Source of the DNA: an uncultured Planctomycetota bacterium
Lineage (GTDB): Bacteria > Planctomycetota > JAJSAM01 > JAKLKS01
DNA: 64,000 nt
Assembly (NCBI GenBank): GCA_964607145.1
Contig: CAZSIX010000002.1
Location: forward strand, 139,989 to 203,988
Direction: 5' to 3'
Part shown: positions 1 through 64,000 of the stretch, in pieces
Layout of the letters: the number at the start of each line of letters is the position of its first letter
Position numbering within the stretch: position 1 is the first letter of the stretch
The notes under the pieces: generated by a model
Databases searched by the model: none
The model's input: the letters and a program-made list of their open reading frames with translations, nothing else
What the model was told of the DNA's origin: nothing
Made by a program: the position numbers and the translations under genes

Positions 1-830
1 AAGGTCCCGCCGCGGAAGCCCTCGACGAGGCCCGGTTCGTAGGGCCACGAGCCCTGCGGGGTCTGTCGCGAGACGAGCGTCTCCAGGTGGCGCCTCCACG
101 GGGTGGAGGGCGCCTTCGTCCCGACCATCTCCGCCGCCCGCAGGCCGAGCACGGCGAACTGGGAGGTCGAAAGGTTCGGAGCCCGGCCGGGCTTCAGTTT
201 CGTCGTGGCGCCGGGCACGGGAGCGGCGGCGGCGGCGAGGGTGTGGTAGCCCCAGTAGCCGGACTGCGCGTCGAGGGCCTGTGCGAGGTCCGACGCGAGC
301 CGGTCGGTCGCGCGCGGCCAGCCGCGGACCCCGAGGAAGAGGTTGATCGCCGCCCCGGCCGTGTAGACCTGCGTGTGCGGCTCCCGGCGGAGGACCGAGT
401 CCCCGGTGGCCAGCCAATCGGCGGTGCGGCGCGCCGCGGCGAAGGACTCCTCCGACTCCAGGGCGGCCAGCGCCCAGCCCGCCAGCGCGTTGATGCCCGC
501 ACCCCACGTGTCCTCCCGGTGGGGGAACGCGCCGGCGTCCACGAAGGTCCCGTCCTCCCGCTGCAGCGCGAGGAGCCGCGCGGCGGCGGCGTGCGCCGCC
601 TCCATGACGCGCGGGCGGAGTCCCGGGGACACGCCGATGCGCTCGAGCCTCCGCCAGGGGGCCGACGGGTCGGCGGGGGGCGCGGGCGGGTTCGTGGCCG
701 CGGGAGCGGCGCGGACCGCGTGGACGCCGGACGGGGCCGGTCCCGCCGCCAGGAGCGCCGCGGCGACGAGGATCGCGCCCGCCCGCACCCGAGGCCGGGC
801 GCGCGCGAGGGAAATGGCCGGGAGCCGCAT
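1..830 (-). CDS. Prenyltransferase/squalene-oxidase (terpene-cyclase-like alpha-alpha toroid) repeat protein, N-terminal part; signal peptide MRLPAISLARARPRVRAGAILVAAALLAAG; C-terminus beyond window edge
   Basis: Manual minus-strand translation from ATG (rc at 828-830): ...LQREDGTFVDAGAFPHREDTWGAGINALAGWALAALE...QSGYWGY... resembles prenyltransferase/SQHop-cyclase repeats; same family as the partial gene at 62535..64000. Not in ORF track because it runs off the window. Confidence 0.55.
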   Translation of the reverse strand, partial: MRLPAISLARARPRVRAGAILVAAALLAAGPAPSGVHAVRAAPAATNPPAPPADPSAPWRRLERIGVSPGLRPRVMEAAHAAAARLLALQREDGTFVDAGAFPHREDTWGAGINALAGWALAALESEESFAAARRTADWLATGDSVLRREPHTQVYTAGAAINLFLGVRGWPRATDRLASDLAQALDAQSGYWGYHTLAAAAAPVPGATTKLKPGRAPNLSTSQFAVLGLRAAEMVGTKAPSTPWRRHLETLVSRQTPQGSWPYEPGLVEGFRGGT

Positions 831-919
831 CCCCCGATCGTGACGGCGGGCACGCCCGTGTCAAGGCGCGAGGACCGCAATCCTCGCGCGGGGGGAGGGG
901 CGCACTACGATCGCCCGCC

Positions 920-3121
920 ATGAGCGAAGCGCGCACGCGCCTGGACGGGCTGTTCCGGCCGCGGTCGGTGGCGGTCATCGGCGCGTCCCGCCGGGCCGGG
1001 ACCATCGGGCGGGACCTGCTGCACAACCTCCTCCTGGGGGAGTTCGAGGGGAAGGTCTTCCCCGTCAATCCCCGCGCCGAGGTGGTGCACTCGCTGAAGT
1101 GCTACCCGTCCGTGCTGAGCATCCCCGACCCCATCGACCTCGCCGTCGTCGTCGTCCCCCGCGAGGAGGTGCTCCGCGTCGTGGACGACTGCGGCCGCAA
1201 GGGCGTCCGCGGGGTCGTGGTCATCAGCAGCGGGTTCCGGGAGGTGGGCGAGGAGGGAGTCCGCCGGGAGCGGGCGCTCCTCGACGTGGTGCGCGGGTAC
1301 GGGATGCGGATGGTGGGCCCCAACTGCATGGGGATCCTCAACACCGACCCGGCGGTGCGCCTCGACGCGACCTTCTCGCCCACGGCGGCGCTGCGCGGCA
1401 GCATCGGGTTCCTCTCCCAGTCCGGCGCCATGGGCGTCGCCATCCTCAACCACGCGCGCTCGCTGGGACTGGGGTTCTCCATGTTCGCGTCCATGGGGAA
1501 CAAGGCGGACGTCTCCGGCAACGATCTGCTGCTCTACTGGGAGGACGACCCGGACACCCGGCTCATCCTCATGTACCTGGAGTCCTTCGGCAACCCCCGC
1601 AACTTCATCCCCATCGCGCGCCGCATCACGCGGAAGAAGCCGATCATCGCGGTGAAGTCGGGCCGCACCGTCGAGGGCGCCGCGGCGGCCGCCTCCCACA
1701 CGGGCGCGCTGGCCGGGCCCGACGCGGCGGTGGACGCGCTGCTCTCCCAGTGCGGGATCCTCCGGGCCTCCAGCGTCGAGGACCTGTTCGACATGGCCCT
1801 CGCCTTCGACGGACGGCCGCTGCCCCGGGGCGACCGGGTGGCGCTCCTCACCGACGCCGGCGGTCCCGCCATCATGGCGGTGGATGCGCTCGCCGCCGCC
1901 GGCCTCCGCCCGGCGGCGCTCTCCGCGGAGACGCGCCGCGATCTCGCCCGCGGGCTCAGCCCCGACGCGTCCGTGGCGAACCCCGTGGACATGCTGGGCC
2001 ACGCCACCGGCGACGACTACGCCCGCTGCCTCCGCCGCCTCCTCGCGGACGACGCCGTGGACGCGGTCATCGCGCTCTACGTGCCTCCCGTCATGCACCG
2101 CCCCGTGGAGGTCATCGCCGCCATCTTCGATGCGGCACGGGACCAGCCCGCGGGCGCGGAGAAGCCGGTCCTCTGCGTGTTCATGGCGCGGGAGGAGATC
2201 CTCGACGCGGTGCAGCGGTTCCCCGAGCGGGGGCCGCCGGTCTACCGCTTCCCCGAGTCCGCGGTGCGCGCGCTGGGCGCCCTCGTGCGGTACGCCCGCC
2301 TGCGGGATCGGCCCGAGGGCACGGTGCCCGACCTCGCCGTGGACCGGCCCGCCGCGGCGCGCGTGCTCGACGCCGCCGCGGCGGCGGGCCGGGAGCACCT
2401 GACCGTGGACGAGGCGCGGGAGGTGTTCGAGGCCTACGGCATCCCCTTCGCGCGGTCCGCGACGGTGGCGACGCGGGCCGGCCTGCGGGCCGCCGTGGAG
2501 CGCCTCGGCCTCCCGCTGGTGATGAAGGTGCTCTCCCCGGACGTCGTCCACAAGACCGAGGTCGGCGGCGTCGCCGCGGACCTGCGGACCGCCGCCGAGG
2601 TCGAGGCGGCGTGGGACACCATGACCGAACGCCTCGCCTCCCTCGACCCGCCTCCGCGCGTGGAGGGGGTCCTCCTCCAGGAGATGCGCCGCGGCGCGCA
2701 GGAGATGATCCTCGGCCTCGCCACGGACGCCGTGTTCGGTCCCGTGCTCATGGTGGGCATGGGGGGAGTCACCGTGGAGGTGGCGGGGGACGTCGCCTTC
2801 CGCGTCACGCCGGTGACCGTGGAGGACGTGGACGAGATGATCGCGTCGCTGCGCGGGGCGCGTCTCCTCGGGGCGTTCCGGGGGAGGGAACCGCTCGCCA
2901 CGGGCGCGCTCCGGGACGCGGTGCTCCGGCTGGGTCGGCTGTCCGCCGACTTCCACGGGATCCTCGAGGCGGAGGTGAATCCCTTCATGGTCGCGCCCGG
3001 GGCCGCGGAGACGGTGGCCGTGGACGGGCGCATCCGGATCGCGCCGGACCGGTTCCCCGCCGGGGCCCCCTCCCCGGCGCGCCCCGGAACTCCCGGAATC
3101 TCGTCGGAGGTTCCCCCTTGA
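920..3121 (+). CDS. Acetate--CoA ligase (ADP-forming) family protein: CoA-binding, succinyl-CoA-synthetase-like and ATP-grasp domains
   Basis: 733-aa ORF; N-terminus RSVAVIGASRRAGTIGRDLLHNL (CoA-binding), SQSGAMGVAILNHARSLGLGFS, C-terminal ATP-grasp region PLVMKVLSPDVVHKTEVGGV. Confidence 0.9.
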   Translation: MSEARTRLDGLFRPRSVAVIGASRRAGTIGRDLLHNLLLGEFEGKVFPVNPRAEVVHSLKCYPSVLSIPDPIDLAVVVVPREEVLRVVDDCGRKGVRGVVVISSGFREVGEEGVRRERALLDVVRGYGMRMVGPNCMGILNTDPAVRLDATFSPTAALRGSIGFLSQSGAMGVAILNHARSLGLGFSMFASMGNKADVSGNDLLLYWEDDPDTRLILMYLESFGNPRNFIPIARRITRKKPIIAVKSGRTVEGAAAAASHTGALAGPDAAVDALLSQCGILRASSVEDLFDMALAFDGRPLPRGDRVALLTDAGGPAIMAVDALAAAGLRPAALSAETRRDLARGLSPDASVANPVDMLGHATGDDYARCLRRLLADDAVDAVIALYVPPVMHRPVEVIAAIFDAARDQPAGAEKPVLCVFMAREEILDAVQRFPERGPPVYRFPESAVRALGALVRYARLRDRPEGTVPDLAVDRPAAARVLDAAAAAGREHLTVDEAREVFEAYGIPFARSATVATRAGLRAAVERLGLPLVMKVLSPDVVHKTEVGGVAADLRTAAEVEAAWDTMTERLASLDPPPRVEGVLLQEMRRGAQEMILGLATDAVFGPVLMVGMGGVTVEVAGDVAFRVTPVTVEDVDEMIASLRGARLLGAFRGREPLATGALRDAVLRLGRLSADFHGILEAEVNPFMVAPGAAETVAVDGRIRIAPDRFPAGAPSPARPGTPGISSEVPP

Positions 3122-3171
3122 CGGCCGGGGTATGATCCGCCGGACGGTGGCACAAGGGAGGCCCTGGGGCC

Positions 3172-3993
3172 ATGGCCAAGGCGAAGAAGAAGGCCGCGAA
3201 GAAGAAGGCCGTGAAGAAGGCGGCGAAGAAGGCCGCCAAGAAGGTCGCCAAGAAGGTCGCGAAGAAGAAGGTCGCGCGCAAGGTCGCGAAGCCGGCGAAG
3301 AAGAAGGTCGCGAAGAAGGTCGCGAAGAAGAAGGTGGCGAAGAAGGTCGCCCGCAAGCCAGCGGCGAAGAAGCCCGCCGCGAAGAAGCCGGCGGCGAAGA
3401 AGCCGGCGGCGAGGAAGCCCGCCGCACCGCGGCCCGCGGCCGCTCCCGCTCACGCTCCCGCTCCCGCTCCCGCTCCCGCCCCGGCCCCCGTGGCCGCGGC
3501 CCCCGCTCCCGCACCGGCTCCCGCTGCGGAGGCCGCTCCCGCGTCCGACGCCGGCGGCGCCGCGCCCGCCGGGGGCGGATCGGAACCCGTCGCATTACGA
3601 GGACCGGGGGAAGGGGTGGCCGGTCTCGGCCACCTCTTCCTTCCGGTGCCGTCCTTCGACGAGGGCTGGCGCTTCTGGACGGAGGTCCTCGGCCTCCGCG
3701 CCCTGGACTCCTGGGGCGAGGGGGACTCCCGCGCCGGACTCGCCGCCCTCGGCGACGCCCACGTGGTCGTCTCCGCCGAGCCCCCCGCCTTCAGCGAGGA
3801 GACGGGGATGACGGGCCGCCTCGACGCGGCGCAGGTCTGGCTCCGCACCGGCGACGTGGACGCGCTGCACGCGCGGGTCGTCGCGCGCGCCGGCACCGTC
3901 GTCCGCGCCCCCTACCGCACCCACTGGGGCCCCCGCGCCTTCACCGTCGAGGCGCCCGGCGGGCTGCGCGTGGGGATCGCGGAGCAGGGGTAG
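3172..3993 (+). CDS. Lys/Ala-rich histone-H1-like N-terminal tail (KKAAKK repeats then AP repeats) fused to a C-terminal VOC (glyoxalase/bleomycin-resistance/dioxygenase) domain
   Basis: 273-aa ORF; first ~90 residues are AKKK/AAKK repeats, then APAPAPAP, then a VOC-like domain HLFLPVPSFDEGWRFWTEVLGLR...GGLRVGIAEQG. RBS-like GGGAGG upstream. Confidence 0.8.
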   Translation: MAKAKKKAAKKKAVKKAAKKAAKKVAKKVAKKKVARKVAKPAKKKVAKKVAKKKVAKKVARKPAAKKPAAKKPAAKKPAARKPAAPRPAAAPAHAPAPAPAPAPAPVAAAPAPAPAPAAEAAPASDAGGAAPAGGGSEPVALRGPGEGVAGLGHLFLPVPSFDEGWRFWTEVLGLRALDSWGEGDSRAGLAALGDAHVVVSAEPPAFSEETGMTGRLDAAQVWLRTGDVDALHARVVARAGTVVRAPYRTHWGPRAFTVEAPGGLRVGIAEQG

Positions 3994-3999
3994 TCCCCC

Positions 4000-5250
4000 T
4001 TACGCCACCACCCTCCCGTGGTGGACCACGATCTCCGCGTGGTTCACGCCGTGCTCGTAGGGGAGCAACCGGTGGTCGGGGACGTCGAGGATCACCAGGT
4101 CCGCCCGCATGCCGGGCACCAGGGCGCCGACCTCGTCGCCGAGGCCGAGGGAGCAGGCGGCGTTGCGCGTGGCCGCCACCAGCGCCTCCGCCGCGGAGAG
4201 GTGCAGCCCCACGCAGCCGATGGCGATGGCCTGCTGGAGGCTGGGCAGCATGGAGGAGCCGGGGTTGCAGTCCGTGGCCAGGGCCACGGGCACGCCGGCC
4301 TCGATGAGGCGGCGCGCGGGCGCGAACCGGCGCATGCCGAGGAAGAAGGACGTCCCCGGGAGCAGCACCGCCACCGTGTCCGACCGGGCCAGGGCGGCGA
4401 TGCCCGCGTCGCCCACCTCGAGGAGGTGATCCGCCGACGCGCAGCCGAGTTCCGCCGCCAGCGCCGCCCCGCCGCCGTCGGAGAGTTCGTCGGCGTGGAT
4501 GCGCAGCCCGAGGCCGTGGGCCCGCGCCGCGGAGAGGATCCGGCGGGACTGGTCCACGGTGAAGTAGCCGGCCTCGCAGAACACGTCGCAGTACTGCGCC
4601 AGGCCCCGGGCGGCGACGACGGGGATCATCTCCTCCGCCACCAGGCGCGTGTAGTCGTCGGCGCGGCCCCGGTACTCCTCAGGCACCGCGTGGGCGCCGA
4701 GGAACGTCGGCACGAGGTCGCCCCCGTCGTCCAGCGCGATCACCACCGCCAGCGCGCGGACCTCCTCGTCGAGCGTCAGCCCGTAGCCGGACTTCACCTC
4801 CATGGTGGTCGTCCCGTGGAGGAGCGCGCGCCGCCGGAGCCCGCGCGCGCGATCCAGCAGCGCGTCGTCGGAGGCGGCCCGGTGGGAGCGCACGGAGGAG
4901 AGGATCCCCCCGCCCGCGGCGGCGATCTCCTGGTAGGTCGCTCCCAGGCAGCGCCGCTCGAACTCCCCCTCGCGCGTGGCGGCGAACACGAGGTGCGTGT
5001 GGGCGTCCACGAGCCCCGGGATCACCGCCCGCCCGGCGGCGGAGATCTCGTGGGCCGGCTGGAAGACGCGGCGCAGTTCGTCGCTGGGACCCACCGCGAG
5101 GACCCGTCCCCGCCCGCACGCGACGGCGGCGTCGCGGACGGTGCCGGTCTCCCCCTGCTCCCGGCCGCGGCGGGGGCCGGGTACGCCGCCCGCCATGGTG
5201 AGGACCTCCGTCGCCGAGTGGACGAGGAGGTCGCAGGGGACGCGGTTCAT
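4000..5250 (-). CDS. hutI: Imidazolonepropionase
   Basis: Start taken at MNRVPCDLLVHSATEVLTMAG (ATG rc 5248-5250). PGLVDAHTHLVF, metal-binding HxH and DCNPGSS motifs typical of HutI. Start overlaps upstream ORF stop by ATGA. Confidence 0.9.
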   Translation of the reverse strand: MNRVPCDLLVHSATEVLTMAGGVPGPRRGREQGETGTVRDAAVACGRGRVLAVGPSDELRRVFQPAHEISAAGRAVIPGLVDAHTHLVFAATREGEFERRCLGATYQEIAAAGGGILSSVRSHRAASDDALLDRARGLRRRALLHGTTTMEVKSGYGLTLDEEVRALAVVIALDDGGDLVPTFLGAHAVPEEYRGRADDYTRLVAEEMIPVVAARGLAQYCDVFCEAGYFTVDQSRRILSAARAHGLGLRIHADELSDGGGAALAAELGCASADHLLEVGDAGIAALARSDTVAVLLPGTSFFLGMRRFAPARRLIEAGVPVALATDCNPGSSMLPSLQQAIAIGCVGLHLSAAEALVAATRNAACSLGLGDEVGALVPGMRADLVILDVPDHRLLPYEHGVNHAEIVVHHGRVVA

Positions 5251-5540
5251 GGCTGCGGCGGACGGCGGCGCGGCTTGCGGGCGGGGGGGTCCTTCGCCGG
5301 GAGTTCGTCGACCACCTCGCGCAGCCCCGCCAGCGTGGTGGGGGAGAGCGTGAGGCCGACGTGTCCGCAGCCGAGGCACACCATGCCCTGCACGGCGAAG
5401 TCGTGGAAGCGCGAGCCGGGGGCCTCCACGAGGAGCACCGACGAGTTCGGGTGGGCGCTGGTGCGCATGGGGGCCGGCCCGAAGAGCCGGGAACTCCTGC
5501 AGAACGGGCAGCGCGGGCCCGGGGTGCGGCTGGTGCTCAT
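5247..5540 (-). CDS. Small zinc-ribbon protein (CxxC...CxxC), paralog of the adjacent ORF, embedded in the hut operon
   Basis: [17 protein letters not shown]...VCLGCGHVGLTLSP; ATG at 5538-5540 overlaps upstream stop (ATGA); its stop overlaps the hutI start (ATGA). Confidence 0.6.
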   Translation of the reverse strand: MSTSRTPGPRCPFCRSSRLFGPAPMRTSAHPNSSVLLVEAPGSRFHDFAVQGMVCLGCGHVGLTLSPTTLAGLREVVDELPAKDPPARKPRRRPPQP

Positions 5541-5803
5541 GGCGATTCCTCTCCCGCCGGGTCGTCCCCGCCGTCGTCCTCCGCTCCGTCCTCCGCCGCC
5601 GGGCGCCTCCCCGGCATCCGGTCGCTCACCTTGCGCCGCGGCTTCCGGTAGAGGTGCACGAAACCGCAGACGGCGCACGCGAACCCGACCAGCGGGTCCC
5701 CGAACCAACCGAAGGTGGCGGGCACGTAGCCGTGGATGTCCTTCGGGGCGGTGAACTCCGTGGCCCCGCAGGAGAGGCACTTCGGCGGGCGCTGCGCGCT
5801 CAC
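5537..5803 (-). CDS. Small zinc-ribbon protein (CxxC...CxxC), embedded in the hut operon
   Basis: GTG at 5801-5803 overlaps the hutU TGA (GTGA); [17 protein letters not shown]...[15 protein letters not shown] then acidic tail. Same frame as junk ORF 5537..7528 but only this segment looks protein-like. Confidence 0.55.
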
Positions 5804-7491
5804 GGCGCGCCCCCCGCGGAGGCCGCCGGCAGCATGGGGATGCGGACCCCCCGCTCCCGCGCCGTCCGCACCGCCTCCGGGTAGCCGGCGTCGGCGTGGC
5901 GCGCGACGCCCGTGCCCGGATCGGCCGTGAGCACGCGCTGGAGGCGCGAGTCCATCTCCGGCGTCCCGTCGGCGCAGACGACCATGCCCGCGTGCTGCGC
6001 GTAGCCGATGCCCACGCCGCCGCCGTGGTGGATGGAGACCCAGGTGGCGCCGGCGGCGGTGTTCACCAGCGCGTTCAGGAGGGGCCAGTCGGCCACCGCG
6101 TCGGTGCCGTCGCGCATGGACTCCGTCTCCCGGTTGGGGGACGCGACGGAGCCGGAGTCGAGGTGGTCGCGGCCGATGACCACGGGCGCCGAGAGTTCCC
6201 CGTCGCGGACCATGCGGTTGAACTCCAGCCCGGCGCGTGCGCGCTCGCCGTACCCGAGCCAGCAGATGCGCGCGGGGAGGCCCTGGAACGCGACCCGCTC
6301 GCCGGCGAGCCGGATCCAGCGGGCCAGCGGGCGGTCCTCCGGGAACAGCCGCAGGATGGCCTCGTCGGTGCGGCGGAGATCCGCGGGGTCGCCGGAGAGC
6401 ACCGCCCACCGGAAGGGACCCTTCCCCTCGCAGAAGAGCGGCCGGATGTAGGCGGGCACGAACCCGGGATACGCGAAGGCGTCGGCGAAGCCCTCCTCCT
6501 TCGCGAAGCCGCGGAGGTTGTTCCCGTAGTCGAAGGTCGCCGCGCCGCGCCGCTGGAGTTCCACCATGGCGCGGCAGTGGTCGACGATGGTCCGCCGGGA
6601 CTCCCGCTCGCAGCGGGCCGGGTCGGATCGCCGCAGCGCCAGCGCGTCCGCCAGCGGCAGGCCGTCGGGGACGTACCCGTTCAGGGGATCGTGCGCGCTG
6701 GTCTGGTCCGTGAGGAGATCCGGGACGACGCCGCGGTCCAGCAGCCGCCGGAGGAGCGTCGTGGCGTGCGCCTCCACCGCCACGGAGAGCGGCTCGCCCC
6801 GCTCGCGCGCCGCCAGCGCGCGGTCGATGCCCTCGTCCAGCGAGGGCGCCCGCTCGTCGAGGTAGCGCGTGTGGAGGCGCTTCGCGATGCGCGCGGGATC
6901 CACCTCCGCGGCGAGGCAGGCGGCGCCGTTCATGGTGGCCGCCAGCGGCTGCGCGCCGCCCATGCCGCCCAGCCCCGCGGTCACGACGAGCCGCCCCTCC
7001 AGCGAGTCGGCGCCGAAGTGCTTCCGGCCCGCCGCCGCGAACGTCTCGTAGGTGCCCTGGAGGATCCCCTGCGTGCCGATGTAGATCCACGACCCCGCGG
7101 TCATCTGGCCGAACATCATCAGCCCGCGGGACTCCAGTTCCCGGAAGTGCTCCCACGTGGCCCAGCGTCCCACGAGATTGCTGTTGGCGATGAGGACGCG
7201 GGGCGCGTGCGCGTGGGTGCGGAACACCGCCACGGGCTTGCCGGACTGCACCAGCAGCGTCTCGTCGTCGCGGAGATCGCGGAGCGTCGCCAGGATGGAC
7301 TCCAGGCACGCGCGGTCGCGCGCGGCGCGGCCGGATCCGCCGTAGACCACCAGCCGCTCCGCGTCCTCCGCCACCTCCGGGTCGAGGTTGTTGAGGAGCA
7401 TGCGGTAGGGCGCCTCCGTCTGCCAGGAGCGGCAGTGGAGGGTGGTCCCGCGGGGAGCGGGACCCGGCGTCCACGGGGGGGCCGCGGTCAT
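5800..7491 (-). CDS. hutU: Urocanate hydratase
   Basis: 563 aa from MTAAPPWT; [13 protein letters not shown] and [12 protein letters not shown] motifs; ATG overlaps the hutH stop (ATGA at 7488-7491). Confidence 0.95.
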
Positions 7492-9092
7492 CGCGCCCCC
7501 TTCGCCGCGGCGCGCCGGCGCCGCGCACGGGCCGGCCCCCCGTCGCCGAGCCCCGCCAGCGGGCCCGCGGCCCGCTCCGCCGCCGCCACGAGGCTCCCGT
7601 CCCGCACCATGCCCGCGAGCGTCTCCAGGTCCCCCGCGGGGGACGCGTCCCCGGTGCGCCGGGGCACGTCGCGACGGAGGCGGGCCAGCGCGGCGCCGGT
7701 CCCGCGGCCCGGGGCGAGGCCGTCCAGGTGGGCCATCCCCTCGGCGGCGCAGAGCAGTTCGCAGGCGAGCACGCGCTCCGCGTTGGCGACCACGTCGAGC
7801 AGTTTCCGCGCCGCGTGAGTCCCCATGGACACGTGGTCCTCCTGGCCGGCGCTCGTCGGGAGGGAGTCCACGGAGGCGGGATGGGACAGAACCCGGTTCT
7901 CCGCCACCAGCGCGGCGGCGGTCACCTGGACGATCATGTACCCGGAGTGCAACCCCCCCTCGGCGGCGAGGAAGGGCGGCAGCCCCCCGTTCAGGTCGGG
8001 GTTCACGAGCGACTCCGTGCGCCGCTCGCTGATGGAGGCGATCTCCGCGGTGGCCATGGTGGCGTAGTCGAACGCCAGGGCCAGCGGCTCGGCGTGGAAG
8101 TTCCCGGCGGAGACGACCTCCACCGCGCCGCCGGGGAACAGCAGCGGGTTGTCGGTCACGCTGTTGGCCTCCCGGAGCGCCACGGCGAGGGCGTGGGAGA
8201 GGGCGTCCCGGGCGGCGCCGTGGACGACGGGCGCGCAGCGCAGCGAGTAGGCGTCCTGGAGGCGGCCGTGGGGGCGGCGGTGGGAGGGGGGCACGGCGGA
8301 GCCCCGCAGCAGCCGGCGCATGTTGGAGGCGACGACGGCCTGGCCCGGGTGGGGGCGGAGCGCGTGGACCTCCGGCCGGAGGGGACGGAGGGATCCGCGC
8401 AGCGCCTCGTGGGTGAGCGCGCAGGCGACGTCGGCGGCGCGGACGAGGCCGTCGGCGCGGGCCAGCGCCGCCAGCCCGATGGCGTTCGTCACCTGCGTCC
8501 CGTTGACGAGACAGAGGGCGTCCTTGGGACCGGGGCGGGCGGGGCGGATCCGCGCCGCGCGGAGCGCCGCCGCGCCGGGGAGGCGGACGCCCCGGTGCTC
8601 CGCGGTCCCCTCCCCGATGAGCACCAGCGCCATGTGGGCCAGGGGCGCGAGGTCCCCGGACGCGCCCACGGACCCCTGCGACGGGACCACCGGCGTCACC
8701 CCGCGGTCGTAGAGCCGGAGCAGCAGGTCCAGCAGCGAGGGCGTGATGCCGCTGTGCCCGCTGGCCAGGGTGTTGGCGCGCAGCGCCATGGCGAGGCGCA
8801 CCACCTCCCGCGGGAGCGGCGCGCCGACGCCGGCCGCGTGGGAGCGGAGCAGGTTCACCTGGAGTTCGCCCAGGCGCTCCCTCGGCACCGCCACGTGCTG
8901 GAGGCGGCCGAAGCCCGTGGACACGCCGTACACCGACCGCCCCTCGTCCACGATGCGATCCACCAGCCGCGCCGCCCTCTCCACCGCGCGGCGCGCGCCG
9001 GACGACAGGCCGATACGCGTGACGGAACCGTCGAGCACGCCCCGCACGGCGGCCAGGTCGATGCTCCGCCCGTCCAGGACCAGCGTTCCCAT
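7488..9092 (-). CDS. hutH: Histidine ammonia-lyase
   Basis: 534-aa ORF; [16 protein letters not shown] (MIO-forming ASG motif) and overall HAL architecture. Confidence 0.95.
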
Positions 9093-9204
9093 GCCTTCGC
9101 ATCCTACCCCGCGCTCCCCGGCGCCCTCCGCGGTCCCGCGGCGTCCCCGTCCGCGGACGGACTGCGCCCCCGCGCCCCCTTCCCGCTACGATGCCGCTCC
9201 CCCC

Positions 9205-10323
9205 ATGAAGATCGGCCTCGATCTCTCCATCCTCGAGCGTCCCTGCCCCACCGGCGTGGAGCGGGCGTGGCGCTGCCTCGTGCGGGAGGTGACCGCCGCG
9301 CCCGGCGAGGACCGGTTCGTGCTCTACAGCCGGGGCGCGCTCGACCTAGGCATCGCCTCCCTCCCCCGCGTCATCCAGCCCGTGGCGCTGGGGGGGACCG
9401 ATCGCACCAGCCTCTGGCGGGAACTCCGGCTCGCGCCGGCGCTCAAGCAGGACGGGGTCGACCTGCTGCACTCCCCCGTGGCCGCCATCCCGCTGCGCAC
9501 CTCCGTGCCCCGCGTGGCGACGGTGCACGAACTCCCGTGGCTCCGCCACCCCGGCGTGGAGGGGCGGGGGCGGGAGGTGGCCCATCGCATCCGCGTCCGC
9601 ATCGCGGCCCAGGTGGCGGCGGCGCTGGTCGTCCCCAGCGAGGCCACGGCCACGGACCTGGCGGCGGCGCACCCGTCGGCGAAGGAGCGCATCCGCGTCG
9701 TCCCCCACGGGGTCGATCCCTTCTTCCTGGACCGCGGCGCCGCCTCCGCCGCGGGGACCGCCGCGCTGGCCGCGGCGGGGCTCCCCGCGGGGACCGCGTT
9801 CCTGTTGGCCGTGGGCGCGCTCCGGCCGCGGAAGGACGTCGCCACCCTCCTCGACGCCCACGCCCGCTACCGCGCGGCGGGGGGGGATCGGCTCCTCGCC
9901 CTCGCGGGACCCGGCGAGCCGCCGGCGGTCCTCCCCGAGGGCGTCGTCGCGCTCGGCTTCCTCGAGGACGGCGCGCTCCGGGCGGCGTACCGCGCCGCCG
10001 ACTCCCTCGTCTACCACTCCCTGAACGAGGGGTTCGGGCTCCCGCCGCTGGAGGCCATGGCCGCGGGCACACCCGTGGTGGCCACCGCCGTGGGTTCCGT
10101 CCCCGAGGTCGTCGGCGGGGCGGCGCTGCTGGTCCCCCCGGGGGATGCCGCGGCGCTGGCGGCGGCCATGGGCGCGGTGACCGGCGACGGCGCGGTCCGC
10201 GGGAGGCTCCGGGCGGCGGGCCCGCCGCGCGCGGCGGAGTTCCCGTGGGCGGCGGCGGCCCGGCGGGTGCGGGAGGTCTGGCGGGAAGTGGCGGAACGGG
10301 CGGCGGCGTCCAAGAGGGGATGA
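9205..10323 (+). CDS. Glycosyltransferase family 1 (GT4-type)
   Basis: [20 protein letters not shown]... then C-terminal E-x7-E region [22 protein letters not shown]. Divergent from hutH. Confidence 0.85.
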
Positions 10324-11531
10324 ACGGAACCCCCCGCCGGTCGCCCCGCGGCGCGCCGCCCCGGGGGGCGGGCGTCCCCGACGCGCCCCCGCCGCGCGTC
10401 CTCCTCAACCTCACTCCCTACGACGGGCTCGCCAGCGGCGCCCGCGAGCGGGCCCTCGGCCTCGCCGCGGCGCTGGTCCGCCGCGGCGTGGACCTGATCC
10501 TCGCCGAGTCCGCGCGGGACGACCTCGCGTCGCTGCTGGCGGCGGGGGCGGCGCGCGGCCTCGTGCCCCGCGTCGTCCGCACCTCCCTGGACCCGGCGTG
10601 GCCGCTGGGTCGCGCGCTGCGGAGCGCCCGCGTGTTCGCGGACCTCCTCGCGGCGGAGCGCCCCGACGTCTTCCTCACCGACTTCTACCCCGTCGTGCGG
10701 GTGCCCGGCGTGCGCACGGCGGTCACCGTCCACGACCTCCGCTGGCTCGCCTCCCCCGTGGGGCGGCGGGCGGCCCGCTCGCTCTACTTCCGCACCGCCT
10801 ACGGCCGCGCGCTCCGGCGCGCCGACCTGGTCGTCACGCCCTCGGCGTTCACCCGCGACGAGGTCGTGGACCGCCTCGGCGTCCCCGTCCGCCGCACCGC
10901 CGTGGTGCCCAACGCCGTGTCCGACACCCTCCGCCTGCCGCTGGATCCCGCCGCGGGGGCCCGCGTGCGCGAGCGGCTCGACCTCCCCCGGAGGCCCTAC
11001 CTCCTGGCGCTGGGCGTCTTCGAGGAGCGGAAGAACCTGCCGCTGCTCCTGGAGGCGCTCCGCCGCCTCCACGCGGGAGACCGGCCCCCGCCGCCCCTCG
11101 TGCTGGCGGGCCGCGGCGGCCCCGGCGAGCCGGGCATCCGCGCCGCGGCGCGGGCGCTGCCCCCCGGCGCCGTCCACATGGCCGGATACGTGCGGCCCGT
11201 CGACCTCCCCGCGGTCTACGACGGCGCCCGGGCGCTGGTCCACCCCGCCCTCTACGAGGGGTTCGGCATGCCCGTGGTGGAGGCCATGGCCCGCGGCGTC
11301 CCCGTCGCCTGCGCCCGCGCCGCCGCCCTCCCCGAGGCCGCCGGCGGAGCGGCCGCCCTCTTCGACCCCCGCGACCCCGAAGACTGCGCCCGCGCCGTCG
11401 CCGCCGTGTCCCACGACGAACCCCTCCGCGCCGACCTCCGCGCCCGCGGCCAACTCCGGAGCGCCGGCCTCACCTACGACGCCGTCGCGGCGGCGCTGTT
11501 GGGGGCGGTGGGGGTGGGGGTGGGTGGGTGA
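10320..11531 (+). CDS. Glycosyltransferase family 1
   Basis: ATG overlaps the upstream stop (ATGA); ...VLLNLTPYDGLASGARER..., YEGFGMPVVEAMARGVPVA. True start may lie further downstream. Confidence 0.8.
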   Translation: MNGTPRRSPRGAPPRGAGVPDAPPPRVLLNLTPYDGLASGARERALGLAAALVRRGVDLILAESARDDLASLLAAGAARGLVPRVVRTSLDPAWPLGRALRSARVFADLLAAERPDVFLTDFYPVVRVPGVRTAVTVHDLRWLASPVGRRAARSLYFRTAYGRALRRADLVVTPSAFTRDEVVDRLGVPVRRTAVVPNAVSDTLRLPLDPAAGARVRERLDLPRRPYLLALGVFEERKNLPLLLEALRRLHAGDRPPPPLVLAGRGGPGEPGIRAAARALPPGAVHMAGYVRPVDLPAVYDGARALVHPALYEGFGMPVVEAMARGVPVACARAAALPEAAGGAAALFDPRDPEDCARAVAAVSHDEPLRADLRARGQLRSAGLTYDAVAAALLGAVGVGVGG

Positions 11532-11557
11532 CGCCGGACCATGGCGATGCAAGCCGG

Positions 11558-13015
11558 CTAGCGAACTCTCAGCTCGACCGCCTCAGCCCGATCGAACGGA
11601 CTCCCATCACCAACCTCATAGAAGTAGTTCGATCCCCACGCGAGCCAGGCTCCTTCAATATCAGTAGCGTGAGCCCCCGTGTCACCGGTGAAGAGTTCCA
11701 CAACCCCGCTCACAGTCGTCCGAACAGGGTAAGCGCGATGGGCGAACGACCCATCGCAGAGTTCGCCCCGCGAGTTGCTTCCCCAACCGAACAGCGCTCC
11801 TTGCGAATCTAGCGCATATCCAGAGTCAAACCCTGCCGCAATGCGTACGATACTGCGAAGACCCACAACGCTGCCCGGAGTCAAACGACTGACCTGAGTT
11901 CCATCTCCCAGCTGACCAAACGCATTCGAGCCCCAGGTGAACACCTCACCGCTGTCGCTGAGCACCAATGAGAACTGACCGCGTGCCGCAACGGCGACCG
12001 CGGTTGGGATTCCCGGAACGCCAACCGGGGTCCACCGATCCTCCGTTGCTCCGTCCCCAAGCTGGCCGGCCCCGTTCCACCCCCATGCGAGAACCGCGCC
12101 GCCGTTCAGGAGTGCCACGTTGTGCTGGTTGCCGACCGCGAGCGCGCGAATGCCGTCTAGCGCGGGAACGCGGATCGGTCGAACGCGAGGGCTATCGGTA
12201 CCATCGCCCAAGTTTCCTCTGGCGTTGCCTCCCCACGCAAAGACCTCTCCTGCGGCAGTTACGGCGAAAGACGTAAAAAAACCCGCTGAAACCGCAATCG
12301 GATCCCGAACCTCCGGAACAGGTTCGGGTACGACGCTGGGAGCACCGTCCATGAACCCATCGTGGTCCCCCCAGAACAGGAGCGTTCCATCATCCCGGAT
12401 CGCGAGGAGATGCTCTCCCCCGGCCGCGATGGTAACGATGCGCGAGAAGCCCTCCAGCGGCACCGGGCGCGTCTCGTAGTACGGATAGCCCTCACCGTAG
12501 GGTCGCGACTCGTTTCGCGCAAAGGACGCGGGGTACTCACCCCAGAAGCGGAGCGTTCCATCGGACATGCGCGCAACCCCGAACTCCGTTCCGAACTGCA
12601 CGTCGCTCACTCGCGGAACGACATCAATCCGGCGTGACTTTGAGATGACTCGACTGTCAGCCGTCCTAACCCGCACGCGCACGTCTTCGTGGACCTCGGT
12701 GGGGCTCCAGTTGAACTGGGCAGTGCGGGCGCTCTCCGTTCCGAGAATGTCCCAGGTCAGCCCCGAGTCTCTGGACGCTTCCACAACGACGATCTCGCCC
12801 CCGACCCCTTGCGCCTTCCACTCGACCGTTGCAACCCTTCCCACCGGCCACAGTTCGTGATTTCGCGGCTCACGCAGCATGATCTTGCCGAAGGCCCCTG
12901 TTGGATCGTCAGAGTTATTGCGGCCACAGCCGGGCAGCACGAGCCCAAACTGAAGCACAACAGAAACCAGAACGACCGCAGCGCAACGCGCACGACTGAG
13001 CGACAACGCCGACAT
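11558..13015 (-). CDS. RCC1-repeat (beta-propeller) lipoprotein
   Basis: MSALSLSRARCAAVVLVSVVLQFGLVLPGCG (lipobox); several repeats of the type WGWNGAGQLGDG, WGSNAFGQLGDG, WGGNARGNLGDG. Nucleotide composition and codon use are clearly lower in GC than the flanks. Confidence 0.85.
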   Translation of the reverse strand: MSALSLSRARCAAVVLVSVVLQFGLVLPGCGRNNSDDPTGAFGKIMLREPRNHELWPVGRVATVEWKAQGVGGEIVVVEASRDSGLTWDILGTESARTAQFNWSPTEVHEDVRVRVRTADSRVISKSRRIDVVPRVSDVQFGTEFGVARMSDGTLRFWGEYPASFARNESRPYGEGYPYYETRPVPLEGFSRIVTIAAGGEHLLAIRDDGTLLFWGDHDGFMDGAPSVVPEPVPEVRDPIAVSAGFFTSFAVTAAGEVFAWGGNARGNLGDGTDSPRVRPIRVPALDGIRALAVGNQHNVALLNGGAVLAWGWNGAGQLGDGATEDRWTPVGVPGIPTAVAVAARGQFSLVLSDSGEVFTWGSNAFGQLGDGTQVSRLTPGSVVGLRSIVRIAAGFDSGYALDSQGALFGWGSNSRGELCDGSFAHRAYPVRTTVSGVVELFTGDTGAHATDIEGAWLAWGSNYFYEVGDGSPFDRAEAVELRVR

Positions 13016-13311
13016 CCGTGCGCATGCGCGTCGCGCACCCGCGCCAGACGCTGGCCATCGATGCGGCATATTGCCGCGCCGAGTCATCGAGGAACTCAAG
13101 CGGCTGCCGCACAGGCCCAAGCTACACGGCACAGTGTCGGGATACGGTGTCAGTCTCCCACGTGGTTTCCGCGGTGCGTTCACTCCGCGACGGGGCCCCG
13201 CGAAGGCAGCGCAACCCGGGAACAGCCGGACCGGCTCCGAACGGCGGAGCGGACGGGGGTGCCGACTCTCTCCGTCTCCCACCCACCGCCGCCGCACGCC
13301 GGCACGACCCC

Positions 13312-14091
13312 CTACCGCACCGTCCTGATCTGCAGCACCAGCGCGGCGTTGGAGATGCCGGGGACGTCGGCGAGGCCGGCCACGGTGAAGGTGCAGCGGG
13401 AGCCGCGGGCTCCGCCGAGGGGCTCGGGGAGGGGGCGCCAGGGGACGAGGGAGTCGGGGAGCGGGACGGGGACGCCGTCGCGGAGGAACCGGACGCGGTA
13501 GAGGAGGGCCCGCGGCGGGGCGTCGGGGCGGGCCGTCTGGTCGGTGTTCTCCAGGGTGATGGTCACGGTGGGGTCGCGGTCGGTGGTGTCCCGCTGGAGG
13601 GCGACGCACTCCACGGACCACCCGAGGAAGCAGGTGCCGGGCCATCCGTCGGCGCGGGCCACGAGGGTGCGTCCGTGGGGGGCCATGGTGAGGCGCGAGA
13701 ACAGGGGCCGATCGCCGGCGCCGCGGAGGGAGACGGAACCGGCGCGGGTCTCGCCGGGCGCCACGTCCTCCCACTCCACGTGGTCGAAGTGGAACGGCCG
13801 GTAGGGCGCGTCGAAGCCGGCGGCGGGGGCGGGGAAACCGAGTTCGACGTCCACGTCCAGCAGTTCCAGGGAGGCGGCGCCCTCGTTGGCCACGACGAAC
13901 TCGACGCGGCCGCCGTCGTCGTGGAAGTGGTTCTGGAGTTCGCGCACCACCACCCGCCCCCCGGGTCCGAGGCGGTCGCCGACGCCGGTCTGGAGCGCCG
14001 CGGGGTCGACGGTCCCGCCCACGCCGGCGCAGCCGGCGGCCACCGCCGCCGCCACGAGGGGGAGGGTGGCCCGGATCCAGGCGGGGTTCAC
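13312..14091 (-). CDS. Hypothetical lipoprotein
   Basis: GTG start overlaps the NUDIX stop (GTGA); VNPAWIRATLPLVAAAVAAGCAG signal/lipobox; last gene of the ispH-NUDIX operon. Confidence 0.6.
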   Translation of the reverse strand: MNPAWIRATLPLVAAAVAAGCAGVGGTVDPAALQTGVGDRLGPGGRVVVRELQNHFHDDGGRVEFVVANEGAASLELLDVDVELGFPAPAAGFDAPYRPFHFDHVEWEDVAPGETRAGSVSLRGAGDRPLFSRLTMAPHGRTLVARADGWPGTCFLGWSVECVALQRDTTDRDPTVTITLENTDQTARPDAPPRALLYRVRFLRDGVPVPLPDSLVPWRPLPEPLGGARGSRCTFTVAGLADVPGISNAALVLQIRTVR

Positions 14092-14684
14092 GCGTCCCTC
14101 CCCCCCGCCCGCGGCAGTCCGTCGAGGAGGTCCCGGACGAACATGCCCGTCAGCCCCCAGAGCGTCTCCCCGTCCCACTCCAGGTAGGGCACGTCGCGGA
14201 AGAGGCCCATGGGCGTGCGGCGATCCTCCGTGCGCCAGCGCGAGCGATCCAGCAGCGCGGCGAAGGGGATGTCGAAGAGCCGATCCACCTCGGAGGCGTC
14301 CGCGACGAGCCCCTCGGGCCCGGGGATCCGCCCCACGAAGGCGGCCACGTGGAAGCCGGCGATGGACACCCGGTCCGGGAGGCGGCGCAGGACCTGCACG
14401 GCGGCGGGGTCGAGGCCCACCTCCTCGGCGGACTCGCGGAGCGCGCAGGTCAGGGCGTCCTCGTCCCCCTCGCGGGCCCCCCCGGGGAACGCCACCTGCC
14501 CCGGGTGGTCGGGGAGGTCGGCGCGGCGGCGCGTGAGGAGGAGGTGGGGCTCCCCCGACCGCAGGAAGACCGGCGCCAGCACGGCGGCGTCGCGGAGCCC
14601 GTCCCGGGGGCGCCAGTCCCGCGCCACCGGTCCTCCCGCGAGGAGGGCCCGGAGCGGGGGCGCGACGGCGTCGGCGGGGGTCAT
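14088..14684 (-). CDS. NUDIX hydrolase (CoA-pyrophosphatase-like)
   Basis: MTPADAV...; NUDIX box GGAREGDEDALTCALRESAEEVGL; ATG overlaps the ispH stop (ATGA). Confidence 0.85.
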   Translation of the reverse strand: MTPADAVAPPLRALLAGGPVARDWRPRDGLRDAAVLAPVFLRSGEPHLLLTRRRADLPDHPGQVAFPGGAREGDEDALTCALRESAEEVGLDPAAVQVLRRLPDRVSIAGFHVAAFVGRIPGPEGLVADASEVDRLFDIPFAALLDRSRWRTEDRRTPMGLFRDVPYLEWDGETLWGLTGMFVRDLLDGLPRAGGRDA

Positions 14685-15613
14685 CGCACCGTCGGGAGGA
14701 GTTCGCGGGGCAGGGCGAACCGGACGTTCTCGATGACCGTGGGGACCTCCTCCGGCTCGCCGCCCCCCAGTTCGCGGAGGCGGGCCACGATGCTGCGCAC
14801 CAGTTCCTCCGGCGCCGAGGCCCCGGCGGTGATGCCCACCGTCTCCACGCCGGCGAACCAGGCCGGGTCGAGATCGCGGGCCGACTCCACGAGCCGGGCC
14901 GGCGCGCCCCCCTGGGAGCCCACCTCGACGAGGCGCTGGGAGTTGGAGGAGTTGGGCGCGCCCACGACGAGCAGCAGGTCGATGCGCGGCGTGAGCGTCT
15001 TCACCGCGTTCTGGCGGTTCTGCGTGGCGTAGCAGATGTCCTCCTGCGGGGGCCCCTCGATGGCGGGGAACCGGCGCCGGAGGACGTCCACGATGGCGCG
15101 CGTGTCGTCCACGGAGAGGGTGGTCTGCGTGAGGAAGGCGACCCGCTCGGGGTCCTCCACGGCGACGCTCTCGGCGTCCGCGATGGAGCCCACGAGGCGC
15201 ATGCGCTCGGGGGCCTCCCCCATGGTGCCCTCGACCTCGACGTGCCCCGCGTGGCCGATGAGGAGGATCTCCCGCCCCTCCTCGGCGTGGCGGCGCGCCT
15301 CCAGGTGGACCTTCGTGACGAGGGGGCAGGTGGCGTCGATGGCGCGCAGTCCCCGCTCCGCCGCCTGCCGGCGGATCTCCGGGGAGACGCCGTGGGCGGA
15401 GTAGATGACGACGGCGCCAGGGGGGATCTCGGCGACGTCGTCCACGAACACCGCGCCCATCCCGCGCAACCGGTCCACCACGTGCCGGTTGTGGACGATC
15501 TCGTGGCGGACGTACACGGGGGGGCCGTGCATGTCGAGGGCGCGCTCGACGATCTCGATGGCGCGGTCCACCCCCGCGCAGAACCCGCGGGGGGCGGCGA
15601 GGAGGATCTTCAT
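14681..15613 (-). CDS. ispH: 4-hydroxy-3-methylbut-2-enyl diphosphate reductase
   Basis: MKILLAAPRGFCAGVDRAIEIVE..., conserved Cys ligands (CAGV, ATCPLV, ICYATQNRQ). Confidence 0.95.
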   Translation of the reverse strand: MKILLAAPRGFCAGVDRAIEIVERALDMHGPPVYVRHEIVHNRHVVDRLRGMGAVFVDDVAEIPPGAVVIYSAHGVSPEIRRQAAERGLRAIDATCPLVTKVHLEARRHAEEGREILLIGHAGHVEVEGTMGEAPERMRLVGSIADAESVAVEDPERVAFLTQTTLSVDDTRAIVDVLRRRFPAIEGPPQEDICYATQNRQNAVKTLTPRIDLLLVVGAPNSSNSQRLVEVGSQGGAPARLVESARDLDPAWFAGVETVGITAGASAPEELVRSIVARLRELGGGEPEEVPTVIENVRFALPRELLPTVR

Positions 15614-15807
15614 CGGGGGGAGGATACACCAGCCCCGGGGAGACCCCCTCCTCGCGCGCCCGCCTTGCCCCGCCCGGAGGGAAGAGATAGCCTTGACGCC
15701 GTGTTGATGCGTGAAGGTCCCGGGGGGGCGTGCCGGGGGACGGCGCGATCCGTCCCGGGAATCGCGGTCGAGCGTCCGCAGCGCGGGCGCGGGGGAGGCG
15801 GCAGGAC

Positions 15808-16053
15808 ATGAGCGGCAAGAAGGGGTTCCTGGTGTTCGCGGCGGTGGCGGGTCTGCTCTCGGCGGGGGCGGTCGGGTGCGCCTCCAAGGGCGATCACCAC
15901 GGCGAGAAGAAGGACGACTCGAAGATGGAGAAGAACTCCTGCAAGGGCGGCGGCAAGTGCAAGGAGGGCGGGAAGTGCAAGTCCGGCGGACAGTGCAAGG
16001 AAGGCGGCAAGTGCAAGGCCGGCGGCGGCTGCGGCAAGAACTCCTGCGGCTAG
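15808..16053 (+). CDS. Small secreted/lipoprotein Cys-rich repeat peptide (GG[KQ]CK repeats); candidate RiPP precursor for the adjacent MNIO
   Basis: MSGKKGFLVFAAVAGLLSAGAVGCAS (signal peptide, lipobox) then KGDHHGEKKDDSKMEKNSCKGGGKCKEGGKCKSGGQCKEGGKCKAGGGCGKNSCG; GGAGG RBS 9 nt upstream of ATG 15808; located 57 nt before the DUF692 gene. Confidence 0.75.
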   Translation: MSGKKGFLVFAAVAGLLSAGAVGCASKGDHHGEKKDDSKMEKNSCKGGGKCKEGGKCKSGGQCKEGGKCKAGGGCGKNSCG

Positions 16054-16110
16054 ACGATCCCACGGCATGACCGGGACGCCGGGGGCCCCGCCTCCGGCGT
16101 CCCTCCCGCC

Positions 16111-16965
16111 ATGATCGCCAACCGATTCGGCCTCCCGGACCTCGGGTTCGGCGTGGGGCTCCGCCCGACGCACTACGCCCACGTCCTCTCGACGTGGCCG
16201 GCGGTGGACTTCTTCGAGATCATCTCGGAGAACTACATGGACCAGGGGGGGCGGCCGCGGGAGGCGCTGGAGGCGGTGGCCGCGCGCTACCCCGTCGTCA
16301 TGCACGGCGTGTCGCTGTCCATCGGGTCCACGGATCCCCTGGACATGGACTACCTCCGCCGCCTGCGGGCGCTGGCGGATCGCATCGACGCGCCCTGGCT
16401 GAGCGACCACCTCTGCTGGACCGGCGTGGCGGGGGAGAACCTCCACGACCTGATGCCCGTGCCCCGGACCGAAGAGGCGGTGCGCCACATCCGCGACCGG
16501 GTGCGGCGCGTCCAGGACTTCCTCGGGCGGCCGCTCCTGCTGGAGAACCCCTCCTCGTACATGGGCTTCGCCGCCGACGCCATGCCCGAGGCGGAGTTCC
16601 TGGCCCGCATCGCCGAGGGCGCCGACTGCGCCCTCCTGCTGGACGTGAACAATGTCCACGTGAGCGCGCGGAACCACGGGTTCGACCCGGAGGCGTACAT
16701 CCGCACGCTCCCCCTGGACCGCGTCGTGCAGTTCCACCTCGCCGGCCACGAGGACCACGGGGCGTACATCATCGACACGCACGACGCGCACGTCGTGGAC
16801 GCCGTGTGGGACCTCTTCCGGCGCACCTGGGCGCTGACGGGGCCCCGCGCGACGCTGGTGGAGTGGGACGACCACATCCCGCCCTTCGAGGTCGTGCACG
16901 CGGAGGCGGAGCGCGCCCGCGCGGAGGCGGCGGCGTCCCCGGCGGAGGGCGCCGTTGCCCGGTAG
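16111..16965 (+). CDS. DUF692 family protein (multinuclear non-heme iron oxidative enzyme, MbnB/TglH/BufB-like)
   Basis: 284 aa; [42 protein letters not shown] motifs typical of DUF692/MNIO TIM-barrel proteins. Confidence 0.9.
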
Positions 16966-17770
16966 GGAGGGGCGCGACGGGGCCCTCGACGGGCTGGAGC
17001 GCTGGGTGCGGGACGTCGTGACCGCGCCCGCGGACCCCGACGGCGCGGAGGCGGGGCGCGTCCTCGCCCCCCTCCCGGGCCTCCCCCCGGCGGAGCAGTT
17101 GCGGATCTACCGGGACGGCTGGTTCTCGCGGCTCCGCTCGGCGCTGGCGGAGGACTTCCCGGGCCTCGAGCACGCCCTCGGCCACCACGGGTTCGACCAC
17201 CTCTGCGCCGACTACCTGCGCGCCCACCCGTCCTCGTACACCGACATCTGCCGCGTGGGCGTGGACATGGAGCGGTTCGTGCGGTCCCGGACGGACCTCG
17301 CCGACGTCGGGTTCCTCGCCGACCTGGCGCGACTGGAGTGGTCCGTCACGTCGGTCTTCGACCGCGCCGACGGCCCGGTGCTGCGGGTCGCCGATCTCGA
17401 GGGGACGGACACGGAGACGCTCGCCGCCGCCCGCTTCCCCCTGGCGTCCACCACGGACCTCCTGGACCTGGGGTACCCGGTGCACGAGTACCTGGAGGCC
17501 GTCCTCGCCGAGGGGTCGCCGGCGGTTCCCGCGCCGCGGCCCTGCACCGTCGTCGTCTCCCGCGCCGGGACCGCCATGAGCCGGATGGAGGTCGCCGGCC
17601 CCCTCGTCCCCGTGCTGCGGGCGCTGGCGGAGGGCGCGTCGCTGGAGGAGGCGGTCGGCACCGCCGCGGAGTGCGCGGAGGACGACGCGGCGCTGGAAGC
17701 CCTGGCGGTGGCGATGCGGGACGGGTTCGCGCGCTGGGTCGGGGCGGGCGTGTTCGCGCCGACGGGGTAG
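16955..17770 (+). CDS. DUF2063 family protein (MbnC/BufC-like partner of the MNIO)
   Basis: 271 aa; overlaps the DUF692 gene by 11 nt; N-terminal region typical of DUF2063 (LQRWV-like, [19 protein letters not shown]). Confidence 0.8.
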
Positions 17771-17808
17771 GCCGCGGGCCGCTGGCCCGATCCCGACCCG
17801 AGAGGCCG

Positions 17809-18669
17809 TCAGTTCCCCTTGCGGGCGTCCTCGGCGTCCTTCTCCGCCAGGATGCGGGTCCACTCGGCGACCAGGGCGCGGTACTTCTCGGGGACCTTGT
17901 CGAAGTCGCCGTTGTCCACGGCCTCGCGGACCTTGGCGGGGAGGCGGGCGAAGAACGCGCTCTTGAGGTCCTCCTCCGACGGCGGGTCGCGGTCGCTGCG
18001 GGGGGGCCGGGCGGAGGGGTCCGCGGGGTCCCGGCTCTCGCGGCCGTCCTCGGGCTTGTCCCCCTTCGGCTTGCCTTCCTCGTCCGTCTTCGGCTTCTCC
18101 TCCCCGTCGCCGGGCTTCGGATCCTGCTTGCCCTCCTGGTCCTTCTTCTCGGGGGAGGGCTCGTCCCCCTTCCCTCCGGACCCGGACCCGGGCTGGGGCT
18201 GCCCGCTCCCGTCGCCGGAGGGGGAGCCGGTCCGCGCCTGGGCGAGGAGGTCGTCGATGCCCGAGAGGATGGCACCGCCCTGCCCCTTCACCGCGCGGAG
18301 GAGTTCCGCCATTCCCTCCGACGCGCCGTTCCCGCCGCCCGTCGGGGCGGCGCTCCCGGAGGAGGCGGACCCCCGTCCGCAGGACTCGCAGGACCCGCCG
18401 GCGGGCATGGACGCGCCGTTCTTGCAGTCGCCGCAGTCCTCGGGGAGGCGGATGTCCACGGGGCCCGCGGCCGCCTTCTCGCCCCGCGCCAGGCGGGCGA
18501 GGCTGGCCTCGTTGGCCTTCAGGGCCCGCGTGATCCGCGCGGCGATCTCCCGGATGTCCTCCTGCCCCTCGGGGCCGTGGACCGGGCCCTCCGCGACGGC
18601 CTGCGGGGCGGCGAAGAGGAGGATCGCCGCGGCGGCGGGCAGGAACGGCGTGGAGCGCGGGCGGGCCAT
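17809..18669 (-). CDS. Secreted low-complexity protein with CxxC...CxxC cluster and conserved C-terminal domain
   Basis: MARPRSTPFLPAAAAILLFAAPQAVA signal peptide, GGAGGTG RBS; DCGDCKNG...SCESCG; Lys/Glu/Asp/Pro-rich middle; C-terminal ARLPAKVREAVDNGDFDKVPEKYRALVAEW. Confidence 0.6.
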   Translation of the reverse strand: MARPRSTPFLPAAAAILLFAAPQAVAEGPVHGPEGQEDIREIAARITRALKANEASLARLARGEKAAAGPVDIRLPEDCGDCKNGASMPAGGSCESCGRGSASSGSAAPTGGGNGASEGMAELLRAVKGQGGAILSGIDDLLAQARTGSPSGDGSGQPQPGSGSGGKGDEPSPEKKDQEGKQDPKPGDGEEKPKTDEEGKPKGDKPEDGRESRDPADPSARPPRSDRDPPSEEDLKSAFFARLPAKVREAVDNGDFDKVPEKYRALVAEWTRILAEKDAEDARKGN

Positions 18670-18933
18670 GGTCACCTCCGGCGTGCCCGCGGCGGGTGTT
18701 CCCGGGGCACGACTCCCAGTATAGACGCCCGGGGGGAGGCCGGCGTGCCGGGTTCCGCCGGCAGGGCGGGGAGCGCGGACGCCGCGGTCACCGCCCGTCG
18801 CCCGGGGCCGGCGGGATCGGCGGCGGGGAAGGGGGGAACCCACCCGATCCCCGCCCGCGGCGGAACGGTCGGCGCGCGGGGACCGGGCCGCCGCGGCCCG
18901 GTGGTAGGACCCCGGGCCGCGGCGCGTGGTTCT

Positions 18934-19263
18934 CTAGGAGAGATGACCGGCGATGAGCTTGGTCATCTCGAACATCGAGACCTGCTTCTTGCCGCCGAAG
19001 ATGGGCTTCAGCTTGTCGTCGGCGTTGATCATGCGGCGGTTCTTCGCGTCCTGGAGACCGTTCTTCTTGATGTAGTCCCAGATCTTCTTCGTGACCTCGG
19101 TGCGGGGCATCGCCTTGGCGCCGATCACCGCGCCCAGCGCCGCACTGGGGTTGAGCGCCTTCATGAAGGCCGGGTTCGGCTTCCGCTTCGCGGCCTTCTT
19201 CTTCGGCGCCGCCTTCTTCGCCGGTGCCGCCTTCTTCGCCTTCGCCTTCTTCTTCGCCGCCAA
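18934..19263 (-). CDS. SWIB/MDM2-domain protein with Lys/Ala-rich N-terminal tail
   Basis: C-terminal MPRTEVTKKIWDYIKKNGLQDAKNRRMINADDKLKPIFGGKKQVSMFEMTKLIAGHLS is a SWIB fold; N-terminal AAKKKAKAKKAAPAKKAAPKKKAAKRK. Start assumed at TTG 19261-19263 preceded by AAGGAGG; an alternative ATG (MKALNPS) gives a shorter protein. Confidence 0.75.
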   Translation of the reverse strand: MAAKKKAKAKKAAPAKKAAPKKKAAKRKPNPAFMKALNPSAALGAVIGAKAMPRTEVTKKIWDYIKKNGLQDAKNRRMINADDKLKPIFGGKKQVSMFEMTKLIAGHLS

Positions 19264-19421
19264 GAGTCCCTCCTTCTGGCCCTTGCGCCAAAGGGGTCGA
19301 TCCGGCCCCTCGCTACTGTTGGTGCGGGTCGGGCTACCCAGCCCGAACCCGACGACGAAATCTACGCCACGATTCGGACACTTTCCAGAGGGAAACGGGA
19401 GGGAGGACGCGCTTCGCCGAC

Positions 19422-21590
19422 TCAGAACTCGAGGGTGAGGGTCAGGACGAGGCCCCGGCCGGCGCCGTTGACCCCCGACCCGTGGAAGCGGTAGTCCCGG
19501 TTGAGGACGTTCTCCACGGCCAGGTCGAGGCGCGCCGCCGCCCCCAGGCGGAGCCCCCCGCGGATGTGGAGAACGCCGAAGCCGGGGGTCCCTCCGTCCG
19601 GGATGCGCGTGTCGGCGGCGTCGGCGGACGAGAGCCGGTCCTGCCCGTCGGCGGCGACGAACACCGCCTCGATGTACCAGCGGCGCTCCGTGCCCGACTC
19701 GTGGCGGAGCCACAGGGCCCCGAAGGTCGGCGGGATCTTCGAGAGCGGCTCGCCGGTGTCGCGGTGGGTGCCCCGGGTGAAGGTGATGTTGCCGCCGGTG
19801 CTGAAGCCGCCTCCGAGCAGCACGCGGAGGTCCGCTTCGAGTCCGTCGATGCGGGCCGTGCCGACGTTCCCGCGCGTGGTGTACGCCCGCCCCGAGCCGT
19901 CGGTGGCGGCGCCGCCGTAGGTCGTGGGGACCCGGTCGATGAGGTCGCGGAGGTGGGAGCGGTACCACGTGACGCCGCCGGAAACGCGATCCCGCTCCGC
20001 GCGCAGACCCATCTCCCATTGCGTGAGCGTCTCCGGATCGAGATCGCGGGCGGGCACGTCGAAGGAGGTGGAGGTGACCTGGAAGACGGTCAGGTCCTCC
20101 ACGTTGGGGGCGCGGAAGCCGCGGGAGATCCCGGTGTAGGCGCGGAAGCCGCCGCCGAGATCCCCGTGGAGGTGCGCGGCGCCGGTGACGTCGGAGAACG
20201 ACTCGGAGAAGTCCGCCAGGGGCGTGGCGTCGGAGGGATCGGGATCCACGTCCCGCGCGTCGATGCGGAAGCGGCTGGCCCGCACCCCCGCCACGGCGCG
20301 CAGGCGATCCGTGAGCCGGGCCTCGTCCTGCACGTACGCCCCCGCCGACGTGTAGGTCGCGGAGCCCGCGAAGGTCCCCCGGTCGAAGTCCGTGCGCGCG
20401 CCCGTCGTCACGTCCGTCCTCACGCGGTCGCTGGAGACGGAGTCGCGGTACCACTCGAGGCCCCAGGAGATCCGGTGCGCCTCGTGCGGGACGGTGGTGG
20501 CGCGCACCACGACCCCCGGCGTCGTCACGTCGTCGTTGGTGCGGTCCAGGTTGTCGCTGCCCGTGCGCCGCTCGAAGCGGCGCTCCGTCTGGCGGTGCAG
20601 GCTGACGGTGGTCTCCACCGCGCGCAGCAGGTCGGAACTCCCCTCCGCGCGGAGGGTCGCCGCGACGAGGTCCCGCTCCTGCTCCTCGATGCGCCAGACC
20701 GCGTTGCGCGTGCTGCCCGTTCCCCGCCAGCCGGTCACGAGGAACTGGGGGCGACGGACTCCCTCCTGCCGGACGTGCTGGGCCACGAGGTCGAGGGACC
20801 GCCCCTCTCCCAGGGCGAGGCGCGCCGCCATGTCGCCGTCGGTCTCGTCGTACCCCGTGAAGGGCTGCGTGTCCACGTGACGCCCGCCGCGGAGATCGCC
20901 GAAGGCGCCGATGCTCCCGCCGGCGAGCAGGCCGAGACCGGTGCTCCGCACGTTCCCCTCGATGCGGAGCCGCTCCGAGTCCTCGGCGGTGGCGTCCCGG
21001 TACGCGAGGCGCCCGCCCGCCGTGGCCGCGCCCTCCGCCAGCGGCTCCGCGCGCCGCGTGAGGACGCGCACGACGCCGCCTAGGGCGTCGCTCCCGTAGA
21101 GCACCGACGACGGGCCGCGGACCACCTCGATGCGTTCCACGGTCTCGACGTCCACCGTGGCCAGGTACTGGTTGGGGCCGCCCCGGTAGGTGGAGTTGTT
21201 GAGGCGCACGTCGTCGATCATGAGCAGCGTCTGCTTGCCGATGAGCCCGCGGAGGATGGGGGAGCCCTGCCCGTGGGTGGTCTTCTGGACGAAGATCCCG
21301 ACCTCCTCCAGCAGCGCCTCGGGGACGTTGCGGGACTGCCGATCGAGGATCTCCCGGCGGTCCACCACGGTCACGGCGAAGGGAACGTCGCCGACGGCGG
21401 CGCGCGTGGAGGTGGCGGTGACCTGGACCTCCGGGACCAGCGCCGCCTCGGGCTCCGGGGGCGGCGGATCCTCCGCCGGCGAAGGGGCGGGGAGGGGCGG
21501 TGGCGCGTCCTGGGCCAGGCCCGCGGGCGGGTCCGCCGCGAGGGCGGCGGCGGCGAGGAACAGGGGCAGGACGGGGCGGCGTCGATGCAT
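19422..21590 (-). CDS. TonB-dependent outer-membrane receptor
   Basis: 722 aa; signal peptide, plug domain (LLMIDDVRLN...RIEVVRGPSSVLYGSDALGGVV), C-terminal beta-barrel ending in aromatic residue (LTLEF). Confidence 0.9.
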   Translation of the reverse strand: MHRRRPVLPLFLAAAALAADPPAGLAQDAPPPLPAPSPAEDPPPPEPEAALVPEVQVTATSTRAAVGDVPFAVTVVDRREILDRQSRNVPEALLEEVGIFVQKTTHGQGSPILRGLIGKQTLLMIDDVRLNNSTYRGGPNQYLATVDVETVERIEVVRGPSSVLYGSDALGGVVRVLTRRAEPLAEGAATAGGRLAYRDATAEDSERLRIEGNVRSTGLGLLAGGSIGAFGDLRGGRHVDTQPFTGYDETDGDMAARLALGEGRSLDLVAQHVRQEGVRRPQFLVTGWRGTGSTRNAVWRIEEQERDLVAATLRAEGSSDLLRAVETTVSLHRQTERRFERRTGSDNLDRTNDDVTTPGVVVRATTVPHEAHRISWGLEWYRDSVSSDRVRTDVTTGARTDFDRGTFAGSATYTSAGAYVQDEARLTDRLRAVAGVRASRFRIDARDVDPDPSDATPLADFSESFSDVTGAAHLHGDLGGGFRAYTGISRGFRAPNVEDLTVFQVTSTSFDVPARDLDPETLTQWEMGLRAERDRVSGGVTWYRSHLRDLIDRVPTTYGGAATDGSGRAYTTRGNVGTARIDGLEADLRVLLGGGFSTGGNITFTRGTHRDTGEPLSKIPPTFGALWLRHESGTERRWYIEAVFVAADGQDRLSSADAADTRIPDGGTPGFGVLHIRGGLRLGAAARLDLAVENVLNRDYRFHGSGVNGAGRGLVLTLTLEF

Positions 21591-21722
21591 GGGCGGCCTC
21601 CGGGGACGGGAGTCGCCCCGCGGATCGCAATCCGCGGGCCGGTCACGTCCGCCGGGGCGACGGGCCCGTCGCCGCCGGCCCCTGTCGCCGAATCCGCCGC
21701 CCGTGGCGCGGGGCTGTCGGGG

Positions 21723-23144
<1,422 letters not shown>

Positions 23145-23282
23145 GGGGGTCTCCGGGGTGGCGAGGGCGGGACGGCGCCCAAGGTACGGCGGCACGGGGC
23201 GGCGCCGGGCAAAGATGCCCGTCGGGAGCGGGACCCGCGTGACCGGGTCACGGCGGGGGCGCGGCGGGCCAGGTCCGGCCGA

Positions 23283-24950
23283 CTACGTCCGGTTCCAGTC
23301 GAAGACCGGGCGCTCCGGTTTGCCGTACATGGTCAGCGCGCCGCGCTCGCCCACCGCGTTGGGCCGCTGGAAGATCCAGTTCTGCCACGCGGAGAGGCGG
23401 CCGAAGACCTTGGTCTCCGGCGTCTCGCGTCCGGCGAACCGGAGGTTCGCCTCCAGCCCGGTGAGGGAGTCCGGCGACAGGCTCACGCGCTCCTCGCAGG
23501 CCACGCGGACCTCGTCCTCGAAGTCGATGTCGTCCAGCGCGAACGTGACGAGGCCGGCCTCCTCGGCGGCGACCGCGGCGAGGGGTTGCGTCGCCGCGCA
23601 GACCTCGTCCGCCCGCGCCGCGTCCGCGAGGAAGCGGCTCTGGAGGCGGGTGAGCCCGTTCCCCATGGGAAGGGGTCCCCCGTTCATCGCGGACACGGCG
23701 ACGGTGACGGCGCCGGCCTCGTCCTCCAGCATGTAGGAGCGATCCGCCGCCAGGGCGGGCTCCAGGAGCGAGCCCGCGAAGCACGAGCCCCCGTCGATGA
23801 CGGCGAAGAGGGACTTGGCGGTGAGGTCGAGGCGACGGAGCGTGCGCGCCCGGAAGGCGATCATCTCGTCCGCGAACCAGTGGGCCCGCGCGGCGAGGAG
23901 CGCGCGGTCCCACTCCAGGACGCGGGCGACGTCGCCCCGGGTCTTCAGCAGGACGAGCCCGATCTCCAGGTGGTTGACCCGGAGCCGGAGGAGCGCGTCG
24001 TCGAACTCCCGCCATGCGCGCAGCGCCCAGGTCTCCGACCCCGCGGCGAGCCACGCGGGCCCGTCCGCCGGCGGTGCGGCCGCGGGCCCCTCGATGGTGA
24101 GGGTGGCGCGGCGGCCGGGAGCGTCCAGTTCCAGCAGGACGTGCCGGTAGCGGATCGCCGACGGGGTGACCTCCGGCGAGAGCGGCTCCAGGGGGACGCC
24201 GGGCCCGCCCCGGGAGGGGCGCTCGGCGCGGCTCGCCGCCGCCAGGGCGGCGCTCCGCTCCGCCACCACGGCGTCGAACCGGCTCCGCGGCGCCAGGGCG
24301 TCCACGAGGCCCCAGTCCACCGCGCGCTGCCCCTTGATGCCCTCGGCCACGGTGCAGAACACGTCGGCGCGATCCCGCCGGACCTTCCGCTTGTCCACCA
24401 CGCGGGTGAGTCCGCCGGTGCCGGGGAGCACGCCCAGCAACGGGACCTCGGGGAGGCTCACGGCGCTGTTCCCGTCGTCCACGAGGACGATGTCGTCGCA
24501 GGCGAGGGCCAGTTCGTACCCGCCGCCGGCGCACGTCCCGTTGAGCGCCGCCAGCGAGCGGAGGCCGCTGCGCAGGCTCGCGTCCTCCAGCGCGAGGCGC
24601 GTCTCGTTGGTGAACTTGCAGAAGTTCACCTTGAAGGCGTGGCCCGACGTGGCGAGCATGTTGATGTTCGCGCCGGCGCAGAAGATGCGGTCCTTGGCGC
24701 TGGAGACGACGACGCAGCGCACGCCCGGGTGCTCGAAGCGCAGGCGCTGGATGGCGTCCGCCAGTTCGATGTCCACGCCGAGGTCGTAGGAGTTGAGCTT
24801 CAGCCGGTACCCCTCGCGCAGCGGCGCGTCCTCCCTCACGTCCATGGCGAGGCGGGCGATCTCGCCGTCCACCGTGAGCCGCCAGTGGCGGTACCGGGAG
24901 GGATGCGTCTCGAAGTCCACGGCGGGGGCGGGCGCGGCGGCGTCGTCCAT
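23283..24950 (-). CDS. boxC: Benzoyl-CoA-dihydrodiol lyase (enoyl-CoA hydratase/isomerase superfamily)
   Basis: 555 aa; crotonase-fold motifs (RCVVVSSAKDRIFCAGANI, ALNGTCAGGGYELALACD) and size typical of BoxC. Confidence 0.85.
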   Translation of the reverse strand: MDDAAAPAPAVDFETHPSRYRHWRLTVDGEIARLAMDVREDAPLREGYRLKLNSYDLGVDIELADAIQRLRFEHPGVRCVVVSSAKDRIFCAGANINMLATSGHAFKVNFCKFTNETRLALEDASLRSGLRSLAALNGTCAGGGYELALACDDIVLVDDGNSAVSLPEVPLLGVLPGTGGLTRVVDKRKVRRDRADVFCTVAEGIKGQRAVDWGLVDALAPRSRFDAVVAERSAALAAASRAERPSRGGPGVPLEPLSPEVTPSAIRYRHVLLELDAPGRRATLTIEGPAAAPPADGPAWLAAGSETWALRAWREFDDALLRLRVNHLEIGLVLLKTRGDVARVLEWDRALLAARAHWFADEMIAFRARTLRRLDLTAKSLFAVIDGGSCFAGSLLEPALAADRSYMLEDEAGAVTVAVSAMNGGPLPMGNGLTRLQSRFLADAARADEVCAATQPLAAVAAEEAGLVTFALDDIDFEDEVRVACEERVSLSPDSLTGLEANLRFAGRETPETKVFGRLSAWQNWIFQRPNAVGERGALTMYGKPERPVFDWNRT

Positions 24951-25025
24951 GGAGGGGTCTCCCGTGCGGCCGGGGAATGGAACGGCCCCCGGGAGCGCTC
25001 CCCGGGGGCCGCTGGAACGCTCGGG

Positions 25026-25976
25026 CTAGGCCAGCGCGGCGACCTTCGCCTCGTACTCGGCCTGGGAGATCTTCCCGGCCTTGAGGTCGGCGTTGAGCGC
25101 CTCGATCTTCGCCTTGTCGGCCTTCTTCTTCGCCTCGATGGCGGCCTTGTCCGACTCGTAGGCCTTCTTGCCCTCCGCCTCGGCGGACTTGAAGACCGAC
25201 TTCAGCGTGTCCATGTCGGCCTTGCCGCCGGAACCGAAGTAGTTGTCCGCCATCCGCCCGATGGCCCACGTGGCGGCGTAGGAGGTCACCGCTCCCACGG
25301 CGCTGCCCCAGCCGGGGACGAGCTTCACCACGTTGGTGACCGCGATGCGGGCCCCCGTGCCGACGCCCACGCCCAGCAGCAGGCTCTTGGCGGCTTCCTT
25401 CGTCACGTGGTGGCCGTGGTACTGGCCGATGTCCCGGATGAGCTTGATCTGGATGCCCACGACGGCGAGGTCCGTGGCGATGGCGACGCCGGGGATGGGG
25501 AAGGCGCCGAGGATGGCGCTGAAGATGGCGTACTTCCGCGTGTCCTCGGTGATCTCCTTCGCCCGCTGCGCGGCGTCGTGGATGGCGTGGATGTCGCTCG
25601 GCAGCACCGTGTCCTTCGCCTCGGAGAACACGCGGCCGAGGAGATTGGAGTGCTCGACGGGGATGCCCAGGCCGGAGCGGATGCGCTCCAGGAGCGCCTT
25701 CTCCTCGGGGGTGGCCTTTCCGTCGGCGTTCACCATCCCGTAGGCGGCGTTGTAGACCCCCTGCTTCGCGTCGGGGGTGGCCACGGACTTCAACTGGGCG
25801 TCCAGGTCGCCGGGGGCGTCGATGAGCGAGTTGATGGTCGTCCCGGCGGGCAGCTTCACTCCCTCGAGGGCGGCGGCGATGGCGGCGCGCTCCTCCGGGG
25901 CGATGGTCCCGTCGGCCTTCGCGACGTGGACGAGGATGCGGACCGTGGCGAGCGCCTCTTCCTGCGGGTTCGGCAT
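25026..25976 (-). CDS. TerB-like N-terminal domain plus a possibly membrane-associated C-terminal domain (DUF697-like guess)
   Basis: MPNPQEEALATVRILVHVAKADGTIAPEERAAIAAAL (TerB-like); middle hydrophobic FPIPGVAIATDLAVVGIQIKLI; Lys/Ala/Glu-rich tail. AGGAGG RBS. Confidence 0.7.
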   Translation of the reverse strand: MPNPQEEALATVRILVHVAKADGTIAPEERAAIAAALEGVKLPAGTTINSLIDAPGDLDAQLKSVATPDAKQGVYNAAYGMVNADGKATPEEKALLERIRSGLGIPVEHSNLLGRVFSEAKDTVLPSDIHAIHDAAQRAKEITEDTRKYAIFSAILGAFPIPGVAIATDLAVVGIQIKLIRDIGQYHGHHVTKEAAKSLLLGVGVGTGARIAVTNVVKLVPGWGSAVGAVTSYAATWAIGRMADNYFGSGGKADMDTLKSVFKSAEAEGKKAYESDKAAIEAKKKADKAKIEALNADLKAGKISQAEYEAKVAALA

Positions 25977-26252
25977 GGCTGACCTCCTTCGTGTGATCGG
26001 GTGTTCCCGGACCGCCCGGTGGCGGCCCCGGCCTCGCGCGCCCTTCCCGTGGGTCCCGCGCGGGGGGGACCAGCATACCCCGCGAGCCGCGGGAATCGAA
26101 CGGCACCGCGGCCCCCCAATCCGTCGCCCCCGGGTAAAGTGCAAGCGACTTGACCCCGGGCCGGTCACCCCGACCCCCATGCGGCACCTCCCGCACTCCT
26201 GTTCTCGGTTGACGGATCCTCCGAACCATCCCAGACTCGACCGGCGATCTCC

Positions 26253-28940
26253 ATGTGGATGAACAGCAAGGTTCCCGCCGGTGCGTTCCGACCCGAGGCG
26301 CTCCTCGTCCACCGCGAGTGGATCGAGCGAGCGGCTCGTGCACTGGTCCATGGAGAGACCGAAGCGGAAGATCTCAGCCAGCAGGCGTGGCTCAAGGTCC
26401 TCCAGCATCCCCCGCCCTCGACGCCGGAGCGTCCTCGAGGCTGGTTCCGTTCGGTGCTCCGATTCACGGCGCTCGACCGGGCGCGGGCCGAGCGACGCCG
26501 GCGCAGGCACGAGACGGCCGCCTCCAACCGGGAGGCGGTGGAATCCACCCCTGAGAGCGTCCTCGCTCGCGCCGAGTCCCTCGACAGGGTGGCCCATGCC
26601 GTCTTCGCGCTGGAGGAGCCCTACCGCACCGCGGTGCTCCTCAGGTACTTCGAGGGGCTCGACCCCCGGGCCATCGCGGCCCGTCAGGGAGTTCCGCTGG
26701 AGACCGTGAGGACGCGCCTCAAGCGCGCCCTCGCCCTGCTTCGGGAAGGCCTGGAAGAGAGGAGCGGGGGCGAACGGGGGGCCTGGGCGCTCGCGCTCGT
26801 GCCCCTCCTTCGGGAGGCACCGGCGACTTCGACCGCCACCGTCGCAGGACCCGGAGCCGCCCTGGCGGCGGGGGGAGTTCTCATGGGGAAGAAGACGGTT
26901 GCCCTGCTCTTGGTGGCGCTACTCGCTGGTGGGGCCTGGTGGGGCCTCCGGACAGTCGAGCCTCTCGAAGTCGGCTCGGCTCTCCCCGGGACCGGAGGTG
27001 GTCCCGTCCCGCAGGTCCCTTCCCTGCCGATCTCGGCTCCCCCCTCCCCGCCGCCGACCGCGCCCCCTCCCTCCCGTCCTGCCCCGGCGGCCACGGGGCA
27101 GGTGACGGATCGCGAAGGCCACCCCATCCCTGGAGCCCGCGTCCTCTCGTTCCCCGATGACCTCCCGGTCCCGCTCGATCCCGCCTCCGTCCGGGGGGAG
27201 CAGGGGCCGGGGCGAGTCTCGATGGCTGACGCCGATGGACGTTTCTCCGTGACCCTCGCAGGCACGTCCCCCCTCTTCTCCATCCGCGCGGAGGCCGAAG
27301 GCTACGGACCGACATGGGCGTCCGGCGTACGACCCGGAAGCGATGTGGCTCTCACGCTCGATGGACCCGGCACGATCGTCGGGAGCGTGACCGACACCCG
27401 GGGCGACCCCGTGCCCGGGGCCGTGGTCCGCGTCGCCACTCTCGTGGATCTCACCCGGACGGCCAGGGAGACCACGACCGGCGCCGACGGCGCCTACCGG
27501 CTGACCGGAGTGCCCACGGCCCCCGGACTCTACTCCCTCGAAGTCTCGGCCCCTGGCCTGGCGACGGCACTGAGGGTGCTTCCGGAGACTCCCCGACCGG
27601 GGGAAGAGATCCGCTACGACGTCATCCTGGCCCGCTGGTGTGTCCTGCGGGGCCGCGTGCTCGATGGCAGGACGAACGAGCCCGTTCCCGGGGCCCGGGT
27701 GGTCCTTTGCGCCACCGCATGCACGGGAGGCGGAGGCTGGACCTCGAGCACCGGGAGCGGGGGCCGCCGGACCGACAACCCCGACGCCTGGAAGGCGCTG
27801 GGAGAGGCGACGACGGGAGCCGGCGGCAGCTACCGCATCGACCGCCTTCTCCCCGGCGGCATGAACCCCTGGCTCTCCGTGTACGCAGGGGCCCTCAAGG
27901 ACGGTTGGACTACCCAGCTCCTCCAGGTGACCCTCACCAACGCAGGCGAGGAGGCGGAACTCGATCTCCGCCTCTGGCCCGCGGCGACGATCGAGGGGCG
28001 AGTGTTCGAAGGCGAGCAGCCCGCCTCCGGGGTCACCGTGAGTGCCTCCATTGCCGGGACCGAGACCGCCTCCTGGTTTCCCTCCATGTACGGTGAAGTT
28101 CCCCTCTGGTGGAGCACGACCGACGGGGAGGGCCGATACCGCCTCCAGGGAGTCCCCGTCCCCGGACAGGGACCTGCAACCGCCGAGGTGAGGGCCTACT
28201 CGCGGAGCATGATGTTCCAGGTGGGCGGGAAGGCGGAACCCGCGGCCCGGGCGGAGATCGAGGTCCTTGCAGCGAAGACGACTTCCGTCCCCGACCTCGT
28301 CATGCCCGCGTTCCGCCCCGCCGCGGTGGACGTCGTGGTGGTCGATCGGGAGGGCCGCCCCATCGGCGGGGCGGAGTTCGTTGCGCCGGGATGCCCCACC
28401 AACCCCCGGACCGACGCGTCGGGGCGGGCCCGGCTTCTCTGGCCACCCGGCGATTCCCCCTCGCCTGCTCGCCCTGTCATCGTCCGGGCCCGTGGTTTCG
28501 GCCCGGAGGCGGTAGCGGTAGTGCCCGACGAAGCGGACCCGCCAGTCGTCCGTGTCGTCCTCGGACGTGGCCACACGCTGAAGGGGAGAGTCCTCGGAGC
28601 CGGCCCTGAACACAACGACCGTGTCCTGGTCCAGGTCGCCAATGGCCACCTGGCTCCCGAGGAGGCCTTCCGCCGGGCGATGGAGAGCTCCGGCGGCACC
28701 GCCACGATCCCGTCCTTCCCGCCGCTACGGGTGTACGCCTCCCTCGCTCCGGACAAGGACGGCCGCTTCCGCGTCGAGGACCTCCCCGATGGTCCGTGGT
28801 ACCTGAGGGCGGTCGCCTACCTCCCGGAGGATCCTGCGGAAGGGCTCCCCTCCCGCACCCGCGAGTCGCCCCTCGTCACAGCAGGACCCGAATCCGGGGA
28901 GGTCGTCATCGAGATCCCAGCCGATCCCACGCCGAAGTAG
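26253..28940 (+). CDS. ECF sigma-70 factor fused in one ORF to a transmembrane segment and a large periplasmic carboxypeptidase-regulatory-like beta-sandwich region
   Basis: N-terminus: sigma-70 region 2/4 (EDLSQQAWLKVLQ..., LEEPYRTAVLLRYFEGLDPRAIAARQGVPLETVRTRLKRAL). Then TM helix KKTVALLLVALLAGGAWWGL. Then repeated DxxGxPIPGARV / TDGEGRYRL-type modules. No stop between the domains. Confidence 0.75.
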   Translation: MWMNSKVPAGAFRPEALLVHREWIERAARALVHGETEAEDLSQQAWLKVLQHPPPSTPERPRGWFRSVLRFTALDRARAERRRRRHETAASNREAVESTPESVLARAESLDRVAHAVFALEEPYRTAVLLRYFEGLDPRAIAARQGVPLETVRTRLKRALALLREGLEERSGGERGAWALALVPLLREAPATSTATVAGPGAALAAGGVLMGKKTVALLLVALLAGGAWWGLRTVEPLEVGSALPGTGGGPVPQVPSLPISAPPSPPPTAPPPSRPAPAATGQVTDREGHPIPGARVLSFPDDLPVPLDPASVRGEQGPGRVSMADADGRFSVTLAGTSPLFSIRAEAEGYGPTWASGVRPGSDVALTLDGPGTIVGSVTDTRGDPVPGAVVRVATLVDLTRTARETTTGADGAYRLTGVPTAPGLYSLEVSAPGLATALRVLPETPRPGEEIRYDVILARWCVLRGRVLDGRTNEPVPGARVVLCATACTGGGGWTSSTGSGGRRTDNPDAWKALGEATTGAGGSYRIDRLLPGGMNPWLSVYAGALKDGWTTQLLQVTLTNAGEEAELDLRLWPAATIEGRVFEGEQPASGVTVSASIAGTETASWFPSMYGEVPLWWSTTDGEGRYRLQGVPVPGQGPATAEVRAYSRSMMFQVGGKAEPAARAEIEVLAAKTTSVPDLVMPAFRPAAVDVVVVDREGRPIGGAEFVAPGCPTNPRTDASGRARLLWPPGDSPSPARPVIVRARGFGPEAVAVVPDEADPPVVRVVLGRGHTLKGRVLGAGPEHNDRVLVQVANGHLAPEEAFRRAMESSGGTATIPSFPPLRVYASLAPDKDGRFRVEDLPDGPWYLRAVAYLPEDPAEGLPSRTRESPLVTAGPESGEVVIEIPADPTPK

Positions 28941-29025
28941 ATCCCGTTGAGTCCGTTCCTCCCTCCGCCTCGGCTCGCTTGCCCGTTGAACCGGCGCGGC
29001 TCACGGGGGGTTGCCTCGCAGCCTT

Positions 29026-29229
29026 TCAGTCCAGCGGGATGACGTTGGCGGCGCGGAGTCCCTTGTCCCCCTGCGTCACCTCGAACTGCACCTTCTGGCC
29101 GTCGCGGAGGGTCTTGAAGCCCTCCGTCTGGATCGCCGAGAAGTGGCAGAACACGTCCTTGCCGTCATCCCCGGAGATGAACCCGTAGCCCTTCTGGTCC
29201 GAGAACCACTTGACCGTGCCGGTCGCCAT
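29026..29229 (-). CDS. cspA: Cold-shock protein, CspA family
   Basis: [33 protein letters not shown]; AAGGAGG RBS; long 5' leader. Confidence 0.95.
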
Positions 29230-29421
29230 CGCTGAGACCTCCTTGCATCACCCGCGGAGCGGGCTGAAACCACCCCCTCGCGGGGGCAAAAAAATGACCG
29301 CGACACCACGGGGCGCCGCGGTCGACCAGTGCCGGAGAGGTGCGTCCGAGGCCTGCATTCCGCGGGGAGCGTATCGGTCCTTCTCGGAGCGTTGCAAGGG
29401 GAAAGTCGATGGCGGCGGGCG

Positions 29422-30006
29422 CTACACCGCCACCAGTTCGATCACCTCCGGCACGCGCTCCTTGAGGCGGGCCTCGATGCCCTGCCGGAGGGTCGCCGTG
29501 GAGGACGGGCACCCTGCGCAGGAACCCTGGAGGACCACGCGCACGACGCCGTCCTCGTAGCCCGCGTAGATGATGTCGCCGCCGTCCCCCTGCACGTAGG
29601 GGCGGACCTCCTCGAGGACCTCCAGGATCTTCCGCTCCGCGTCGGAGGTGGGCGCGCCGGCCTGCGCCGACCCCTTCGGCAGGACCGGCTCGCCGGACTT
29701 CAGGTGCTCGCGGATGGCGGTCCCCACGCGGCGGGCCTCCTCCGGCCAGCGCTCCTCGTCCTCGCGGCTCACGGTCACGAAGTTCCCCGCCACGAAGACC
29801 CCCGTGATGGACCCCAGCGCCCAGATGCGGCGGGCGAGGGAGGACTCCTCCGCCTCCGCGGCGGTCCGGAACTGGGCGGTGCGCCCCTCCAGCAGCGGAC
29901 GGTCCACGGTGAACTTCAGGCTCTTCGGGTTCGGGGTCGCGGCCGCCAGGATGCGGACGTGATCCCCCGGCGGCGGTCCGGCGGGCGTCGGCGCGTGCTC
30001 GTGCAT
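29422..30006 (-). CDS. nfu: NifU/Nfu-type Fe-S cluster scaffold/carrier protein
   Basis: Nfu_N-like N-terminal part and C-terminal NifU domain with CxxC (LQGSCAGCPSSTATL). Confidence 0.8.
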   Translation of the reverse strand: MHEHAPTPAGPPPGDHVRILAAATPNPKSLKFTVDRPLLEGRTAQFRTAAEAEESSLARRIWALGSITGVFVAGNFVTVSREDEERWPEEARRVGTAIREHLKSGEPVLPKGSAQAGAPTSDAERKILEVLEEVRPYVQGDGGDIIYAGYEDGVVRVVLQGSCAGCPSSTATLRQGIEARLKERVPEVIELVAV

Positions 30007-30041
30007 GGGCGTCTCCTCTCGCCCGCCATCCTACCCCCTCC

Positions 30042-30076
30042 AACTCGCACGCATCATTCCGGGAATGATGTCGTCG
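30042..30076. repeat. 35-bp element copy 1 (AACTCGCACGCATCATTCCGGGAATGATGTCGTCG), contains palindrome TTCCgGGAA; intergenic between nfu and the kinase gene
   Basis: Matches 41201..41235 at 34/35 positions. Confidence 0.7.
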
Positions 30077-30101
30077 CGTTGGTTCGTAGGATGGCGCGCC
30101 C

Positions 30102-31433
30102 GTGAGCGAGCCCGCGACGCTGGAACCCGGAACGATGCTGGCGCACTACCGCGTGGAGTCCGTCCTGGGCGCGGGCGGCATGGGGACGGTCTACCTGGCG
30201 CGGGACACGGCGCTGGACCGGCCCGTGGCGGTGAAGGTGCTGCGGCCGGAGGTGGCGGGGGATCCGGACACGCTGGACCGGTTCGTGCGGGAGGCGCGGG
30301 CGGCGGCGCGGGTCAGCCACCCCAACCTGACGCACGTCTACTTCGTCGGCGGCGTGGAGGACCGGCCGTTCTTCGCCATGGAGCACGTGCCCGGCCGGAC
30401 GCTGGAGGAGCGGGTCCGGCAGGACGGTCCCTTCGACCTGGCCTCCGGCATCGACACGCTGACGCAGGCGGCGAAGGGCCTCCGGGCGGCCCACCGGGCG
30501 GGAGTGATCCACAGGGACGTGAAGCCCTCCAACCTGATGGTGCTGCCCGACGGCATGGTGAAGGTGACCGACTTCGGCCTCTCCAAGTCGATGCACGCCG
30601 ACGTGGAGGAGACCGCCGGCGGGCGGCTCATGGGGACGCCCACGTACATGAGCCCGGAGCAGTGCCGCGGCCGCGCGGTGGACGAGCGGACGGACGTGTA
30701 CCTCCTCGGGCTCACGGGCTGGTTCATCTTCGCCGGCGCGCCGCCCTACCCGGGGACCGTCCTCGCGGAGGTTCTCGACGCGCAGATGAACCGTGCGCTG
30801 CCGGACCTGCCCGACCGGGAGCCGTCCCTGCCTCCGGGCCTCGACGGGCTGCTCGCCGCCATGTGCGCCAAGGACCCCGCCGCCCGTCCCGCGGACATGG
30901 ACGCGGTGCTGGGGCGCCTGGCGGCGCTGCGGCCGCGCCCCGTGCGGATGGCGTCCGTGTTCGCCCGGGGAGCGGCCTTCGCCGCCGATACGGTCCTGTT
31001 CGGGACGGTCTTCGCGGCGCTCTCGTTCCTCTTCCTCGTCGTGCTGTCGGGCCGCGGCTCCGTGCTGGCGGAGACGCTGGAGGCGCTGGTGCTCCTGGCG
31101 GCGGCGGGCGCCGTCTTCCTGCTCCCGGAGGGGCTCTGGCAGACCTCCGCGGGGAAGGCGCTGTTCCACCTGCGGGTGGTGCGGGCCGACGGCACGCGGC
31201 CCGGGTGGGGGGCGCTGGCGGCCCGCGCGCTCCTCCGCCTCCCCGCCCCCGTGCTGCTCCCGCTGGCGCCGTTCGGGCCGGAGCGCGTCGGTGCGTGGCT
31301 CTTCGGGCTCCAGGGACTCGCCCTGGCGACGGGCTTCGTCTGGGTCCTCTTCGCGCAGGGCCGGACGCTGTCCGACGTCGTCACGGGAACACGCGTGGCG
31401 TACGACTTCGAGGACGAGCCCCCCCGGCGCTGA
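30102..31433 (+). CDS. Ser/Thr protein kinase fused to a C-terminal RDD-family membrane domain
   Basis: GAGGMGTVYLA...VAVKVL, HRDVKPSNLM, DFGLS, GTPTYMSPEQ; C-terminal hydrophobic segments with R..D..D pattern. Confidence 0.9.
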   Translation: MSEPATLEPGTMLAHYRVESVLGAGGMGTVYLARDTALDRPVAVKVLRPEVAGDPDTLDRFVREARAAARVSHPNLTHVYFVGGVEDRPFFAMEHVPGRTLEERVRQDGPFDLASGIDTLTQAAKGLRAAHRAGVIHRDVKPSNLMVLPDGMVKVTDFGLSKSMHADVEETAGGRLMGTPTYMSPEQCRGRAVDERTDVYLLGLTGWFIFAGAPPYPGTVLAEVLDAQMNRALPDLPDREPSLPPGLDGLLAAMCAKDPAARPADMDAVLGRLAALRPRPVRMASVFARGAAFAADTVLFGTVFAALSFLFLVVLSGRGSVLAETLEALVLLAAAGAVFLLPEGLWQTSAGKALFHLRVVRADGTRPGWGALAARALLRLPAPVLLPLAPFGPERVGAWLFGLQGLALATGFVWVLFAQGRTLSDVVTGTRVAYDFEDEPPRR

Positions 31434-31516
31434 GAAGGGCCGTCGCCGGATCGAGCGCCCGGCCGCCGCCCTCGCGCCGGCCGCGGCCATCGTGTACGGT
31501 GGGCGCGGAGGTGGTC

Positions 31517-32548
31517 ATGGACGGACGCCGCGCCCTCGCCCCGCTGCTCCTGCTCGCCGTCGCCGCGTGCGGCGGGGGGGAGCCCCGCTCCGCGCCGGCG
31601 CCCGCCGGGGGAGTCGCGCCCCCGGGGCCGCCCGCCGCGCGGGAACGGGTCGTCTACGCGGGCTCCGCCTGGTTCGGTCACGCCCCCGCGTGGGTCGGCA
31701 TCGAGAAGGGGATCTTCGCGGAGGCCGGCTTCGACGTGGAGGACCGCGCCTTCGGCTCCAGTCCCAATCGCGTGTCCGCGCTGGAGTCCGGCGCCGCGCA
31801 GTTCGCGAGCCTCGGCGAGGTCGCGATGCTCCAGGCCATGGCCGAGGGGCGGGAGGGGTTCTTCTGGATCGGGAACCAGGACATCGCCCCGGGGAACGAG
31901 GGGCTGGTCGCCGTCGGGATCGAGCGGGTCGAGGATCTCCGCGGGAAGCGCATCGCGGTGAACTTCAACACGTCCGTCCACATCACCGTCGCGCTCCTCC
32001 TGCGGAAGGCCGGTCTCGACCCGGCGAAGGACGTCACGCTGCTCCGCGCCGACGACTCCGCCGTCGTGGACCTCGTGCGGAGCGGCGAGGCCCAGGCGGG
32101 CTGCATCTGGGAGCCGTTCTACTCCGACCTCCGCGCGCTCCCCGGGGCCCGCGTCCTCGGGACGGACACGGACACGGAGATCTACGAGCGGTTCCGGACC
32201 ATGACCGGCCCCGACGTCGTCTGCGCGTCGCGGCAGTGGGTGGAGCGCGATCCGGCCCGCGCGGGCCGGCTGCTGAAGGCGTACTTCCGTGCCGTGGCGT
32301 GGTGCCGCGACCATCCCGAGGCGCTCCTCGATCTCGTCGCCGCGCGCGTGGGCAAGCCGCGGGAGTCGGTCGCCGCCGCCATGAAGAACTTCGTCTGGCT
32401 GGACGGGCCCGCTCAGCGCGTCGTGATGAGCGATGCCCGCATGTTCGGCCAGGCGGAGTACGCGTCGAAGGTGCTCGTGGAACTGGGACTCATGAAGGCC
32501 GTTCCCGCGTTCCGCAACTGGACGCGGACCGACCTGGTCCTGGAGTAG
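31517..32548 (+). CDS. ABC transporter substrate-binding lipoprotein (NitT/TauT / SsuA-TauA-like)
   Basis: MDGRRALAPLLLLAVAACGGG lipobox; NMT1/SsuA-like body; followed by permease and ATPase genes. Confidence 0.8.
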   Translation: MDGRRALAPLLLLAVAACGGGEPRSAPAPAGGVAPPGPPAARERVVYAGSAWFGHAPAWVGIEKGIFAEAGFDVEDRAFGSSPNRVSALESGAAQFASLGEVAMLQAMAEGREGFFWIGNQDIAPGNEGLVAVGIERVEDLRGKRIAVNFNTSVHITVALLLRKAGLDPAKDVTLLRADDSAVVDLVRSGEAQAGCIWEPFYSDLRALPGARVLGTDTDTEIYERFRTMTGPDVVCASRQWVERDPARAGRLLKAYFRAVAWCRDHPEALLDLVAARVGKPRESVAAAMKNFVWLDGPAQRVVMSDARMFGQAEYASKVLVELGLMKAVPAFRNWTRTDLVLE

Positions 32549-32554
32549 GGGCCG

Positions 32555-33484
32555 GTGATCCGGTTCCCCCCCGCGATTCCCGCGCGGCGGCGGTTCCTCC
32601 TGGGCTGCGCCGGCGTGCTGTCCGTGCTCCTGCTCTGGTGGGCCGTCACGCTCCCCGTGTTCCGCGAGCGGATCGTCCGTTCCGAACTGGTGGGGACGGG
32701 CACGTTCGACGTGCTCAAGGACCCGGTCTCCGGCGGGGACGTGCGCGTGGAGCGGACGCGCCGCGTCGAGCGGGAGGAGGAGCGGCCGCGGGCGCTGGTC
32801 AACCCGCCTGCGCTGGACACGCCCCGGAACACCGCCCGCGACGCGTGGCGGCTCATCGTGGAGGGCCGCCCCGGCCTCCTCGCCCACACGCTCTGGTCCA
32901 CGGGGCGGATCCTTGCCGGCTTCCTGCTGGCGGCGGCGGTGGCGGTGCCCCTCGGCGTCGCCATGGGGCTCTTCCCGTCGCTCCGCGCGCTGCTCTCCCC
33001 GCTGATCTCGTTCCTCCGCCCGCTGCCGTCCATCTCGTGGGTGCCGCTGGCGATGATCTGGCTGGGCGCCGACGAGGCGCAGAAGCTGGCCATCATCTTC
33101 ATGGGCTGCTTCTCGGCGGCCGTGGTCTACACCGTCGAGGCCACGCTGAAGGTCGACCCGGTGCTCATCCGCGCCGCGCGCAATCTCGGCGCCACGCCCC
33201 GGCAACTCCTCTGGCGCGTGCTCCTGCCGGCGGCGCTCCCCAACGTGGTGAGCGGGCTCAAGGTCGTGCTCGCCATCGGCTGGACGTGCGTCATCTCGGC
33301 GGAGATCGTGGGCACGCAGAAGGGCCTCGGCGCCCTCATCTGGACGAGCAAGGAGACGTCGAACACGGCGGCGGTCCTCGTGGGCATGGCGACCATCAGC
33401 GGCGTCGTGCTTCTCCTCGACGTGGCGGCGGAGCGCATCGAGCGGGCGCTGCTCCCGTGGGTCTCCGCGGGGGACGGCCGGTGA
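32555..33484 (+). CDS. ABC transporter permease (NitT/TauT family)
   Basis: Multiple TM helices and an EAA-like motif region (AARNLGATPRQLLWRVLLP). Confidence 0.9.
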   Translation: MIRFPPAIPARRRFLLGCAGVLSVLLLWWAVTLPVFRERIVRSELVGTGTFDVLKDPVSGGDVRVERTRRVEREEERPRALVNPPALDTPRNTARDAWRLIVEGRPGLLAHTLWSTGRILAGFLLAAAVAVPLGVAMGLFPSLRALLSPLISFLRPLPSISWVPLAMIWLGADEAQKLAIIFMGCFSAAVVYTVEATLKVDPVLIRAARNLGATPRQLLWRVLLPAALPNVVSGLKVVLAIGWTCVISAEIVGTQKGLGALIWTSKETSNTAAVLVGMATISGVVLLLDVAAERIERALLPWVSAGDGR

Positions 33485-34245
33485 GCGGGCCGGTCCTCCG
33501 GGCCGCGGGCGTGACCCACCGCTTCGGCGCCGTCACCGCGCTGGCGGGACTCGACCTGGAGGTCCGCCGCGGGGAGTTCCTGGTGCTCGTGGGTGCGTCG
33601 GGTTGCGGAAAGTCCACGCTGCTCGGCCTCTTGGCCGGCTTCGATCGGCCCACGGAGGGGGGCGTGTTCCTCGACGGGGAGCCCATCCTCGACGTGGAGC
33701 CGCGGTGCGGCATGGTCTTCCAGTCCTACGCGCTGTTCCCGTGGCTGACGGTGGAGGAGAACATCGCGTTCGGACCGCGGCTCCGGGGCCGCGCCGACCC
33801 GGTGCGCACCGCCTCCCTCGTGCGGCTCGTCGGGATCGAGGGGTTCGAGCGCCACTACCCGTCGCAGCTCTCCGGCGGCATGCGGCAGCGCGTGGCGCTG
33901 GCCCGGACGCTGGCGAACGATCCCGGCGTGCTGCTCTGCGACGAGCCCTTCGCCGCCCTCGACGCCATGACGCGGCGCGTCCTGCAGGAGGAACTGGCGC
34001 GCATCGTGTCCGCCGAGGACCGCACGTGCGTCTTCATCACGCACTCCATCGAGGAGGCGCTGATGCTCGGCGACCGCGTAGTCGTCCTCTCCTCCCGGCC
34101 GGGGCGCGTGAAGGGCATCGTCGACAACGACCTGCCGCGGCCGCGCACGGAGGACGTCCTCGCCTCCCCCGCGTTCCACGCCCGCCGCCGCGAGATCTGG
34201 GACAGCGTCCGCGAGGAGGTGGAGGCCTCGCTGCGGCAGCGGTGA
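33481..34245 (+). CDS. ABC transporter ATP-binding protein (NitT/TauT family)
   Basis: GTG overlaps the permease stop (GTGA); Walker A GASGCGKST, signature LSGGMRQRVALAR, Walker B LLCDEPF. Confidence 0.9.
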   Translation: MSGPVLRAAGVTHRFGAVTALAGLDLEVRRGEFLVLVGASGCGKSTLLGLLAGFDRPTEGGVFLDGEPILDVEPRCGMVFQSYALFPWLTVEENIAFGPRLRGRADPVRTASLVRLVGIEGFERHYPSQLSGGMRQRVALARTLANDPGVLLCDEPFAALDAMTRRVLQEELARIVSAEDRTCVFITHSIEEALMLGDRVVVLSSRPGRVKGIVDNDLPRPRTEDVLASPAFHARRREIWDSVREEVEASLRQR

Positions 34246-34322
34246 GGGGCCACGGCCCGGGCGCGTAGACTGCCCTCCCGGCCGGCCCCTCCGCCCGGGG
34301 ACCGCCAGGAGAACCCGCCCCG

Positions 34323-35567
34323 GTGGACACGTTCCGGTTCGTCGTCGAGTGGGTCCTGCCCACGCTCTTCGCGCTCCCGGCGCTGCTGTTCCTGCGGGAG
34401 CCGCGGGAGGACGGCCGCAGCGCCGGGCTCCTCTGGCGCTACCGGTGGCCGATCCTCGTGGCGACGCGCCTCCTCTGGCCCGTGGCGCTGTTCGCGGTGG
34501 CAGGCGTGGACAACCGCCACGAACTCGCGTCGGACCTCTGGAACCGCCGCTGGCGCACGGATCGGTTCCTCGAGGGCGGGCTTCCCGGCACCACCTACGG
34601 GAACCAGCACGCCCCGCTCCTCCCGTGGGTGGAGATCGTCGGGCGGCTCCTCGTTCCCGGCCGCCACTTCGCCGGGAGCCTGGCGGTCTTCATCCTCGGG
34701 GACTGCCTGGCGGTGCTCTGCGGCGCCCGCCTCGCCGGCCGGCTCCGCGCGTGGGCGGGGGCGTGGCTCCTCCTCACGCCCGCCCTCTGGCACCAGACCG
34801 TGGTGCGGGGCCAGGACGAGGCGCTCTTCACGGGACTCCTCGCGGCGGCGCTGCTGACCGGGGCGCGCGGGCGCCTCGCGTGGACCGGGGCGATCCTCGG
34901 CCTCGGGCTCGCCGCCACGAAGCCCACCTTCGCTCCCTACGCGCTGGCGGTGCTCCTCGTCCCCGGCTTCCGCACACGCTGCGCGTGGACGGCGTTCCTC
35001 GGCGTCGTGGGCGGGGCGTACGGAGCCAACGCGGCGCTGGGGGCGTCGGCGGTGCCCGACATCCACCGGCACGTCGAGAACTGGGGAGCCGGCATGGGCA
35101 TCCCGGATTCCCTCGTGCGGCTCTTCCCCGGGTTCCCCCTCGCCGCCGGCGCGGCGCTCTGCGCGGCGGCGACGGTGGCGGCGCTGGTGGCGTCCCCGCT
35201 CCTCCTCCGGCGCGGCCCCGCCCTGGAGCGCGCCATCGCCTCCGTCGTCCTCGTGCACGCGGCGCTCCTGCTGACGCTCCCGTGCGGCGTCTCGCCGTAC
35301 TTCGCGCAGGGACTCGTCCCCGTGGTCCTCTTCCTCGGCGCGCCCGACGGTTCGCGGGCGGCGCGGGCGGCGCGCGTGCTGCTGCCGGTGGCGGCGTGGC
35401 TGTGCGCCCTCCACTGGACGCGCTCCCCGCTCCTCGGCGCGGCGGTCAAGCCGGTGATGATCGCGTTCCACGGGCTGCTGGTCTGGCTCGTGGTGCGGCG
35501 GGGGCGCGCGGCGTCAGCGCCCGACGGAGACGCAGACGCCGCCGGTGTCGTCGGCCAGGCCCCGTAG
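34323..35567 (+). CDS. Polytopic integral membrane protein (DUF2029/GT87-like guess)
   Basis: 414 aa, many hydrophobic helices; 3' end overlaps the convergent gene by ~50 nt. Confidence 0.65.
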   Translation: MDTFRFVVEWVLPTLFALPALLFLREPREDGRSAGLLWRYRWPILVATRLLWPVALFAVAGVDNRHELASDLWNRRWRTDRFLEGGLPGTTYGNQHAPLLPWVEIVGRLLVPGRHFAGSLAVFILGDCLAVLCGARLAGRLRAWAGAWLLLTPALWHQTVVRGQDEALFTGLLAAALLTGARGRLAWTGAILGLGLAATKPTFAPYALAVLLVPGFRTRCAWTAFLGVVGGAYGANAALGASAVPDIHRHVENWGAGMGIPDSLVRLFPGFPLAAGAALCAAATVAALVASPLLLRRGPALERAIASVVLVHAALLLTLPCGVSPYFAQGLVPVVLFLGAPDGSRAARAARVLLPVAAWLCALHWTRSPLLGAAVKPVMIAFHGLLVWLVVRRGRAASAPDGDADAAGVVGQAP

Positions 35568-36842
35568 GAACGCCGTCTGACCGGTGGCGATGGCCACGCA
35601 GTCGATGCGCACGCCGCGCAGGCTCGCGACGGCGCTCACCACGCGACGGATGGTCGCCTCGTCCCTGAACAGTCCCGTGGAGGGCACGCCGTCGGTTAGG
35701 AAGAGCACCTGGTCCGGTGCCTCCTGCCCCCGCTCGAAGAAGTCGTCGCGGCCCGTCGGGTCCATCGCGAGCAGCAGCGCGTCGTAGATGTTCGTGAGCC
35801 CGCCCGATCCGGCGCGCGCGACGACGGCGCCCGCGGAGCGCACGTTGTCCGGCGACGCCGGAATGAGCCCGCTCCGCCACGCCTTCGCCTCGTCGGAGTA
35901 GACGACCACGCCGAACCTCGACGTCCGCGGGAGGCGGCCGAGCACCGCCACCAGTTCCTCGCGGGCGAGGTCCAGCTTGGTCCCGAACTCGGCCGTCGCG
36001 GCGAGCCGCTTGCGATCCGCGGGGGACACGGTCACGGGCCGGTCCATGCTCCCGGAGACGTCGAGCACGAACACGGGCCGCTCTCCCACCACGGGGACGC
36101 CGTACCACGTGGGCAGGTCGTACTCGATGTCGCCCCGCGGCGGCGCCTGCCGCGTCGCCAGCCACCGCTCCCACGGGCCCGGCTCCCGACCCAGGTCCTG
36201 CCCGGTGATGAGCCTCAGCGCCGCCTCGGCGTCGGCGGCGAGGCGGGTGCGCTCCATCTCGAGGAAGCGGATGAGCACGGGGACCGCGGCCTCGACGCGG
36301 CGGGTCGCCGCGGCGCGCACGGCGGCGGCGCGGACCTGCCACGAGGCGTCCGTCAGGGCCTCCACGACGGCGATGCCCCCGGCGGGTCCCCGGTCCACCG
36401 TCGACAGCGCGAGGATCGCGGAGGCGCGGACCGCGGGGTGGCGGTCCATGAGGGCGCGGGCGAGGATCCCCCTCGCGGCCGGGTCATCCTTCGCGCCCAG
36501 GGAGAGGACCGCGGAGGTCCGCTCCGCGATGGAGGCCGTCTCCGCGACGGTGCGGAGGCGGGCCAGCGCCTCCGGCGACGAGACTCGGGAGAACGCGTCC
36601 GTGGCGTGCGCCCAGACGGCGGGCGTCCGCCGGTCGTGGAGGGCCGCGGCCACCGCGGTGACCCCCTCCGCGTGGCCCGCCGACGTGAGCAGGGCGAGCC
36701 CCCGGCACGTCCCGACCTCGCCGGTCCGCGCCGCCGCGTCGAATCGGCTCCGGAGGACGTCGAAGGGCTCGTCCTGGCCGCGGGCCCCGGCGGCGGCGGA
36801 GGCCGCCGCGACGGCGGCGAGGACGAGGAGGGGCGCCCGCAT
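35514..36842 (-). CDS. Secreted HEAT-repeat protein with C-terminal von Willebrand factor A-like domain
   Basis: Signal peptide MRAPLLVLAAVAAASAAAGA; HEAT-like repeats (DRHPAVRASAILAL, DASWQVRAAAV); vWA-like VFVLDVSGSMD...LTDG; paralog at 47895..49586. Confidence 0.8.
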   Translation of the reverse strand: MRAPLLVLAAVAAASAAAGARGQDEPFDVLRSRFDAAARTGEVGTCRGLALLTSAGHAEGVTAVAAALHDRRTPAVWAHATDAFSRVSSPEALARLRTVAETASIAERTSAVLSLGAKDDPAARGILARALMDRHPAVRASAILALSTVDRGPAGGIAVVEALTDASWQVRAAAVRAAATRRVEAAVPVLIRFLEMERTRLAADAEAALRLITGQDLGREPGPWERWLATRQAPPRGDIEYDLPTWYGVPVVGERPVFVLDVSGSMDRPVTVSPADRKRLAATAEFGTKLDLAREELVAVLGRLPRTSRFGVVVYSDEAKAWRSGLIPASPDNVRSAGAVVARAGSGGLTNIYDALLLAMDPTGRDDFFERGQEAPDQVLFLTDGVPSTGLFRDEATIRRVVSAVASLRGVRIDCVAIATGQTAFLRGLADDTGGVCVSVGR

Positions 36843-36904
36843 GGCGCCGAGAGTACCATGTCGCCACGGGGCGTCCGGAGGTGGCCCGGCCCCGGGGAGG
36901 ACCC

Positions 36905-37417
36905 ATGGCGGAACTGGAGGCGTTCGGCGAGGACGCGGAGAGCGGGCGGGCGCTGCGCCTGCTGGAACTGGCCGGCCTCGACGCGTGGCCCGCCGACCTC
37001 GCCCTCCCCACGGCGAAGTTCGTCCTCCTGCTCTGCTGCGACGCGCGCGGCGTGTCCGACGCCGCCCTCGGCGGGGTGGCCCGGCGGGCCCTGGCGCAGG
37101 GGATGGTCTACCTCTGCGCGTGGGGACCGGAGTGCGACCGCGTGGAGACGGTCTTCGAGGAGTGCGCCGCGGCGGTCGGCGGCAGCGACGAGCCGGAGTC
37201 GGCCATCCTGACCGAGTCCGACGGGGAGGAGCCTCTCTCGCAGGCGCTCCGCATCGCCATCCGCGAGGTCGCTCCGGCCACGGACTTCGAGGCCTCCTGC
37301 GGGACCACCCTCGTGGTCTGCGCGGGAATGCCCCGCCGCGCCGAGACGCTCCGCGAACTGCTCGAGGACCCCGTCGATCTGGACGACGACGCGTACGAGA
37401 TCGACGACGACGAGTAG
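36905..37417 (+). CDS. Hypothetical acidic protein
   Basis: MAELEAFGEDAESG...DLDDDAYEIDDDE; GGGAGGA RBS 5 nt upstream; divergent from the HEAT/vWA gene. Product unknown. Confidence 0.45.
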   Translation: MAELEAFGEDAESGRALRLLELAGLDAWPADLALPTAKFVLLLCCDARGVSDAALGGVARRALAQGMVYLCAWGPECDRVETVFEECAAAVGGSDEPESAILTESDGEEPLSQALRIAIREVAPATDFEASCGTTLVVCAGMPRRAETLRELLEDPVDLDDDAYEIDDDE

Positions 37418-37419
37418 CT

Positions 37420-39804
37420 CTACTCCTGCACCCTCCACCGGTGGTCGAACCAGCCGGCGGCGAGAACGCCGTCGGTCCCCTCGTCCAGGATCCGGGGGGA
37501 GAACACGCACCAGTCGGGATAGCCGCACCCCGAGGCGAACAGGCGGAGGGCACAGCCCAGGCGGGTGCCCGCGGCACCGGTGTCCGCCAGCGCGGCCACG
37601 AGGCCGCCTCCGGGATCGTCGGCGCGGGGGCGGACCACGAGGGCGCCGAGATCCTCCCCCTCGAACCAGCGCCCGCCGACGCGCACGCCGCCGCGCCGCG
37701 CCTCGAAGACCCCGTCGCCGCCGAGGAAGCGCTCCCAGGCCGCGTTGGTGTCGCGGTTCCCGTAGAGGACGACGTCCCGACCTCGCTCGACGGCGCCGGC
37801 GGCGGCGTCGCGGTCGGCGACGATGGGGGCGTCCCCGCGGGCCCGGTAGGTCCAGGTGGACGCGTCCCATCGCGCCCGATCCAGGAGTTCCCGGTTCTCC
37901 CGGGCCGTCCCCCCGGTGCCCACCACGAGGACGAAGCGGCGGAGGAGCGCCCGCTTGAGGGGGCCGGATCGCTCCGGCGACTTCTCCGCGGGGTCCGGCG
38001 GAGGGGCGGGCGAGAGGCGTCCGCCGTCGAGGAGGAACGACCGCGCGACGCCTCCCCCCGGCGGACGCACGGCGAGCCGGCGCACGTTGGTCGCCGTCAG
38101 CACGATCCACGGTGGAAACGGGAGTCGCGCGGCGAGGAGGCGGCTCGGCTCGCCGTAGCGGAGCGGCTGTTCGATGCGGAGCCAGTGGTGGTCCGGGTCC
38201 ACCGCCGGGTCGGCGGCGATCCAGCCCGCGACGGCGGGCTCCGCGGTCCTCGGTCCCGTGGATCGGAAGAGGTCGAGGATCCCGGGCCAGTCGACGCAGC
38301 CGCGCCGCTCCTCCCCCGGCGCCGAGTCGATCCACCAGTGCCCCGCGCCGGGCTGGAAGTGGCGGCGGGGCGGCGCGCCCGCGGCGTCCAGCGCCGCCAC
38401 CATGGCCTCTCCCTCGGACGCGGGCACCACGTCGTCGTCGGCGCCATGGAGCACGAAGAGAGGGACCTGGACGAGGTTCGGAAGCAGTTCCTCGGTGCGC
38501 GAGGCGCCGTCGGCGCCGCGCCAGGGCTGCTGCCCCGCGGCGGCGGGGCGGGGCGCCCCGTACGTGTCGAAGGACCGCCAGCCCGCGCTCGGCGCCGCCG
38601 CCAGGAAGCGATCGGGGTCGTTGGCGGCGAGGTGCCACGTCCCGTGGCCCCCCATGGAGTGGCCGGACAGGTACACGCGCGCCGGGTCGCCGCCGGGGAG
38701 CCGTAGCGCCTCGGCGAGCACCTCGTAGGCGTCCACCCGCCCCCAGTCCTGCCAGTCGAAGCCGAACTCCCCGCGGTTGGTGGGGCACGCGATGCGGAAG
38801 TCCCGCTTGGCGTCGTACGCGTTGGCCTGCCCCCGCGACTCGACGCCGGCGCCGTGGAGGGAGAGCAGCGTCCCGACCCCGGCGGACGGCGCCCCGCCGC
38901 CTCCCGCGGGAGCGAGTTCCGCCCATGGCTGCACGGAACCGTCGATTCGCGAGATGAACGTGCGCCGCCGGGCCCGGCTCTCGCGGGAGCCGGCGGCGGC
39001 CATGTGGAGGGGGGTGCCGCGGGACGCGCGCGACTCCGTATCGACCAGCAGGGCGCCGTGGGGCGGCGCGCCCGCGGCGGCGGCCCTTGGCAGCGCGAAG
39101 CCGATCCGGCGCGGGGCGAGGGGGGCAAGGTCGAAAGGGTCCGAGCGCGTGGCACCACCGGGCGTCCCCGCGGAGGTCGCGGGCGGGACCGCCGCCACCA
39201 CCCGCTCTCCCCGAAGCCAGGCGCGGGTCGGGTTCCAGCACAGCACGCCCGCCGGACCCCCGTCGTCGTCGGCGTCGGGGCGGGTCAGCGTTCCCGGGGA
39301 CGGCGTGGGCAGGTCGTCGGCGGGCTCGAACGTGAGCGAGAAGCCCGACCGGACACCACCGGCCAGGAGGTGGTTGGCGCCGGCCGCGAGGGCCACGGGG
39401 AAGCGCCAGTCCCGGCGGCTGTAGACGTCGCACGCGTAGGGAGTCCCGTTCACGAAGAGGAACGCGGCGCCGGGCGCGACGGCGGTCACCACCACGTCGG
39501 CGGCGCACTCCACGGTGGCCGCCGCCCAGAGCGCGCCGCCATCGCGGTTCCCCTGGAGCCCTTCCGGGGGCACGGCGTCCCGGGGCTCCCAGGCGGAGCG
39601 TGCACCCGGGCCGAACTCGACGGTGTCCCCCTCCGCGGGCGGCGCCGCGTCCCGGGGGAACGCGTGCCGACGCAGCACCGGGGAGGGTGAGAAGGGGACG
39701 CGGCCGGCGGGCCCGCCGTCCTTCAGTACGAGCCAGCGGCGGGGAGCCTCCGGGACCGGGTTCCCCCCGGCGCGGGCGTGTGGCGGCGAGAAGCCGGCCG
39801 CCAC
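37420..39804 (-). CDS. Large alpha/beta-hydrolase (S9 peptidase/esterase-like) with N-terminal beta-sandwich region; start uncertain
   Basis: Contains LSGHSMGGHGTWHLA (nucleophile elbow GxSxG) and HGADDDVVP; N-terminal region reads protein-like up to ~39800; no in-frame ATG there, GTG at 39802-39804 proposed. The 5' half of the 1035-aa track ORF is spurious. Confidence 0.6.
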   Translation of the reverse strand: MAAGFSPPHARAGGNPVPEAPRRWLVLKDGGPAGRVPFSPSPVLRRHAFPRDAAPPAEGDTVEFGPGARSAWEPRDAVPPEGLQGNRDGGALWAAATVECAADVVVTAVAPGAAFLFVNGTPYACDVYSRRDWRFPVALAAGANHLLAGGVRSGFSLTFEPADDLPTPSPGTLTRPDADDDGGPAGVLCWNPTRAWLRGERVVAAVPPATSAGTPGGATRSDPFDLAPLAPRRIGFALPRAAAAGAPPHGALLVDTESRASRGTPLHMAAAGSRESRARRRTFISRIDGSVQPWAELAPAGGGGAPSAGVGTLLSLHGAGVESRGQANAYDAKRDFRIACPTNRGEFGFDWQDWGRVDAYEVLAEALRLPGGDPARVYLSGHSMGGHGTWHLAANDPDRFLAAAPSAGWRSFDTYGAPRPAAAGQQPWRGADGASRTEELLPNLVQVPLFVLHGADDDVVPASEGEAMVAALDAAGAPPRRHFQPGAGHWWIDSAPGEERRGCVDWPGILDLFRSTGPRTAEPAVAGWIAADPAVDPDHHWLRIEQPLRYGEPSRLLAARLPFPPWIVLTATNVRRLAVRPPGGGVARSFLLDGGRLSPAPPPDPAEKSPERSGPLKRALLRRFVLVVGTGGTARENRELLDRARWDASTWTYRARGDAPIVADRDAAAGAVERGRDVVLYGNRDTNAAWERFLGGDGVFEARRGGVRVGGRWFEGEDLGALVVRPRADDPGGGLVAALADTGAAGTRLGCALRLFASGCGYPDWCVFSPRILDEGTDGVLAAGWFDHRWRVQE

Positions 39805-39845
39805 GAGCCCGAGCAGCAGCGCCCCGTGGGCGTTGTGTGGCGGCT

Positions 39846-40463
39846 TCAGTTCCGGTTGCCCAGGTACTTCATCGTGATCTTGCCCTTCACCGGGACGAGC
39901 CCGTCGACGTCGTCGACGTCGCCCGTGAACTTGACCGAGTGGGAACCCTTGCACTGCGTGAACTTCTTGATGCCCTTCACGGCTCCGCCGAGTTTCACGG
40001 ACTCGCCGTCCACCAGCAGTTCGCCGGACACGTCGCTGCGGAGCGGGGTCTTCGACTGCTGGAGCTGCGATTGCACCACCGCATCGAACATCCCGGAGAT
40101 GAAGCGGCCCACCGCCTGCGCCGCCTCCGGCGAGTCGATGGCGGGCCGGGCGCCCTTGGTGGTGGGTTTCGCGTTGTCGAAGACGATGACCTCGCCGACG
40201 TCCGCCTCGGCGGAGCCGCCGGGGCCGGCGAAGAGCGGGTTGATGAACTCGAACATCAGCGTGGACTCGTCCACGACCAGCGTCCCGTCCTCGATGGTGC
40301 CCTGCGCCCTGATGGGGCCGAAGGGGGTGCCGACGACCACGGTCACGGAGCCCTCGATGCCGTTCCAGGACGAGCCGCCGTTCACGCTGAACGCGGAGCC
40401 CCGGGCGTGCATCCCCAGCATCGCCACCGCCACCGTCACCGTCGACAGCAGGTACCTGCGCAT
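39846..40463 (-). CDS. Hypothetical secreted protein
   Basis: 205 aa; signal peptide MRRYLLSTVTVAVAMLGMHA; somewhat lower GC than neighbours. Confidence 0.6.
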   Translation of the reverse strand: MRRYLLSTVTVAVAMLGMHARGSAFSVNGGSSWNGIEGSVTVVVGTPFGPIRAQGTIEDGTLVVDESTLMFEFINPLFAGPGGSAEADVGEVIVFDNAKPTTKGARPAIDSPEAAQAVGRFISGMFDAVVQSQLQQSKTPLRSDVSGELLVDGESVKLGGAVKGIKKFTQCKGSHSVKFTGDVDDVDGLVPVKGKITMKYLGNRN

Positions 40464-40633
40464 GACCTTCGCCCCCCCTTTCGCGGCGCCCGCGGGCGCC
40501 CGCCAAGCCGTGCCGTGCGGCTGCCATCGCGACGCGGAGACTCTACCGCTCCGCCGGGGGCGGTGCCCAGCGCGGACCGCGCGTGGGGGCGGGTATGGTG
40601 GGGCGCCGGAGCACGGCTCCGACGGAGGGTCCC

Positions 40634-41227
40634 ATGGGCGAACGCCGGGAGGTGCGGCCGTTGACGGAGGCCAACCAGGGGGAGTTCCTCGCGTTCATGG
40701 CGGACGAGGCGTCCCGCGGGTGGTGCTTCTGCGTCGCGTGGTGGGTGGACACATGGAAGGGGTTCCCCGAACGGAGCGCCGCGGAGAACCGCCGCCTCCG
40801 CGAGTCCCTGCTGGCGCGCGGGGAGCGCGACGGGTACCTGCTCTACGTGGACGATCGCGTGGCGGGGTGGTGCCAGGCGGGGCCGAGGGACCGGCTTCCG
40901 ACGCTGGCATCGGCGTACGGTCTCGCGCCCGATCCCTCGGCGTGGGCGATCACCTGCTTCGAGATCGACCCGGCCCGCCGGGGCGGGGGCGCGGCGCGGG
41001 ATCTGCTCTCGGGCGTGCTGCACGACCTGCGTCGGCGCGGCGTCCGGCGGGTGGAGGGGTTCCCGAAGCGGGGCGACTCCCTGGAGCCGGGGGAGGCGTG
41101 GAACGGTCCGGAGCGGCTGTTCTCCTCGCTCGGCTTCCGCGAGGAGTCCGCCGTCCCGCGCGGGCCCGTCATGGTGATCGAGTGGGCCGGCGGGGACGCG
41201 AACTCGCACGCAACATTCCGGGAATGA
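40634..41227 (+). CDS. GNAT-family N-acetyltransferase
   Basis: Start taken at MGERREVRPLTEANQGEF; acetyl-CoA-binding-like ARRGGGAARDLLSGVLHDLRRRGVRRV. Confidence 0.75.
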   Translation: MGERREVRPLTEANQGEFLAFMADEASRGWCFCVAWWVDTWKGFPERSAAENRRLRESLLARGERDGYLLYVDDRVAGWCQAGPRDRLPTLASAYGLAPDPSAWAITCFEIDPARRGGGAARDLLSGVLHDLRRRGVRRVEGFPKRGDSLEPGEAWNGPERLFSSLGFREESAVPRGPVMVIEWAGGDANSHATFRE

Positions 41228-41235
41228 TGTCGTCG
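41201..41235. repeat. 35-bp element copy 2 (AACTCGCACGCAACATTCCGGGAATGATGTCGTCG), overlaps the GNAT stop codon, between convergent genes
   Basis: Matches 30042..30076 at 34/35 positions. Confidence 0.7.
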
Positions 41236-41243
41236 AGTCGGGG

Positions 41244-41645
41244 TCAGAGGCCGGCGAGGACGGACCGGACGCGGCGGACGAGCATGTCCGGCGAGAACGG
41301 TTTCTGGAGGAACTGGGCGCCGTCCTTGAACACGCCCTCCATGACGCCGGCCTGGACGGGCGGTTCGTCGATGTACCCGGAGATGTAGAGGACGCGCAGC
41401 GAGGGCCGGAGGGCGCGGGCGCGCCGCGCCAGTTCGTGGCCGTTCATGCCGGGCATCACGAAGTCGGTGATGAGGAGATCCACGGTCCCCTTCCAGGACC
41501 CGAGGACCGCCAGCGCGCCCTCCGCGTCGGCGGCGTCCATGATGGAGTACCCGTGCGGCGCGAGGAACGCGCGGACGGCGAGCCGGGCTCCGGGGTCGTC
41601 GTCCACGATCAGGATCACCGGGGCGTGTCCGGGGTTCCCGCTCAC
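41244..41645 (-). CDS. Response-regulator receiver domain protein (CheY-like, stand-alone)
   Basis: GTG overlaps the upstream stop (GTGA); ILIVDDDPGARLAVRAFLAPHGYSIMDA...LLITDFVMPGMNGHELARR...LYISGY; upstream part of the 351-aa track ORF is junk. Confidence 0.8.
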   Translation of the reverse strand: MSGNPGHAPVILIVDDDPGARLAVRAFLAPHGYSIMDAADAEGALAVLGSWKGTVDLLITDFVMPGMNGHELARRARALRPSLRVLYISGYIDEPPVQAGVMEGVFKDGAQFLQKPFSPDMLVRRVRSVLAGL

Positions 41646-42424
41646 GAGGCACCTCCCGCGGGCCCGGCCGAAGGCACGGCACCGGCCAGCCGCTCCAGGG
41701 TCACGTCCGTGAGGAATGCGAGCCACGAGAGGATGCCGAGGAACTTCGCGCCGTCCTCCACGAGGTTGAGGCCGTTGTCGAGGGCGCCCGCGTCGAACGT
41801 CAGATCCAGGCCCAGCGAGGCCGCGAACAGCACTCCCGTCGCCAGCAGCATGGGAGGGCGGCGCCGGAGGATCCACTGCCGGTTCGACCAGCCCCACCAT
41901 CCCGCGAGCGCCGCTTCCGGCACGAGGGGGATCCAGTCGGGCCACTTCAGGATCATGGGGAAGATCTGATCGTGGAGCAGGAACCCGTCGTCCACGAGCA
42001 GAAGGAGGGAGAGGATCGCCGCGCCGGGGAGGAGGGACGCAGGCGCGCCGGACTCGCGTCCCCTCGAGGCCGCCCATCCGAGGAACGCGATGGCCGTGGC
42101 CGCGGACCACGCGACGAGCCCGACCTGGGAGAAGATGCCCGCGGTGACGGGGTGCATGCCGTGGGGACCGCCCTCGTAGGCGAAGGGCGCCGCCTGCACG
42201 TCCCTGAGGTAGTACGCGGCCGTGTGCCGCCCCCACAGGGCCACCGCCGCCAGCCCGGCCAGCGCGGGGACGTGGGCGCAGAGCACCCACGCGATCCACG
42301 CGCGACGCGGCGCCGAATCCGGCTGGGACGGGTCCTGCACCGTTCCTCCCGATCCGCGGCGCCGTCGAGCGCCCCGGGCGACGCGCCAGCGTAGCCGCAC
42401 GGCGGCCGCCGGACGAGCCCGCAC
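41642..42424 (-). CDS. Integral membrane protein of unknown function
   Basis: Several TM helices (WIAWVLCAHVPALAGLAAVALWG..., LLPGAAILSLLLLVDDGFLL...); stop overlaps the response-regulator start; the real start may be the internal GTG near 42340. Confidence 0.6.
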   Translation of the reverse strand: MRARPAAAVRLRWRVARGARRRRGSGGTVQDPSQPDSAPRRAWIAWVLCAHVPALAGLAAVALWGRHTAAYYLRDVQAAPFAYEGGPHGMHPVTAGIFSQVGLVAWSAATAIAFLGWAASRGRESGAPASLLPGAAILSLLLLVDDGFLLHDQIFPMILKWPDWIPLVPEAALAGWWGWSNRQWILRRRPPMLLATGVLFAASLGLDLTFDAGALDNGLNLVEDGAKFLGILSWLAFLTDVTLERLAGAVPSAGPAGGAS

Positions 42425-42437
42425 CGCCCGCGATTCC

Positions 42438-43004
42438 TCACCGGATCGTCCCTTCCATGGCCGCGACCACGTGCTCGAGGTGGGTCCGCTGGCGCGAGCG
42501 GTCGCCGTCCACGCGCAGGTGGAGGAACACCACGGGCCTCGGGTTCCAGCGGGCCCAGTCGAGGATGCGGAAGTAGACGCGATTGCACCAGTAGGCCCCG
42601 ATGCGTGGCTCGCGCTCGAGGCCGGGGACGAGTTCCACGGTCGGTGCGAAGGCGCTGTGCAGACGGAGGGGAGTCTCCTGGCCGGGGGGGGAGATCCCCG
42701 GGGACGCGATGGGCCGGTCCTCGGCCCATGGCTCGATGTTCGTGTCCCAGGCGCCGTCGATCCCCGCCTCCCCGGTCGCGATCACGCCGGCCACATCCGC
42801 GGTCAGCGCACGGGCGAGGATCGTCTCCGCCCGCCGGGAGACGGGGAGGATGAGTGTCCGGTGGATCCCCGGGTGGCGCTCCCGCCACAGGAGCAGGACC
42901 TCCTCGCTGGCGTTGGTGCCGCGGTCCGGTCGGGTCGGCGTCCCGAAGGGCTCGAACGCGGTGAGGAGCAGGGGCCTCGCCCTCCGGTCCTGAGCGTCGG
43001 CCAT
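42438..43004 (-). CDS. Pyroglutamyl-peptidase I-like (peptidase C15) protein
   Basis: MADAQDRRARPLLLTAFEPFGTPTRPDRGTNASEEV... typical Pcp N-terminus; start at internal Met of the 235-aa ORF. Confidence 0.7.
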   Translation of the reverse strand: MADAQDRRARPLLLTAFEPFGTPTRPDRGTNASEEVLLLWRERHPGIHRTLILPVSRRAETILARALTADVAGVIATGEAGIDGAWDTNIEPWAEDRPIASPGISPPGQETPLRLHSAFAPTVELVPGLEREPRIGAYWCNRVYFRILDWARWNPRPVVFLHLRVDGDRSRQRTHLEHVVAAMEGTIR

Positions 43005-43205
43005 GCGTGTCCTCCCGTCGGGTGAGCGGCGCCGGAGCGTACCCGATGTTCCCTCCGCGGGTCGTCGGCGGGGGTCTACCCGGCGCGGGCGGGGGGGACG
43101 GGGAGGGGGCCTCGTTGAAGGAATCCGCCGCCCCGCGCTGTCCATTCCCGTGGAGGGGCCCCCGCGGCGGGGGTCCCCCGGTCTCCCGTGCCATGGAGGT
43201 GGAGC

Positions 43206-43421
43206 ATGACGAAGAAGTGGCTACGACTCGCGCTCGTCGCCGGTGCGGCGGCTCTCGCGGCGCCGGCGCTGGCGGGCGACGGGAACGGCGCGTTCCAGTG
43301 CGACAACGCGTGCCCCCTCGCGCAGCAGGCGAACACGATGCGCTCCTTCGGCGGCGAGTGGGCGGCGCCGCACGCGACCGCGCTGACCGCGGCCGTCCGG
43401 CGGAACCTGGAGCGGATCTAG
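43206..43421 (+). CDS. Small secreted Cys-containing protein upstream of the ECF sigma factor
   Basis: GGAGGTGGAG RBS then ATG 43206; MTKKWLRLALVAGAAALAAPALA signal peptide; mature part has CDNAC. Confidence 0.5.
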   Translation: MTKKWLRLALVAGAAALAAPALAGDGNGAFQCDNACPLAQQANTMRSFGGEWAAPHATALTAAVRRNLERI

Positions 43422-43477
43422 GTCGGGCGGGCGGTCGCCGGGCCCCGGGGGCGGCATCCACCCCCGATCGGGGGACG

Positions 43478-44038
43478 ATGAGCGGGCTCACTCGGGATCA
43501 GTTCCGGCGGGCGTTCGAGGGGAATCGGGACCAGGTGTTCCGGTTCCTCTACCGCCTGTCCCGCAACGCCGCCGACGCCGACGACCTCCTCCAGGAGACC
43601 TTCCTCACCGTGTGGAACAAGCGGGACCAGTTCGAGGGGCGCGGCAGCCTGGAGGGCTACCTCCGGCGCACCGCGTACCGCACGTTCCTGAATCACCGGG
43701 AGCGGACGGGCCGTCGCGCGCGCCTGGCGCCCTCGGCGGGATCCCTCGACGCGGGGCGACTGCCCGAGCCGCCGGATCCGCGTCCCGCGGAGAGCCTCGA
43801 CGACGCGGACGCCCGCCGCTTCCTCCTGGCCCTCGTGCGGCGGGAACTGGACGGGATGCCGGAGGCGCAGCGGGACGCCTTCGTCCTGTTCCGGTACGAG
43901 GGGATGACGTGCCCCGAGATCGCCGAAGCGACGGACACCCCGGTCAAGACCGTGGAGACGCGGGTGCGCCGCGCGACGGCGGCGCTCGCCGGCCGGCTGG
44001 AACGCTATCGCTCCTACCTCCCGGCGGGGCGCCCGTGA
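43478..44038 (+). CDS. ECF-family RNA polymerase sigma factor
   Basis: DLLQETFLTVWNKRDQF (region 2), FVLFRYEGMTCPEIAEATDTPVKTVETRVRRA (region 4). Confidence 0.9.
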   Translation: MSGLTRDQFRRAFEGNRDQVFRFLYRLSRNAADADDLLQETFLTVWNKRDQFEGRGSLEGYLRRTAYRTFLNHRERTGRRARLAPSAGSLDAGRLPEPPDPRPAESLDDADARRFLLALVRRELDGMPEAQRDAFVLFRYEGMTCPEIAEATDTPVKTVETRVRRATAALAGRLERYRSYLPAGRP

Positions 44039-45210
44039 CCCGCGACGCGATCCCGCCGGATCTGCTGCGCGCCCTCGCCGAGGGGACGCTTCCGCCGGAG
44101 GAGGAGCGCCGTGTCCTCGCGCTCGTCTCCGGCGACCCCGTCGCCGCCGCCGACCTCGCCGCCATGGTCCAGGTGCTCGCGCTCGCCGCGGATCCCGCGC
44201 CCCCGCCGGTCTCGTCGGTGACCGCCGACGGGATGCTGGCGCGGATCGACGGCGCCGCGGTGCCGACGCCGTCCCCCGCCGGGCGCCGCATCCTGCGGCG
44301 GAGGCTGCTGCCGCTCGCGGCGGCGGGCGTGCTCGTCGCCGCCGGGCTCGCGGGCGCGAGCCTGCTGCTCCGCGGGCCGCAGGGACCGGCGACGGTCGCA
44401 CTGGCGATCCTCGGCGGATCCCCCCCGGTGGCGTCGGCGCAGGAACCGGAGCCGGTCCCGGCGGCCCTCCTCGCGTACGAGCCCGACGCGGATGGCACCA
44501 TCCGCTGGCTGCCGACGGTGGAGGAGGGGCGCGCGCTGGCGCGGCTCGCGGGACGCCCCGTGCTGGTCTACCTGTTCCATCCCTCCTGCCCGCTGTGCCG
44601 CCGGATGGGGGAGACGACCTTCCGGGACGCCGCCGTGCGGGCGGCGGCCCGCTCCTACGTGCCTGTCCGCGTCGACGTCACGGAGGGCGCCGGGGAGATG
44701 GACGTGGAGGAGATCTTCCGGCGGGGGTGGCCCTACATGGCGACCCAGGACGCCGACGGGGCCACGCTTCGCGAGTTCCCCGGGTTCCACGAGCCGGAGG
44801 AGATGACGGACCTGCTCGCGCCCGCCGGCGCCACCGCGCCGCCGCCCTGGGAGGCGGTCCGCGACGGAGCGGCGCGCCTCACCCGCGCAGACGCGCTGAT
44901 CGCGGAGGGCCGCCCCGGCCTCGCGTGGCGGGAGGTGGAGTCCGTCGCCTCCGCCGCGCCGGGGACTCCGCTGGCCGCGGCCGCGGAGGCGCGGCGGGCC
45001 CGGCTCACCGCCCGCGCCCGCGAACTGCTCGACGCCGCCCGCGCCGACGCCGTCGGCGATGGCGCCGCCGCATCCCGCGCGCTTCGGGAAGCCGCGCGCG
45101 TGTACGAGGGCTCCCCCGTGGCGGGGGAGTTCGACGGCGTCCGCCGGGCGCTGGACGAGACGGGGACCTTCCCCGTCCTCGTGGCGGCCCCGACCCCCCC
45201 GAGGAGGTGA
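44035..45210 (+). CDS. Anti-sigma factor: N-terminal cytoplasmic part, one TM helix, periplasmic thioredoxin-like domain with C-P-L-C motif
   Basis: GTG overlaps the sigma-gene stop (GTGA); TM LLPLAAAGVLVAAGLAGASLLL; periplasmic RPVLVYLFHPSCPLCRRMGETTF. Confidence 0.8.
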   Translation: MTRDAIPPDLLRALAEGTLPPEEERRVLALVSGDPVAAADLAAMVQVLALAADPAPPPVSSVTADGMLARIDGAAVPTPSPAGRRILRRRLLPLAAAGVLVAAGLAGASLLLRGPQGPATVALAILGGSPPVASAQEPEPVPAALLAYEPDADGTIRWLPTVEEGRALARLAGRPVLVYLFHPSCPLCRRMGETTFRDAAVRAAARSYVPVRVDVTEGAGEMDVEEIFRRGWPYMATQDADGATLREFPGFHEPEEMTDLLAPAGATAPPPWEAVRDGAARLTRADALIAEGRPGLAWREVESVASAAPGTPLAAAAEARRARLTARARELLDAARADAVGDGAAASRALREAARVYEGSPVAGEFDGVRRALDETGTFPVLVAAPTPPRR

Positions 45211-45213
45211 CCC

Positions 45214-46074
45214 GTGATCCGGCGTTCCGCGCTGGTCGCAGCCGCGCTGCTGCTCTCCGCCGCATCCGCCGTCGCCGCCGACGCGCTCGCGCCGGCGCTG
45301 GCGTCCCTGGAGAAGGGGGACTACGCCGCCGCGGCGGAGGTCGCCGCGAAGGTCCCCGCCGAGGATCCGCTCTATCCCCGGGCGCGCTACCTCATCGGGG
45401 AGTGCGCCCTCGCCCGCGGAGACGACGCGGCGGCGGCGGCGGAGTTCCGCAAGGTGCTCGAGAAGCGCCCCGGCGCCGTCCCCGCGATGGTCGGCCTGGG
45501 CCGCGCACTGGTGGCGGGGGGCAAGGCGGAGGAGGGGGAGGGCGAGATCCGGAAGGCGCTCAAGGCGGAGCCGAAGGATGGCGCCGCCCACCGGGCCCTC
45601 GGCGAGGCGCTGATCGCGCGCCGCAGGGAGGACGACGCGAAGAAGGCGTTCCTCGAGGCCCTGAAACTCGATCGCAAGGACGGGCTGGCGGCGCGGGCGC
45701 TCGTGGAACTCCACCTCAGGAAGGACGAGATCGACCTGGCGCTCCGGGTCGCGGAGACGCTGGTGAAGGCCGACGCCGCGTCGCCCATGGGCTACTTCCT
45801 CCGCGGCCTCGCGCTGGATCGCAAGGGGAAGGACGACGAGGCCATCGACGCGTACGAGAAGGCGCTGGCGAAGGACGACGGCTTCCTCGACGCGCACAAG
45901 AACCTCGCCATCCTGTGCACGTCCCGCAATCCGCTCTACGGGAACGCCGCCCGCACGAAGAAGGCCCTGGCCCACTACGCGCGCTACTTCGAACTGGGCG
46001 GACGCGACGAGGGGCTGCGGCAGGTCTACACGACCATCCGTTCCGTGCTCGAGGGCGACGCCGGAGAGCGATGA
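45214..46074 (+). CDS. Secreted tetratricopeptide-repeat protein
   Basis: GAGGAGG RBS, GTG start; signal peptide; TPR-like repeats (AEFRKVLEKRPGAVPAMVGLGRAL, AAHRALGEALIARRREDDAKKAFLEALKLD). Confidence 0.8.
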   Translation: MIRRSALVAAALLLSAASAVAADALAPALASLEKGDYAAAAEVAAKVPAEDPLYPRARYLIGECALARGDDAAAAAEFRKVLEKRPGAVPAMVGLGRALVAGGKAEEGEGEIRKALKAEPKDGAAHRALGEALIARRREDDAKKAFLEALKLDRKDGLAARALVELHLRKDEIDLALRVAETLVKADAASPMGYFLRGLALDRKGKDDEAIDAYEKALAKDDGFLDAHKNLAILCTSRNPLYGNAARTKKALAHYARYFELGGRDEGLRQVYTTIRSVLEGDAGER

Positions 46075-46177
46075 CTCCCGTCCGGTTCCGCGCGGCGGGG
46101 CCGGAGGAACGATCGGCTGCGACGCGTCCCGGGGCCTCCGTGCGGGGCTCCTTCGGGGGCGGGCCCCGGGACCTCCG

Positions 46178-46771
46178 TCACCGGGCCGCCGCGGGCGGCC
46201 CCCGCGGCCGGTAGTCGCGCACGAAGGCGAGCAGGCCGTCGAACCACCGGTGGAATCCCATCGCCAGCATCTCGTCCGCGGCCTCGTCGTTGTTCCAGCC
46301 GTGGACCTCCATGCGGTAGATGGCCACCAGCGCTCCCGTGCGATCGCAGCCCTGCGCGCAGTGCACGAACACGGGTCGGCTCGCGGGGTCCGTGGCGACG
46401 GCGAGGAACTCCTCGACGGTCCCCTCGTCCGGCGGGTCCACGGTGAGGCCCGCCCGGAGCGGGAGCGCCACGACGCGGAGGCCGAGCGCCTCCGCGGCGG
46501 GATCCTCGGGATGGACCGCGCGGAGGCACACCACCGTGCGGACGCCCAGGTCCCGGAGCGCGCGCAGGCCTTCGGCGTCCGGTGCGGCGCCCCGGTAGAG
46601 GCCGTCGTCGACCCGGGACAGGTGGGGGACGGGAATCGCGGCCATGCCGGGATCGGAGGCGGGGGCCGCGCAGCCGGCGACGCACAGCAGGGCGGACCCC
46701 GCCGCAAGGCCGTGACGGACTCTCCGGCTCGCCGCGACGGGAACGGCCACGGGAGCGGGCGGGGATCCCAT
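46178..46771 (-). CDS. Dual-specificity/protein-tyrosine phosphatase-like lipoprotein
   Basis: Lipobox LLCVAGCAAP; catalytic loop VHCAQGCDRTG (CX5R). Confidence 0.8.
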   Translation of the reverse strand: MGSPPAPVAVPVAASRRVRHGLAAGSALLCVAGCAAPASDPGMAAIPVPHLSRVDDGLYRGAAPDAEGLRALRDLGVRTVVCLRAVHPEDPAAEALGLRVVALPLRAGLTVDPPDEGTVEEFLAVATDPASRPVFVHCAQGCDRTGALVAIYRMEVHGWNNDEAADEMLAMGFHRWFDGLLAFVRDYRPRGPPAAAR

Positions 46772-46841
46772 GGCCGCAATCTATCGTCCCCGCGGGGATC
46801 GCGTCCGCATCCCTGCGGGCCTCCGGGATTACAATCGCGCC

Positions 46842-47834
46842 ATGCGCATCGCGTCCGTGCTCGCCCTCGCCGCCGCTCTGGGCGCCATCCCGGCCCTCGC
46901 CGCCCCGCCCACGGGGGCCCTGGGCCCGCTCCGCGTCGAGGTCTTTGATCGGCTGGGCGTCCTGTCGCCGCTCGCGCCGCGGAAGGAGCGCCGCGCGCTG
47001 GAGAGGGCCCGGGCGGTGCTGCTCCTCCCCGCGGAGGACGTGGTGGCGGAACTGAAGTTCGCGGCGAAGGTGACGAAGGTCCTCTCCCGCGCGTTCCCCG
47101 GCGACGCCGTGCTCGACCCCATCCAGGAGTCGGCCGTCGCCACGCTGGGGGCTGTCGTGTTCACCGAGCGGGACGCGCTCGCCGCGGCGGCGGGCTCGCT
47201 ACCCTCCGCGGGTGCGGAGCGCGCGCTGGGGAAGGCGGTCGCGTCCGCCGACCGGCGCCTCGGAGGCCTGGAGGGGAAGCCGGTCTGGACGCGTGCGGCG
47301 CTGCTGGCGAGGACCTGCGCCGGCGTGGAGCGCACCGCGGAGCGGCTGGGGGTGGATCTCGACGAGCCGGAGCCCGAACCGCCGGTGGCGGACTTCTCCC
47401 TGGAGGACGTCAACCCGAACTCGCCGACCTCGGCCTCGTCCGTCTCGCCGCGGCAGCACATCGGCGCGGTCTCCGTCTGGTACTTCGGGCACTCCACCTG
47501 AAGCTACTGCCGGGCCCAGTTCCGGGCCCTCGACGGGATGCAGCAGGAGATCCTCGCCGACGAGCCCGGCTCGACCACGCGCATCCTCGGCATCAACGCC
47601 GCCGGCCACGAGTCGGCGAACGGGCTCGCCACCGCCGACGTGACGCTCCCGTGGCTCCAGGACACGCCGGCGGCGGACGCGTGGGGGCTCTGGGACGCGA
47701 CCTGGCGGGACGTCGTCGTCCTCGACGCCGAGAACCGCGTGGTGGCGGTCTACAACCTCACGAGCAACGATCTCGGCCAGCCCGCCAACTACGAGGCGCT
47801 CCTGGCGCTCATCCGCGGCGCCGAGGCGGAGTAG
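46842..47834 (+). CDS. TlpA/ResA-like periplasmic thioredoxin-fold oxidoreductase interrupted by an in-frame TGA (47499-47501) at the first position of the redox motif (T-[TGA]-S-Y-C); candidate selenoprotein or else a disrupted gene
   Basis: ORFs 46770..47501 and 47538..47834 are in the same frame with no other stop between them. Joined sequence ...PVADFSLEDVNPNSPTSASSVSPRQHIGAVSVWYFGHST[U]SYCRAQFRALDGMQQEILADEPGSTTRILGINAAGHE...VVVLDAENRVVAVYNL aligns as one thioredoxin domain with U-x-x-C. 6-bp hairpin GGGCCC-AGUUCC-GGGCCC starts 11 nt after the TGA. Confidence 0.55.
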
Positions 47835-47894
47835 CCCGATCCCCGCCGTCCCGTGGCCCCCGCCCCGTAGGATCCTCCGGCGGAGGGAACCTGC

Positions 47895-49586
47895 ATGACG
47901 GCTCGACCTGCGGCGACGGGGCTGGCACTGGCGCTGCTCGCTCTCCCCGTCGGCCCGTCGCCCGCCGCGGCGTCTCCCGGGGACGAGGCGCTGGAGGCCT
48001 TCCGGAAGGCCGAGCGGACGCTCGCCGTCACGAAGGCCGCCTGGTGGAAGGGGTTCGACGATGCGGAGCGGCGCGCCGTGGAGGCCTGGCGCCGGCCCGA
48101 TCGCGAGCAGTTCACGGACGGCGTGCTCGAGCCCGCCCCCGACGAGCCCCCCATCGACGAACTCTTCGGACGCTGGGCGGAGATGGAGGCGACGCACGGC
48201 CGCCTCTTCCGCGACCTGGGCGCGTCGGGCTCGCCGAAGGCGCTCCCCCTCCTCTGGAAGGAGGCCATGGCGGCGGTGGCGGAGGCGGAGGCCGCCGAGG
48301 CGGCCAACGCCCCCGGCGAGGTCAAGCGGTGGAAGGCGGGGCCCTCGCAGGAGCCGTCCATCCGGATCCACGGGCTGGCCCGGCGGCGGGAGGGGCTGGT
48401 GGAGGGGCTGGCCGCGGCACCGGGCGCGGCGGAGTTCCTCGCCGGGGACGGTCTCCAGGAGGCCGCCCGCGCCGATGCCCGCGCCCGCGCCGTGGCCCGG
48501 CGCGTGCTGGTGGCGGACGCGCTGGCGCGCGTTCCCTCGGGGCGCGGCCGCGAGGCCCTCGCCGCGCTGCTCAAGGACCCGGCGCCGGCGCTCCGAATCG
48601 CCGCGCTGGAGGGCCTCCAGCGGGCCGGGGGCCTCGACGCCGCCTCCGGCACGCCGCTCCTGGCGGATCCGGAACTCGCGGTGCGGTTCGCCCTGGCGGA
48701 CGTCCTCCTCGCGGCGCCGCCCCGCGAGGGCGCGTGGGTGGGACCACTGCTGGAGGCCTACGGCGCCGCGTCGGGGCGCTGGCGGCGGGAGGCCTTGGCG
48801 GTCCTCCGCCGCGTCACCGGCCGCGCCGACGGGGACGACCCCGCGGCCTGGTCCGCCTGGTTCGCGTCGGCGAGCGCGTCGCTCGGGGATGGCTCCTACC
48901 GGTGGCCCGCGGCGGACGCGGCGCCTCCGCCGCTCCCCCCGGACCCGGCGGCGGCGTACGCGTACGGCATCCCCCTCCCGACCCACGGGCTGTTGCTCGC
49001 CGCGGATGGCTGGGACGACCTCGTCGTCCCGGCGAAGTACGAGTTCCAGCGGACCCGGCACTTCCGGGACTGGACCACGGGCTCCCGGGACTGGCGGAAG
49101 GAGCGGGAGAGCGTGGGGGACGTGTTCTTCCGCGAGGTCCGCCGCGCGCTGGCGTCGCTGGCGGAGCCGGTGCGGTTCCGGATCCTCCTGAGCGGACACG
49201 CCGCCAACCAGGCGGACGCCGTCTCGTGGTACCCGGAGAAGGGGCCGGTCGCCGTGTCCGACCCGCAGCGCCGGCGCGCCGCCGCGTTCCTCGAGGACTT
49301 CAAGGTCGGGATGACGGAGAACTTCCAGCATTCGCTGCGGCTGCTGCAGGACGAGACCTGGGCGGACACAGCGGTGCTGGTGACCAACGGCAACCGGAAA
49401 CTGGGCCGGTTCATGTGCGGCCAGGCGCTCCTCGAGGAGTTCGTGCGCCGCCACCGGTTCCGGCGCCTGCGGCTCCACGTCGTGCACTTCATGGATCACG
49501 GCGCCGAGACCACGCGCGTACTGCGCGGGCTGGCGGAGTCCACCGGCGGGACCTACATCCGGGCGCTGGAGTCCACGCCGCCGTAG
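47895..49586 (+). CDS. Secreted HEAT-repeat protein with C-terminal vWA-like region (paralog of 35514..36842)
   Basis: Signal peptide MTARPAATGLALALLALPVGPSPAAA; HEAT-like repeats; C-terminal FRILLSGHAANQADA...GLAESTGGTYIR similar to the ending of the other paralog. Confidence 0.7.
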   Translation: MTARPAATGLALALLALPVGPSPAAASPGDEALEAFRKAERTLAVTKAAWWKGFDDAERRAVEAWRRPDREQFTDGVLEPAPDEPPIDELFGRWAEMEATHGRLFRDLGASGSPKALPLLWKEAMAAVAEAEAAEAANAPGEVKRWKAGPSQEPSIRIHGLARRREGLVEGLAAAPGAAEFLAGDGLQEAARADARARAVARRVLVADALARVPSGRGREALAALLKDPAPALRIAALEGLQRAGGLDAASGTPLLADPELAVRFALADVLLAAPPREGAWVGPLLEAYGAASGRWRREALAVLRRVTGRADGDDPAAWSAWFASASASLGDGSYRWPAADAAPPPLPPDPAAAYAYGIPLPTHGLLLAADGWDDLVVPAKYEFQRTRHFRDWTTGSRDWRKERESVGDVFFREVRRALASLAEPVRFRILLSGHAANQADAVSWYPEKGPVAVSDPQRRRAAAFLEDFKVGMTENFQHSLRLLQDETWADTAVLVTNGNRKLGRFMCGQALLEEFVRRHRFRRLRLHVVHFMDHGAETTRVLRGLAESTGGTYIRALESTPP

Positions 49587-49618
49587 GTCGGGGCCCGGGG
49601 ATCGGGAGGAGAGGCAGC

Positions 49619-50467
49619 ATGGCGAAGGGCAGGAAGGCGACGCCGTCCCGCTCGCGGTGGGACGTCCACCCGGCGGTCGGGATGGTGGGGAACTGGGTGC
49701 GCACGCTGAAGGAGAAGACCGGGCGCGACCTCGACGAGTGGGTGGCCCTCGTGGAGAAGGAGGGACCCGCCGGCGAGAAGGAGCGGCGCGACTGGCTGCG
49801 CAAGGAGCGGGGCCTCGCGATGAACTCGGCGTGGTGGATCGCGGAGAAGGCCTCCGGCGGCGGAACCTGGGACGAGGACCCGGACGCCTACCTGCGCAAC
49901 GCGGAACGCCACGCGACGGAACTGTTCTCGGGGGCCCGGGCCGGCTCTCGACCGCTGTTCGACGCGCTCGTGGAGCGGGGGCGGGCTCTCGGCGGGGACG
50001 TGAAGATCTGCCCATGCCAGACCATGGTGCCCTTCTACCGGAAGTTCGTGTTCGCCGAGGTCCGGCCCACCGCGGACGGCGTGGAACTGGGCCTGGCGCT
50101 GGGAAACCGGAAGCCCTCCGGCAGGCTCGAGCCGCTGGCGCGGATGGTGGGGAACCGGGTGCAGCACCGCGTCCTCCTCTCCTCGCTGGGGGACCTCGAC
50201 GCGGAAGTCGAGGGCTGGCTCCGGGAGGCGTACGAGCAGGGGGACCGCACGCAGGAGAAGAAGCTGGCGACGGCGGGCCCCCCGGCGGACCTCGAGGCGG
50301 CGCTCAAGCGGTCGAAGCCGGCGAAGGCGACCTGGGACTCCATGACGCCGCGCATGCAGTCCGACTGGATCCTCTTCATCGAGTCGGCGAAGAAGGCGGA
50401 GACCCGCGCGGCCCGCGTCGCTCGCGCGGAGGAGCGGCTGGCCGCGGGGAAGAAGACGACGTACTGA
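49619..50467 (+). CDS. DUF4287-like N-terminus / YdeI-OmdA-like C-terminal domain protein
   Basis: GGGAGGAGAGG RBS; C-terminus PAKATWDSMTPRMQSDWILFIESAKKAETRAARVARAEERLAAGKK typical of YdeI/OmpD-associated family. Confidence 0.7.
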   Translation: MAKGRKATPSRSRWDVHPAVGMVGNWVRTLKEKTGRDLDEWVALVEKEGPAGEKERRDWLRKERGLAMNSAWWIAEKASGGGTWDEDPDAYLRNAERHATELFSGARAGSRPLFDALVERGRALGGDVKICPCQTMVPFYRKFVFAEVRPTADGVELGLALGNRKPSGRLEPLARMVGNRVQHRVLLSSLGDLDAEVEGWLREAYEQGDRTQEKKLATAGPPADLEAALKRSKPAKATWDSMTPRMQSDWILFIESAKKAETRAARVARAEERLAAGKKTTY

Positions 50468-50475
50468 CCGGGCCG

Positions 50476-51621
50476 TCAACCGCGGCGGAGGATCTCCGCG
50501 GCGCGCACGAGGCTCTCCAGTTTGCGGCGCGCGCCGTCGGCGTCATTGACGGGCCTGTCGGCGAACGTCCCGAAGCCGCAGTCGGGGTTGAGCATCACGC
50601 GTCCGGGGCCGAGGATCTCCGCGGCGCGGCGGGCCCGCGCGGCCACCGCATGGGGGTCCTCGATCTCCTCCGTGCGCGGGTTGACGGCGCCGAGGCCGAG
50701 CATGGCCGCCGGCGGGAGCCCGGCGAGCACTTCCAGCGAGCCCGCGCGCGGTGTCGCGTACTCCAGCGCGAAGAAGCCCACGCGCATCCGGGCGAGCCAC
50801 GGGAGCAGCGGGTCGTAGTCGCCCTCCAGCAGCACCTCGTCCTTGCGGCTCCAGTTGCCGCGGCAGACGTGGATGCCGAAGCGGGTCCCCTGGATGCCCT
50901 CCACCACCCGGTTGAGAAGGTCCACGGCGAGGTCGAGTTCCCCCTCGGGACTGGCCTTGGCGGCCAGGGCGGCGCACATGAACGTGCGCGTGGCGGACTT
51001 CCCCGCGAACACGACCTCCGTAAGGACCGGCTCGTCGAACTGCACGAACTCCACGCCTTCCGCGGCCAGCGCCATGGCCTCCGCCCGGAGTAGGGCGACG
51101 ATGGCCTCGTTCAGCGCGGCCCGCGACGGGTAGGCCCCCTCGGACAGCCCCTTCACCCACGTGGATCGGGAGAGGAGGTAGGGGCCCGGCAGCGTCGCCT
51201 TGACGGGACGCTTCGTGTGGCGGCGGAGGAAGCGGACGTCGTCCAGGACGAGCGGGGCGCGGGCGCGGAGCGGGCCCGTCACGGTGGGGTTCTTGAGGGC
51301 GAACGCGGGCACGTCGAGGGCGGAGAGCATGGCCTCGAAGCCGGCCTTGTCCTCGACGAAGTCCAGGAGGTCCGCCATGGTCATCAGCCGGAGCCCCTCC
51401 ACCCGCTCGCACAGGAACGAGTAGAAGTTGTCCCGGCGCTGCTCGCCGTCGGTGACCACGTCGACGCCGGCGTCCTCCTGGTGGCGGAGGGAGAGCAGCA
51501 CCGCCTCGTCCCGCAGCGCCTCCAGATCGGGCGACCGGCGCCGCGTCGCCTCCAGCAGGGCCGGGGGGCGGGGCCAGGAGCCCACGGTCGTGACCGGGAA
51601 CGCGGGGAGCGGGTCGCTCAC
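50476..51621 (-). CDS. Short cobalamin-independent methionine-synthase-family (MetE C-terminal domain/UroD-like) methyltransferase
   Basis: GTG overlaps the upstream TGA (GTGA); VTTVGSWPRP..., zinc ligands GIHVCRGN and NPDCGFG; ~380 aa as in YxjG/YxjH-type proteins. Confidence 0.8.
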   Translation of the reverse strand: MSDPLPAFPVTTVGSWPRPPALLEATRRRSPDLEALRDEAVLLSLRHQEDAGVDVVTDGEQRRDNFYSFLCERVEGLRLMTMADLLDFVEDKAGFEAMLSALDVPAFALKNPTVTGPLRARAPLVLDDVRFLRRHTKRPVKATLPGPYLLSRSTWVKGLSEGAYPSRAALNEAIVALLRAEAMALAAEGVEFVQFDEPVLTEVVFAGKSATRTFMCAALAAKASPEGELDLAVDLLNRVVEGIQGTRFGIHVCRGNWSRKDEVLLEGDYDPLLPWLARMRVGFFALEYATPRAGSLEVLAGLPPAAMLGLGAVNPRTEEIEDPHAVAARARRAAEILGPGRVMLNPDCGFGTFADRPVNDADGARRKLESLVRAAEILRRG

Positions 51622-52364
51622 GGAACCTTCATCCCGATGCGGACCGCGGTCCCGTCCATCAGCGTCCGCGCCACGGGGGAGCGGCGCACCGTCTCCTCCC
51701 ACAGGGCGCGCAGCGCGTCCTCGTCCCCGTCGGCGTCCACCCACGCGGTCCCCTCGATGGCCTCCAGGGCCGGGGTTCCCTCGTCCTCCACCGCGAGGAA
51801 CACGAGCAGGTTCGACGACTTCGCCCGCAGGGACACCTCCACGTTCCGCACGGCGATGCCGCGCCGGGAGGCGCGCCACTGGAATCCGACGGCGAGGCAG
51901 CCTCCCAGGGACGCCAGCAGCAGTTCCACGGCGCTGGGAGCGGGGTCGGCGGTGTCCAGGGACGCCGGCTGGCCCACGGGGACGGCGTGGTTGCGCGCGA
52001 ACGCCCGCCCCTCCATGCCGCCGGTCCACCGGGTCCGGACGGACCAGGAGAACCCGCGCGCCGTCGCCAGGTCGGCGTCCAGCGACTCGTCCCTCGCCCC
52101 CGCCTTCCGCAGGAACCAGGACGTGCTGCCGCCGTCCCCGGGGCGCACCGCGTCGATCCCGTGCCCGACCATGCGGCACCAGGCGGGAAGATCCTCGCGC
52201 ACGCTCACTTCGCGGCTCCGGACCTCCAGCACGCCGCGGGGCGGGACGCGCCGCATGGCGTCCCGGATGATCAGAAGGAGTCCGCTGCCGCAGTCGAGGT
52301 CCCCGCCGTCGCAGACTCCGTCCGCGGCGGGTGCCGGGACGGCATCGGTTCCGCCGTCGGCCAT
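51618..52364 (-). CDS. TusA-like sulfurtransferase domain fused to an OsmC-like domain
   Basis: N-terminus DGGDLDCGSGLLLIIRDAMRRVPPRGVLEV (TusA-like); C-terminus ELLLASLGGCLAVGF...(OsmC/Ohr-like). Confidence 0.7.
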   Translation of the reverse strand: MADGGTDAVPAPAADGVCDGGDLDCGSGLLLIIRDAMRRVPPRGVLEVRSREVSVREDLPAWCRMVGHGIDAVRPGDGGSTSWFLRKAGARDESLDADLATARGFSWSVRTRWTGGMEGRAFARNHAVPVGQPASLDTADPAPSAVELLLASLGGCLAVGFQWRASRRGIAVRNVEVSLRAKSSNLLVFLAVEDEGTPALEAIEGTAWVDADGDEDALRALWEETVRRSPVARTLMDGTAVRIGMKVP

Positions 52365-52368
52365 TTCG

Positions 52369-52731
52369 CTAGTACGTCACGCAGGGCGATCCGCCGGAGA
52401 GGAACTCCACCAGTTTCGCGCCGCCCACGATGGCGGCCCCGTCCACCAGGCGGGCCTCGTCGAGCCCCCGCTTCTTGAAGCAGGGGGAGCAGACGAGGAT
52501 CTTCCCGCCGGCGCCGTGGAAGGACTTCATGAGGTCGCGCAGCGCGGCGAACCCCTCCTCGTGGACGTCGTCCGCGTAGCCCTTCTGGCACAGGCGCACG
52601 CCCTCGGTGCTGAGGAACACGATGGTCTCCTTCTCCGAGGCGGCGGCGGCGTTGGCGATGACGAAGGCGACCGTGGCGCGGTCCGTGTTGTCCTTCGCGC
52701 AGGTGAGGCTCACGCAGAATCGTCCGGCCAT
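52369..52731 (-). CDS. DsrE/DsrF-family sulfur-relay protein
   Basis: 120 aa; FVIANAA...ILVCSPCFKKRGL pattern of the DsrE/YchN family with conserved Cys. Confidence 0.75.
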   Translation of the reverse strand: MAGRFCVSLTCAKDNTDRATVAFVIANAAAASEKETIVFLSTEGVRLCQKGYADDVHEEGFAALRDLMKSFHGAGGKILVCSPCFKKRGLDEARLVDGAAIVGGAKLVEFLSGGSPCVTY

Positions 52732-52734
52732 GGG

Positions 52735-52989
52735 TCAATCCTCCTTCCGACGGATCCTGTAGACGGGGTGCCGCTCGTCGACGAGGGCGTGCCCCGTGAG
52801 CCCGCACCACGCGGGGATGTCCAGCACGGCGCCGGGGTCCGTCGCCGTCACGACGAGGACGTCACCGGGTCGCATCTCCGCGAGCCTCCCGCGGAGCGCC
52901 ATGACCAGATCGCCGCAGCCCAGGTCCCCGGCGTCGTAGGGAACCTCGGTGGACGCGGCCGGTCCGGCGGGGGTCTTCGCGGGGCTCAC
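52735..52989 (-). CDS. TusA-family sulfurtransferase-like small protein
   Basis: 84 aa; YDAGDLGCGDLVMALRGRLAEMRPGDVLVV (TusA fold, Cys in the CPxP position). Confidence 0.75.
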   Translation of the reverse strand: MSPAKTPAGPAASTEVPYDAGDLGCGDLVMALRGRLAEMRPGDVLVVTATDPGAVLDIPAWCGLTGHALVDERHPVYRIRRKED

Positions 52990-52999
52990 CCCGACGATG

Positions 53000-54112
53000 C
53001 TACCGCACCTCGCGGAAGGTGAGCGTGCGCGTCCAGGCGGAGCCCGGCAGTTCCTTCCCGTCGACCTCGATGTAGGCCTTCGGGTTGGCGTTCACGGGAC
53101 CGACCGCCTGCCCCGGAGGGATGACGAGGTCGCGGCCCCGGTTCCAGACGACCCGGCGCTCGTCCAGGTTGCCGAAGTAGTAGTCGACCATGGCGGGATC
53201 GCCCTTCGTGTAGCCCGCGGCGGTGGTCAGGCGGACCTTCTCGGCGTTCCCGTCGTTCAGCGTGAAGTCGCCCACGAAGATGTCGGCGATGGCGACGTCG
53301 TGGGGCACCCAGCCGAGGCCCGGGGCCCAGAACTCGGGCCAGCAGTGGTAGGACTGGTCCTTCTCCTTGCCGTCCAGTTCCGCCTTGAAGAACGAGCCGT
53401 AGACCATCCGCGTGGGGATGCCCTTCGCCCGCGCCATGGCCGTCCACAGCGAGTGGAAGTCGGTGCAGTTCCCGGTCCTGGACGTGAGGCAGTACTCCGA
53501 GGACCCCACGGGCGAGGCCTTCTTGTTGGCGGGGTCCTTGACCCAGTAGTCGACGTTCCCGAGGACCCAGTCGTAGATGCGCCGCGCCGCCTTCGCGGGG
53601 TTGGTCTCCGTGCCCACCGCCTCGTCCGCCACCTTCCGGACGGCGGCGTCCATCTTCACGTGGGCGTTCTCGCCGAGGTAGGCCGCCATGGTGGCCCGCT
53701 CCGCGTCCGTGAGGGGACGCGTGGCGGCGGGATCCACGCTCCGCCTCACCTCGCGACGCACGATCCGGAACCGCTCCACGACCTTGAAGGGCTTGACGTC
53801 GGCCCCCGCGAGTTCCACGTAGAGGTGGGAGTTCCCGAACTGGTCCATCACGACGCGGACCTCCCCGGGAACATCCGCCGTCAGGTCGCGAACGACCTGA
53901 TCGGGGTCGTCCTGGGGGAGCGCGAACCACGCGCGGACCGACTTCGCGCCCTCGGGCACCTTCACGTCGAAGGCGTGCGTGGCGTCGAACGTGGCGGTCT
54001 TCACGCCGGCGGCCCACGCGGCGGATCCCGGCTCGGGACCGGAGGGGCCCGCGCTGGCGCACCCGGCGACCGTCAGCGCGACAACGAGGGTTGCGGCGGG
54101 GACGCGGATCAT
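53000..54112 (-). CDS. Transglutaminase-like cysteine-protease lipoprotein
   Basis: MIRVPAATLVVALTVAGCASAG; core GNCTDFHSLWTAMARAKGIPTRMVYG...YHCWPEFW (Cys-His-Asp transglutaminase core); AGGAGG RBS. Confidence 0.85.
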   Translation of the reverse strand: MIRVPAATLVVALTVAGCASAGPSGPEPGSAAWAAGVKTATFDATHAFDVKVPEGAKSVRAWFALPQDDPDQVVRDLTADVPGEVRVVMDQFGNSHLYVELAGADVKPFKVVERFRIVRREVRRSVDPAATRPLTDAERATMAAYLGENAHVKMDAAVRKVADEAVGTETNPAKAARRIYDWVLGNVDYWVKDPANKKASPVGSSEYCLTSRTGNCTDFHSLWTAMARAKGIPTRMVYGSFFKAELDGKEKDQSYHCWPEFWAPGLGWVPHDVAIADIFVGDFTLNDGNAEKVRLTTAAGYTKGDPAMVDYYFGNLDERRVVWNRGRDLVIPPGQAVGPVNANPKAYIEVDGKELPGSAWTRTLTFREVR

Positions 54113-54222
54113 GGTCGACCTCCTGCGGGCGGGGCGAGGGACGGGGGAAAGGCGCGGGCCCCGCGGCGGAGACTCCGTCGGAGGAGGTTGCCTGCGGGGC
54201 CCGGCATACAGGGCTTGTGGGG

Positions 54223-55626
54223 CTAGAACTTGTAGGCGATGTAGGCCTGGACGCGGTTGTCCCGGCCGTTGCGCTGCGCGACCCAGTCCGTGAACCAGTA
54301 CATGTAGTCGATGCCGATCTCGACGGGGTCCAGGTTCAGGCGCGCACCGACGTAGTGGACGAGGTTGCGGCCGCGGCCGCCGGCGCCCACGTCCCCGTTG
54401 TCCACGTCGTCCTGGCTGCGCCCCACGTGGAGGGACCACGTGTCGGAGACCTTCCACCCCGCCTCCACCCACCCGCCCATGGTGTGGATCTCGTCCCCGG
54501 TGACGGTGTTGATGCCCTGGAAGATGCCGCCGCGGACGTCGTCCAGGTTCCGGCCGCAGAACCACTCCCCCTTGAAGGAGAAGGCGGATCCGATGGGCAC
54601 CATCCAGTCGAAGCCGACGGCGACGGAGTCGAAGTCATCGGTGGTCGCGATCTTCACGTCCGTGTGCTCCCACGCCCGGTGACCCCAGAGGCCGATCTCG
54701 GCGCTGTTCTTGCCGCCCATGGGGAACTTGAGCGCGGTGCGTGCCTGGAGGGTGGGCCGCGCGGAGGCCTCGCCGTCCCGGTATCCGTTCGCGTCGAGGT
54801 TCTGGTTGTCGTCGGCGCCGGTGAGGCCCGCCATGAAGCCCATCTTCACCTTCACGTCGCCGCCGAACTCGGCCTCCACCCGCGCCTGCGGGCGCCGATC
54901 GCCCAGGTTCCCCGCGCCCCACATCACGAGATCGGGGTTGGCGCTGGGGAAGAGGGGGGAGATCAGGTCCGCCGCCTGGCCGGCCAGGAGGGAGGCTCCA
55001 CCCCAGTCGAGCTTCACGTACGCGTGTCGCATGCGCAGGGCCGCGCGCGACTCGGACTGGCCCGTGAGGCCGCTGTTGTAGAAGTCGACCTCCATCTTGC
55101 CCGTGACCTTCGCGTCGTTCACCGCGGCGACCCGGCCCGCGTCGATGTCCACGCCGAACCGCGTGAGGCGGGGGTGGATGGTGAGCGACGTGGCGTTCTT
55201 CTTCGCCCCCGCGGGGGCCGTGGGGTCCTCGGAGCGGACCCAGCCCACGGTCTGCGTGTTGCTCGCACGCGAGTCGTCCCAGATGGCGTCGAGGCGGAGG
55301 AAGCCGTAGAACTTGAGCGTCGAGGAGCCCTTCACCGTCAGGTCCCGCGCCCGCAGGTAGCGGTCGAGTTCGCTGGCGATGGCGGAGTCCGCCGCCGGCG
55401 CGGCGCCGGAGCCCGATCGCGCCGCCCGGAGGTCCCCTTCGAGTTCGCGGATCCGCGCGTCCTGCTCGGCCATCCTGGCGCGCATCTCCTCCTGCGCCTT
55501 GCGGAGGGCCTCCAGTTCGCTGCGCGTGGCGGCTCCGTCCTCGACGGCGAAGGCCGGTCCCGCCGCCGCCAGCACCGCCATCACCGCCAACCCGCTCAGC
55601 CATCGCCGCGTCGTCGTCGAGGTCAT
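54223..55626 (-). CDS. Outer-membrane porin with N-terminal coiled coil (DcaP-like)
   Basis: Signal peptide; coiled coil ELEALRKAQEEMRARMAEQDARIRELEGDL; beta-barrel-like alternating pattern; C-terminal ...AYIAYKF. GGAGGA RBS; AT-rich upstream region. Confidence 0.7.
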   Translation of the reverse strand: MTSTTTRRWLSGLAVMAVLAAAGPAFAVEDGAATRSELEALRKAQEEMRARMAEQDARIRELEGDLRAARSGSGAAPAADSAIASELDRYLRARDLTVKGSSTLKFYGFLRLDAIWDDSRASNTQTVGWVRSEDPTAPAGAKKNATSLTIHPRLTRFGVDIDAGRVAAVNDAKVTGKMEVDFYNSGLTGQSESRAALRMRHAYVKLDWGGASLLAGQAADLISPLFPSANPDLVMWGAGNLGDRRPQARVEAEFGGDVKVKMGFMAGLTGADDNQNLDANGYRDGEASARPTLQARTALKFPMGGKNSAEIGLWGHRAWEHTDVKIATTDDFDSVAVGFDWMVPIGSAFSFKGEWFCGRNLDDVRGGIFQGINTVTGDEIHTMGGWVEAGWKVSDTWSLHVGRSQDDVDNGDVGAGGRGRNLVHYVGARLNLDPVEIGIDYMYWFTDWVAQRNGRDNRVQAYIAYKF

Positions 55627-55791
55627 GCCTGGATCCTCCGGTACCTGGGTTCCCCGCGGGAACGGCCGGGAAGCATTATCTGCTTGCCTTATCACTAAGA
55701 TGGAAAGAATCTCTGACAATCCCCCGCGCCGGGCTCCGACGGTCCGCACCGGGGTCCCGGCTACAATCCGACTTCGTTACGGAGGGGTGCC

Positions 55792-57552
55792 ATGCGAAGC
55801 GTCGCCATCGCCGCGGCCGCGCTGCTGTTGGGGGTGGCGGGACCGGCCCTGGCGGAGGGACTCGTGGAGACGAGCCCCGTCTCGGACCCCGCCGTCGGCT
55901 ACTCCATCCGGCCCCTCCGCGGTTGGGAGCCCCTGCCCCGCAAGAACCCCGGCGATCCCACCGCCGGGAGCGAGGTCGGCGGCTGGTACGGGAAGAAGGA
56001 GTGGCAGGGTTGCCGGCTGGAGATCCTCGCCTTCGGCTCGTTCTTCGACGAGGGGCGGGAGCGGGTGGACACCGTCGCCCCGACGCCGCCCCCCGGCGGC
56101 GATGAGGGGGGATCCGGCGAGGGGGAAGGCCCCCCGGAACCTCCGGCGGGGGGCGAGGAGGGCGGCGACGGCGGCGGCGAGGGCGACGGCGCCGGCGGAG
56201 GGCCGACCCCTCCCGGCGACGGGAGCGCCCCCGGGAAGCCGAAGGCCGGGCCGGCGACGGTGGAGGAACTGTTCGGTCCGCCGCCCGCCTCCTTCGAGGA
56301 GTGGCGCACGCGGGTGGCCGACCTCTACAAGCGCAATCGCATGCGCTTCGACCTGCAGGAGGTCAAGCGCCTCAAGTTCGGGAGCGACGAGGGGGTGCTC
56401 TGGGAGGGGCTGGCGAGCGTCTCGCCGGGCAGGAGCGATGTCGTGGCGCTGGCGGCGGCCAGCATCCGTCGGCGCAACTTCGAGGTCGTCGCCATCCTCT
56501 CCACGACGGACTCCCAGCCGCCCCGGGGCAACGGCAATCCGTTCGTGGTCTGCCTCCGATCGCTGCGCATCCTCTCCGACAGCGAGATGGAGCGCGCCCG
56601 CGATGCGCTGGCGAAGCGCACGACGGGGCTCGACGACGAGGGCGCCTGGGCGGAGCGGGTGAAGCGCAGCCTCCCCAAGGGGTGGAAGTACCGCGAGACG
56701 GCGAACTACATCATCGTCTACGACAAGTCCATCGACGCGGAGCCGCCCAAGGGGAACCCGAACCTGGTCCCGCGCATCCAGCGGCAGCTGGAGGGCATCC
56801 GGAAGAACGTGTACGAGGTCCTCTTCCCGCCGGACCGTCCCATCACGGTCAAGTCCGTGGTGAAGATCACGCAGGACCCCGAGCAGTACCGCGCCTACAA
56901 CGCCCCCGCGGGATCCGCCGGTTACTGGTCATGGCCCTCGCGGGAACTGGTGTTCTTCTACAGCGCATCCGACAACGACCTCACGCTGGACGTGCTCAAC
57001 CACGAGGCGTTCCACCAGTACATCTTCTACTCCGTCGGGCAGGTGGCGCCCCACTCGTGGTTCAACGAGGGGCACGGCGACTACTTCGCCGGCTTCACCG
57101 CGAAGGAGGGGAAGTTCCTCGAAGGGAAGTTCGATCGGCGTCACGACAAGATGAAGGCCGCCGTGGACGGGCGCATGTGGGTGCCGCTGGACAAGTTCCT
57201 GAAGTACTCCCAGGCCGAGTACTACCGCCGGGGAGGCAAGCCGAAGGAGGGCGGGGACGTACTCCAGAACTACGCCCAGGGCTGGTCCATCGTCTACTTC
57301 CTCCGCACGACGAAGGACCCGAAGTACGCGGGTGTCCTGGAGCGCTACTTCAACGCGCTCAAGGCCGAGGTCACCGCCTGGCGCAAGCAGGTGGAGGAGG
57401 AGGCGGCGAAGTCCGGCCTGCCGCCCCGCCGGGGGCTCCTCGTGCCCGAGGAGGTCAACGAGGCGGCCCGGGGCAAGGCCCTCGAGGCCGCGTTCAGCGG
57501 GATCGACCTCTCCGTCCTCGAGAAGGACTGGATCGACTCGAAGCCCTACTGA
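55792..57552 (+). CDS. Secreted protein with HExxH motif (putative zinc metallopeptidase, DUF1570-like) and Gly/Glu/Pro-rich linker
   Basis: Signal peptide MRSVAIAAAALLLGVAGPALA; low-complexity GGDEGGSGEGEGPPEPPAGGEEGGDGGGEGDG; LNHEAFHQYIF (HExxH). Confidence 0.7.
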   Translation: MRSVAIAAAALLLGVAGPALAEGLVETSPVSDPAVGYSIRPLRGWEPLPRKNPGDPTAGSEVGGWYGKKEWQGCRLEILAFGSFFDEGRERVDTVAPTPPPGGDEGGSGEGEGPPEPPAGGEEGGDGGGEGDGAGGGPTPPGDGSAPGKPKAGPATVEELFGPPPASFEEWRTRVADLYKRNRMRFDLQEVKRLKFGSDEGVLWEGLASVSPGRSDVVALAAASIRRRNFEVVAILSTTDSQPPRGNGNPFVVCLRSLRILSDSEMERARDALAKRTTGLDDEGAWAERVKRSLPKGWKYRETANYIIVYDKSIDAEPPKGNPNLVPRIQRQLEGIRKNVYEVLFPPDRPITVKSVVKITQDPEQYRAYNAPAGSAGYWSWPSRELVFFYSASDNDLTLDVLNHEAFHQYIFYSVGQVAPHSWFNEGHGDYFAGFTAKEGKFLEGKFDRRHDKMKAAVDGRMWVPLDKFLKYSQAEYYRRGGKPKEGGDVLQNYAQGWSIVYFLRTTKDPKYAGVLERYFNALKAEVTAWRKQVEEEAAKSGLPPRRGLLVPEEVNEAARGKALEAAFSGIDLSVLEKDWIDSKPY

Positions 57553-57581
57553 GGGTCCGCGCGTCGGCGGGCCCTCCCGCG

Positions 57582-57607
57582 AGGCTCCGGGCCAGCCCGG
57601 AGCCTCG
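57582..57607 (+). terminator. Perfect 11-bp GC-rich hairpin 30 nt after the stop of the HExxH protein gene (no U-tract)
   Basis: GAGGCTCCGGG-ccag-CCCGGAGCCTC. Confidence 0.4.
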
Positions 57608-57974
57608 GCGTCGACCACGGCGAGGCCGGGATTCGGACGGCGACGGTCGAAGGAGCGGGTTGCCCCGCGTGGCGGGCGCGCAGCGCACCCGACGCCTGCG
57701 CCGCCTGTACCCGCCGACGGCCGCGGGGCCGCCCGCCATCCCGACGTGCGACCCGACCGCGGGCGGTACCCTTCCTGCCCCGCCGGGCGTCGCCGGGAAC
57801 CGAGGTTGCGCCGGCGGGGTGCCCCTTCTGTCAGCGCTCTCGATCCAATCGCCGTTGGCGAACACCCGGATCCACGCACCCGCCCCCGCCGGACTCTTCG
57901 GGTCCCGGTCACCCCGGCGCAAGATGAACGTCGCGCGGGCCGGCCAGGGGCCAGGCCGCCGGAGGAGGCACACC

Positions 57975-58388
57975 ATGGCGGAAGCGGGCGTGGTGACGGT
58001 GCGGACCACGGCGGGCGAGGGGTACGCCTGCCGCGTGGATGCCGGGGGGCACGGGCTGCGTGCCGACGAGCCCGCGGCGGCGGGGGGGACGGACTCGGGG
58101 CCCACCCCCTCGGCTCTTCTGCTCTCGGCGCTGGGGGCCTGCACGGCCATCACCCTGCGGATGTACGCGGGGAGGAAGGGCTGGCCGCTGGAGGACGTCG
58201 AGGTGCGGCTCTCGCGCACGCCGGGCACCCCGGGCGACGGGGACGGCCGCGACCGCATCCACCGGTCGGTGCGGGTCACGGGATCCCTGGACGCGGAGCA
58301 GAGGGCCCGCCTCCTGGACATCGCCGGCAAGTGCCCCGTCCACCGCATGCTCACCGGCGGCATGGTGGTCGAGACCGTGGCGGGGTAG
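57975..58388 (+). CDS. OsmC/Ohr-family peroxiredoxin-like protein
   Basis: GGAGGAGG RBS; ...SALLLSALGACTAITLRMYA...LDIAGKCPVHRML (both conserved Cys). Confidence 0.85.
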   Translation: MAEAGVVTVRTTAGEGYACRVDAGGHGLRADEPAAAGGTDSGPTPSALLLSALGACTAITLRMYAGRKGWPLEDVEVRLSRTPGTPGDGDGRDRIHRSVRVTGSLDAEQRARLLDIAGKCPVHRMLTGGMVVETVAG

Positions 58389-58456
58389 CGCCGCCCATGG
58401 GCCGCGGGGTCCGGGAATCGAACGGGCCCGGCGGTGCCGGGCCCGTGGTCAGGTGC

Positions 58457-58531
58457 TGGTAGCGGGGGCCGGATTCGAACCGGCGGTCTCCAGGTTATGA
58501 GCCTGACGAGATACCACTTCTCCACCCCGCG
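58457..58531 (-). tRNA. tRNA-Met (anticodon CAT; elongator Met or tRNA-Ile2 if lysidinylated)
   Basis: Minus-strand cloverleaf: acceptor CGCGGGG/CCCCGCU, D-stem GAGA/UCUC, anticodon stem-loop UCAGG-CUCAUAA-CCUGG, T-arm GCCGG-UUCGAAU-CCGGC, encoded ACCA 3' end. Confidence 0.75.
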
Positions 58532-58624
58532 TCGGTGTTGGGGTCGGATGCTACGAGGGCGGCACCTCGGGTCCAAGTTTCCACGGGTGTCGGGCCCGCG
58601 GCCGTGGCCCGGTAGCATGCGGCC

Positions 58625-59731
58625 GTGACCCCGGCCCGCAGTCCCGGCGAGACCGCCGCAGCCCTCCGCGAGGCGGCGCGGGCCATCGGGTTCGACCTCG
58701 TGGGCACGGGTCCCCTCCACGGGCCCGAGGACGGCGGTCGGCTGCTCCGCTGGGTCGCCTCCGGTCGCGCCGGCGAGATGGCGTACATGACGGCGAACCC
58801 GGACCGCCGGGCGGACCCGCGGCGGACGCTGACGGACGCCAGGGGTGTGGTGGCCGTGGGTCTCCACCACGACCCGGGGGATCGCCCCCCGGATCCAGGG
58901 ACGGCGGCGCCGGCGCCGGAGGGTCCGCCGCGGGGCTTCATCGCCCGCTATGCGCGGGGGCGGGACTACCACCGCGTGATGGAGACCGCGCTGCGGAGGC
59001 TCAAGGCGGAGGTGCTCCGCATCGGCGGGCCCGGGACCACCGCCCACTGGACCGTGGACCACGGACCGGTGCTGGACCGCGCCCTCGCCGCCGGCGCCGG
59101 CCTCGGGTTCGTGGGGAAGTCCACGGCGCTCATCCACCCGAGGGCGGGCTCCTACTTCCTCCTCGGCGAAGTCCTCACCAACCTCGAACTGCCCCCCGAG
59201 GAATCGCCCGCCGGGGGCTGCGGCACGTGCAGCCGGTGCATCGACCTCTGCCCGACGGCCGCCATCACCGCCCCCTACGAGGTGGACGCCCGCCGGTGCA
59301 TCTCCTACCTGACCATCGAGCTGCGAGGACCCATCCCGGAGGAGTTCCGACCCGCCGTGGGCTCCATGGTGTTCGGCTGCGACATCTGCCAGGAGGTCTG
59401 CCCCTGGAACCGCTTCGCCCGCCCCGTCTCGGCGGCGGACCTGAGACCCCGGGCGGTGGCTGTGGAACCGGACCTCCTGCGCCTGGCGGCCATGGACGAG
59501 GCGGAGTGGAAGTCCGCCTTCCAGGGCATGGCCATCCTCCGGGCCGGCTATGGGGCGTTCCGCCGCAATGTCGCCGTGGCGCTGGGGAATGCGGGCGGGG
59601 CCGCCGCGGAGGCGGCGCTGGAGGCCCTCGCGCGGTGCGGCGATCCCCTCGTGGAGGAGCACGCCCGGTGGGGGCTGGGGCGCCTGGCCGCGGAAGGCCG
59701 CCCCGGACCGGGTGAACATCAATCTGCTTGA
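58625..59731 (+). CDS. queG: Epoxyqueuosine reductase
   Basis: Two 4Fe-4S ferredoxin motifs (CGTCSRCIDLCP, CDICQEVCPWN) and HEAT-like C-terminus typical of QueG. Confidence 0.9.
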   Translation: MTPARSPGETAAALREAARAIGFDLVGTGPLHGPEDGGRLLRWVASGRAGEMAYMTANPDRRADPRRTLTDARGVVAVGLHHDPGDRPPDPGTAAPAPEGPPRGFIARYARGRDYHRVMETALRRLKAEVLRIGGPGTTAHWTVDHGPVLDRALAAGAGLGFVGKSTALIHPRAGSYFLLGEVLTNLELPPEESPAGGCGTCSRCIDLCPTAAITAPYEVDARRCISYLTIELRGPIPEEFRPAVGSMVFGCDICQEVCPWNRFARPVSAADLRPRAVAVEPDLLRLAAMDEAEWKSAFQGMAILRAGYGAFRRNVAVALGNAGGAAAEAALEALARCGDPLVEEHARWGLGRLAAEGRPGPGEHQSA

Positions 59732-59883
59732 TTGAATGTATTGATGTGACGAATGTCATGAAACATGAAATCGGGCTTGACGTCCGCGGCAAATCTGGTT
59801 GAATCGTGGTACGGGAAGCACCGGGCTTCCCGTTGGACGTTGCGGACGAGGGGGCTTGGCCCCCCACGACGGGAGGGACGAGA
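59732..59883 (+). promoter_or_regulatory. AT-rich promoter-like region and structured 5' leader upstream of the TGA-interrupted ORF
   Basis: Local GC drop; TTGATTGAATG / TTGATGTGA / TTGACG / TTGAATCG motifs; 8-bp hairpin CGGGAAGC-accgg-GCTTCCCG (59812-59832); GGGAGGGA RBS. Confidence 0.4.
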
Positions 59884-60564
59884 ATGCGCATGGGCAAGAT
59901 GGCGGGGCTGGTCGCGCTCGCGGCCGTGGCTTCGCTCACGTCGTACCAGGTCGATCTCAAGGCCGGCTGAGGCGTTCCGTTCGCCTGCGGAGCAGGCGTC
60001 AACACCGCGAAGATCAACTGGGACGACAACGCCGAAGTGCCGGCGGAGTCCCGCCGCGTCTCGTCCGGCAGCGCCGAGCAGGGTGGCGCCGTCGTCGAGG
60101 TGGGCGAGGACTACGACGCGGCCATCGAGGCGCTCAAGGCCAAGAAGCCCCTCCTGGTCTACTACTTCGTCGAGGGCGTCGTGGACCCGATGAACGACAA
60201 CTACACCTTCTCGCGGAAGTTCGAGATGGGTGTGCTCGGCATCTCCAAGGTGGTGGACTTCCTGAACAAGGAGTTCGTCTGCCGGAAGATCGCCCTGCCC
60301 GCCGAGGCCGACATGAAGGTGGCGAAGAACCAGGCGCGCATCGAGATCTACGGCGCCACGAACACCCTCATCGGGACCATCGGTCGCGACGCCGACGGCC
60401 TGCTGAACTCGGCGCCGTTCACGGCCTTCGCCAAGGTACGCATCGCCAAGAGCGACTCCCTCGCCAAGAAAGAGATCGCGCGCCTCGAGAAGGAGAAGGC
60501 CGAGGCCGCCCGTCGCGAGAAGGACGCTCCCGCTGCCGAGACCGAGGTCGCCGACGCCCGGTAG
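59884..60564 (+). CDS. Secreted protein whose ORF is interrupted by an in-frame TGA (59968-59970) between the signal peptide and the body; possible recoding or disrupted gene
   Basis: ATG 59884 with GGGAGGGA RBS: MRMGKMAGLVALAAVASLTSYQVDLKAG-[TGA]-GVPFACGAGVNTAKINWDDNAEVPAESRR... The body runs in the same frame to 60564 and has no signal peptide of its own (track ORF 60037..60564 starts at an internal GTG). Hairpins lie 1-30 nt after the TGA. Confidence 0.4.
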
Positions 60565-60592
60565 TCCGACCCGGAACGCGAACGCCTGACAC

Positions 60593-60617
60593 GGGCGGGG
60601 CCGAGAGGCCCCGCCCG
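60593..60617 (+). terminator. Intrinsic-terminator-like hairpin after 59884..60564 gene
   Basis: GGGCGGGGCC-gagag-GGCCCCGCCC followed by GTTCGATTCG. Confidence 0.5.
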
Positions 60618-60677
60618 TTCGATTCGCGGCGCCGCCGCGCCCGGTCGGGACGGCGCGTCGCGGTAGACTGCTCCGCC

Positions 60678-61373
60678 ATGGAGCCCCCGAGCGTCCCGTC
60701 GGTGGTGGTCCGACCCGGGCGGGAACTCCGCGGGCCGTCGGGCTGGATCGCGATCTTCGGTCGGGCCGCGCCGCTGGAGGTCGAGATCGGGTTCGGCCGC
60801 GACGATGGACTGCTCCGCCGGGCGGCGCTGCATCCGGACCGGGACCACGTCGGCGTCGAACTGCGGTGGGAGCGGGTCGATCGCTACGCGCGGCGCGTCG
60901 CCCGGGCGGGCCTCCCCAACCTGCGCATCGTCCCCGGGAGGGCGGAGGTCGCGGTGGGGGTCCTGTTCCCGTCGGGCTCCGTCGATGCCGTGCGCGTGCT
61001 CTTCCCCGATCCCTGGCCCAAGTGCCGGCACGGGACCCACAGGCTGGTGCAGCCCTTCTTCATCCGGGAGGTGCGCCGCATCCTTCGACCGGGCGGACTT
61101 CTCGTGCTCGCCACCGACGATGAGCCGTACCAGAACCAGATGGAGCGCACGGTCGCCGAAGCGGGGGGTTTCCGGGACGTGCTCGGCGAGGAGCCGGGCG
61201 AGGACGAGGAGCTGCGCTCCATGGCCATGCCGCGCCTCGGCGCGGGGGAAAGGATCGGGTCCGATGGCACGACGATCTTCGAAAGGAAGGGGCTCGCGCG
61301 CGGCCGGGGCATCCGGTACTTCCGGTTCCGCCGGGAAGGGACGCCCGTCGAAGCGGCGCTCCCTCCGCGCTGA
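60678..61373 (+). CDS. trmB: tRNA (guanine-N7)-methyltransferase
   Basis: ...EIGFGRDDGLLRRAALHPDRDHVGVE...VRVLFPDPWPK..HGTHRLV... TrmB hallmarks. Confidence 0.9.
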   Translation: MEPPSVPSVVVRPGRELRGPSGWIAIFGRAAPLEVEIGFGRDDGLLRRAALHPDRDHVGVELRWERVDRYARRVARAGLPNLRIVPGRAEVAVGVLFPSGSVDAVRVLFPDPWPKCRHGTHRLVQPFFIREVRRILRPGGLLVLATDDEPYQNQMERTVAEAGGFRDVLGEEPGEDEELRSMAMPRLGAGERIGSDGTTIFERKGLARGRGIRYFRFRREGTPVEAALPPR

Positions 61374-61395
61374 GCCGACGGAGCATCCGTCGGGC

Positions 61396-61875
61396 GTGCC
61401 CATCCTCTGGAGCCCGTGGCGGATGGAGTACGTCCTGAAGGGGCGCCCGCCGGGCTGCGTGTTCTGCGAGGCGCGCTCGCGGACCGACGACCGGGAGGCC
61501 CTGGTCCTGCATCGCGGCGCCCACGCCTTCGTGGTCCTGAACCGCTACCCGTACAACACGGGGCACATGATGATCTGCCCGAACCGCCACATCGAGGAGC
61601 CGGCGGACATGACCGAGCACGAGTCGCTGGAGGTCATGGGCCTCCTCGGTCGCTGTGCGACCCTGGTGCGGAACCGGATGAACGCCGAGGGTGTGAACGC
61701 CGGGCTCAACCTCGGTCGCGCGAGCGGCGGGAGCGTGGACCATCTCCACCTGCACGTCGTGCCGCGCTGGGTGGGTGACACGAACTTCATGCCCGTCGTC
61801 GCGGGGACGAAGACGCTGGTGGAACTGCTGGACGGGACGTGGAACCGGCTCCGGGAGGGGGTGGCGGAATGGTGA
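61396..61875 (+). CDS. HIT-family (histidine triad) protein
   Basis: ...CVFCEARSR..., histidine triad HLHLHVVPR; start GTG 61396 or ATG 61423. Confidence 0.8.
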   Translation: MPILWSPWRMEYVLKGRPPGCVFCEARSRTDDREALVLHRGAHAFVVLNRYPYNTGHMMICPNRHIEEPADMTEHESLEVMGLLGRCATLVRNRMNAEGVNAGLNLGRASGGSVDHLHLHVVPRWVGDTNFMPVVAGTKTLVELLDGTWNRLREGVAEW

Positions 61876-62417
61876 TCTGGATCTCGCGGCGGGGCGGGCA
61901 CGGGGCGGTGGTCGCGGCCCTGCTTGCGGCCGCCCTCTCCTCCGGGTGTTCGGAGCCGGCGCCGGCTCCGGCGACCGCTCCCGTCGAGGAGGTCGGCGAC
62001 GAGGTCGCCATCCTCCGACGGCTCCCTCCCGAGGGAAGCGGCGGGATCACGGAGCCCACGCGCACCGTCGTCCGCGATGCGGCCACGCTGGACGCGCTGT
62101 GGCGGCGCGCCTCCTCCCACCGCGCCCCGGTCCCGCCTCCGCCGACCGTGGACTTCGCGAAGGAGATGGTGGCCTTCGTGTCCCTGGGGACGCGGCCCAG
62201 CGCCGGCCACGGCATCGAGATCGTCGGGGCCCGCGACGACGGCGGGAAGACCGTCCTGCTGATCCTCGAGCACAAGCCGGCGCAGGGAGCCATGTCGGCG
62301 GCCGTCGTCACCCACCCCTGGCACATGGTGATCCTCCCGCGGCGGACGGGGGAGGTGGAGTGGGTCGACTACGTGCCTCCGGACCAGCGCCTCGGCACCA
62401 ACCTCAACAAGCGGTGA
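61869..62417 (+). CDS. Hypothetical lipoprotein
   Basis: MVIWISRRGGHGAVVAALLAAALSSGCSEP lipobox; start overlaps the HIT stop. Confidence 0.65.
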   Translation: MVIWISRRGGHGAVVAALLAAALSSGCSEPAPAPATAPVEEVGDEVAILRRLPPEGSGGITEPTRTVVRDAATLDALWRRASSHRAPVPPPPTVDFAKEMVAFVSLGTRPSAGHGIEIVGARDDGGKTVLLILEHKPAQGAMSAAVVTHPWHMVILPRRTGEVEWVDYVPPDQRLGTNLNKR

Positions 62418-62534
62418 ACGGCGCACGGGCGTGAACCGACCCCGGTCCTCGTCCGTGTAGGGAGGGACGGGTTCCCGGGCATCCGCCCCCTCCGGGGCGG
62501 GCGATGGCCCGCGGGGGTCCGGAAAGGAGCCTCC

Positions 62535-64000
62535 GTGCATCCCTCCCGCGCCGTTCCGCTCCTCGCGATCCTCCTGCTCGTCTCGCCCCTCCCCTCCGCA
62601 TGCGCAGGGGACGGGGACCCGCCGCCGCCCCCCGCGGCCGAGGGGGCCGAGGCGGAGGCGCGGCGACGGGCGGACGATGCCTCCCTCCGCGCCCGGCGCC
62701 TGCGCGAGGAGGCGGCGGCGGCGGAGAGGGAGGCGGCGGCGGCGGATCTGGAGGCGCTGCGCGCCCGCCGCCGGGATCTCGAGGAGCGGATCCGGACAGC
62801 GGAGGACGCCCTGGCGACGGCCCGTGCCGACGGGGCCACCCCGTCCGTCGTGGACGGGGCCGCCGCCCGGCTCCGCGCGCTCTACGAGGAGTCCGCGGGC
62901 ATCTCGGCGCGGCTCGCGGGTGGAGGGGCGGCGCCGGTGGTGGCGGTGGGGGCGGCAGGCGTCCCCCGGGCCCCCGCGCGACTGGCCGTGCCCTTCGACG
63001 GGACCGCCGGTCTCGGACCGCTCCAGCCGCGCGCGGACGCGGCGGCGGCCGTGGAGGAAGGGCTCGACTGGCTCGCCCGGCACCAGGCCCCCGACGGCTC
63101 CTGGGACTGCGACGGGTTCGACGCCCGCTGCGATGGCGGCCGCTGCCCCGGCACCGGCGGGCCCCTGTACGACGTGGGCGTGACGGGCCTCTCCGTGACC
63201 GCGTTCCTCGGCGCGGGGGAGACCCACACGACGGTGCGCCACGGTCCCACCGTCCGCGGCGCGCTCAAGTACCTGAAGGGAGTGCAGGACGCCGAGGGCT
63301 GCTTCGGGGCGCGCACCTCCAGCCACTTCACCTACGGCCACGCGCTGGCCACGCTGGCCATGGCGGAGGCGTACGCGCTCACGTCCTCGCCGCTCTTCGA
63401 GAAGTCGGCCCAGGAAGGGGCCAACTTCATCCTGCGGGCGCAGAACCCGTACGCCGGCTGGCGCTACGGCGTGCGTCCCGGGGACAGCGACGCATCGGTC
63501 ACCGGGTGGATGGTGCTGGCGCTCCAGAGCGCGCGCGCCGGGGGACTCGCCGTGGATCCCGCGGCGTTCCAGGGAGCCGTCGCGTTCCTCGACCGGGTCA
63601 CCGATCCCGCGACGGGGCGCGTGGGCTACACGATGCGCGGGAACGGGCCGGCGCGGCCCATGGATGTGGTCGATCGCTTCCCGCAGGATCGGTCGGAGGC
63701 GCTGACGGCGGAGGGAGTGCTGGTGCGGCGGTTCTCGAGCAGCGGGGATGCCTCCTCCGACGCGCTGGTCCGGCGGGGCACGGCACTGTGCCTGGAGCGC
63801 CTGCCGGCATGGGACCCGGCGGCCGGCGGGACCGACTTCGTCTACTGGTACTTCGGGACCCTCGCCACTCGCCTCGAGGGCGGTGACGGCTGGCGGCGCT
63901 GGCGGGAGGCGCGGGATCGGGAGTGGAGCCGCATGCAGCGCGGCCCCGCCGACGGCTGCGCCCGCGGGTCATGGGATCCGGTGGACGCCTGGGGTTCGGA
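62535..64000 (+). CDS. Prenyltransferase/squalene-oxidase repeat (terpene-cyclase-like) lipoprotein, C-terminus beyond window
   Basis: AAGGAG RBS, GTG 62535; VHPSRAVPLLAILLLVSPLPSACAG lipobox; ...LDWLARHQAPDGSWDCDGF..., GWMVLALQSARAGGL... repeats typical of the alpha-alpha toroid family. Not in ORF track (no stop inside window). Confidence 0.75.
   Translation, partial: MHPSRAVPLLAILLLVSPLPSACAGDGDPPPPPAAEGAEAEARRRADDASLRARRLREEAAAAEREAAAADLEALRARRRDLEERIRTAEDALATARADGATPSVVDGAAARLRALYEESAGISARLAGGGAAPVVAVGAAGVPRAPARLAVPFDGTAGLGPLQPRADAAAAVEEGLDWLARHQAPDGSWDCDGFDARCDGGRCPGTGGPLYDVGVTGLSVTAFLGAGETHTTVRHGPTVRGALKYLKGVQDAEGCFGARTSSHFTYGHALATLAMAEAYALTSSPLFEKSAQEGANFILRAQNPYAGWRYGVRPGDSDASVTGWMVLALQSARAGGLAVDPAAFQGAVAFLDRVTDPATGRVGYTMRGNGPARPMDVVDRFPQDRSEALTAEGVLVRRFSSSGDASSDALVRRGTALCLERLPAWDPAAGGTDFVYWYFGTLATRLEGGDGWRRWREARDREWSRMQRGPADGCARGSWDPVDAWGS

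Follow-up and report, generated by a model that had tools for sequence, protein, structure and literature searches.

Two conserved small genes for predicted zinc-ribbon proteins lie between hutU and hutI in the histidine utilization operon of uncultured Planctomycetota

Histidine utilization (Hut) is a textbook catabolic pathway whose enzymes are generally regarded as self-sufficient. Canonical operons are hutPHUIGM in Bacillus and hutUHIG in Pseudomonas and Klebsiella, the latter with hutC and, where the five-step route is used, hutF. Folate-dependent histidine degradation, as found in mammals and some anaerobes, uses FtcD (EC 2.1.2.5/4.3.1.4) instead. Outside this pathway, the nickel metallochaperone HypA/HybF is a small protein in which a structural Cys4 zinc ribbon is combined with a separate His/Glu metal site, the Ni site of HypA, and which serves one metalloenzyme encoded nearby. 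Another zinc-ribbon protein, of the DUF35 type, carries a rubredoxin-like zinc ribbon at its N terminus and acts as a bridge between the two enzymes with which it associates.

We analyzed 64 kb (the window) of a 204-kb contig from the incomplete metagenome-assembled genome (MAG) of an uncultured Planctomycetota bacterium with a GC content of 76 %. The lineage is known from metagenomes only. Like the canonical operons, the locus is a co-directional operon of equivalog-level hutH, hutU and hutI, with all three products above the curated NCBIfam equivalog cutoffs that mark the Hut core pathway (Table 1). Unlike them, it has two small zinc-ribbon genes, ORF1 and ORF2, between hutU and hutI and is without hutG, hutF, a HutC/HutP regulator or a transporter. 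Coordinates and equivalog scores bear out the order hutH-hutU-ORF1-ORF2-hutI on the minus strand given in a preliminary description of the locus. Of the sizes given there, 88 and 99 aa, the first is correct and the second ORF has 97 aa (294 nt with its stop codon). HutU is canonical: it scores under the cutoffs for thiourocanate hydratase, can be aligned over its whole length with PDB 1x87 and has no clade-specific insertions. HutI is likewise canonical and aligns end to end with PDB 2bb0.

Table 1. Features of the hut operon, in positions of the window
Feature	Position	Strand	Evidence
hutH, histidine ammonia-lyase, 534 aa	7488..9092	-	Pfam Lyase_aromatic 600 bits; NCBIfam TIGR01225 609 bits > 539 cutoff
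hutU, urocanate hydratase, 563 aa	5800..7491	-	TIGR01228 900 bits > 375 cutoff
ORF1, predicted 88-aa Cys4 zinc-ribbon protein, GTG start overlapping hutU stop	5537..5803	-	homologues, invariant columns, codon-model score
ORF1 conserved core, residues 9-56	5636..5779	-	alignment; spacer constancy; dN/dS
ORF1 variable tail	5540..5635	-	dN/dS, charge, low pLDDT
ORF2, predicted 97-aa basic Cys4 zinc-ribbon protein	5247..5540	-	homologue clusters, alignments, AF2 model
ORF2 conserved core, residues 11-66	5343..5510	-	invariant residues; spacer constancy
ORF2 residues 33-79, sub-threshold likeness to Fur metal-binding hairpin + helix	5304..5444	-	hmmsearch, hhalign
hutI, imidazolonepropionase, 416 aa	4000..5250	-	TIGR01224 427.5 bits > 298 cutoff

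Neither HutG nor HutF had been seen after hutI in the window, and Pfam scans find none there. Among the approximately 45 predicted proteins of the 64 kb these scans detect no hutG (arginase family), hutF or N-formylglutamate amidohydrolase, and tblastn with FTCD together with Pfam scans detects no FTCD. This absence would suit the earlier suggestion that the two mini-ORFs stand in place of hutG, performing or enabling a non-canonical step from formiminoglutamate to glutamate that replaces HutG/HutF. We regard such a role as very improbable. The ORFs precede hutI rather than follow it, a zinc ribbon of 88 or 97 aa is unlikely to be a hydrolase, and the view is limited to 64 kb of a 204-kb contig in an incomplete MAG. 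Furthermore, the bifunctional FtcD (glutamate formimidoyltransferase-cyclodeaminase) is encoded downstream of hutI in 6 of the 8 distinct related loci with enough downstream sequence. These six loci carry the same ORF pair, and their FtcD scores at equivalog level (370-377 bits, cutoff 221) and lies downstream of hutI at a distance of 64 nt to 5.4 kb. There is thus no need to invoke a non-canonical last step, and gene content predicts that the last step in this lineage is the folate-dependent FtcD and not ORF1/ORF2. With no hutG, hutF or ftcD in the window, the last-step gene of this genome is presumably encoded outside it.

Long spurious ORFs are abundant on both strands of the window, and the mini-ORFs might in principle be open-reading-frame artefacts of DNA with 76 % GC. 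The probability of this is negligible: ORF1 has 30 homologue clusters and ORF2 has 55, with invariant cysteines and loop residues, conserved start/stop overlaps, positive codon-model scores (ORF1 included) and dN/dS of 0.2-0.5 in the cores. The artefact reading is refuted by these conservation data. Judged by the conservation of their sequences, ORF1 and ORF2 are real conserved genes and predicted Cys4 zinc ribbons. Among 1.84 billion representatives ORF1 forms one 50 %-identity cluster with no relatives elsewhere. Neither protein matches a Pfam or NCBIfam family at that family's cutoff, and the two constitute new, well-delimited protein families that are unnamed in current databases.

The CxxC...CxxC pattern noted in both mini-ORFs is present, and their zinc-ribbon nature is supported. 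Each has two CxxC knuckles with conserved cysteines, as expected of a Cys4 zinc ribbon with predicted zinc binding. In ORF1 the knuckles are C9xxC12 and C43xxC46, exactly four cysteines occur in 29 of 30 sequences, and a spacer of 30 aa separates the knuckles in 29 of 29. The ORF1 alignment has 25 invariant columns and the 30-residue loop contains a near-invariant stretch of 17 residues. In ORF2 (C11xxC14 and C55xxC58) the corresponding counts are 48 of 51 for four cysteines and 50 of 50 for a 40-aa spacer. Its 40-residue loop (RTSAHPNSS..LVE.PG..FHD.) is part of a core in which P24, R26, T27, H30, P31, S33, E39, G42, D47, C55, C58 and G59 are invariant and His46 is conserved in at least 90 % of sequences. 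The second knuckle is flanked by strands in both AF2 models. Sub-threshold Pfam matches of both proteins are to zinc-ribbon families only (for ORF2, among the 25 commonest of 39 families). Foldseek returns only generic zinc ribbons at E > 0.7, many of them nucleic-acid binders, with RNA polymerase subunits, NrdR, Rpp21 and MqsA-N as the nearest folds.

A coding pattern of substitution, proposed earlier as a check on the small ORFs, is found in both cores. In ORF1 the core has an amino acid identity of 87 % and a dN/dS of 0.21, on a par with HutU, whose gene is conserved more strongly than any other in the operon; the core of ORF2 has a dN/dS of 0.48. The ORF1 tail, a basic patch (KPRRK) followed by a Gly/Asp/Glu-rich stretch, has a dN/dS of 0.94, a mean charge of -3.8 and a pLDDT below 50 in the AF2 model. 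The ORF2 model has a pLDDT of 79, with five strands and a helix at residues 67-79. In both models the lowest confidence coincides with the conserved loops, as expected for segments that may become ordered on a partner.

The two proteins had been described as paralogous. They share architecture and knuckles, and BLASTP aligns them over 29 residues (E 0.025). Profile-profile comparison by hhalign gives a probability of 14 % (E 0.002, 54 columns), a weak score, with the knuckles in register and loops that differ in length and sequence. Paralogy is thus weakly supported by these comparisons.

As had also been proposed for checking, the small ORFs are conserved in related hut clusters: both are flanked by hutU and hutI in every one of the 14 distinct related Planctomycetota loci, counted among close homologues with flanking sequence, as well as in the window. 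The window holds no further copy of either. All four operon junctions are NTGA overlaps, and the motifs given in the preliminary description can be read directly from the sequence: ATGA for hutH/hutU (7488-7491), GTGA for hutU/ORF1 (5800-5803), ATGA for ORF1/ORF2 (5537-5540) and ATGA for ORF2/hutI (5247-5250). Of the same-strand neighbour pairs, 10 of 41 overlap by four bases in the window as a whole and 6 of 37 when the hut operon is set aside. Four in a row are notable but not exotic because such overlaps are common in the genome. What goes beyond chance is their retention in relatives, where the hutU/ORF1 overlap is kept in 12 of 12 loci and those of ORF1/ORF2 and ORF2/hutI in 7 of 7 each. 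The hutH/hutU junction varies among loci and the coupled module is therefore hutU-ORF1-ORF2-hutI. The tight translational coupling claimed for this operon is supported by the overlaps conserved in relatives.

GAGG-type Shine-Dalgarno motifs precede the starts of ORF1 and ORF2, with a GAGG/GGAG motif before ORF2 in 7 of 7 loci; the GAGGA-type motif of ORF2 is formed by the final codons of the ORF1 tail. The hutI start here is without a Shine-Dalgarno motif of its own, and the motif is missing in 6 of 7 loci; production of HutI should therefore require that ribosomes complete ORF2. This arrangement of motifs and overlaps implies that ORF1 and ORF2 are probably made at an enzyme-like, not regulator-like, abundance.

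It is conceivable that the pair is a hitch-hiker, namely two small zinc-finger proteins that serve the cell more generally, for example in stress adaptation as known from archaeal zinc-finger micro-proteins, and that use the hut promoter. Haloferax has many small one-domain zinc-finger proteins with two C(P)xCG motifs, and these are pleiotropic (PMC6562870, PMC10716476). Nevertheless we find this quite improbable, given that all 14 loci place the genes exclusively between hutU and hutI, that the overlaps are conserved and that the family is found nowhere else.

A segment of ORF2 has a sub-threshold likeness to the metal-binding part of Fur. The ORF2 alignment profile searched against PDB (hmmsearch) finds two Fur chains at E 0.07 and 0.5, which is below database-level significance and at the level of noise, a small heat-shock protein scoring equally in the same search. 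By hhalign, ORF2 matches E. coli Fur with a probability of 75 % (pairwise E 2.6e-5), compared with 0.5-0.8 % for controls. The match pairs ORF2 residues 33-79 with residues 75-116 of Fur, in its C-terminal metal-binding/dimerisation domain, where Glu and HHDH metal ligands are followed by CxxC. The aligned segment consists of a strand, Glu, a turn, H-x-H-D-(H), a strand, C-L-x-C-G, a strand and a helix. In V. cholerae Fur the counterparts of ORF2 E39, H46 and D47 are E81, H88 and D89; neither of the Fur-like His residues at positions 44 and 48 is conserved, and both are missing in the copy of the window. ORF2 differs from Fur in a 4-residue insertion and in its other Cys pair, which is N-terminal rather than C-terminal. 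Fur also has an N-terminal winged-helix DNA-binding domain that the 97-aa ORF2 lacks, which places ORF2 outside the Fur family. Pfam FUR is not among the 25 commonest of the 39 sub-threshold families for ORF2. The loop residues His30, Glu39, His46 and Asp47, arranged just before the second knuckle much as in the metal-sensing hairpin of Fur, suggest a possible second, exchangeable metal site.

We propose, with a probability of about 40 %, that ORF1 and ORF2 are stoichiometric accessory proteins for HutU and HutI, acting in metal loading or assembly. Of the roles suggested in the preliminary description, those of regulator and assembly factor are still plausible, and a part in the last step is disfavored. 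We favor this reading because of the exclusive hutU/hutI context, the coupling, the Shine-Dalgarno pattern, the constraint on the cores, the low-confidence loops, the Fur likeness and precedents. Among the precedents, HypA/HybF gives no sequence or fold match to ORF1/ORF2 and the analogy is functional only. When zinc is limiting, Acinetobacter requires the metallochaperone ZigA to use histidine (PMC10269061). The thiolase ACAT and HMG-CoA synthase form a complex in which a DUF35 protein is the third component; like the proposed pair, this would be a small accessory protein of two enzymes of one pathway (PMC12960953). Below-cutoff matches to zf-ChsH2 are given by 21 of 30 members of the ORF1 family and by 20 of 51 of the ORF2 family; unlike the DUF35 protein, ORF1/ORF2 have no OB-fold domain and do not belong to that type.

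As accessory factors, the proteins would be translated from the hut mRNA at a constant ratio to HutU and HutI through the stop/start overlaps, as a lineage-specific pair that binds proteins of the HutU-to-HutI pathway segment. The zinc ribbon would be a small rigid frame presenting one loop of fixed length (30 or 40 residues) and largely invariant sequence. The pair may supply HutI with its single Zn/Fe ion or maintain the ion there, may tether HutU to HutI, or may do both. A more specific form, in which an ORF1/ORF2 heterodimer physically joins HutU and HutI or inserts metal into HutI, is possible but doubtful. If true, the otherwise 'stand-alone' Hut enzymes would gain their first described dedicated accessory proteins, and a Fur-type metal hairpin would be reused outside a transcription factor. 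Metal loading of HutI or bridging of HutU and HutI would be a new case of small proteins tuning metabolic enzymes and a new link of histidine catabolism with metal homeostasis. The conserved coupled pair means that at least one lineage has added a component to the segment from urocanate through imidazolonepropionate to formiminoglutamate. Against an accessory role, HutU and HutI work alone in other bacteria, and the PDB alignments reveal no extra docking segment in either.

The main rival is that the pair regulates the operon, with the basic ORF2 binding nucleic acid, the acidic-tailed ORF1 as its partner or antagonist, and hut transcription or translation controlled by histidine, urocanate or metal. 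Zinc ribbons often bind nucleic acids and the nearest folds are of this sort, albeit at E > 0.7. The ORF2 family has a mean pI of about 10 and an Arg/Lys tail with a charge of +5, which fits nucleic-acid binding and contrasts with the tail charge of -3.8 in ORF1. The Fur-like hairpin would suit metal sensing, and no HutC- or HutP-type regulator is found near any locus, leaving that role unfilled. We nevertheless consider regulation rather unlikely. Coupling to enzymes on both sides in mid-operon, together with strong Shine-Dalgarno motifs, points to near-equimolar production, and regulators are not usually made in that way. Neither protein has a recognisable DNA-binding domain, the winged helix of Fur being missing, and the GC content of 76 % partly accounts for the Arg-rich tails. 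A C/T-rich box is conserved upstream of hutH in relatives, as a regulatory site might be, but is missing from the promoter region of the window's own operon.

Pfam Zn_ribbon_13 (DUF2082) shares with both ORFs the architecture of a knuckle, a loop of about 30-40 residues and a knuckle. It matches 18 of 30 ORF1 members weakly (best E 0.01; 12.7 bits and E 0.15 for the ORF1 of the window), none reaching the 23-bit gathering cutoff, and is not among the 25 commonest of the 39 sub-threshold families for ORF2. Zn_ribbon_13 and similar small Cys4 proteins differ from ORF1/ORF2 in having unrelated loop sequences and in lying outside hut operons. Proteins of Actinomycetota have the same second-knuckle motif, C-x2-C-G-[YF]-V-H-L-[YF].

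The preliminary description read five genes on the minus strand in the order hutH, hutU, ORF1, ORF2 and hutI, and this order and its positions are borne out: all five are real genes (see table). The three enzymes exceed their NCBIfam equivalog cutoffs, and since HutU scores below the cutoffs for thiourocanate hydratase it is an ordinary urocanase. A convergent VOC/glyoxalase gene lies 7 nt from the end of hutI and two GT4 glycosyltransferase genes diverge from hutH, so that the operon consists of exactly five genes. ORF1 has the 88 aa first reported, while ORF2 is 97 rather than 99 aa long; the four junctions read ATGA, GTGA, ATGA and ATGA, as described. An Rfam scan of the window found no riboswitch near hut, its sole match being one tRNA.

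Features of the window, with scores, and codon-level constraint on the hut genes
Feature	Position	Strand	Size or score	Amino-acid identity	dN/dS
hutH	7488-9092	-	NCBIfam equivalog 609 (cutoff 539)	74 %	0.34
hutU	5800-7491	-	NCBIfam equivalog 900 (cutoff 375)	86 %	0.21
ORF1	5537-5803	-	88 aa, GTG start		
ORF1 core (residues 9-56)				87 %	0.21
ORF1 Gly/Asp/Glu tail				35 %	0.94
ORF2	5247-5540	-	97 aa		
ORF2 core (residues 11-66)				65 %	0.48
hutI	4000-5250	-	NCBIfam equivalog 427.5 (cutoff 298)	77 %	0.31
hutH leader	9093-9204				
VOC/glyoxalase gene	3172-3993	+			
ADP-forming acyl-CoA ligase gene	920-3121	+	586 bits, under equivalog cutoff		
RCC1-repeat gene	11558-13774	-	WD40_RLD 255 bits		
Bufferin-type cluster	15808-17770	+			
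Apparent bufferin-type cluster, second part	19422-21590	-			

Long spurious ORFs are plentiful in the window because its GC content is ~76 %. ORF1 and ORF2 are genuine genes. Both receive positive scores from a codon-usage model trained on the window, and their homologues form 30 clusters for ORF1 (64-84 % identity, every one 76-103 aa) and 55 for ORF2 (profile search). Each family has exactly four cysteines, and the spacing of the two CxxC knuckles is 30 residues in 29/29 ORF1 sequences and 40 in 50/50 ORF2 sequences. Twenty-five columns are invariant in ORF1, including a run beginning D-I; the invariant residues of ORF2 are P24, R26, T27, H30, P31, S33, E39, G42, D47, C55, C58 and G59. Pairwise codon comparisons over seven loci, using tblastn coordinates, show that constraint on the ORF1 core equals that on hutU and exceeds that on hutI and hutH, and that the ORF1 tail varies freely in sequence. 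Conservation in relatives, a check proposed in the preliminary description, thus holds for both ORFs, in their invariant residues and in the dN/dS of their cores. With this evidence, the notion that the mini-ORFs are not genuine genes can be discounted for all practical purposes.

Every close homologue with flanking DNA, on 14 distinct contigs that are all Planctomycetota MAGs or environmental metagenomes, is placed between hutU and hutI, and the wider synteny LytB-NUDIX-GT4-GT4-hut is common to the window and several relatives. Next to this placement, a general role as small zinc-finger proteins seems improbable. One relative only, L001, has a HicB-like (UPF0150)/HicA toxin-antitoxin pair between the GT4 genes and hutH (L001 4180-4637). 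Another, L010, has long poly-G and poly-C runs at its contig end (1-70) that look like an assembly artefact.

The NTGA start/stop overlap is found at the hutU/ORF1 junction in 12/12 loci and at both the ORF1/ORF2 and ORF2/hutI junctions in 7/7, and the hutH/hutU junction varies among loci. Outside the hut operon, 6 of the 37 same-strand junctions in the window have 4-nt overlaps; such overlaps are ordinary for the genome but their strict retention around ORF1 and ORF2 is not. GAGG/GGAG-type motifs precede the ORF1 and ORF2 starts while the hutI start is without one in 6/7 loci, from which we infer that HutI synthesis would depend on ribosomes terminating ORF2.

Neither ORF1, ORF2 nor any family member reaches a Pfam or NCBIfam cutoff, and the sub-threshold families among the matches listed are all zinc-ribbon or rubredoxin-like (RUBY_RBDX, zf-ChsH2, Zn_ribbon_13, Zn_Ribbon_TF). 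Searching 1.84 billion representatives exhaustively with an HMMER profile of ORF1 gave one real cluster and two generic zinc-ribbon matches, which by sequence similarity points to a family restricted to this lineage. Structure prediction, also proposed earlier, gives beta-hairpin zinc ribbons for both proteins (AF2), with a disordered tail in ORF1 (pLDDT 65) and five strands plus a helix at 67-79 in ORF2 (pLDDT 79); the least confident part of both models is the conserved loop. Foldseek against the PDB gave generic zinc ribbons only (E > 0.7), and the ORF1 profile had no match among PDB sequences. In ORF1 a basic patch precedes an acidic tail (mean charge -3.8); ORF2 is basic (pI ~10, tail +5). 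The two were initially called paralogous: they have a common architecture, with both knuckles in register in a profile-to-profile comparison, but the probability of 14 % leaves paralogy unproven.

Weak tblastn matches in Actinomycetota and freshwater metagenomes (L011, L012, L019-L034) were rejected as family members, having in common only the CxxCG[YF]VHL[YF] knuckle and no hut context; L019 is a chance match within a membrane protein. Ten of them (L011, L012, L020, L024-L027, L030-L032) represent a separate, widespread Actinomycetota zinc-ribbon family of ~80 aa with the motif ...FRCxxCxxxxFFDREVKLNTTGAELFDLGWANQSATGLVCAQCGYVHLF..., of which only the second-knuckle motif is common to ORF1.

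The ORF2 profile matched two Fur chains among PDB sequences below threshold (E 0.07 and 0.5). Using hhalign, ORF2 33-79 aligned to E. coli Fur 75-116 over 42 columns (probability 75 %, pairwise E 2.6e-5); the Fur query sequence is consistent with the PDB alignment across the part that the latter displays. Control comparisons were flat (ORF1 versus Fur 0.8 %, ORF2 versus NrdR 0.5 %). The match is below database-wide significance, and a small heat-shock protein match scores equally, which sets the noise level. In the PDB alignment E39, H46 and D47 of ORF2 fall on V. cholerae Fur E81, H88 and D89, residues that serve as metal ligands at the two sites of Fur (2W57). At the flanking positions 44 and 48, His is not conserved across the ORF2 family and is missing from the window's ORF2.

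The preliminary description proposed that the small ORFs stand in place of hutG. It was right that the window has neither hutG nor hutF: Pfam scans of ~45 predicted proteins found no arginase-family, FGase, HutF or FTCD domain, and tblastn found no FTCD match, within these 64 kb of a 204-kb contig. The replacement itself is not supported, as six related loci (L001, L002, L010, L017, L037, L038) encode a bifunctional glutamate formimidoyltransferase-cyclodeaminase, FtcD, 64 nt to 5.4 kb downstream of hutI. FTCD_N, FTCD and FTCD_C are the Pfam domains of these proteins, and NCBIfam scoring of two of them (L001, L017) gave 370-377 bits against a cutoff of 221. FtcD catalyzes the folate-dependent removal of the formimino group (EC 2.1.2.5), and its presence beside hutI means that the lineage does not need HutG or HutF. 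L007/L035, from one other species, have no FTCD within 6.7 kb. That ORF1 and ORF2 carry out the final step themselves is very hard to credit.

Regulation of the hut operon by ORF1 and ORF2 is the main rival explanation and a possible one, though we think it unlikely. It is favored by the basic character of ORF2, by nucleic-acid binding being common among zinc ribbons, by the failure to find a HutC or HutP type regulator nearby, and by a C/T-rich box upstream of hutH that is conserved in relatives. This CCTTCCTCCCTCCC box lies ~20 nt upstream of a -10-like element, GTA(CC/GG)ATG, in L001, L002, L005, L007, L009, L010 and L017, whose hutH leaders are otherwise unconserved. The window's leader keeps TAGGAT at 9101-9106 and has a 14-nt palindrome, CCGTCCGCGGACGG, instead of the CCTTCCTCCCTCCC box. 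Such elements may be a promoter or operator.

We tentatively prefer, at a probability of roughly 40 %, that ORF1 and ORF2 are stoichiometric accessory proteins for HutU and HutI. This reading is based on their exclusive placement between hutU and hutI, on an ORF1 core constrained like urocanase, on loops that look disordered alone, and on their being coupled to the genes on either side and preceded by strong ribosome-binding motifs, which would imply that both are made in enzyme-like amounts alongside HutU and HutI. A further argument is that ORF2 may have an exchangeable His/Glu/Asp metal site, its gene being directly upstream of hutI, whose product is a mononuclear Zn/Fe amidohydrolase. Against this reading, both HutU and HutI are of canonical form, neither has a clade-specific insertion able to dock small proteins, and elsewhere both function unaided. 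Each flavor of accessory role has a precedent. HypA is a zinc-ribbon metallochaperone. Acinetobacter requires ZigA to use histidine when its medium is depleted of zinc (PMC10269061), and a DUF35 protein is one of three partners in a complex whose other members are the thiolase ACAT and HMG-CoA synthase (PMC12960953).

A literature search found no link between urocanase or imidazolonepropionase and a zinc ribbon; a match to 'COG3478' concerns urate oxidase and is irrelevant to ORF1 and ORF2. The operon encodes a known pathway into which two genes from two unnamed protein families have been inserted, a new arrangement that is strictly conserved and lineage-restricted. As an example of small proteins joined to a textbook pathway it is clean and testable, but it is confined to uncultured bacteria.

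Several other features of the region were observed. The VOC/glyoxalase protein begins with ~140 Lys/Ala-rich, histone-H1-like residues followed by PAPAPA repeats; the related loci L002 and L038 encode a plain glyoxalase-domain protein of 138-156 aa a few kb 3' of hutI. The acyl-CoA ligase downstream of the operon is of the acetate/4-hydroxybutyrate-CoA ligase type, and L010 and L035 have related genes close to their hut regions. The RCC1-repeat gene, with the GT4 genes on one side and NUDIX/LytB on the other, is in an island of 63 % GC versus ~76 % for the genome; at this position the relatives L001 and L005 carry either nothing or a DinB gene, and horizontal acquisition is probable. In what looks like a bufferin-type RiPP cluster, the 81-aa precursor repeats a GGKCK Cys motif and has a signal peptide resembling that of lipoproteins. 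After it come an MbnB/TglH/ChrH (DUF692/MNIO) enzyme (E 1e-110) and its DUF2063 partner; a TonB-dependent receptor is encoded nearby. The cluster's layout of precursor, MNIO and DUF2063 matches copper-binding bufferin systems (PMC11626156).

Follow-up and report, generated by a model that had tools for sequence, protein, structure and literature searches.

This locus raises the question of which pathway is encoded by three adjacent genes at positions 15808 to 17770 of a 64,000-nucleotide stretch from an uncultured Planctomycetota bacterium (the window, GC content 74%), and what becomes of the small peptide encoded by the first of them. The preliminary description read them as a signal-peptide-bearing, Cys-rich precursor, a DUF692 enzyme (MNIO) and a DUF2063 partner of the bufferin type, and this is supported by profile HMMs, alignment, fold comparison and conserved linkage. 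We consider it probable that the three genes form a buf2-type (bufA-bufB-bufC) RiPP operon for the production of a copper-chelating thiooxazole peptide.

The three genes lie on the plus strand. The bufA2-like precursor gene (15808..16053) encodes 81 amino acids, with a signal peptide, a lipobox (AVG-C24) and a 58-residue core, and a Shine-Dalgarno sequence (GGAGG, 15794..15798, plus strand) can be read 9 nt before its ATG. It is followed after 57 nt by the BufB-type MNIO (DUF692) maturase gene (16111..16965, 284 amino acids), which overlaps by 11 nt with the gene for the DUF2063 partner (PME-type 1, BufC/HvfC-like; 16955..17770, 271 amino acids, TTG start). The spacing and the overlap had both been noted before and are confirmed here, and the overlap predicts that the partner gene is translationally coupled to the MNIO gene. 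The three ORFs are coding and did not arise by chance, since GC3 is 0.92-0.98 in their frames, the GGAGG precedes the precursor ATG, and identical sequences of all three proteins are present in a public protein collection (NCBI contig). The window MNIO and the precursor form singleton clusters in the protein collection.

The protein encoded at 16111..16965 belongs to DUF692, as had been proposed: PF05114 (MbnB_TglH_ChrH) aligns to residues 13-271 over profile positions 2-260 of 263, with 369.5 bits and an E-value of 1.1e-110. It passes the equivalog model for MNIO_BufB (NF050167, 366.7 bits, cutoff 310) and fails the HvfB model (269.5 bits, cutoff 360); the other sister models also scored below their cutoffs, namely ApyH (113.6/400 bits), MbnB (67.8/325) and ChrH (48.3/600). 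Alignment to 3BWW, TglH (8HCI) and MbnB (7FC0), with the ligand role taken from the published structures, shows that the metal-ligand motifs are intact (H65, D99/H100, E145, D178/N181, H209, D222/H224, E251 and D253). In Lys-Cys (EGKCG) MNIOs the site after the catalytic Asp is occupied by Phe, and in Cys-Lys (BufB2) MNIOs by Asp (PMC13097082). The window MNIO reads VEW-D253-D254-HIPPF here, versus ER-D-F-NFPPF in the Histophilus somni MNIO 3BWW, and with R18-P19 it lacks a second Arg at the position of FonB-Arg16. Because Asp254 instead of Phe follows the catalytic Asp253, and because the second Arg is absent, the residue pattern assigns the enzyme to the Cys-Lys (Buf2-type) subgroup. Asp was also found at the specificity site in 72 of the 82 readable related MNIOs, a count biased by the retrieval pattern VEWDDHIP, and the ORFs upstream of these related genes are almost all CK-type, except for a few DUF2282-like ones. 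Of the methanobactin- and bufferin-type pathways that had been suggested together, the bufferin type is therefore retained, specifically in its Buf2-like Cys-Lys form, and the methanobactin type is not.

The partner protein matches PF09836 with 50.4 bits (cutoff 27.2, E 3e-13), DUF2063 forming its N-domain. The HvfC model aligned over the full length with an E-value of 4e-11, yet reached only 43 bits against a cutoff of 142. A sequence search of the PDB returned only noise; the fold search gave matches. With the AF2 model of the partner (pLDDT 75.6), Foldseek found TglI (E 1e-4), 3DEE (NGO1945, NgoC; probability 1.0, TMt 0.65) and MbnC (probability 0.63). The modelled fold is thus that of an MNIO partner such as TglI or NGO1945/3DEE.

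The core sequence quoted earlier for the precursor is exact and contains seven Cys, not counting the lipobox Cys24, at spacings of 6, 6, 6, 6, 6 and 5 residues. These comprise five Cys-Lys sites (C45, C51, C57, C63 and C69) and two Cys-Gly sites. For the reduced core without modification (Cys24-Gly81) the calculated monoisotopic mass is 5747.55 Da. The Cys-Lys part is encoded by an 18-nt (6-codon) tandem repeat at 15940..16026 on the plus strand, with units CK-x-G-G-x (Tandem Repeats Finder: 4.8 copies, 78% matches, score 111). The repeat itself therefore holds, but not the count of five GG(K/Q)CK-type units, as GG[K/Q]CK occurs exactly four times. Its regularity also holds; calling it unusual does not, as canonical BufA2 also spaces its Cys by about six residues (6-6-7-6), and the precursor makes this spacing regular.

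No Pfam or NCBIfam model matched the precursor. This includes NCBIfam BufA2 (NF050166, cutoff 60 bits), against which the best family member, P0003, scored 10.3 bits (E 0.62) and an Aeromonas control sequence 93.6 bits. Despite this failed model, remote homology to BufA2 is supported at the level of profiles: hhalign of the precursor family against canonical BufA2 gave a probability of 97.9% and an E-value of 4e-13, a score that derives partly from the signal peptide and low-complexity sequence. Members of the BufA2 (BUF_6/12Cys) family have 6 or 12 conserved Cys, of which the outer pair is joined by a disulfide around a small folded domain. The C-terminal GW...C...GG part of BufA2 and its CysI/CysVI disulfide pair are absent from the precursor, and AF2 predicted no fold for it (pLDDT 47).

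Relatives of the precursor are scarce, with only about eight among billions of proteins, and a metagenome scan with the precursor alignment added a single new locus (L085). In these relatives the signal peptide, the lipobox, the CK repeats and the CGKNSCG end are conserved at 51-56% identity on at least six independent contigs. In every relative with available upstream DNA (L001, L002, L003/L004, L085 and L088) the precursor gene immediately precedes the MNIO gene, which bears out the earlier expectation that the small ORF would be conserved next to MNIO genes, and on contigs long enough to show it (L001, L002 and L088) a DUF2063 gene comes next. A seventh contig, represented without DNA, has a 63-amino-acid ORF before its MNIO and DUF2063 genes. 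The strings CGKNSCG, GKNSCG, MSGKKG and GGKCK were not found in the accessible portions of the supplementary files of PMC12452194 and PMC13097082. The operon type has already been described, as bufferin and captophorin peptides, in which an iron enzyme converts Cys to metal-binding thiooxazole rings, are well documented from 2024-2026. Only the short, repetitive and probably lipid-anchored precursor stands apart, as a member of a rare subfamily that has yet to be named.

Upstream of the precursor gene lies an ECF-type promoter-like motif, GGGAAG-N18-GTT (15679..15705, plus strand), and GGGAA[T/G]-N18-GTT recurs with identical spacing in all six aligned family loci. The motif fits the sigma-H/R/E core GGAAT-N18-19-GTT (PMC10012870). 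It is the sole such match in the 64-kb window, where 0.31 would be expected and 26 of 100 shuffles contained at least one. The operon is probably expressed from an ECF-sigma-dependent promoter, a function assigned from this motif, with a predicted transcription start roughly 7 nt beyond the GTT, near 15712. The Caulobacter sigma-F motif GTAACC-N16-CGAA (PMC3511200) was considered as well and rejected, since the motif conserved in front of the precursor gene is a different one, and a search of 15400-18000 gave neither a sigma-70 promoter nor an intrinsic terminator consensus. A palindrome or 5'-UTR hairpin, GTGCCG-GGGGA-CGGCGC (15730..15747, plus strand), is conserved across six loci. Pairing holds in 97% of the cells, with a single compensatory change and a single G.U, but its covariation is weak, since 91 of 500 shuffles matched it. 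The gap that separates the precursor gene from the MNIO gene contains a GC-rich hairpin of 14 bp (16073..16103, plus strand; MFE -38.2 kcal/mol, z -2.6). Four of the five other loci have hairpins of differing sequence at most 70 nt from the precursor stop, and in L002 one is located further downstream. The window hairpin could act as an attenuator or mRNA stabiliser, but it is suggestive only because this DNA is rich in inverted repeats. No Rfam families were found near the cluster; the single tRNA of the window is located at 58460-58531.

Downstream, a gene for a secreted protein without a family match (17809-18843) is convergent on the opposite strand and conserved downstream in the relatives. 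Since the general synteny (LytB, NUDIX and SWIB) is also conserved there, its orientation, lack of a family match and conservation give no evidence of functional linkage. The TonB-dependent receptor at 19422-21590 and the genes after it were considered as uptake partners and rejected: the receptor is heme/siderophore-like, scores below its cutoffs, and among the relatives follows the cluster in L086 only, and the next genes encode BoxB and BoxC of benzoyl-CoA catabolism.

Taking chemistry, lipidation, metal binding and regulation from published homologues, we propose the following route. The 81-residue precursor would be made in the cytoplasm, where the MNIO and its DUF2063/RRE-like partner would use O2 for a four-electron oxidation of each core Cys to a 5-thiooxazole, with a loss of 4 Da per Cys. 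Such 5-thiooxazoles, which absorb near 305 nm, define bufferins and captophorins functionally, along with binding of copper or protection against it. This would follow BufBC, HvfBC, FonBC and NgoBC, which all install 5-thiooxazoles (PMC11626156; PMC13097082; bioRxiv 10.64898/2025.12.15.693703). The expected targets are the five Cys-Lys sites; the two C-terminal Cys (CGKNSCG) may be modified too or form a disulfide, so that the product may contain up to seven 5-thiooxazoles. Modification in Buf2 affects its four central Cys, and the buf2 genes confer protection against Cu (PMC11626156). The modified, unfolded peptide would then be exported by Sec. Cys24 would probably be diacylglycerol-modified and the signal peptide cleaved by signal peptidase II, giving a membrane-tethered poly-thiooxazole peptide of 58 residues. 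By analogy with the characterised systems, this tethered, disordered peptide would chelate or sequester copper in the cell envelope.

The last steps could also proceed differently. With operon and chemistry unchanged, signal peptidase I could release a soluble periplasmic product, in which Cys24 would be a modification site or a disulfide partner. Bufferins are mostly soluble periplasmic peptides (PMC11626156), and the Ala at lipobox position -3 is atypical. Nevertheless, a PROSITE PS51257-style rule matches at Cys24 (K4, K5; h-region FLVFAAVAGLLSAGAV; AVG-C), and G23-C24 is invariant across the precursor family while the linker after C24 varies. Moreover, many of the nearest profile matches share the layout of n-region, h-region and [AG]C, lipoprotein signals are predicted in 16% of Buf2 (PMC12452194), and NedA is a lipidated MNIO peptide for which lipidation was experimentally shown (PMC13056109). 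A soluble product therefore seems unlikely, though it keeps some weight, and the sequence features indicate that the precursor is probably lipid-anchored at Cys24.

We hold with more doubt a joint reading in which the peptide represents a distinct architectural class, a lipid-anchored, disordered poly-thiooxazole peptide that combines the EGKCG-like repeat-only design with Buf2-type Cys-Lys recognition. The C-terminal CGKNSC[G/A], a CxxxxC motif that is invariant in the family, would then be a novel element serving recognition, redox or a metal site. As for control, the operon would be part of a thiol/envelope-stress regulon of the ECF sigma-H/R type that is not copper-specific, and the peptide might buffer redox changes or electrophiles at the membrane instead of sequestering copper.

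It seems distinctly improbable that the MNIO performs another modification, such as cross-linking or macrocyclisation, or that its real substrate is encoded elsewhere. There is indeed chemical diversity within the MNIO superfamily (PMC12452194, Table 1), no precursor HMM recognises the window peptide, and its invariant C-terminal CGKNSCG forms a CxxxxC motif. Yet all characterised MNIO-PME1 pairs of the mega-cluster install 5-thiooxazoles (PMC13097082), the window enzyme passes the BufB equivalog model, and peptide and enzyme pair co-vary and are strictly linked.

Less probable still is that the peptide is an EGKCG/oxazolin-type (Lys-Cys) substrate, in which the Lys before Cys would be recognised as in HvfA, FonA and NedA. 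Three of its Cys are preceded by Lys (KCK), its EGGKCK units resemble EGKCG, it is repeat-only and probably unstructured like the short EGKCG peptides, and lipidation is known from an EGKCG peptide (PMC13056109). However, it is the Lys after Cys that is conserved in the family and not the Lys before it (0-1 KC in the relatives), and the EGKCG motif itself is absent from the window precursor. FonBC leaves substrates with a charged residue after Cys unprocessed (PMC13097082). The enzyme likewise speaks against this, with Asp254 instead of Phe as selectivity residue and with the BufB model passed and the HvfB model failed.

Finally, spurious ORFs are plentiful on all six frames of this GC-rich window, but the in-frame GC3 of 0.92 of the small ORF, its Shine-Dalgarno sequence and the conservation of its peptide features, always at the same position, effectively refute that it is an unexpressed chance ORF.

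A copper-chelating product of a buf2-type operon hence remains our preferred reading, and it extends the bufferin/captophorin class to a lineage with 74% GC. It also shows that the precursor HMMs in use (Pfam DUF2282 and NCBIfam BufA2) miss short, repeat-only Cys-Lys precursors; therefore, enzyme-centred mining will report such clusters as precursor-less. The peptide is compact and natural, and its five near-identical Cys-Lys hexamers and lipobox could make it a useful substrate for studies of iterative MNIO processing and of lipidated RiPPs. The locus opens no new question, as publications already cover its chemistry and export route, lipoprotein variants and minimal A-B-C clusters.

Among the known systems, methanobactin (MbnA/MbnB/MbnC) shares with the proposed pathway a DUF692 MNIO and a partner that act on Cys of a ribosomal peptide, with copper binding by the product. 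It differs in the enzyme, as shown by the MbnB score, and in its partner, since MbnC is not a DUF2063 protein. Furthermore, MbnA has a leader peptide and not a Sec signal, the product carries oxazolone-thioamide groups, and the methanobactin cluster includes dedicated export and uptake genes.

The EGKCG/oxazolin family (HvfABC, FonABC fontiphorin, NgoABC gonophorin and NedABC) belongs to the same enzyme mega-cluster and has the same PME-type 1 partner. The repeat-only, probably unstructured core is a further likeness, and NedA is a member of lipoprotein type. The thiooxazole chemistry and copper binding of these peptides would apply to the window peptide by analogy. In these systems, however, Lys-Cys-Gly occurs in 5-mer units or 17-residue repeats, whereas the window has Cys-Lys in 6-mers; their MNIOs match HvfB and have Phe where the window enzyme has Asp254. 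DoxX, frequent in their clusters, is absent here.

The window peptide also fits two published groups, which are both catch-all bins and not defined families. One comprises the unclassified signal-peptide Cys peptides, hundreds of small annotated ORFs with 1 to 18 Cys before mega-cluster MNIO genes (PMC12452194), to which it corresponds in being small, carrying a signal peptide and being encoded immediately ahead of a bufferin-cluster MNIO gene. The other is the Cys-Lys captophorin precursor group (PMC13097082), with which it agrees in its five CK sites and its MNIO-PME1 cluster.

The closest comparison is with bufferin 2 of Caulobacter vibrioides (bufA2B2C2, CCNA_03001-02999; NF050166, NF050167). 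The window precursor differs from it in escaping the BufA2 HMM and in lacking the C-terminal GW...C...GG, the outer disulfide pair and a predicted fold; it has instead a strictly 6-residue tandem repeat, a lipobox in place of the SPI site and the C-terminal CGKNSC[G/A], and its promoter motif is not that of sigma-F. Both clusters are without DoxX and sigma/anti-sigma genes. In the window neither an ECF sigma factor nor DoxX was found among the ten ORFs of fitting size, so that the cluster is minimal as was noted before. This does not set it apart, since it is normal for the published clusters: DoxX is missing from Caulobacter buf2ABC (PMC11626156), and Buf2 clusters are without sigma/NrsF genes (PMC12452194). 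The two systems further have in common the A-B-C gene order, an MNIO that passes the BufB model with Asp at the Cys-Lys selectivity site, a DUF2063 partner, and a precursor that begins with an export signal and has a Cys-Lys site about every six residues.

The precursor gene (15808-16053, + strand) encodes the 81-aa peptide MSGKKGFLVFAAVAGLLSAGAVGC followed by ASKGDHHGEKKDDSKMEKNSCKGGGKCKEGGKCKSGGQCKEGGKCKAGGGCGKNSCG. The gene for the MNIO (DUF692 protein, 284 aa; 16111-16965, + strand) begins 57 nt past the precursor ORF, and the gene for the partner (DUF2063 protein, 271 aa; 16955-17770, + strand) has a TTG start and overlaps the end of the MNIO gene by 11 nt. These coordinates are identical to those in the preliminary description. 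The window has a GC content of 73.9% and long ORFs crowd every frame; the three operon ORFs carry a coding signature (GC3 of 0.92-0.98 vs. GC2 of 0.45-0.58), GGAGG is located 9 nt 5' of the precursor ATG, and a public protein collection holds verbatim copies of all three translations from one 204-kb NCBI contig. At the DNA level the precursor repeat is an 18-nt unit in 4.8 copies (15940-16026), and the Cys spacing of the peptide is 6,6,6,6,6,5. The GG[K/Q]CK repeat reported earlier is present and regular, but the exact string occurs four times and not five.

The 284-aa protein is an MNIO (PF05114, 369.5 bits, E 1e-110), as was proposed, and the iron-binding His/Asp/Glu motifs of solved MNIOs are complete in the alignment to 3BWW, TglH and MbnB. 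Among the NCBI curated models only BufB (bufferin maturase) passes its cutoff (366.7 bits vs. 310), and the protein falls below each cutoff for HvfB (oxazolin), ApyH, MbnB and ChrH. The proposed DUF2063 domain of the 271-aa partner scores 50.4 bits (cutoff 27.2), and the HvfC partner model aligns over the full length at a sub-threshold score. A PDB sequence search with the partner gave no match and its structure was therefore modelled from seven homologues (pLDDT 75.6). The predicted fold resembles TglI, the partner of the MNIO TglH (E 1e-4), and NGO1945/3DEE, a DUF2063 protein now named NgoC (probability 1.0, TMt 0.65); MbnC is also among the best structural matches of the model, and its C-terminal part weakly matches RRE domains. 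By inspection neither MNIO nor partner has an obvious N-terminal signal peptide, so modification of the precursor should be cytoplasmic, in line with published systems.

Shelton-type mining sorts the precursors of MNIO-PME1 systems into a DUF2282 group, a Lys-Cys group (EGKCG) and a Cys-Lys group (Buf2), and one determinant of selectivity is the residue after the catalytic Asp, which is Phe in Lys-Cys and Asp in Cys-Lys enzymes (Asp251 in BufB2) (PMC13097082). The window MNIO reads VEW-D253-D254-HIPPF at this site and thus has D-D where Histophilus somni 3BWW has ER-D-F-NFPPF, and Pro19 stands at the position of Arg16 in the FonB Arg15/Arg16 pair. Nearly all of the 80 closest MNIO loci among the matches listed in GTDB representative genomes have a Cys-rich ORF with a signal peptide directly upstream, almost always of the CK(G) type. 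Adding the related loci L001-L004 (84 in total) gave 82 readable MNIOs, 72 of which have Asp at the selectivity site, a count biased by the use of VEWDDHIP as one retrieval pattern. Because of the BufB score, Asp254, Pro19 and the CK-type neighbours of related MNIOs, we classify the system on its sequence as Buf2-like, and not as EGKCG/oxazolin-like or methanobactin-like. The bufferin-type reading put forward earlier thus stands, in its Buf2-like form.

No Pfam or NCBIfam model matches the window precursor. The NCBIfam BufA2 model (cutoff 60) gives 93.6 bits for the Aeromonas BufA2 used as control, 20-57 bits for divergent CK peptides of Acidobacteriota, Blastocatellia, Myxococcota and Phycisphaerales MAGs, and at best about 10 bits (E 0.62, protein P0003) in the window family, i.e., the precursor and its close peptide relatives. 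Only three relatives came out of a word-indexed search of 5.8 billion proteins, and an exhaustive profile search, run against 1.84 billion cluster representatives, gave 47 matches at E <=1e-3. The closest of these (P0005, P0008 and P0007) have the whole window-family layout, and the others grade from short signal-peptide/lipobox peptides with CKGxxx hexamers into canonical BufA2-like proteins. In a profile-profile comparison the window family matched 17 canonical BufA2 proteins over the signal peptide and Cys-Lys region (97.9% probability, E 4e-13), a score owed partly to low-complexity and signal-peptide similarity. The Cys spacing of canonical BufA2 is 6-6-7-6-(13), whereas that of the window family is 6-6-6-6-6-5, after which the peptide ends; the GW...C...GG tail and outer disulfide pair of BufA2 are absent. 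All family members share MSGKKG in the n-region, AAVAG.L in the h-region, G23-C24, the Cys-Lys sites and, at the C-terminus, CGKNSC[G/A]. Lys before Cys (KCK) sets the window peptide apart: it has three KC, its relatives 0-1. AF2 predicted no structure for the precursor (pLDDT 47). Another repeat-only Cys-Lys precursor (L005:3594-3905; BufA2 model 22 bits) lies upstream of the closest GTDB MNIO listed (62% identical, Blastocatellia MAG) and consists nearly entirely of SSCKGK/EAGKSSCKGK repeats.

In all relatives with upstream DNA the peptide gene lies directly 5' of the MNIO gene, and the DUF2063 gene comes next wherever the contig reaches that far. The small ORF is thus conserved beside MNIO genes as had been expected, with all three genes in L001, L002 and L088 (whose peptide is P0005) and peptide and MNIO genes in L003/L004 and L085; a JGI contig has, by gene layout alone, a 63-aa ORF followed by MNIO and DUF2063 genes. 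Identity to the window proteins is 75-81% for the MNIO and 79-84% for IspH, but 46-54% for the partner and about 51-56% for the peptide, so that substrate and binding partner are the fastest-evolving components. The relatives keep divergent NUDIX and LytB/IspH genes upstream, and a secreted protein of no known family and a SWIB protein downstream. This points to an operon inherited vertically in one lineage rather than a mobile island, and since the flank synteny is conserved in general, the neighbours give no functional signal.

The neighbours encode an RCC1-repeat protein, NUDIX, IspH, SWIB, a heme/siderophore-like TonB receptor and BoxB/BoxC, with no known bufferin accessory gene among them. 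Neither they nor ten further window ORFs of suitable size encode DoxX or an ECF sigma factor, which bears out the minimal cluster described earlier. Such minimal clusters are the norm in the literature: DoxX is missing from Caulobacter buf2ABC (PMC11626156), and sigma/NrsF genes are missing from Buf2 clusters (PMC12452194). The secreted protein (17809-18843, - strand), convergent right after the partner gene and kept in L001, L002, L086, L088 and L090, carries a signal peptide and a CGDC...CESC segment; its long middle part is of low complexity and rich in Gly/Ser/Pro/Lys/Glu, its C-terminal helix region is conserved, and it matches no family. The SWIB/MDM2-domain protein (18934-19299, - strand; retained close to the cluster in L001, L086 and L090) has a Lys/Ala-rich, histone-H1-like N-terminus. 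BoxB (benzoyl-CoA 2,3-epoxidase, 767.7 bits) and BoxC (2,3-epoxybenzoyl-CoA dihydrolase, 808.1 bits), both at 21723-25025 (- strand), exceed their equivalog cutoffs and therefore indicate an aerobic benzoyl-CoA pathway beside the TonB-dependent receptor (19422-21590). The large RCC1-repeat (RLD) protein (11558-13774, - strand) has an apparent lipoprotein-type N-terminus (…VLPGCGRNNS). Farther away are a PknB-like Ser/Thr kinase (30090-31433, + strand), a dual-specificity/Tyr phosphatase-like protein (46178-46771, - strand) and an OsmC-like peroxiredoxin (57819-58388, + strand).

Alignment of the upstream regions of the six window-family loci revealed two invariant islands in otherwise 60%-identical DNA. 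The first, GGGAA[T/G]-N18-GTT (15679-15705), has constant spacing in all six and is the sole match in the 64-kb window (0.31 expected). The ECF sigma-H/R/E-type promoter core is GGAAT-N18-19-GTT, sigma-H is permissive for every base at -31 and GGAAGA-N17-GTT serves as the rshA promoter (PMC10012870); Caulobacter sigma-F GTAACC-N16-CGAA (PMC3511200) is unlike the motif. We infer that 15679-15705 is a putative conserved ECF-type promoter. The second is a palindrome/hairpin, GCGCCG-GGGGA-CGGCGC (15730-15747), which is 97% paired but shows a single compensatory change. A GC-rich 14-bp hairpin between precursor stop and MNIO start (16073-16103) could set the precursor-to-enzyme transcript ratio; of the five other loci, four (L001, L003, L085 and L088) have hairpins of unrelated sequence <=70 nt past the precursor stop, and in L002 these lie farther downstream. 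As inverted repeats are common in the window DNA, this is suggestive only.

By homology, the MNIO-partner complex would convert the Cys-Lys residues C45, C51, C57, C63 and C69 to 5-thiooxazoles, the product of all characterised MNIO-PME1 pairs (BufBC, FonBC, NgoBC and, after reassignment, HvfBC) (PMC11626156, PMC13097082, bioRxiv 10.64898/2025.12.15.693703). Buf2 carries the modification on its four central Cys and joins the outer two in a disulfide (PMC11626156); C75 and C80 in the CGKNSCG end of the precursor may either be modified or pair in a disulfide. Since BufA1 modification does not need the signal peptide (PMC11626156) and two EGKCG repeats are enough for FonBC (PMC13097082), it is plausible that the repeats themselves are recognised. 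Export would proceed via Sec. Cys24 lies in a sequence that fits the lipobox pattern and is followed in all family members by Ala, Ser or Gly at +2, so the mature product is probably a lipoprotein; lipoprotein signals are predicted in 16% of Buf2 (PMC12452194) and the EGKCG peptide NedA was shown to be a lipoprotein (PMC13056109). The likely function, as for Buf1/Buf2, would be envelope copper sequestration. Several Cys-Lys-type MNIO precursors of other phyla (Blastocatellia, Phycisphaerales and Rickettsiales MAGs) begin with a twin-arginine-like motif, e.g., MNRRDFAKLML, MMQRRDFNKML and MKRRDFNKLL (L005:3594-3905, L006:2027-2389 and L021:3557-3970; proteins P0009, P0016, P0043 and P0045). These N-termini suggest Tat rather than Sec export for them; a literature search found no paper treating MNIO and twin-arginine signals together, and PMC12452194 does not mention Tat.

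HMMs, partner fold and linkage thus support the original interpretation of a RiPP precursor with MNIO and partner, but its novelty was overestimated, as the kind is already well described. Bufferins and captophorins are known and heavily studied, with thousands of bufferins and >21,000 captophorin precursors catalogued so far, and small Cys-containing ORFs with a signal peptide, unclassified and numbering hundreds, are noted to precede MNIO genes of this mega-cluster (PMC12452194). Compared with these, the new elements are modest: about eight loci of a rare precursor subfamily that HMMs missed, whose repeat-only peptides bear a lipobox and end in an invariant CGKNSCG; a class member in a high-GC lineage; and a presumed conserved ECF-type promoter.

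Follow-up and report, generated by a model that had tools for sequence, protein, structure and literature searches.

An in-frame UGA in a TUGYCR-family thioredoxin-fold gene is probably read as selenocysteine to give an exported selenoprotein

The window analysed here, by which we mean the whole 64-kb stretch of DNA, holds at positions 46842..47834 of its plus strand a single reading frame of 330 codons in which translation reveals only one internal stop, the TGA at 47499-47501, before the frame closes with the TAG at 47832-47834. Around this codon the peptide reads VSVWYFGHST-[TGA]-SYCRAQFRAL, and translation confirms the starting point of the preliminary description, namely that the open reading frames 46770..47501 and 47538..47834 lie in the same frame and are parted by nothing but this TGA. 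If the UGA is read as selenocysteine (Sec), then 46842..47834 would be the complete coding sequence of a selenoprotein, with Sec as residue 220 among its 330 codons. The source collection splits the gene into two products, P0001 (219 aa) and P0153 (98 aa). The ATG at 46842 is the likely start codon, since a signal-peptide-like sequence, MRIASVLALAAALGAIPALA, begins there; the ATG at 46770 is less plausible because it would overlap the divergent phosphatase gene at 46178..46771.

The coding signal continues across the TGA in one frame, with a third-position GC content of 0.91 on its 5′ side versus 0.99-1.0 on its 3′ side, and the codon-position GC profile assigns 46651-48601 to the plus-strand frame of the selenoprotein gene. 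The window has a base composition of 74% GC, and two long minus-strand open reading frames over the locus, 46829..47497 and 47199..50015, were discarded as artefacts of the high GC content, the codon-position GC pattern being that of plus-strand coding. Within the 64 kb there are only four in-frame TGAs with coding-like sequence on both sides, that at 47499 included; of the remaining three, two simply mark where adjacent genes meet, and the last, at 50478 on the minus strand, terminates a MetE-like gene beyond which the sequence is non-genic. In this DNA TGA serves as an ordinary stop codon: among 35 open reading frames of the window, 18 end in TGA, 16 in TAG and one in TAA.

The divergent neighbour at 46178..46771 encodes a DSP-type phosphatase lipoprotein. 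Upstream, the window encodes an ECF sigma factor, a TPR protein and, as a fusion with a Thioredoxin_7 domain, an anti-sigma factor; downstream follows a gene for a 563-aa protein that matches no family. Within the window we found no link to genes for the maturation of cytochrome c or Cu(A), and the gene neighbourhoods of the relatives are not conserved.

In the predicted protein, a signal peptide would be followed by an N-terminal orphan region of about 160 residues, then by an EPEPEPP linker and lastly by a TlpA/ResA-like TUGYCR domain. The putative signal peptide (46842..46901, plus strand), read by eye from the translation, ends in an A-L-A cleavage motif and carries no lipobox Cys, whereas most relatives start with a lipoprotein-type signal peptide ending in Cys. 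Residues 21-181 (46902..47384, plus strand) make up the N-terminal region, which ends in the linker and has a coding-like third-position GC content; neither Pfam nor NCBIfam offers a match to it. A search with the full-length protein returned only the gene itself and one metagenomic protein, P0002, the latter lacking the N-terminal region. Full-length matches are this few because Sec forms are truncated in the protein databases.

For the assessment of family membership, the read-through product was given a Cys at the Sec position. Residues 182-325 (47385..47816, plus strand) match the NCBIfam profile NF053656.1 (redoxin_TUGYCR, ‘TUGYCR motif thioredoxin fold (seleno)protein’, NCBIfam release 20.0, June 2026) with an E-value of 1.8e-59 and a score of 199.9 bits, the curated cut-off being 100, and the match spans profile positions 1-144 of 146 unbroken across the TGA. 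The active-site motif that names the family is present as T-[TGA]-S-Y-C-R, and the same change of Gly to Ser occurs in the TGA-bearing relatives L007, L009, L034, L038 and L078. The nearest full-length relative, the 193-aa lipoprotein P0002, shares 55% identity across the domain and has FGHSD-C-LYC at the place of FGHST-[TGA]-SYC in the window protein. By contrast with the TUGYCR profile, the Pfam family AhpC-TSA stayed below its gathering threshold (19.2 bits against a cut-off of 26, E 1.2e-3), and a sequence-profile search of the PDB gave only marginal matches (E ~0.2-0.4), to secreted thiol-disulfide isomerases.

The fold was tested by proxy, using an AlphaFold model of the Cys homolog P0002 built with a 40-row family alignment. 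The model has a mean pLDDT of 90.1, and its best matches among solved structures in Foldseek are ResA, DsbE, pneumococcal Etrx2, DsbF, AhpE and TlpA, with a probability of 1.00, target-normalised TM-scores of 0.7-0.84 and sequence identities of 14-22%. As judged from this model, the domain has a ResA/TlpA/DsbE-like fold, and by sequence family it belongs to TUGYCR; it resembles TlpA, ResA and CcmG in fold and is not a sequence-level member of Pfam AhpC-TSA. The earlier proposal of one contiguous TlpA/ResA-like thioredoxin domain is thus borne out at the level of fold, by the P0002 model and the NF053656.1 match, with AhpC-TSA giving only a weak signal.

The UGA at 47499..47501 (plus strand), the putative codon for Sec220, occupies the first position of a U-S-Y-C redox motif and aligns with the Cys of CxxC homologs; the TGC at 47508..47510 (plus strand) encodes Cys223, the resolving Cys of the UxxC motif. 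The codon of Cys223 is kept in all four rows of alignment A3 and is TGY in every aligned TGA-bearing DNA, where it falls in columns 16-18 of alignment A4 with T16 and G17 invariant; a few Cys-less variants in alignment A5 are without the resolving Cys. We gathered 83 homologous loci, four from a genome scan and 79 from a metagenome scan, of which 78 could be scored. TGA stands at the Sec column in 62 of these 78 loci, TGT or TGC in the other 16, and TAA or TAG in none, and protein homology runs on in frame downstream of the column in all scored loci. One such locus, L005, is 33-43% identical to the window protein and reads YWASAT-[TGA]-SHCQ. The genome scan used one peptide pattern containing the Cys, so its own count of three Cys to one Sec is biased; the patterns of the metagenome scan lay outside the active site. 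On these codon counts, the TUGYCR family appears to be about 80% Sec and strongly Sec-biased. The preliminary description had placed the TGA at the first Cys of a CxxC motif and had asked whether orthologs carry Cys, TGA or a plain stop at this column: Cys homologs such as P0002 do have C there, and the orthologs divide between TGA and Cys codons with no other stop among them.

The same codon has left its mark on the relatives held in protein collections. When 1.84 billion representative proteins were searched with a profile, 1872 relatives emerged, and among the best 150 of these matches most are fragments, about 98 aa long, whose first residue is a conserved Met 12 residues past the Sec column; such C-terminal stubs account for about 90 of the best 150, and 33 full-length CxxC proteins were found in this search. 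In a second, word-indexed search, 79 of 80 matches were C-terminal stubs labelled ‘hypothetical protein’. The contigs of the relatives carry a matching pair of fragments, one of 73-75 aa and the other of 98-111 aa. The first Met after the TGA column, where the fragments start, is exactly where a gene caller would restart. The family also includes tandem arrays, probably with several Sec residues each.

Beginning at the 11th nucleotide after the TGA, the transcript can form the hairpin GGGCCC/AGUUCC/GGGCCC at 47512..47529 (plus strand), in which the arms 47512-47517 and 47524-47529 form six G-C pairs around the loop AGUUCC (47518-47523). Alone, this element folds at -12.7 kcal/mol, and the surrounding 71-nt region folds no better than shuffled sequences (z = 0.02). 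Given that z-score and DNA of such high GC content, the hairpin by itself is no proof of a selenocysteine insertion (SECIS) element; as folding energy does not discriminate, we relied on covariation across homologs. The hairpin falls within all the limits quoted for bacterial SECIS elements in the bSECISearch model, that is, a loop of 3-9 nt, an upper stem of 4-16 bp, a G in the first two loop positions, a UGA-to-loop distance of 16-37 nt and a minimum free energy (MFE) of at most -7.5 kcal/mol (PMC13188914). Its loop has 6 nt, its stem 6 bp and its G stands at loop position 2, followed by U, and the UGA-to-loop spacing of 16 nt is the lower limit of the range. Rfam at gathering thresholds reports only the tRNA in the window.

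Alignment of 53 distinct TGA-bearing sequences on their TGA (A4) places the arms of a family hairpin in columns 20-26 and 30-36, so that it occupies nucleotides 11 to 27 past the UGA; its loop has 3-5 nt and is usually GUU or, in one subgroup, GGC. In this register 87.3% of cells form pairs, a share that falls to 28-44% once the 3′ partner is moved by 1-3 columns. Changes on both sides of a pair are seen in five of the seven pairs, and cells with a double change number 48 versus 14.4 ± 2.8 in shuffled alignments, none of 500 of which reached 48; the covariation score is 0.382 versus 0.126. The arms are codons of variable residues, so the amino-acid changes themselves co-vary while the stem is kept, as in GUAGCC/GGCUAC, GAAGCC/GGCUUC, GUGCCC/GGGCAC, GUAUCC/GGAUAC and UGCGCA/UGCGCA. 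Cys-bearing loci are without the hairpin, even in a marine group that keeps the peptide QFGHL; their mean MFE is -7.9 kcal/mol versus -15.0 kcal/mol for the TGA loci, a comparison between sets that also differ in base composition.

The window gene fits this family element with variations of its own. Its 5′ arm lies in the family columns and its 3′ arm one nucleotide further downstream, a shift that, like the 6-nt loop, arises because the peptide here is QFR and not the family QFG; in the exact family register it could form only four of the seven modelled pairs. Both of its arms (GGGCCC) are unlike those of every other family member, yet they pair perfectly. A covariance model (R1) of 52 TGA-bearing homologs, from which the window was left out, found the UGA and its SECIS context at 47493..47543 (plus strand) with 54.9 bits and an E-value of 1.7e-11, a score that stems partly from conservation of the coding sequence and not from structure. 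In a search of both strands of the 64 kb this was the sole strong match, the next scoring 14.6 bits (E 0.057). What had been described as a hairpin with GU in its 6-nt loop, compatible with a bacterial SECIS, therefore holds up on two counts, in its fit to the published limits and in lying at the position of a family hairpin that covaries. That the element is retained, its arms compensated in a way particular to this lineage, speaks for functional Sec decoding.

An alternative is that the gene is a pseudogene in an organism that does not decode Sec, in which the Cys codon TGC has become TGA and the gene is dead or survives as two fragments. One substitution would suffice for this, the source collection lists two separate products, and no Sec machinery was seen within the 64-kb window. 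There, selA, selB, selD and tRNA-Sec were all sought and none was found; searches with ARAGORN and Rfam yielded only a tRNA-Met, and a Pfam scan of 40 open reading frames contained no SelA, SelB or SelD family. These negatives concern a window that is a small part of the genome, and the scan of 40 is a partial one, based on hand gene calls that are incomplete at 11.5-14.7 kb, 40.7-43 kb and 58.6-64 kb. The homologs speak against decay, for TGA is the majority codon in the family (62/78 loci), and so does the gene itself, in which a SECIS hairpin of 6 bp persists where the family has it, each arm bearing compensating changes of its own, and in which the third-position GC downstream of the TGA is 0.99-1.0 with no further disruptions. 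Moreover, survival as two fragments would mean a split that cuts the thioredoxin fold at its active site. We consider this reading very unlikely.

Slimmer still is the chance that the TGA reflects a sequencing or assembly error and that the true codon is TGC or TGT, making the gene an ordinary CxxC member of the family. Cys forms do exist, at 16 of the 78 loci and as the 33 full-length CxxC proteins, and a single-base error is possible where there is one sequence; however, the Cys forms are without a downstream hairpin and the window has one, and its score of 54.9 bits was obtained against a model trained on TGA-bearing forms only. The least credible of the readings, in our view, is that the UGA is read through as something other than Sec, for instance as Trp through a reassigned code or by near-cognate suppression. 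One database relative, P0005, shows W at the Sec column, evidently owing to translation under a code that assigns TGA to Trp. Reassignment sits poorly with a window in which TGA terminates 18 of 35 open reading frames as an ordinary stop; homologs without TGA have Cys at the column, which is a signature of Sec/Cys exchange and not of Trp, and the covarying SECIS likewise points to Sec.

Taking these lines together, we conclude with a probability of about 0.9 that 46842..47834 encodes one exported, 330-residue selenoprotein of the TUGYCR family, in which the UGA at 47499-47501 is read as Sec220 by way of the SECIS at 47512-47529. In our analysis this conclusion has its basis in the single frame, in the match to a known family, in the column where Sec and Cys alternate, in a SECIS that is both conserved and covarying, and in the fold as modelled by proxy. 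From it we infer how Sec would be inserted in this organism, and what export, redox chemistry, substrate and electron donor the protein is likely to have. SelB carrying Sec-tRNA(Sec) would be recruited by the in-frame hairpin, so that the UGA is decoded as Sec220. At the N-terminal end of helix 1 in the TlpA-like fold, Sec220 and Cys223 would then make up a U-x-x-C redox centre, where the Sec220 selenolate may attack a substrate disulfide or sulfenate to give a selenenylsulfide that is subsequently resolved by Cys223. The protein would thus act as an extracytoplasmic thiol:disulfide oxidoreductase, and its re-reduction probably comes from a membrane reductant of the DsbD/CcdA type, by analogy with TlpA and ResA.

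A more specific proposal builds on the orphan N-terminal region, which in this reading is helical, and on the non-lipoprotein signal peptide. The two might constitute a new architecture in the TUGYCR family, in a gene that adjoins an operon of the ECF sigma factor, the anti-sigma fusion with its thioredoxin-like domain and the TPR protein. The region of about 160 residues might recruit a specific envelope substrate, and the protein would therefore be a dedicated, stress-regulated periplasmic selenoenzyme. We regard this extension as doubtful.

Compared with the curated family NF053656, the window protein scores at twice the cut-off and agrees in the Sec/Cys column, the resolving Cys and the Arg that follows it, as well as in the distance of the SECIS from the UGA. 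It departs from the family in reading T-U-S-Y-C-R where the consensus is T-U-G-Y-C-R, a Ser that several relatives share, and in having QFR, a 6-nt loop and a 3′ arm slid by one nucleotide where the family has QFG. Most members, furthermore, are short lipoproteins of 170-200 aa, whereas the window protein has a non-lipoprotein signal peptide and the orphan region. With TlpA, ResA and DsbE (CcmG), it probably shares the fold, as modelled for P0002, the C/UxxC spacing where helix 1 begins and an extracytoplasmic location; in contrast to these proteins, to which identity is only 14-22%, it would carry Sec in place of the first Cys, and the TUGYCR family has motifs of its own (DVNxxS, LPWLQD and WRDVV). 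Measured against the bacterial SECIS consensus, the window hairpin is without an evident bulged U or a lower stem of the E. coli fdhF kind.

Reviews of prokaryotic selenoproteomes list several UxxC families, among them the Prx-like thiol:disulfide oxidoreductase, the thiol-disulfide isomerase-like protein, represented by MGB1650493.1, and the Redoxin family protein, represented by HEU0032618.1. Like TUGYCR, these selenoproteins have an AhpC/TlpA-like thioredoxin fold and are known mainly from Sec/Cys pairing in marine and other metagenomes. The reviews make no mention of NF053656 or TUGYCR, and in the library that we searched no paper names either; the families are here set side by side by their descriptions, and TUGYCR may be one of the older names. 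We therefore view the locus as a genuine, unannotated new member of an already curated (seleno)protein family, and since NCBI has already curated that family, no new biology follows from it. It represents a well-understood kind of Sec gene rather than a new mechanism, and its peculiarities are minor: the orphan N-terminal fusion, a signal peptide with no lipobox, Ser within the motif and a one-nucleotide slide of the SECIS.

Reading the UGA as Sec nevertheless corrects the annotation, restoring what would be a complete extracytoplasmic redox enzyme from two hypothetical fragments, and it marks the organism as a probable Sec user. Relatives of the gene are truncated in the same way throughout public protein collections. 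Sec-biased as it appears to be and widespread in environmental metagenomes, the TUGYCR family is well suited to the study of why Sec may be preferred over Cys in periplasmic thiol-disulfide chemistry.

Several relatives of the TUGYCR-motif thioredoxin-fold domain recovered by profile search of representative proteins, P0003, P0061, P0011 and P0004, carry the domain in tandem arrays, and their called ORFs start right after one selenocysteine (Sec) column and stop right before another. The 612-aa P0003 contains five domain matches, the inner domains of which have the degenerate active sites TQTRDR, TDTACR and TDPACR. It is likely that the tandem-array relatives contain several Sec residues and have been cut into pieces in the databases. 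In a further database relative, P0005, the Sec column is occupied by tryptophan (WYFGHSS-W-SYCRSQFG); its translation evidently used a genetic code in which TGA specifies Trp, and Sec was therefore mis-annotated. A divergent TGA-bearing family member (YWASAT-U-SHCQ) lies at the homologous locus L005 on the metagenome-assembled contig CAYXGP010000164.1, which is labelled “uncultured Enterobacterales”. The ORFs of this contig have a GC-rich look, as judged from amino-acid content, and the Enterobacterales label looks doubtful.

Sec-containing forms of the OsmC-like and DsrE-like families occur in other bacteria. The window encodes two OsmC-like genes and one DsrE-like gene, at 51618-52734 (-) and 57552-58388 (+), and none of these three genes contains an in-frame TGA.

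Elsewhere in the window, positions 15715-17770 (+) hold what by sequence is a bufferin-type RiPP cluster, opening with a small Cys-rich ORF (15715..16053, +) that ends C-terminally in ...GKCKAGGGCGKNSCG. It is followed by the MNIO-family maturase BufB (16054..16965, +), assigned by a 366-bit match to NCBIfam NF050167, whose cut-off is 310 bits, and by Pfam MbnB_TglH_ChrH (E 1.4e-110), and then by a DUF2063 partner (16838..17770, +). A stretch at about 11550-13050 has a third-position GC of 0.67-0.75, lower than the value of about 0.95 seen across the remainder of the window. It received no convincing ORF assignment and could be non-coding or foreign DNA. Ordinary metabolism is represented by the adjoining histidine-utilisation genes for urocanase (about 5803-7500, -) and histidine ammonia-lyase (7488-9185, -), together spanning 5803-9185.

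A short way upstream of the selenoprotein gene, an operon-like set (43007-46074, +) encodes an ECF sigma factor, an anti-sigma factor to which a Thioredoxin_7 domain with a CPLC motif is fused (43612..45210, +; Pfam PF13899, E 1.7e-9) and, at 45214..46074 (+), a TPR protein. This ECF sigma/anti-sigma–Thioredoxin_7/TPR set may constitute, close to the selenoprotein gene, an envelope module for redox sensing.
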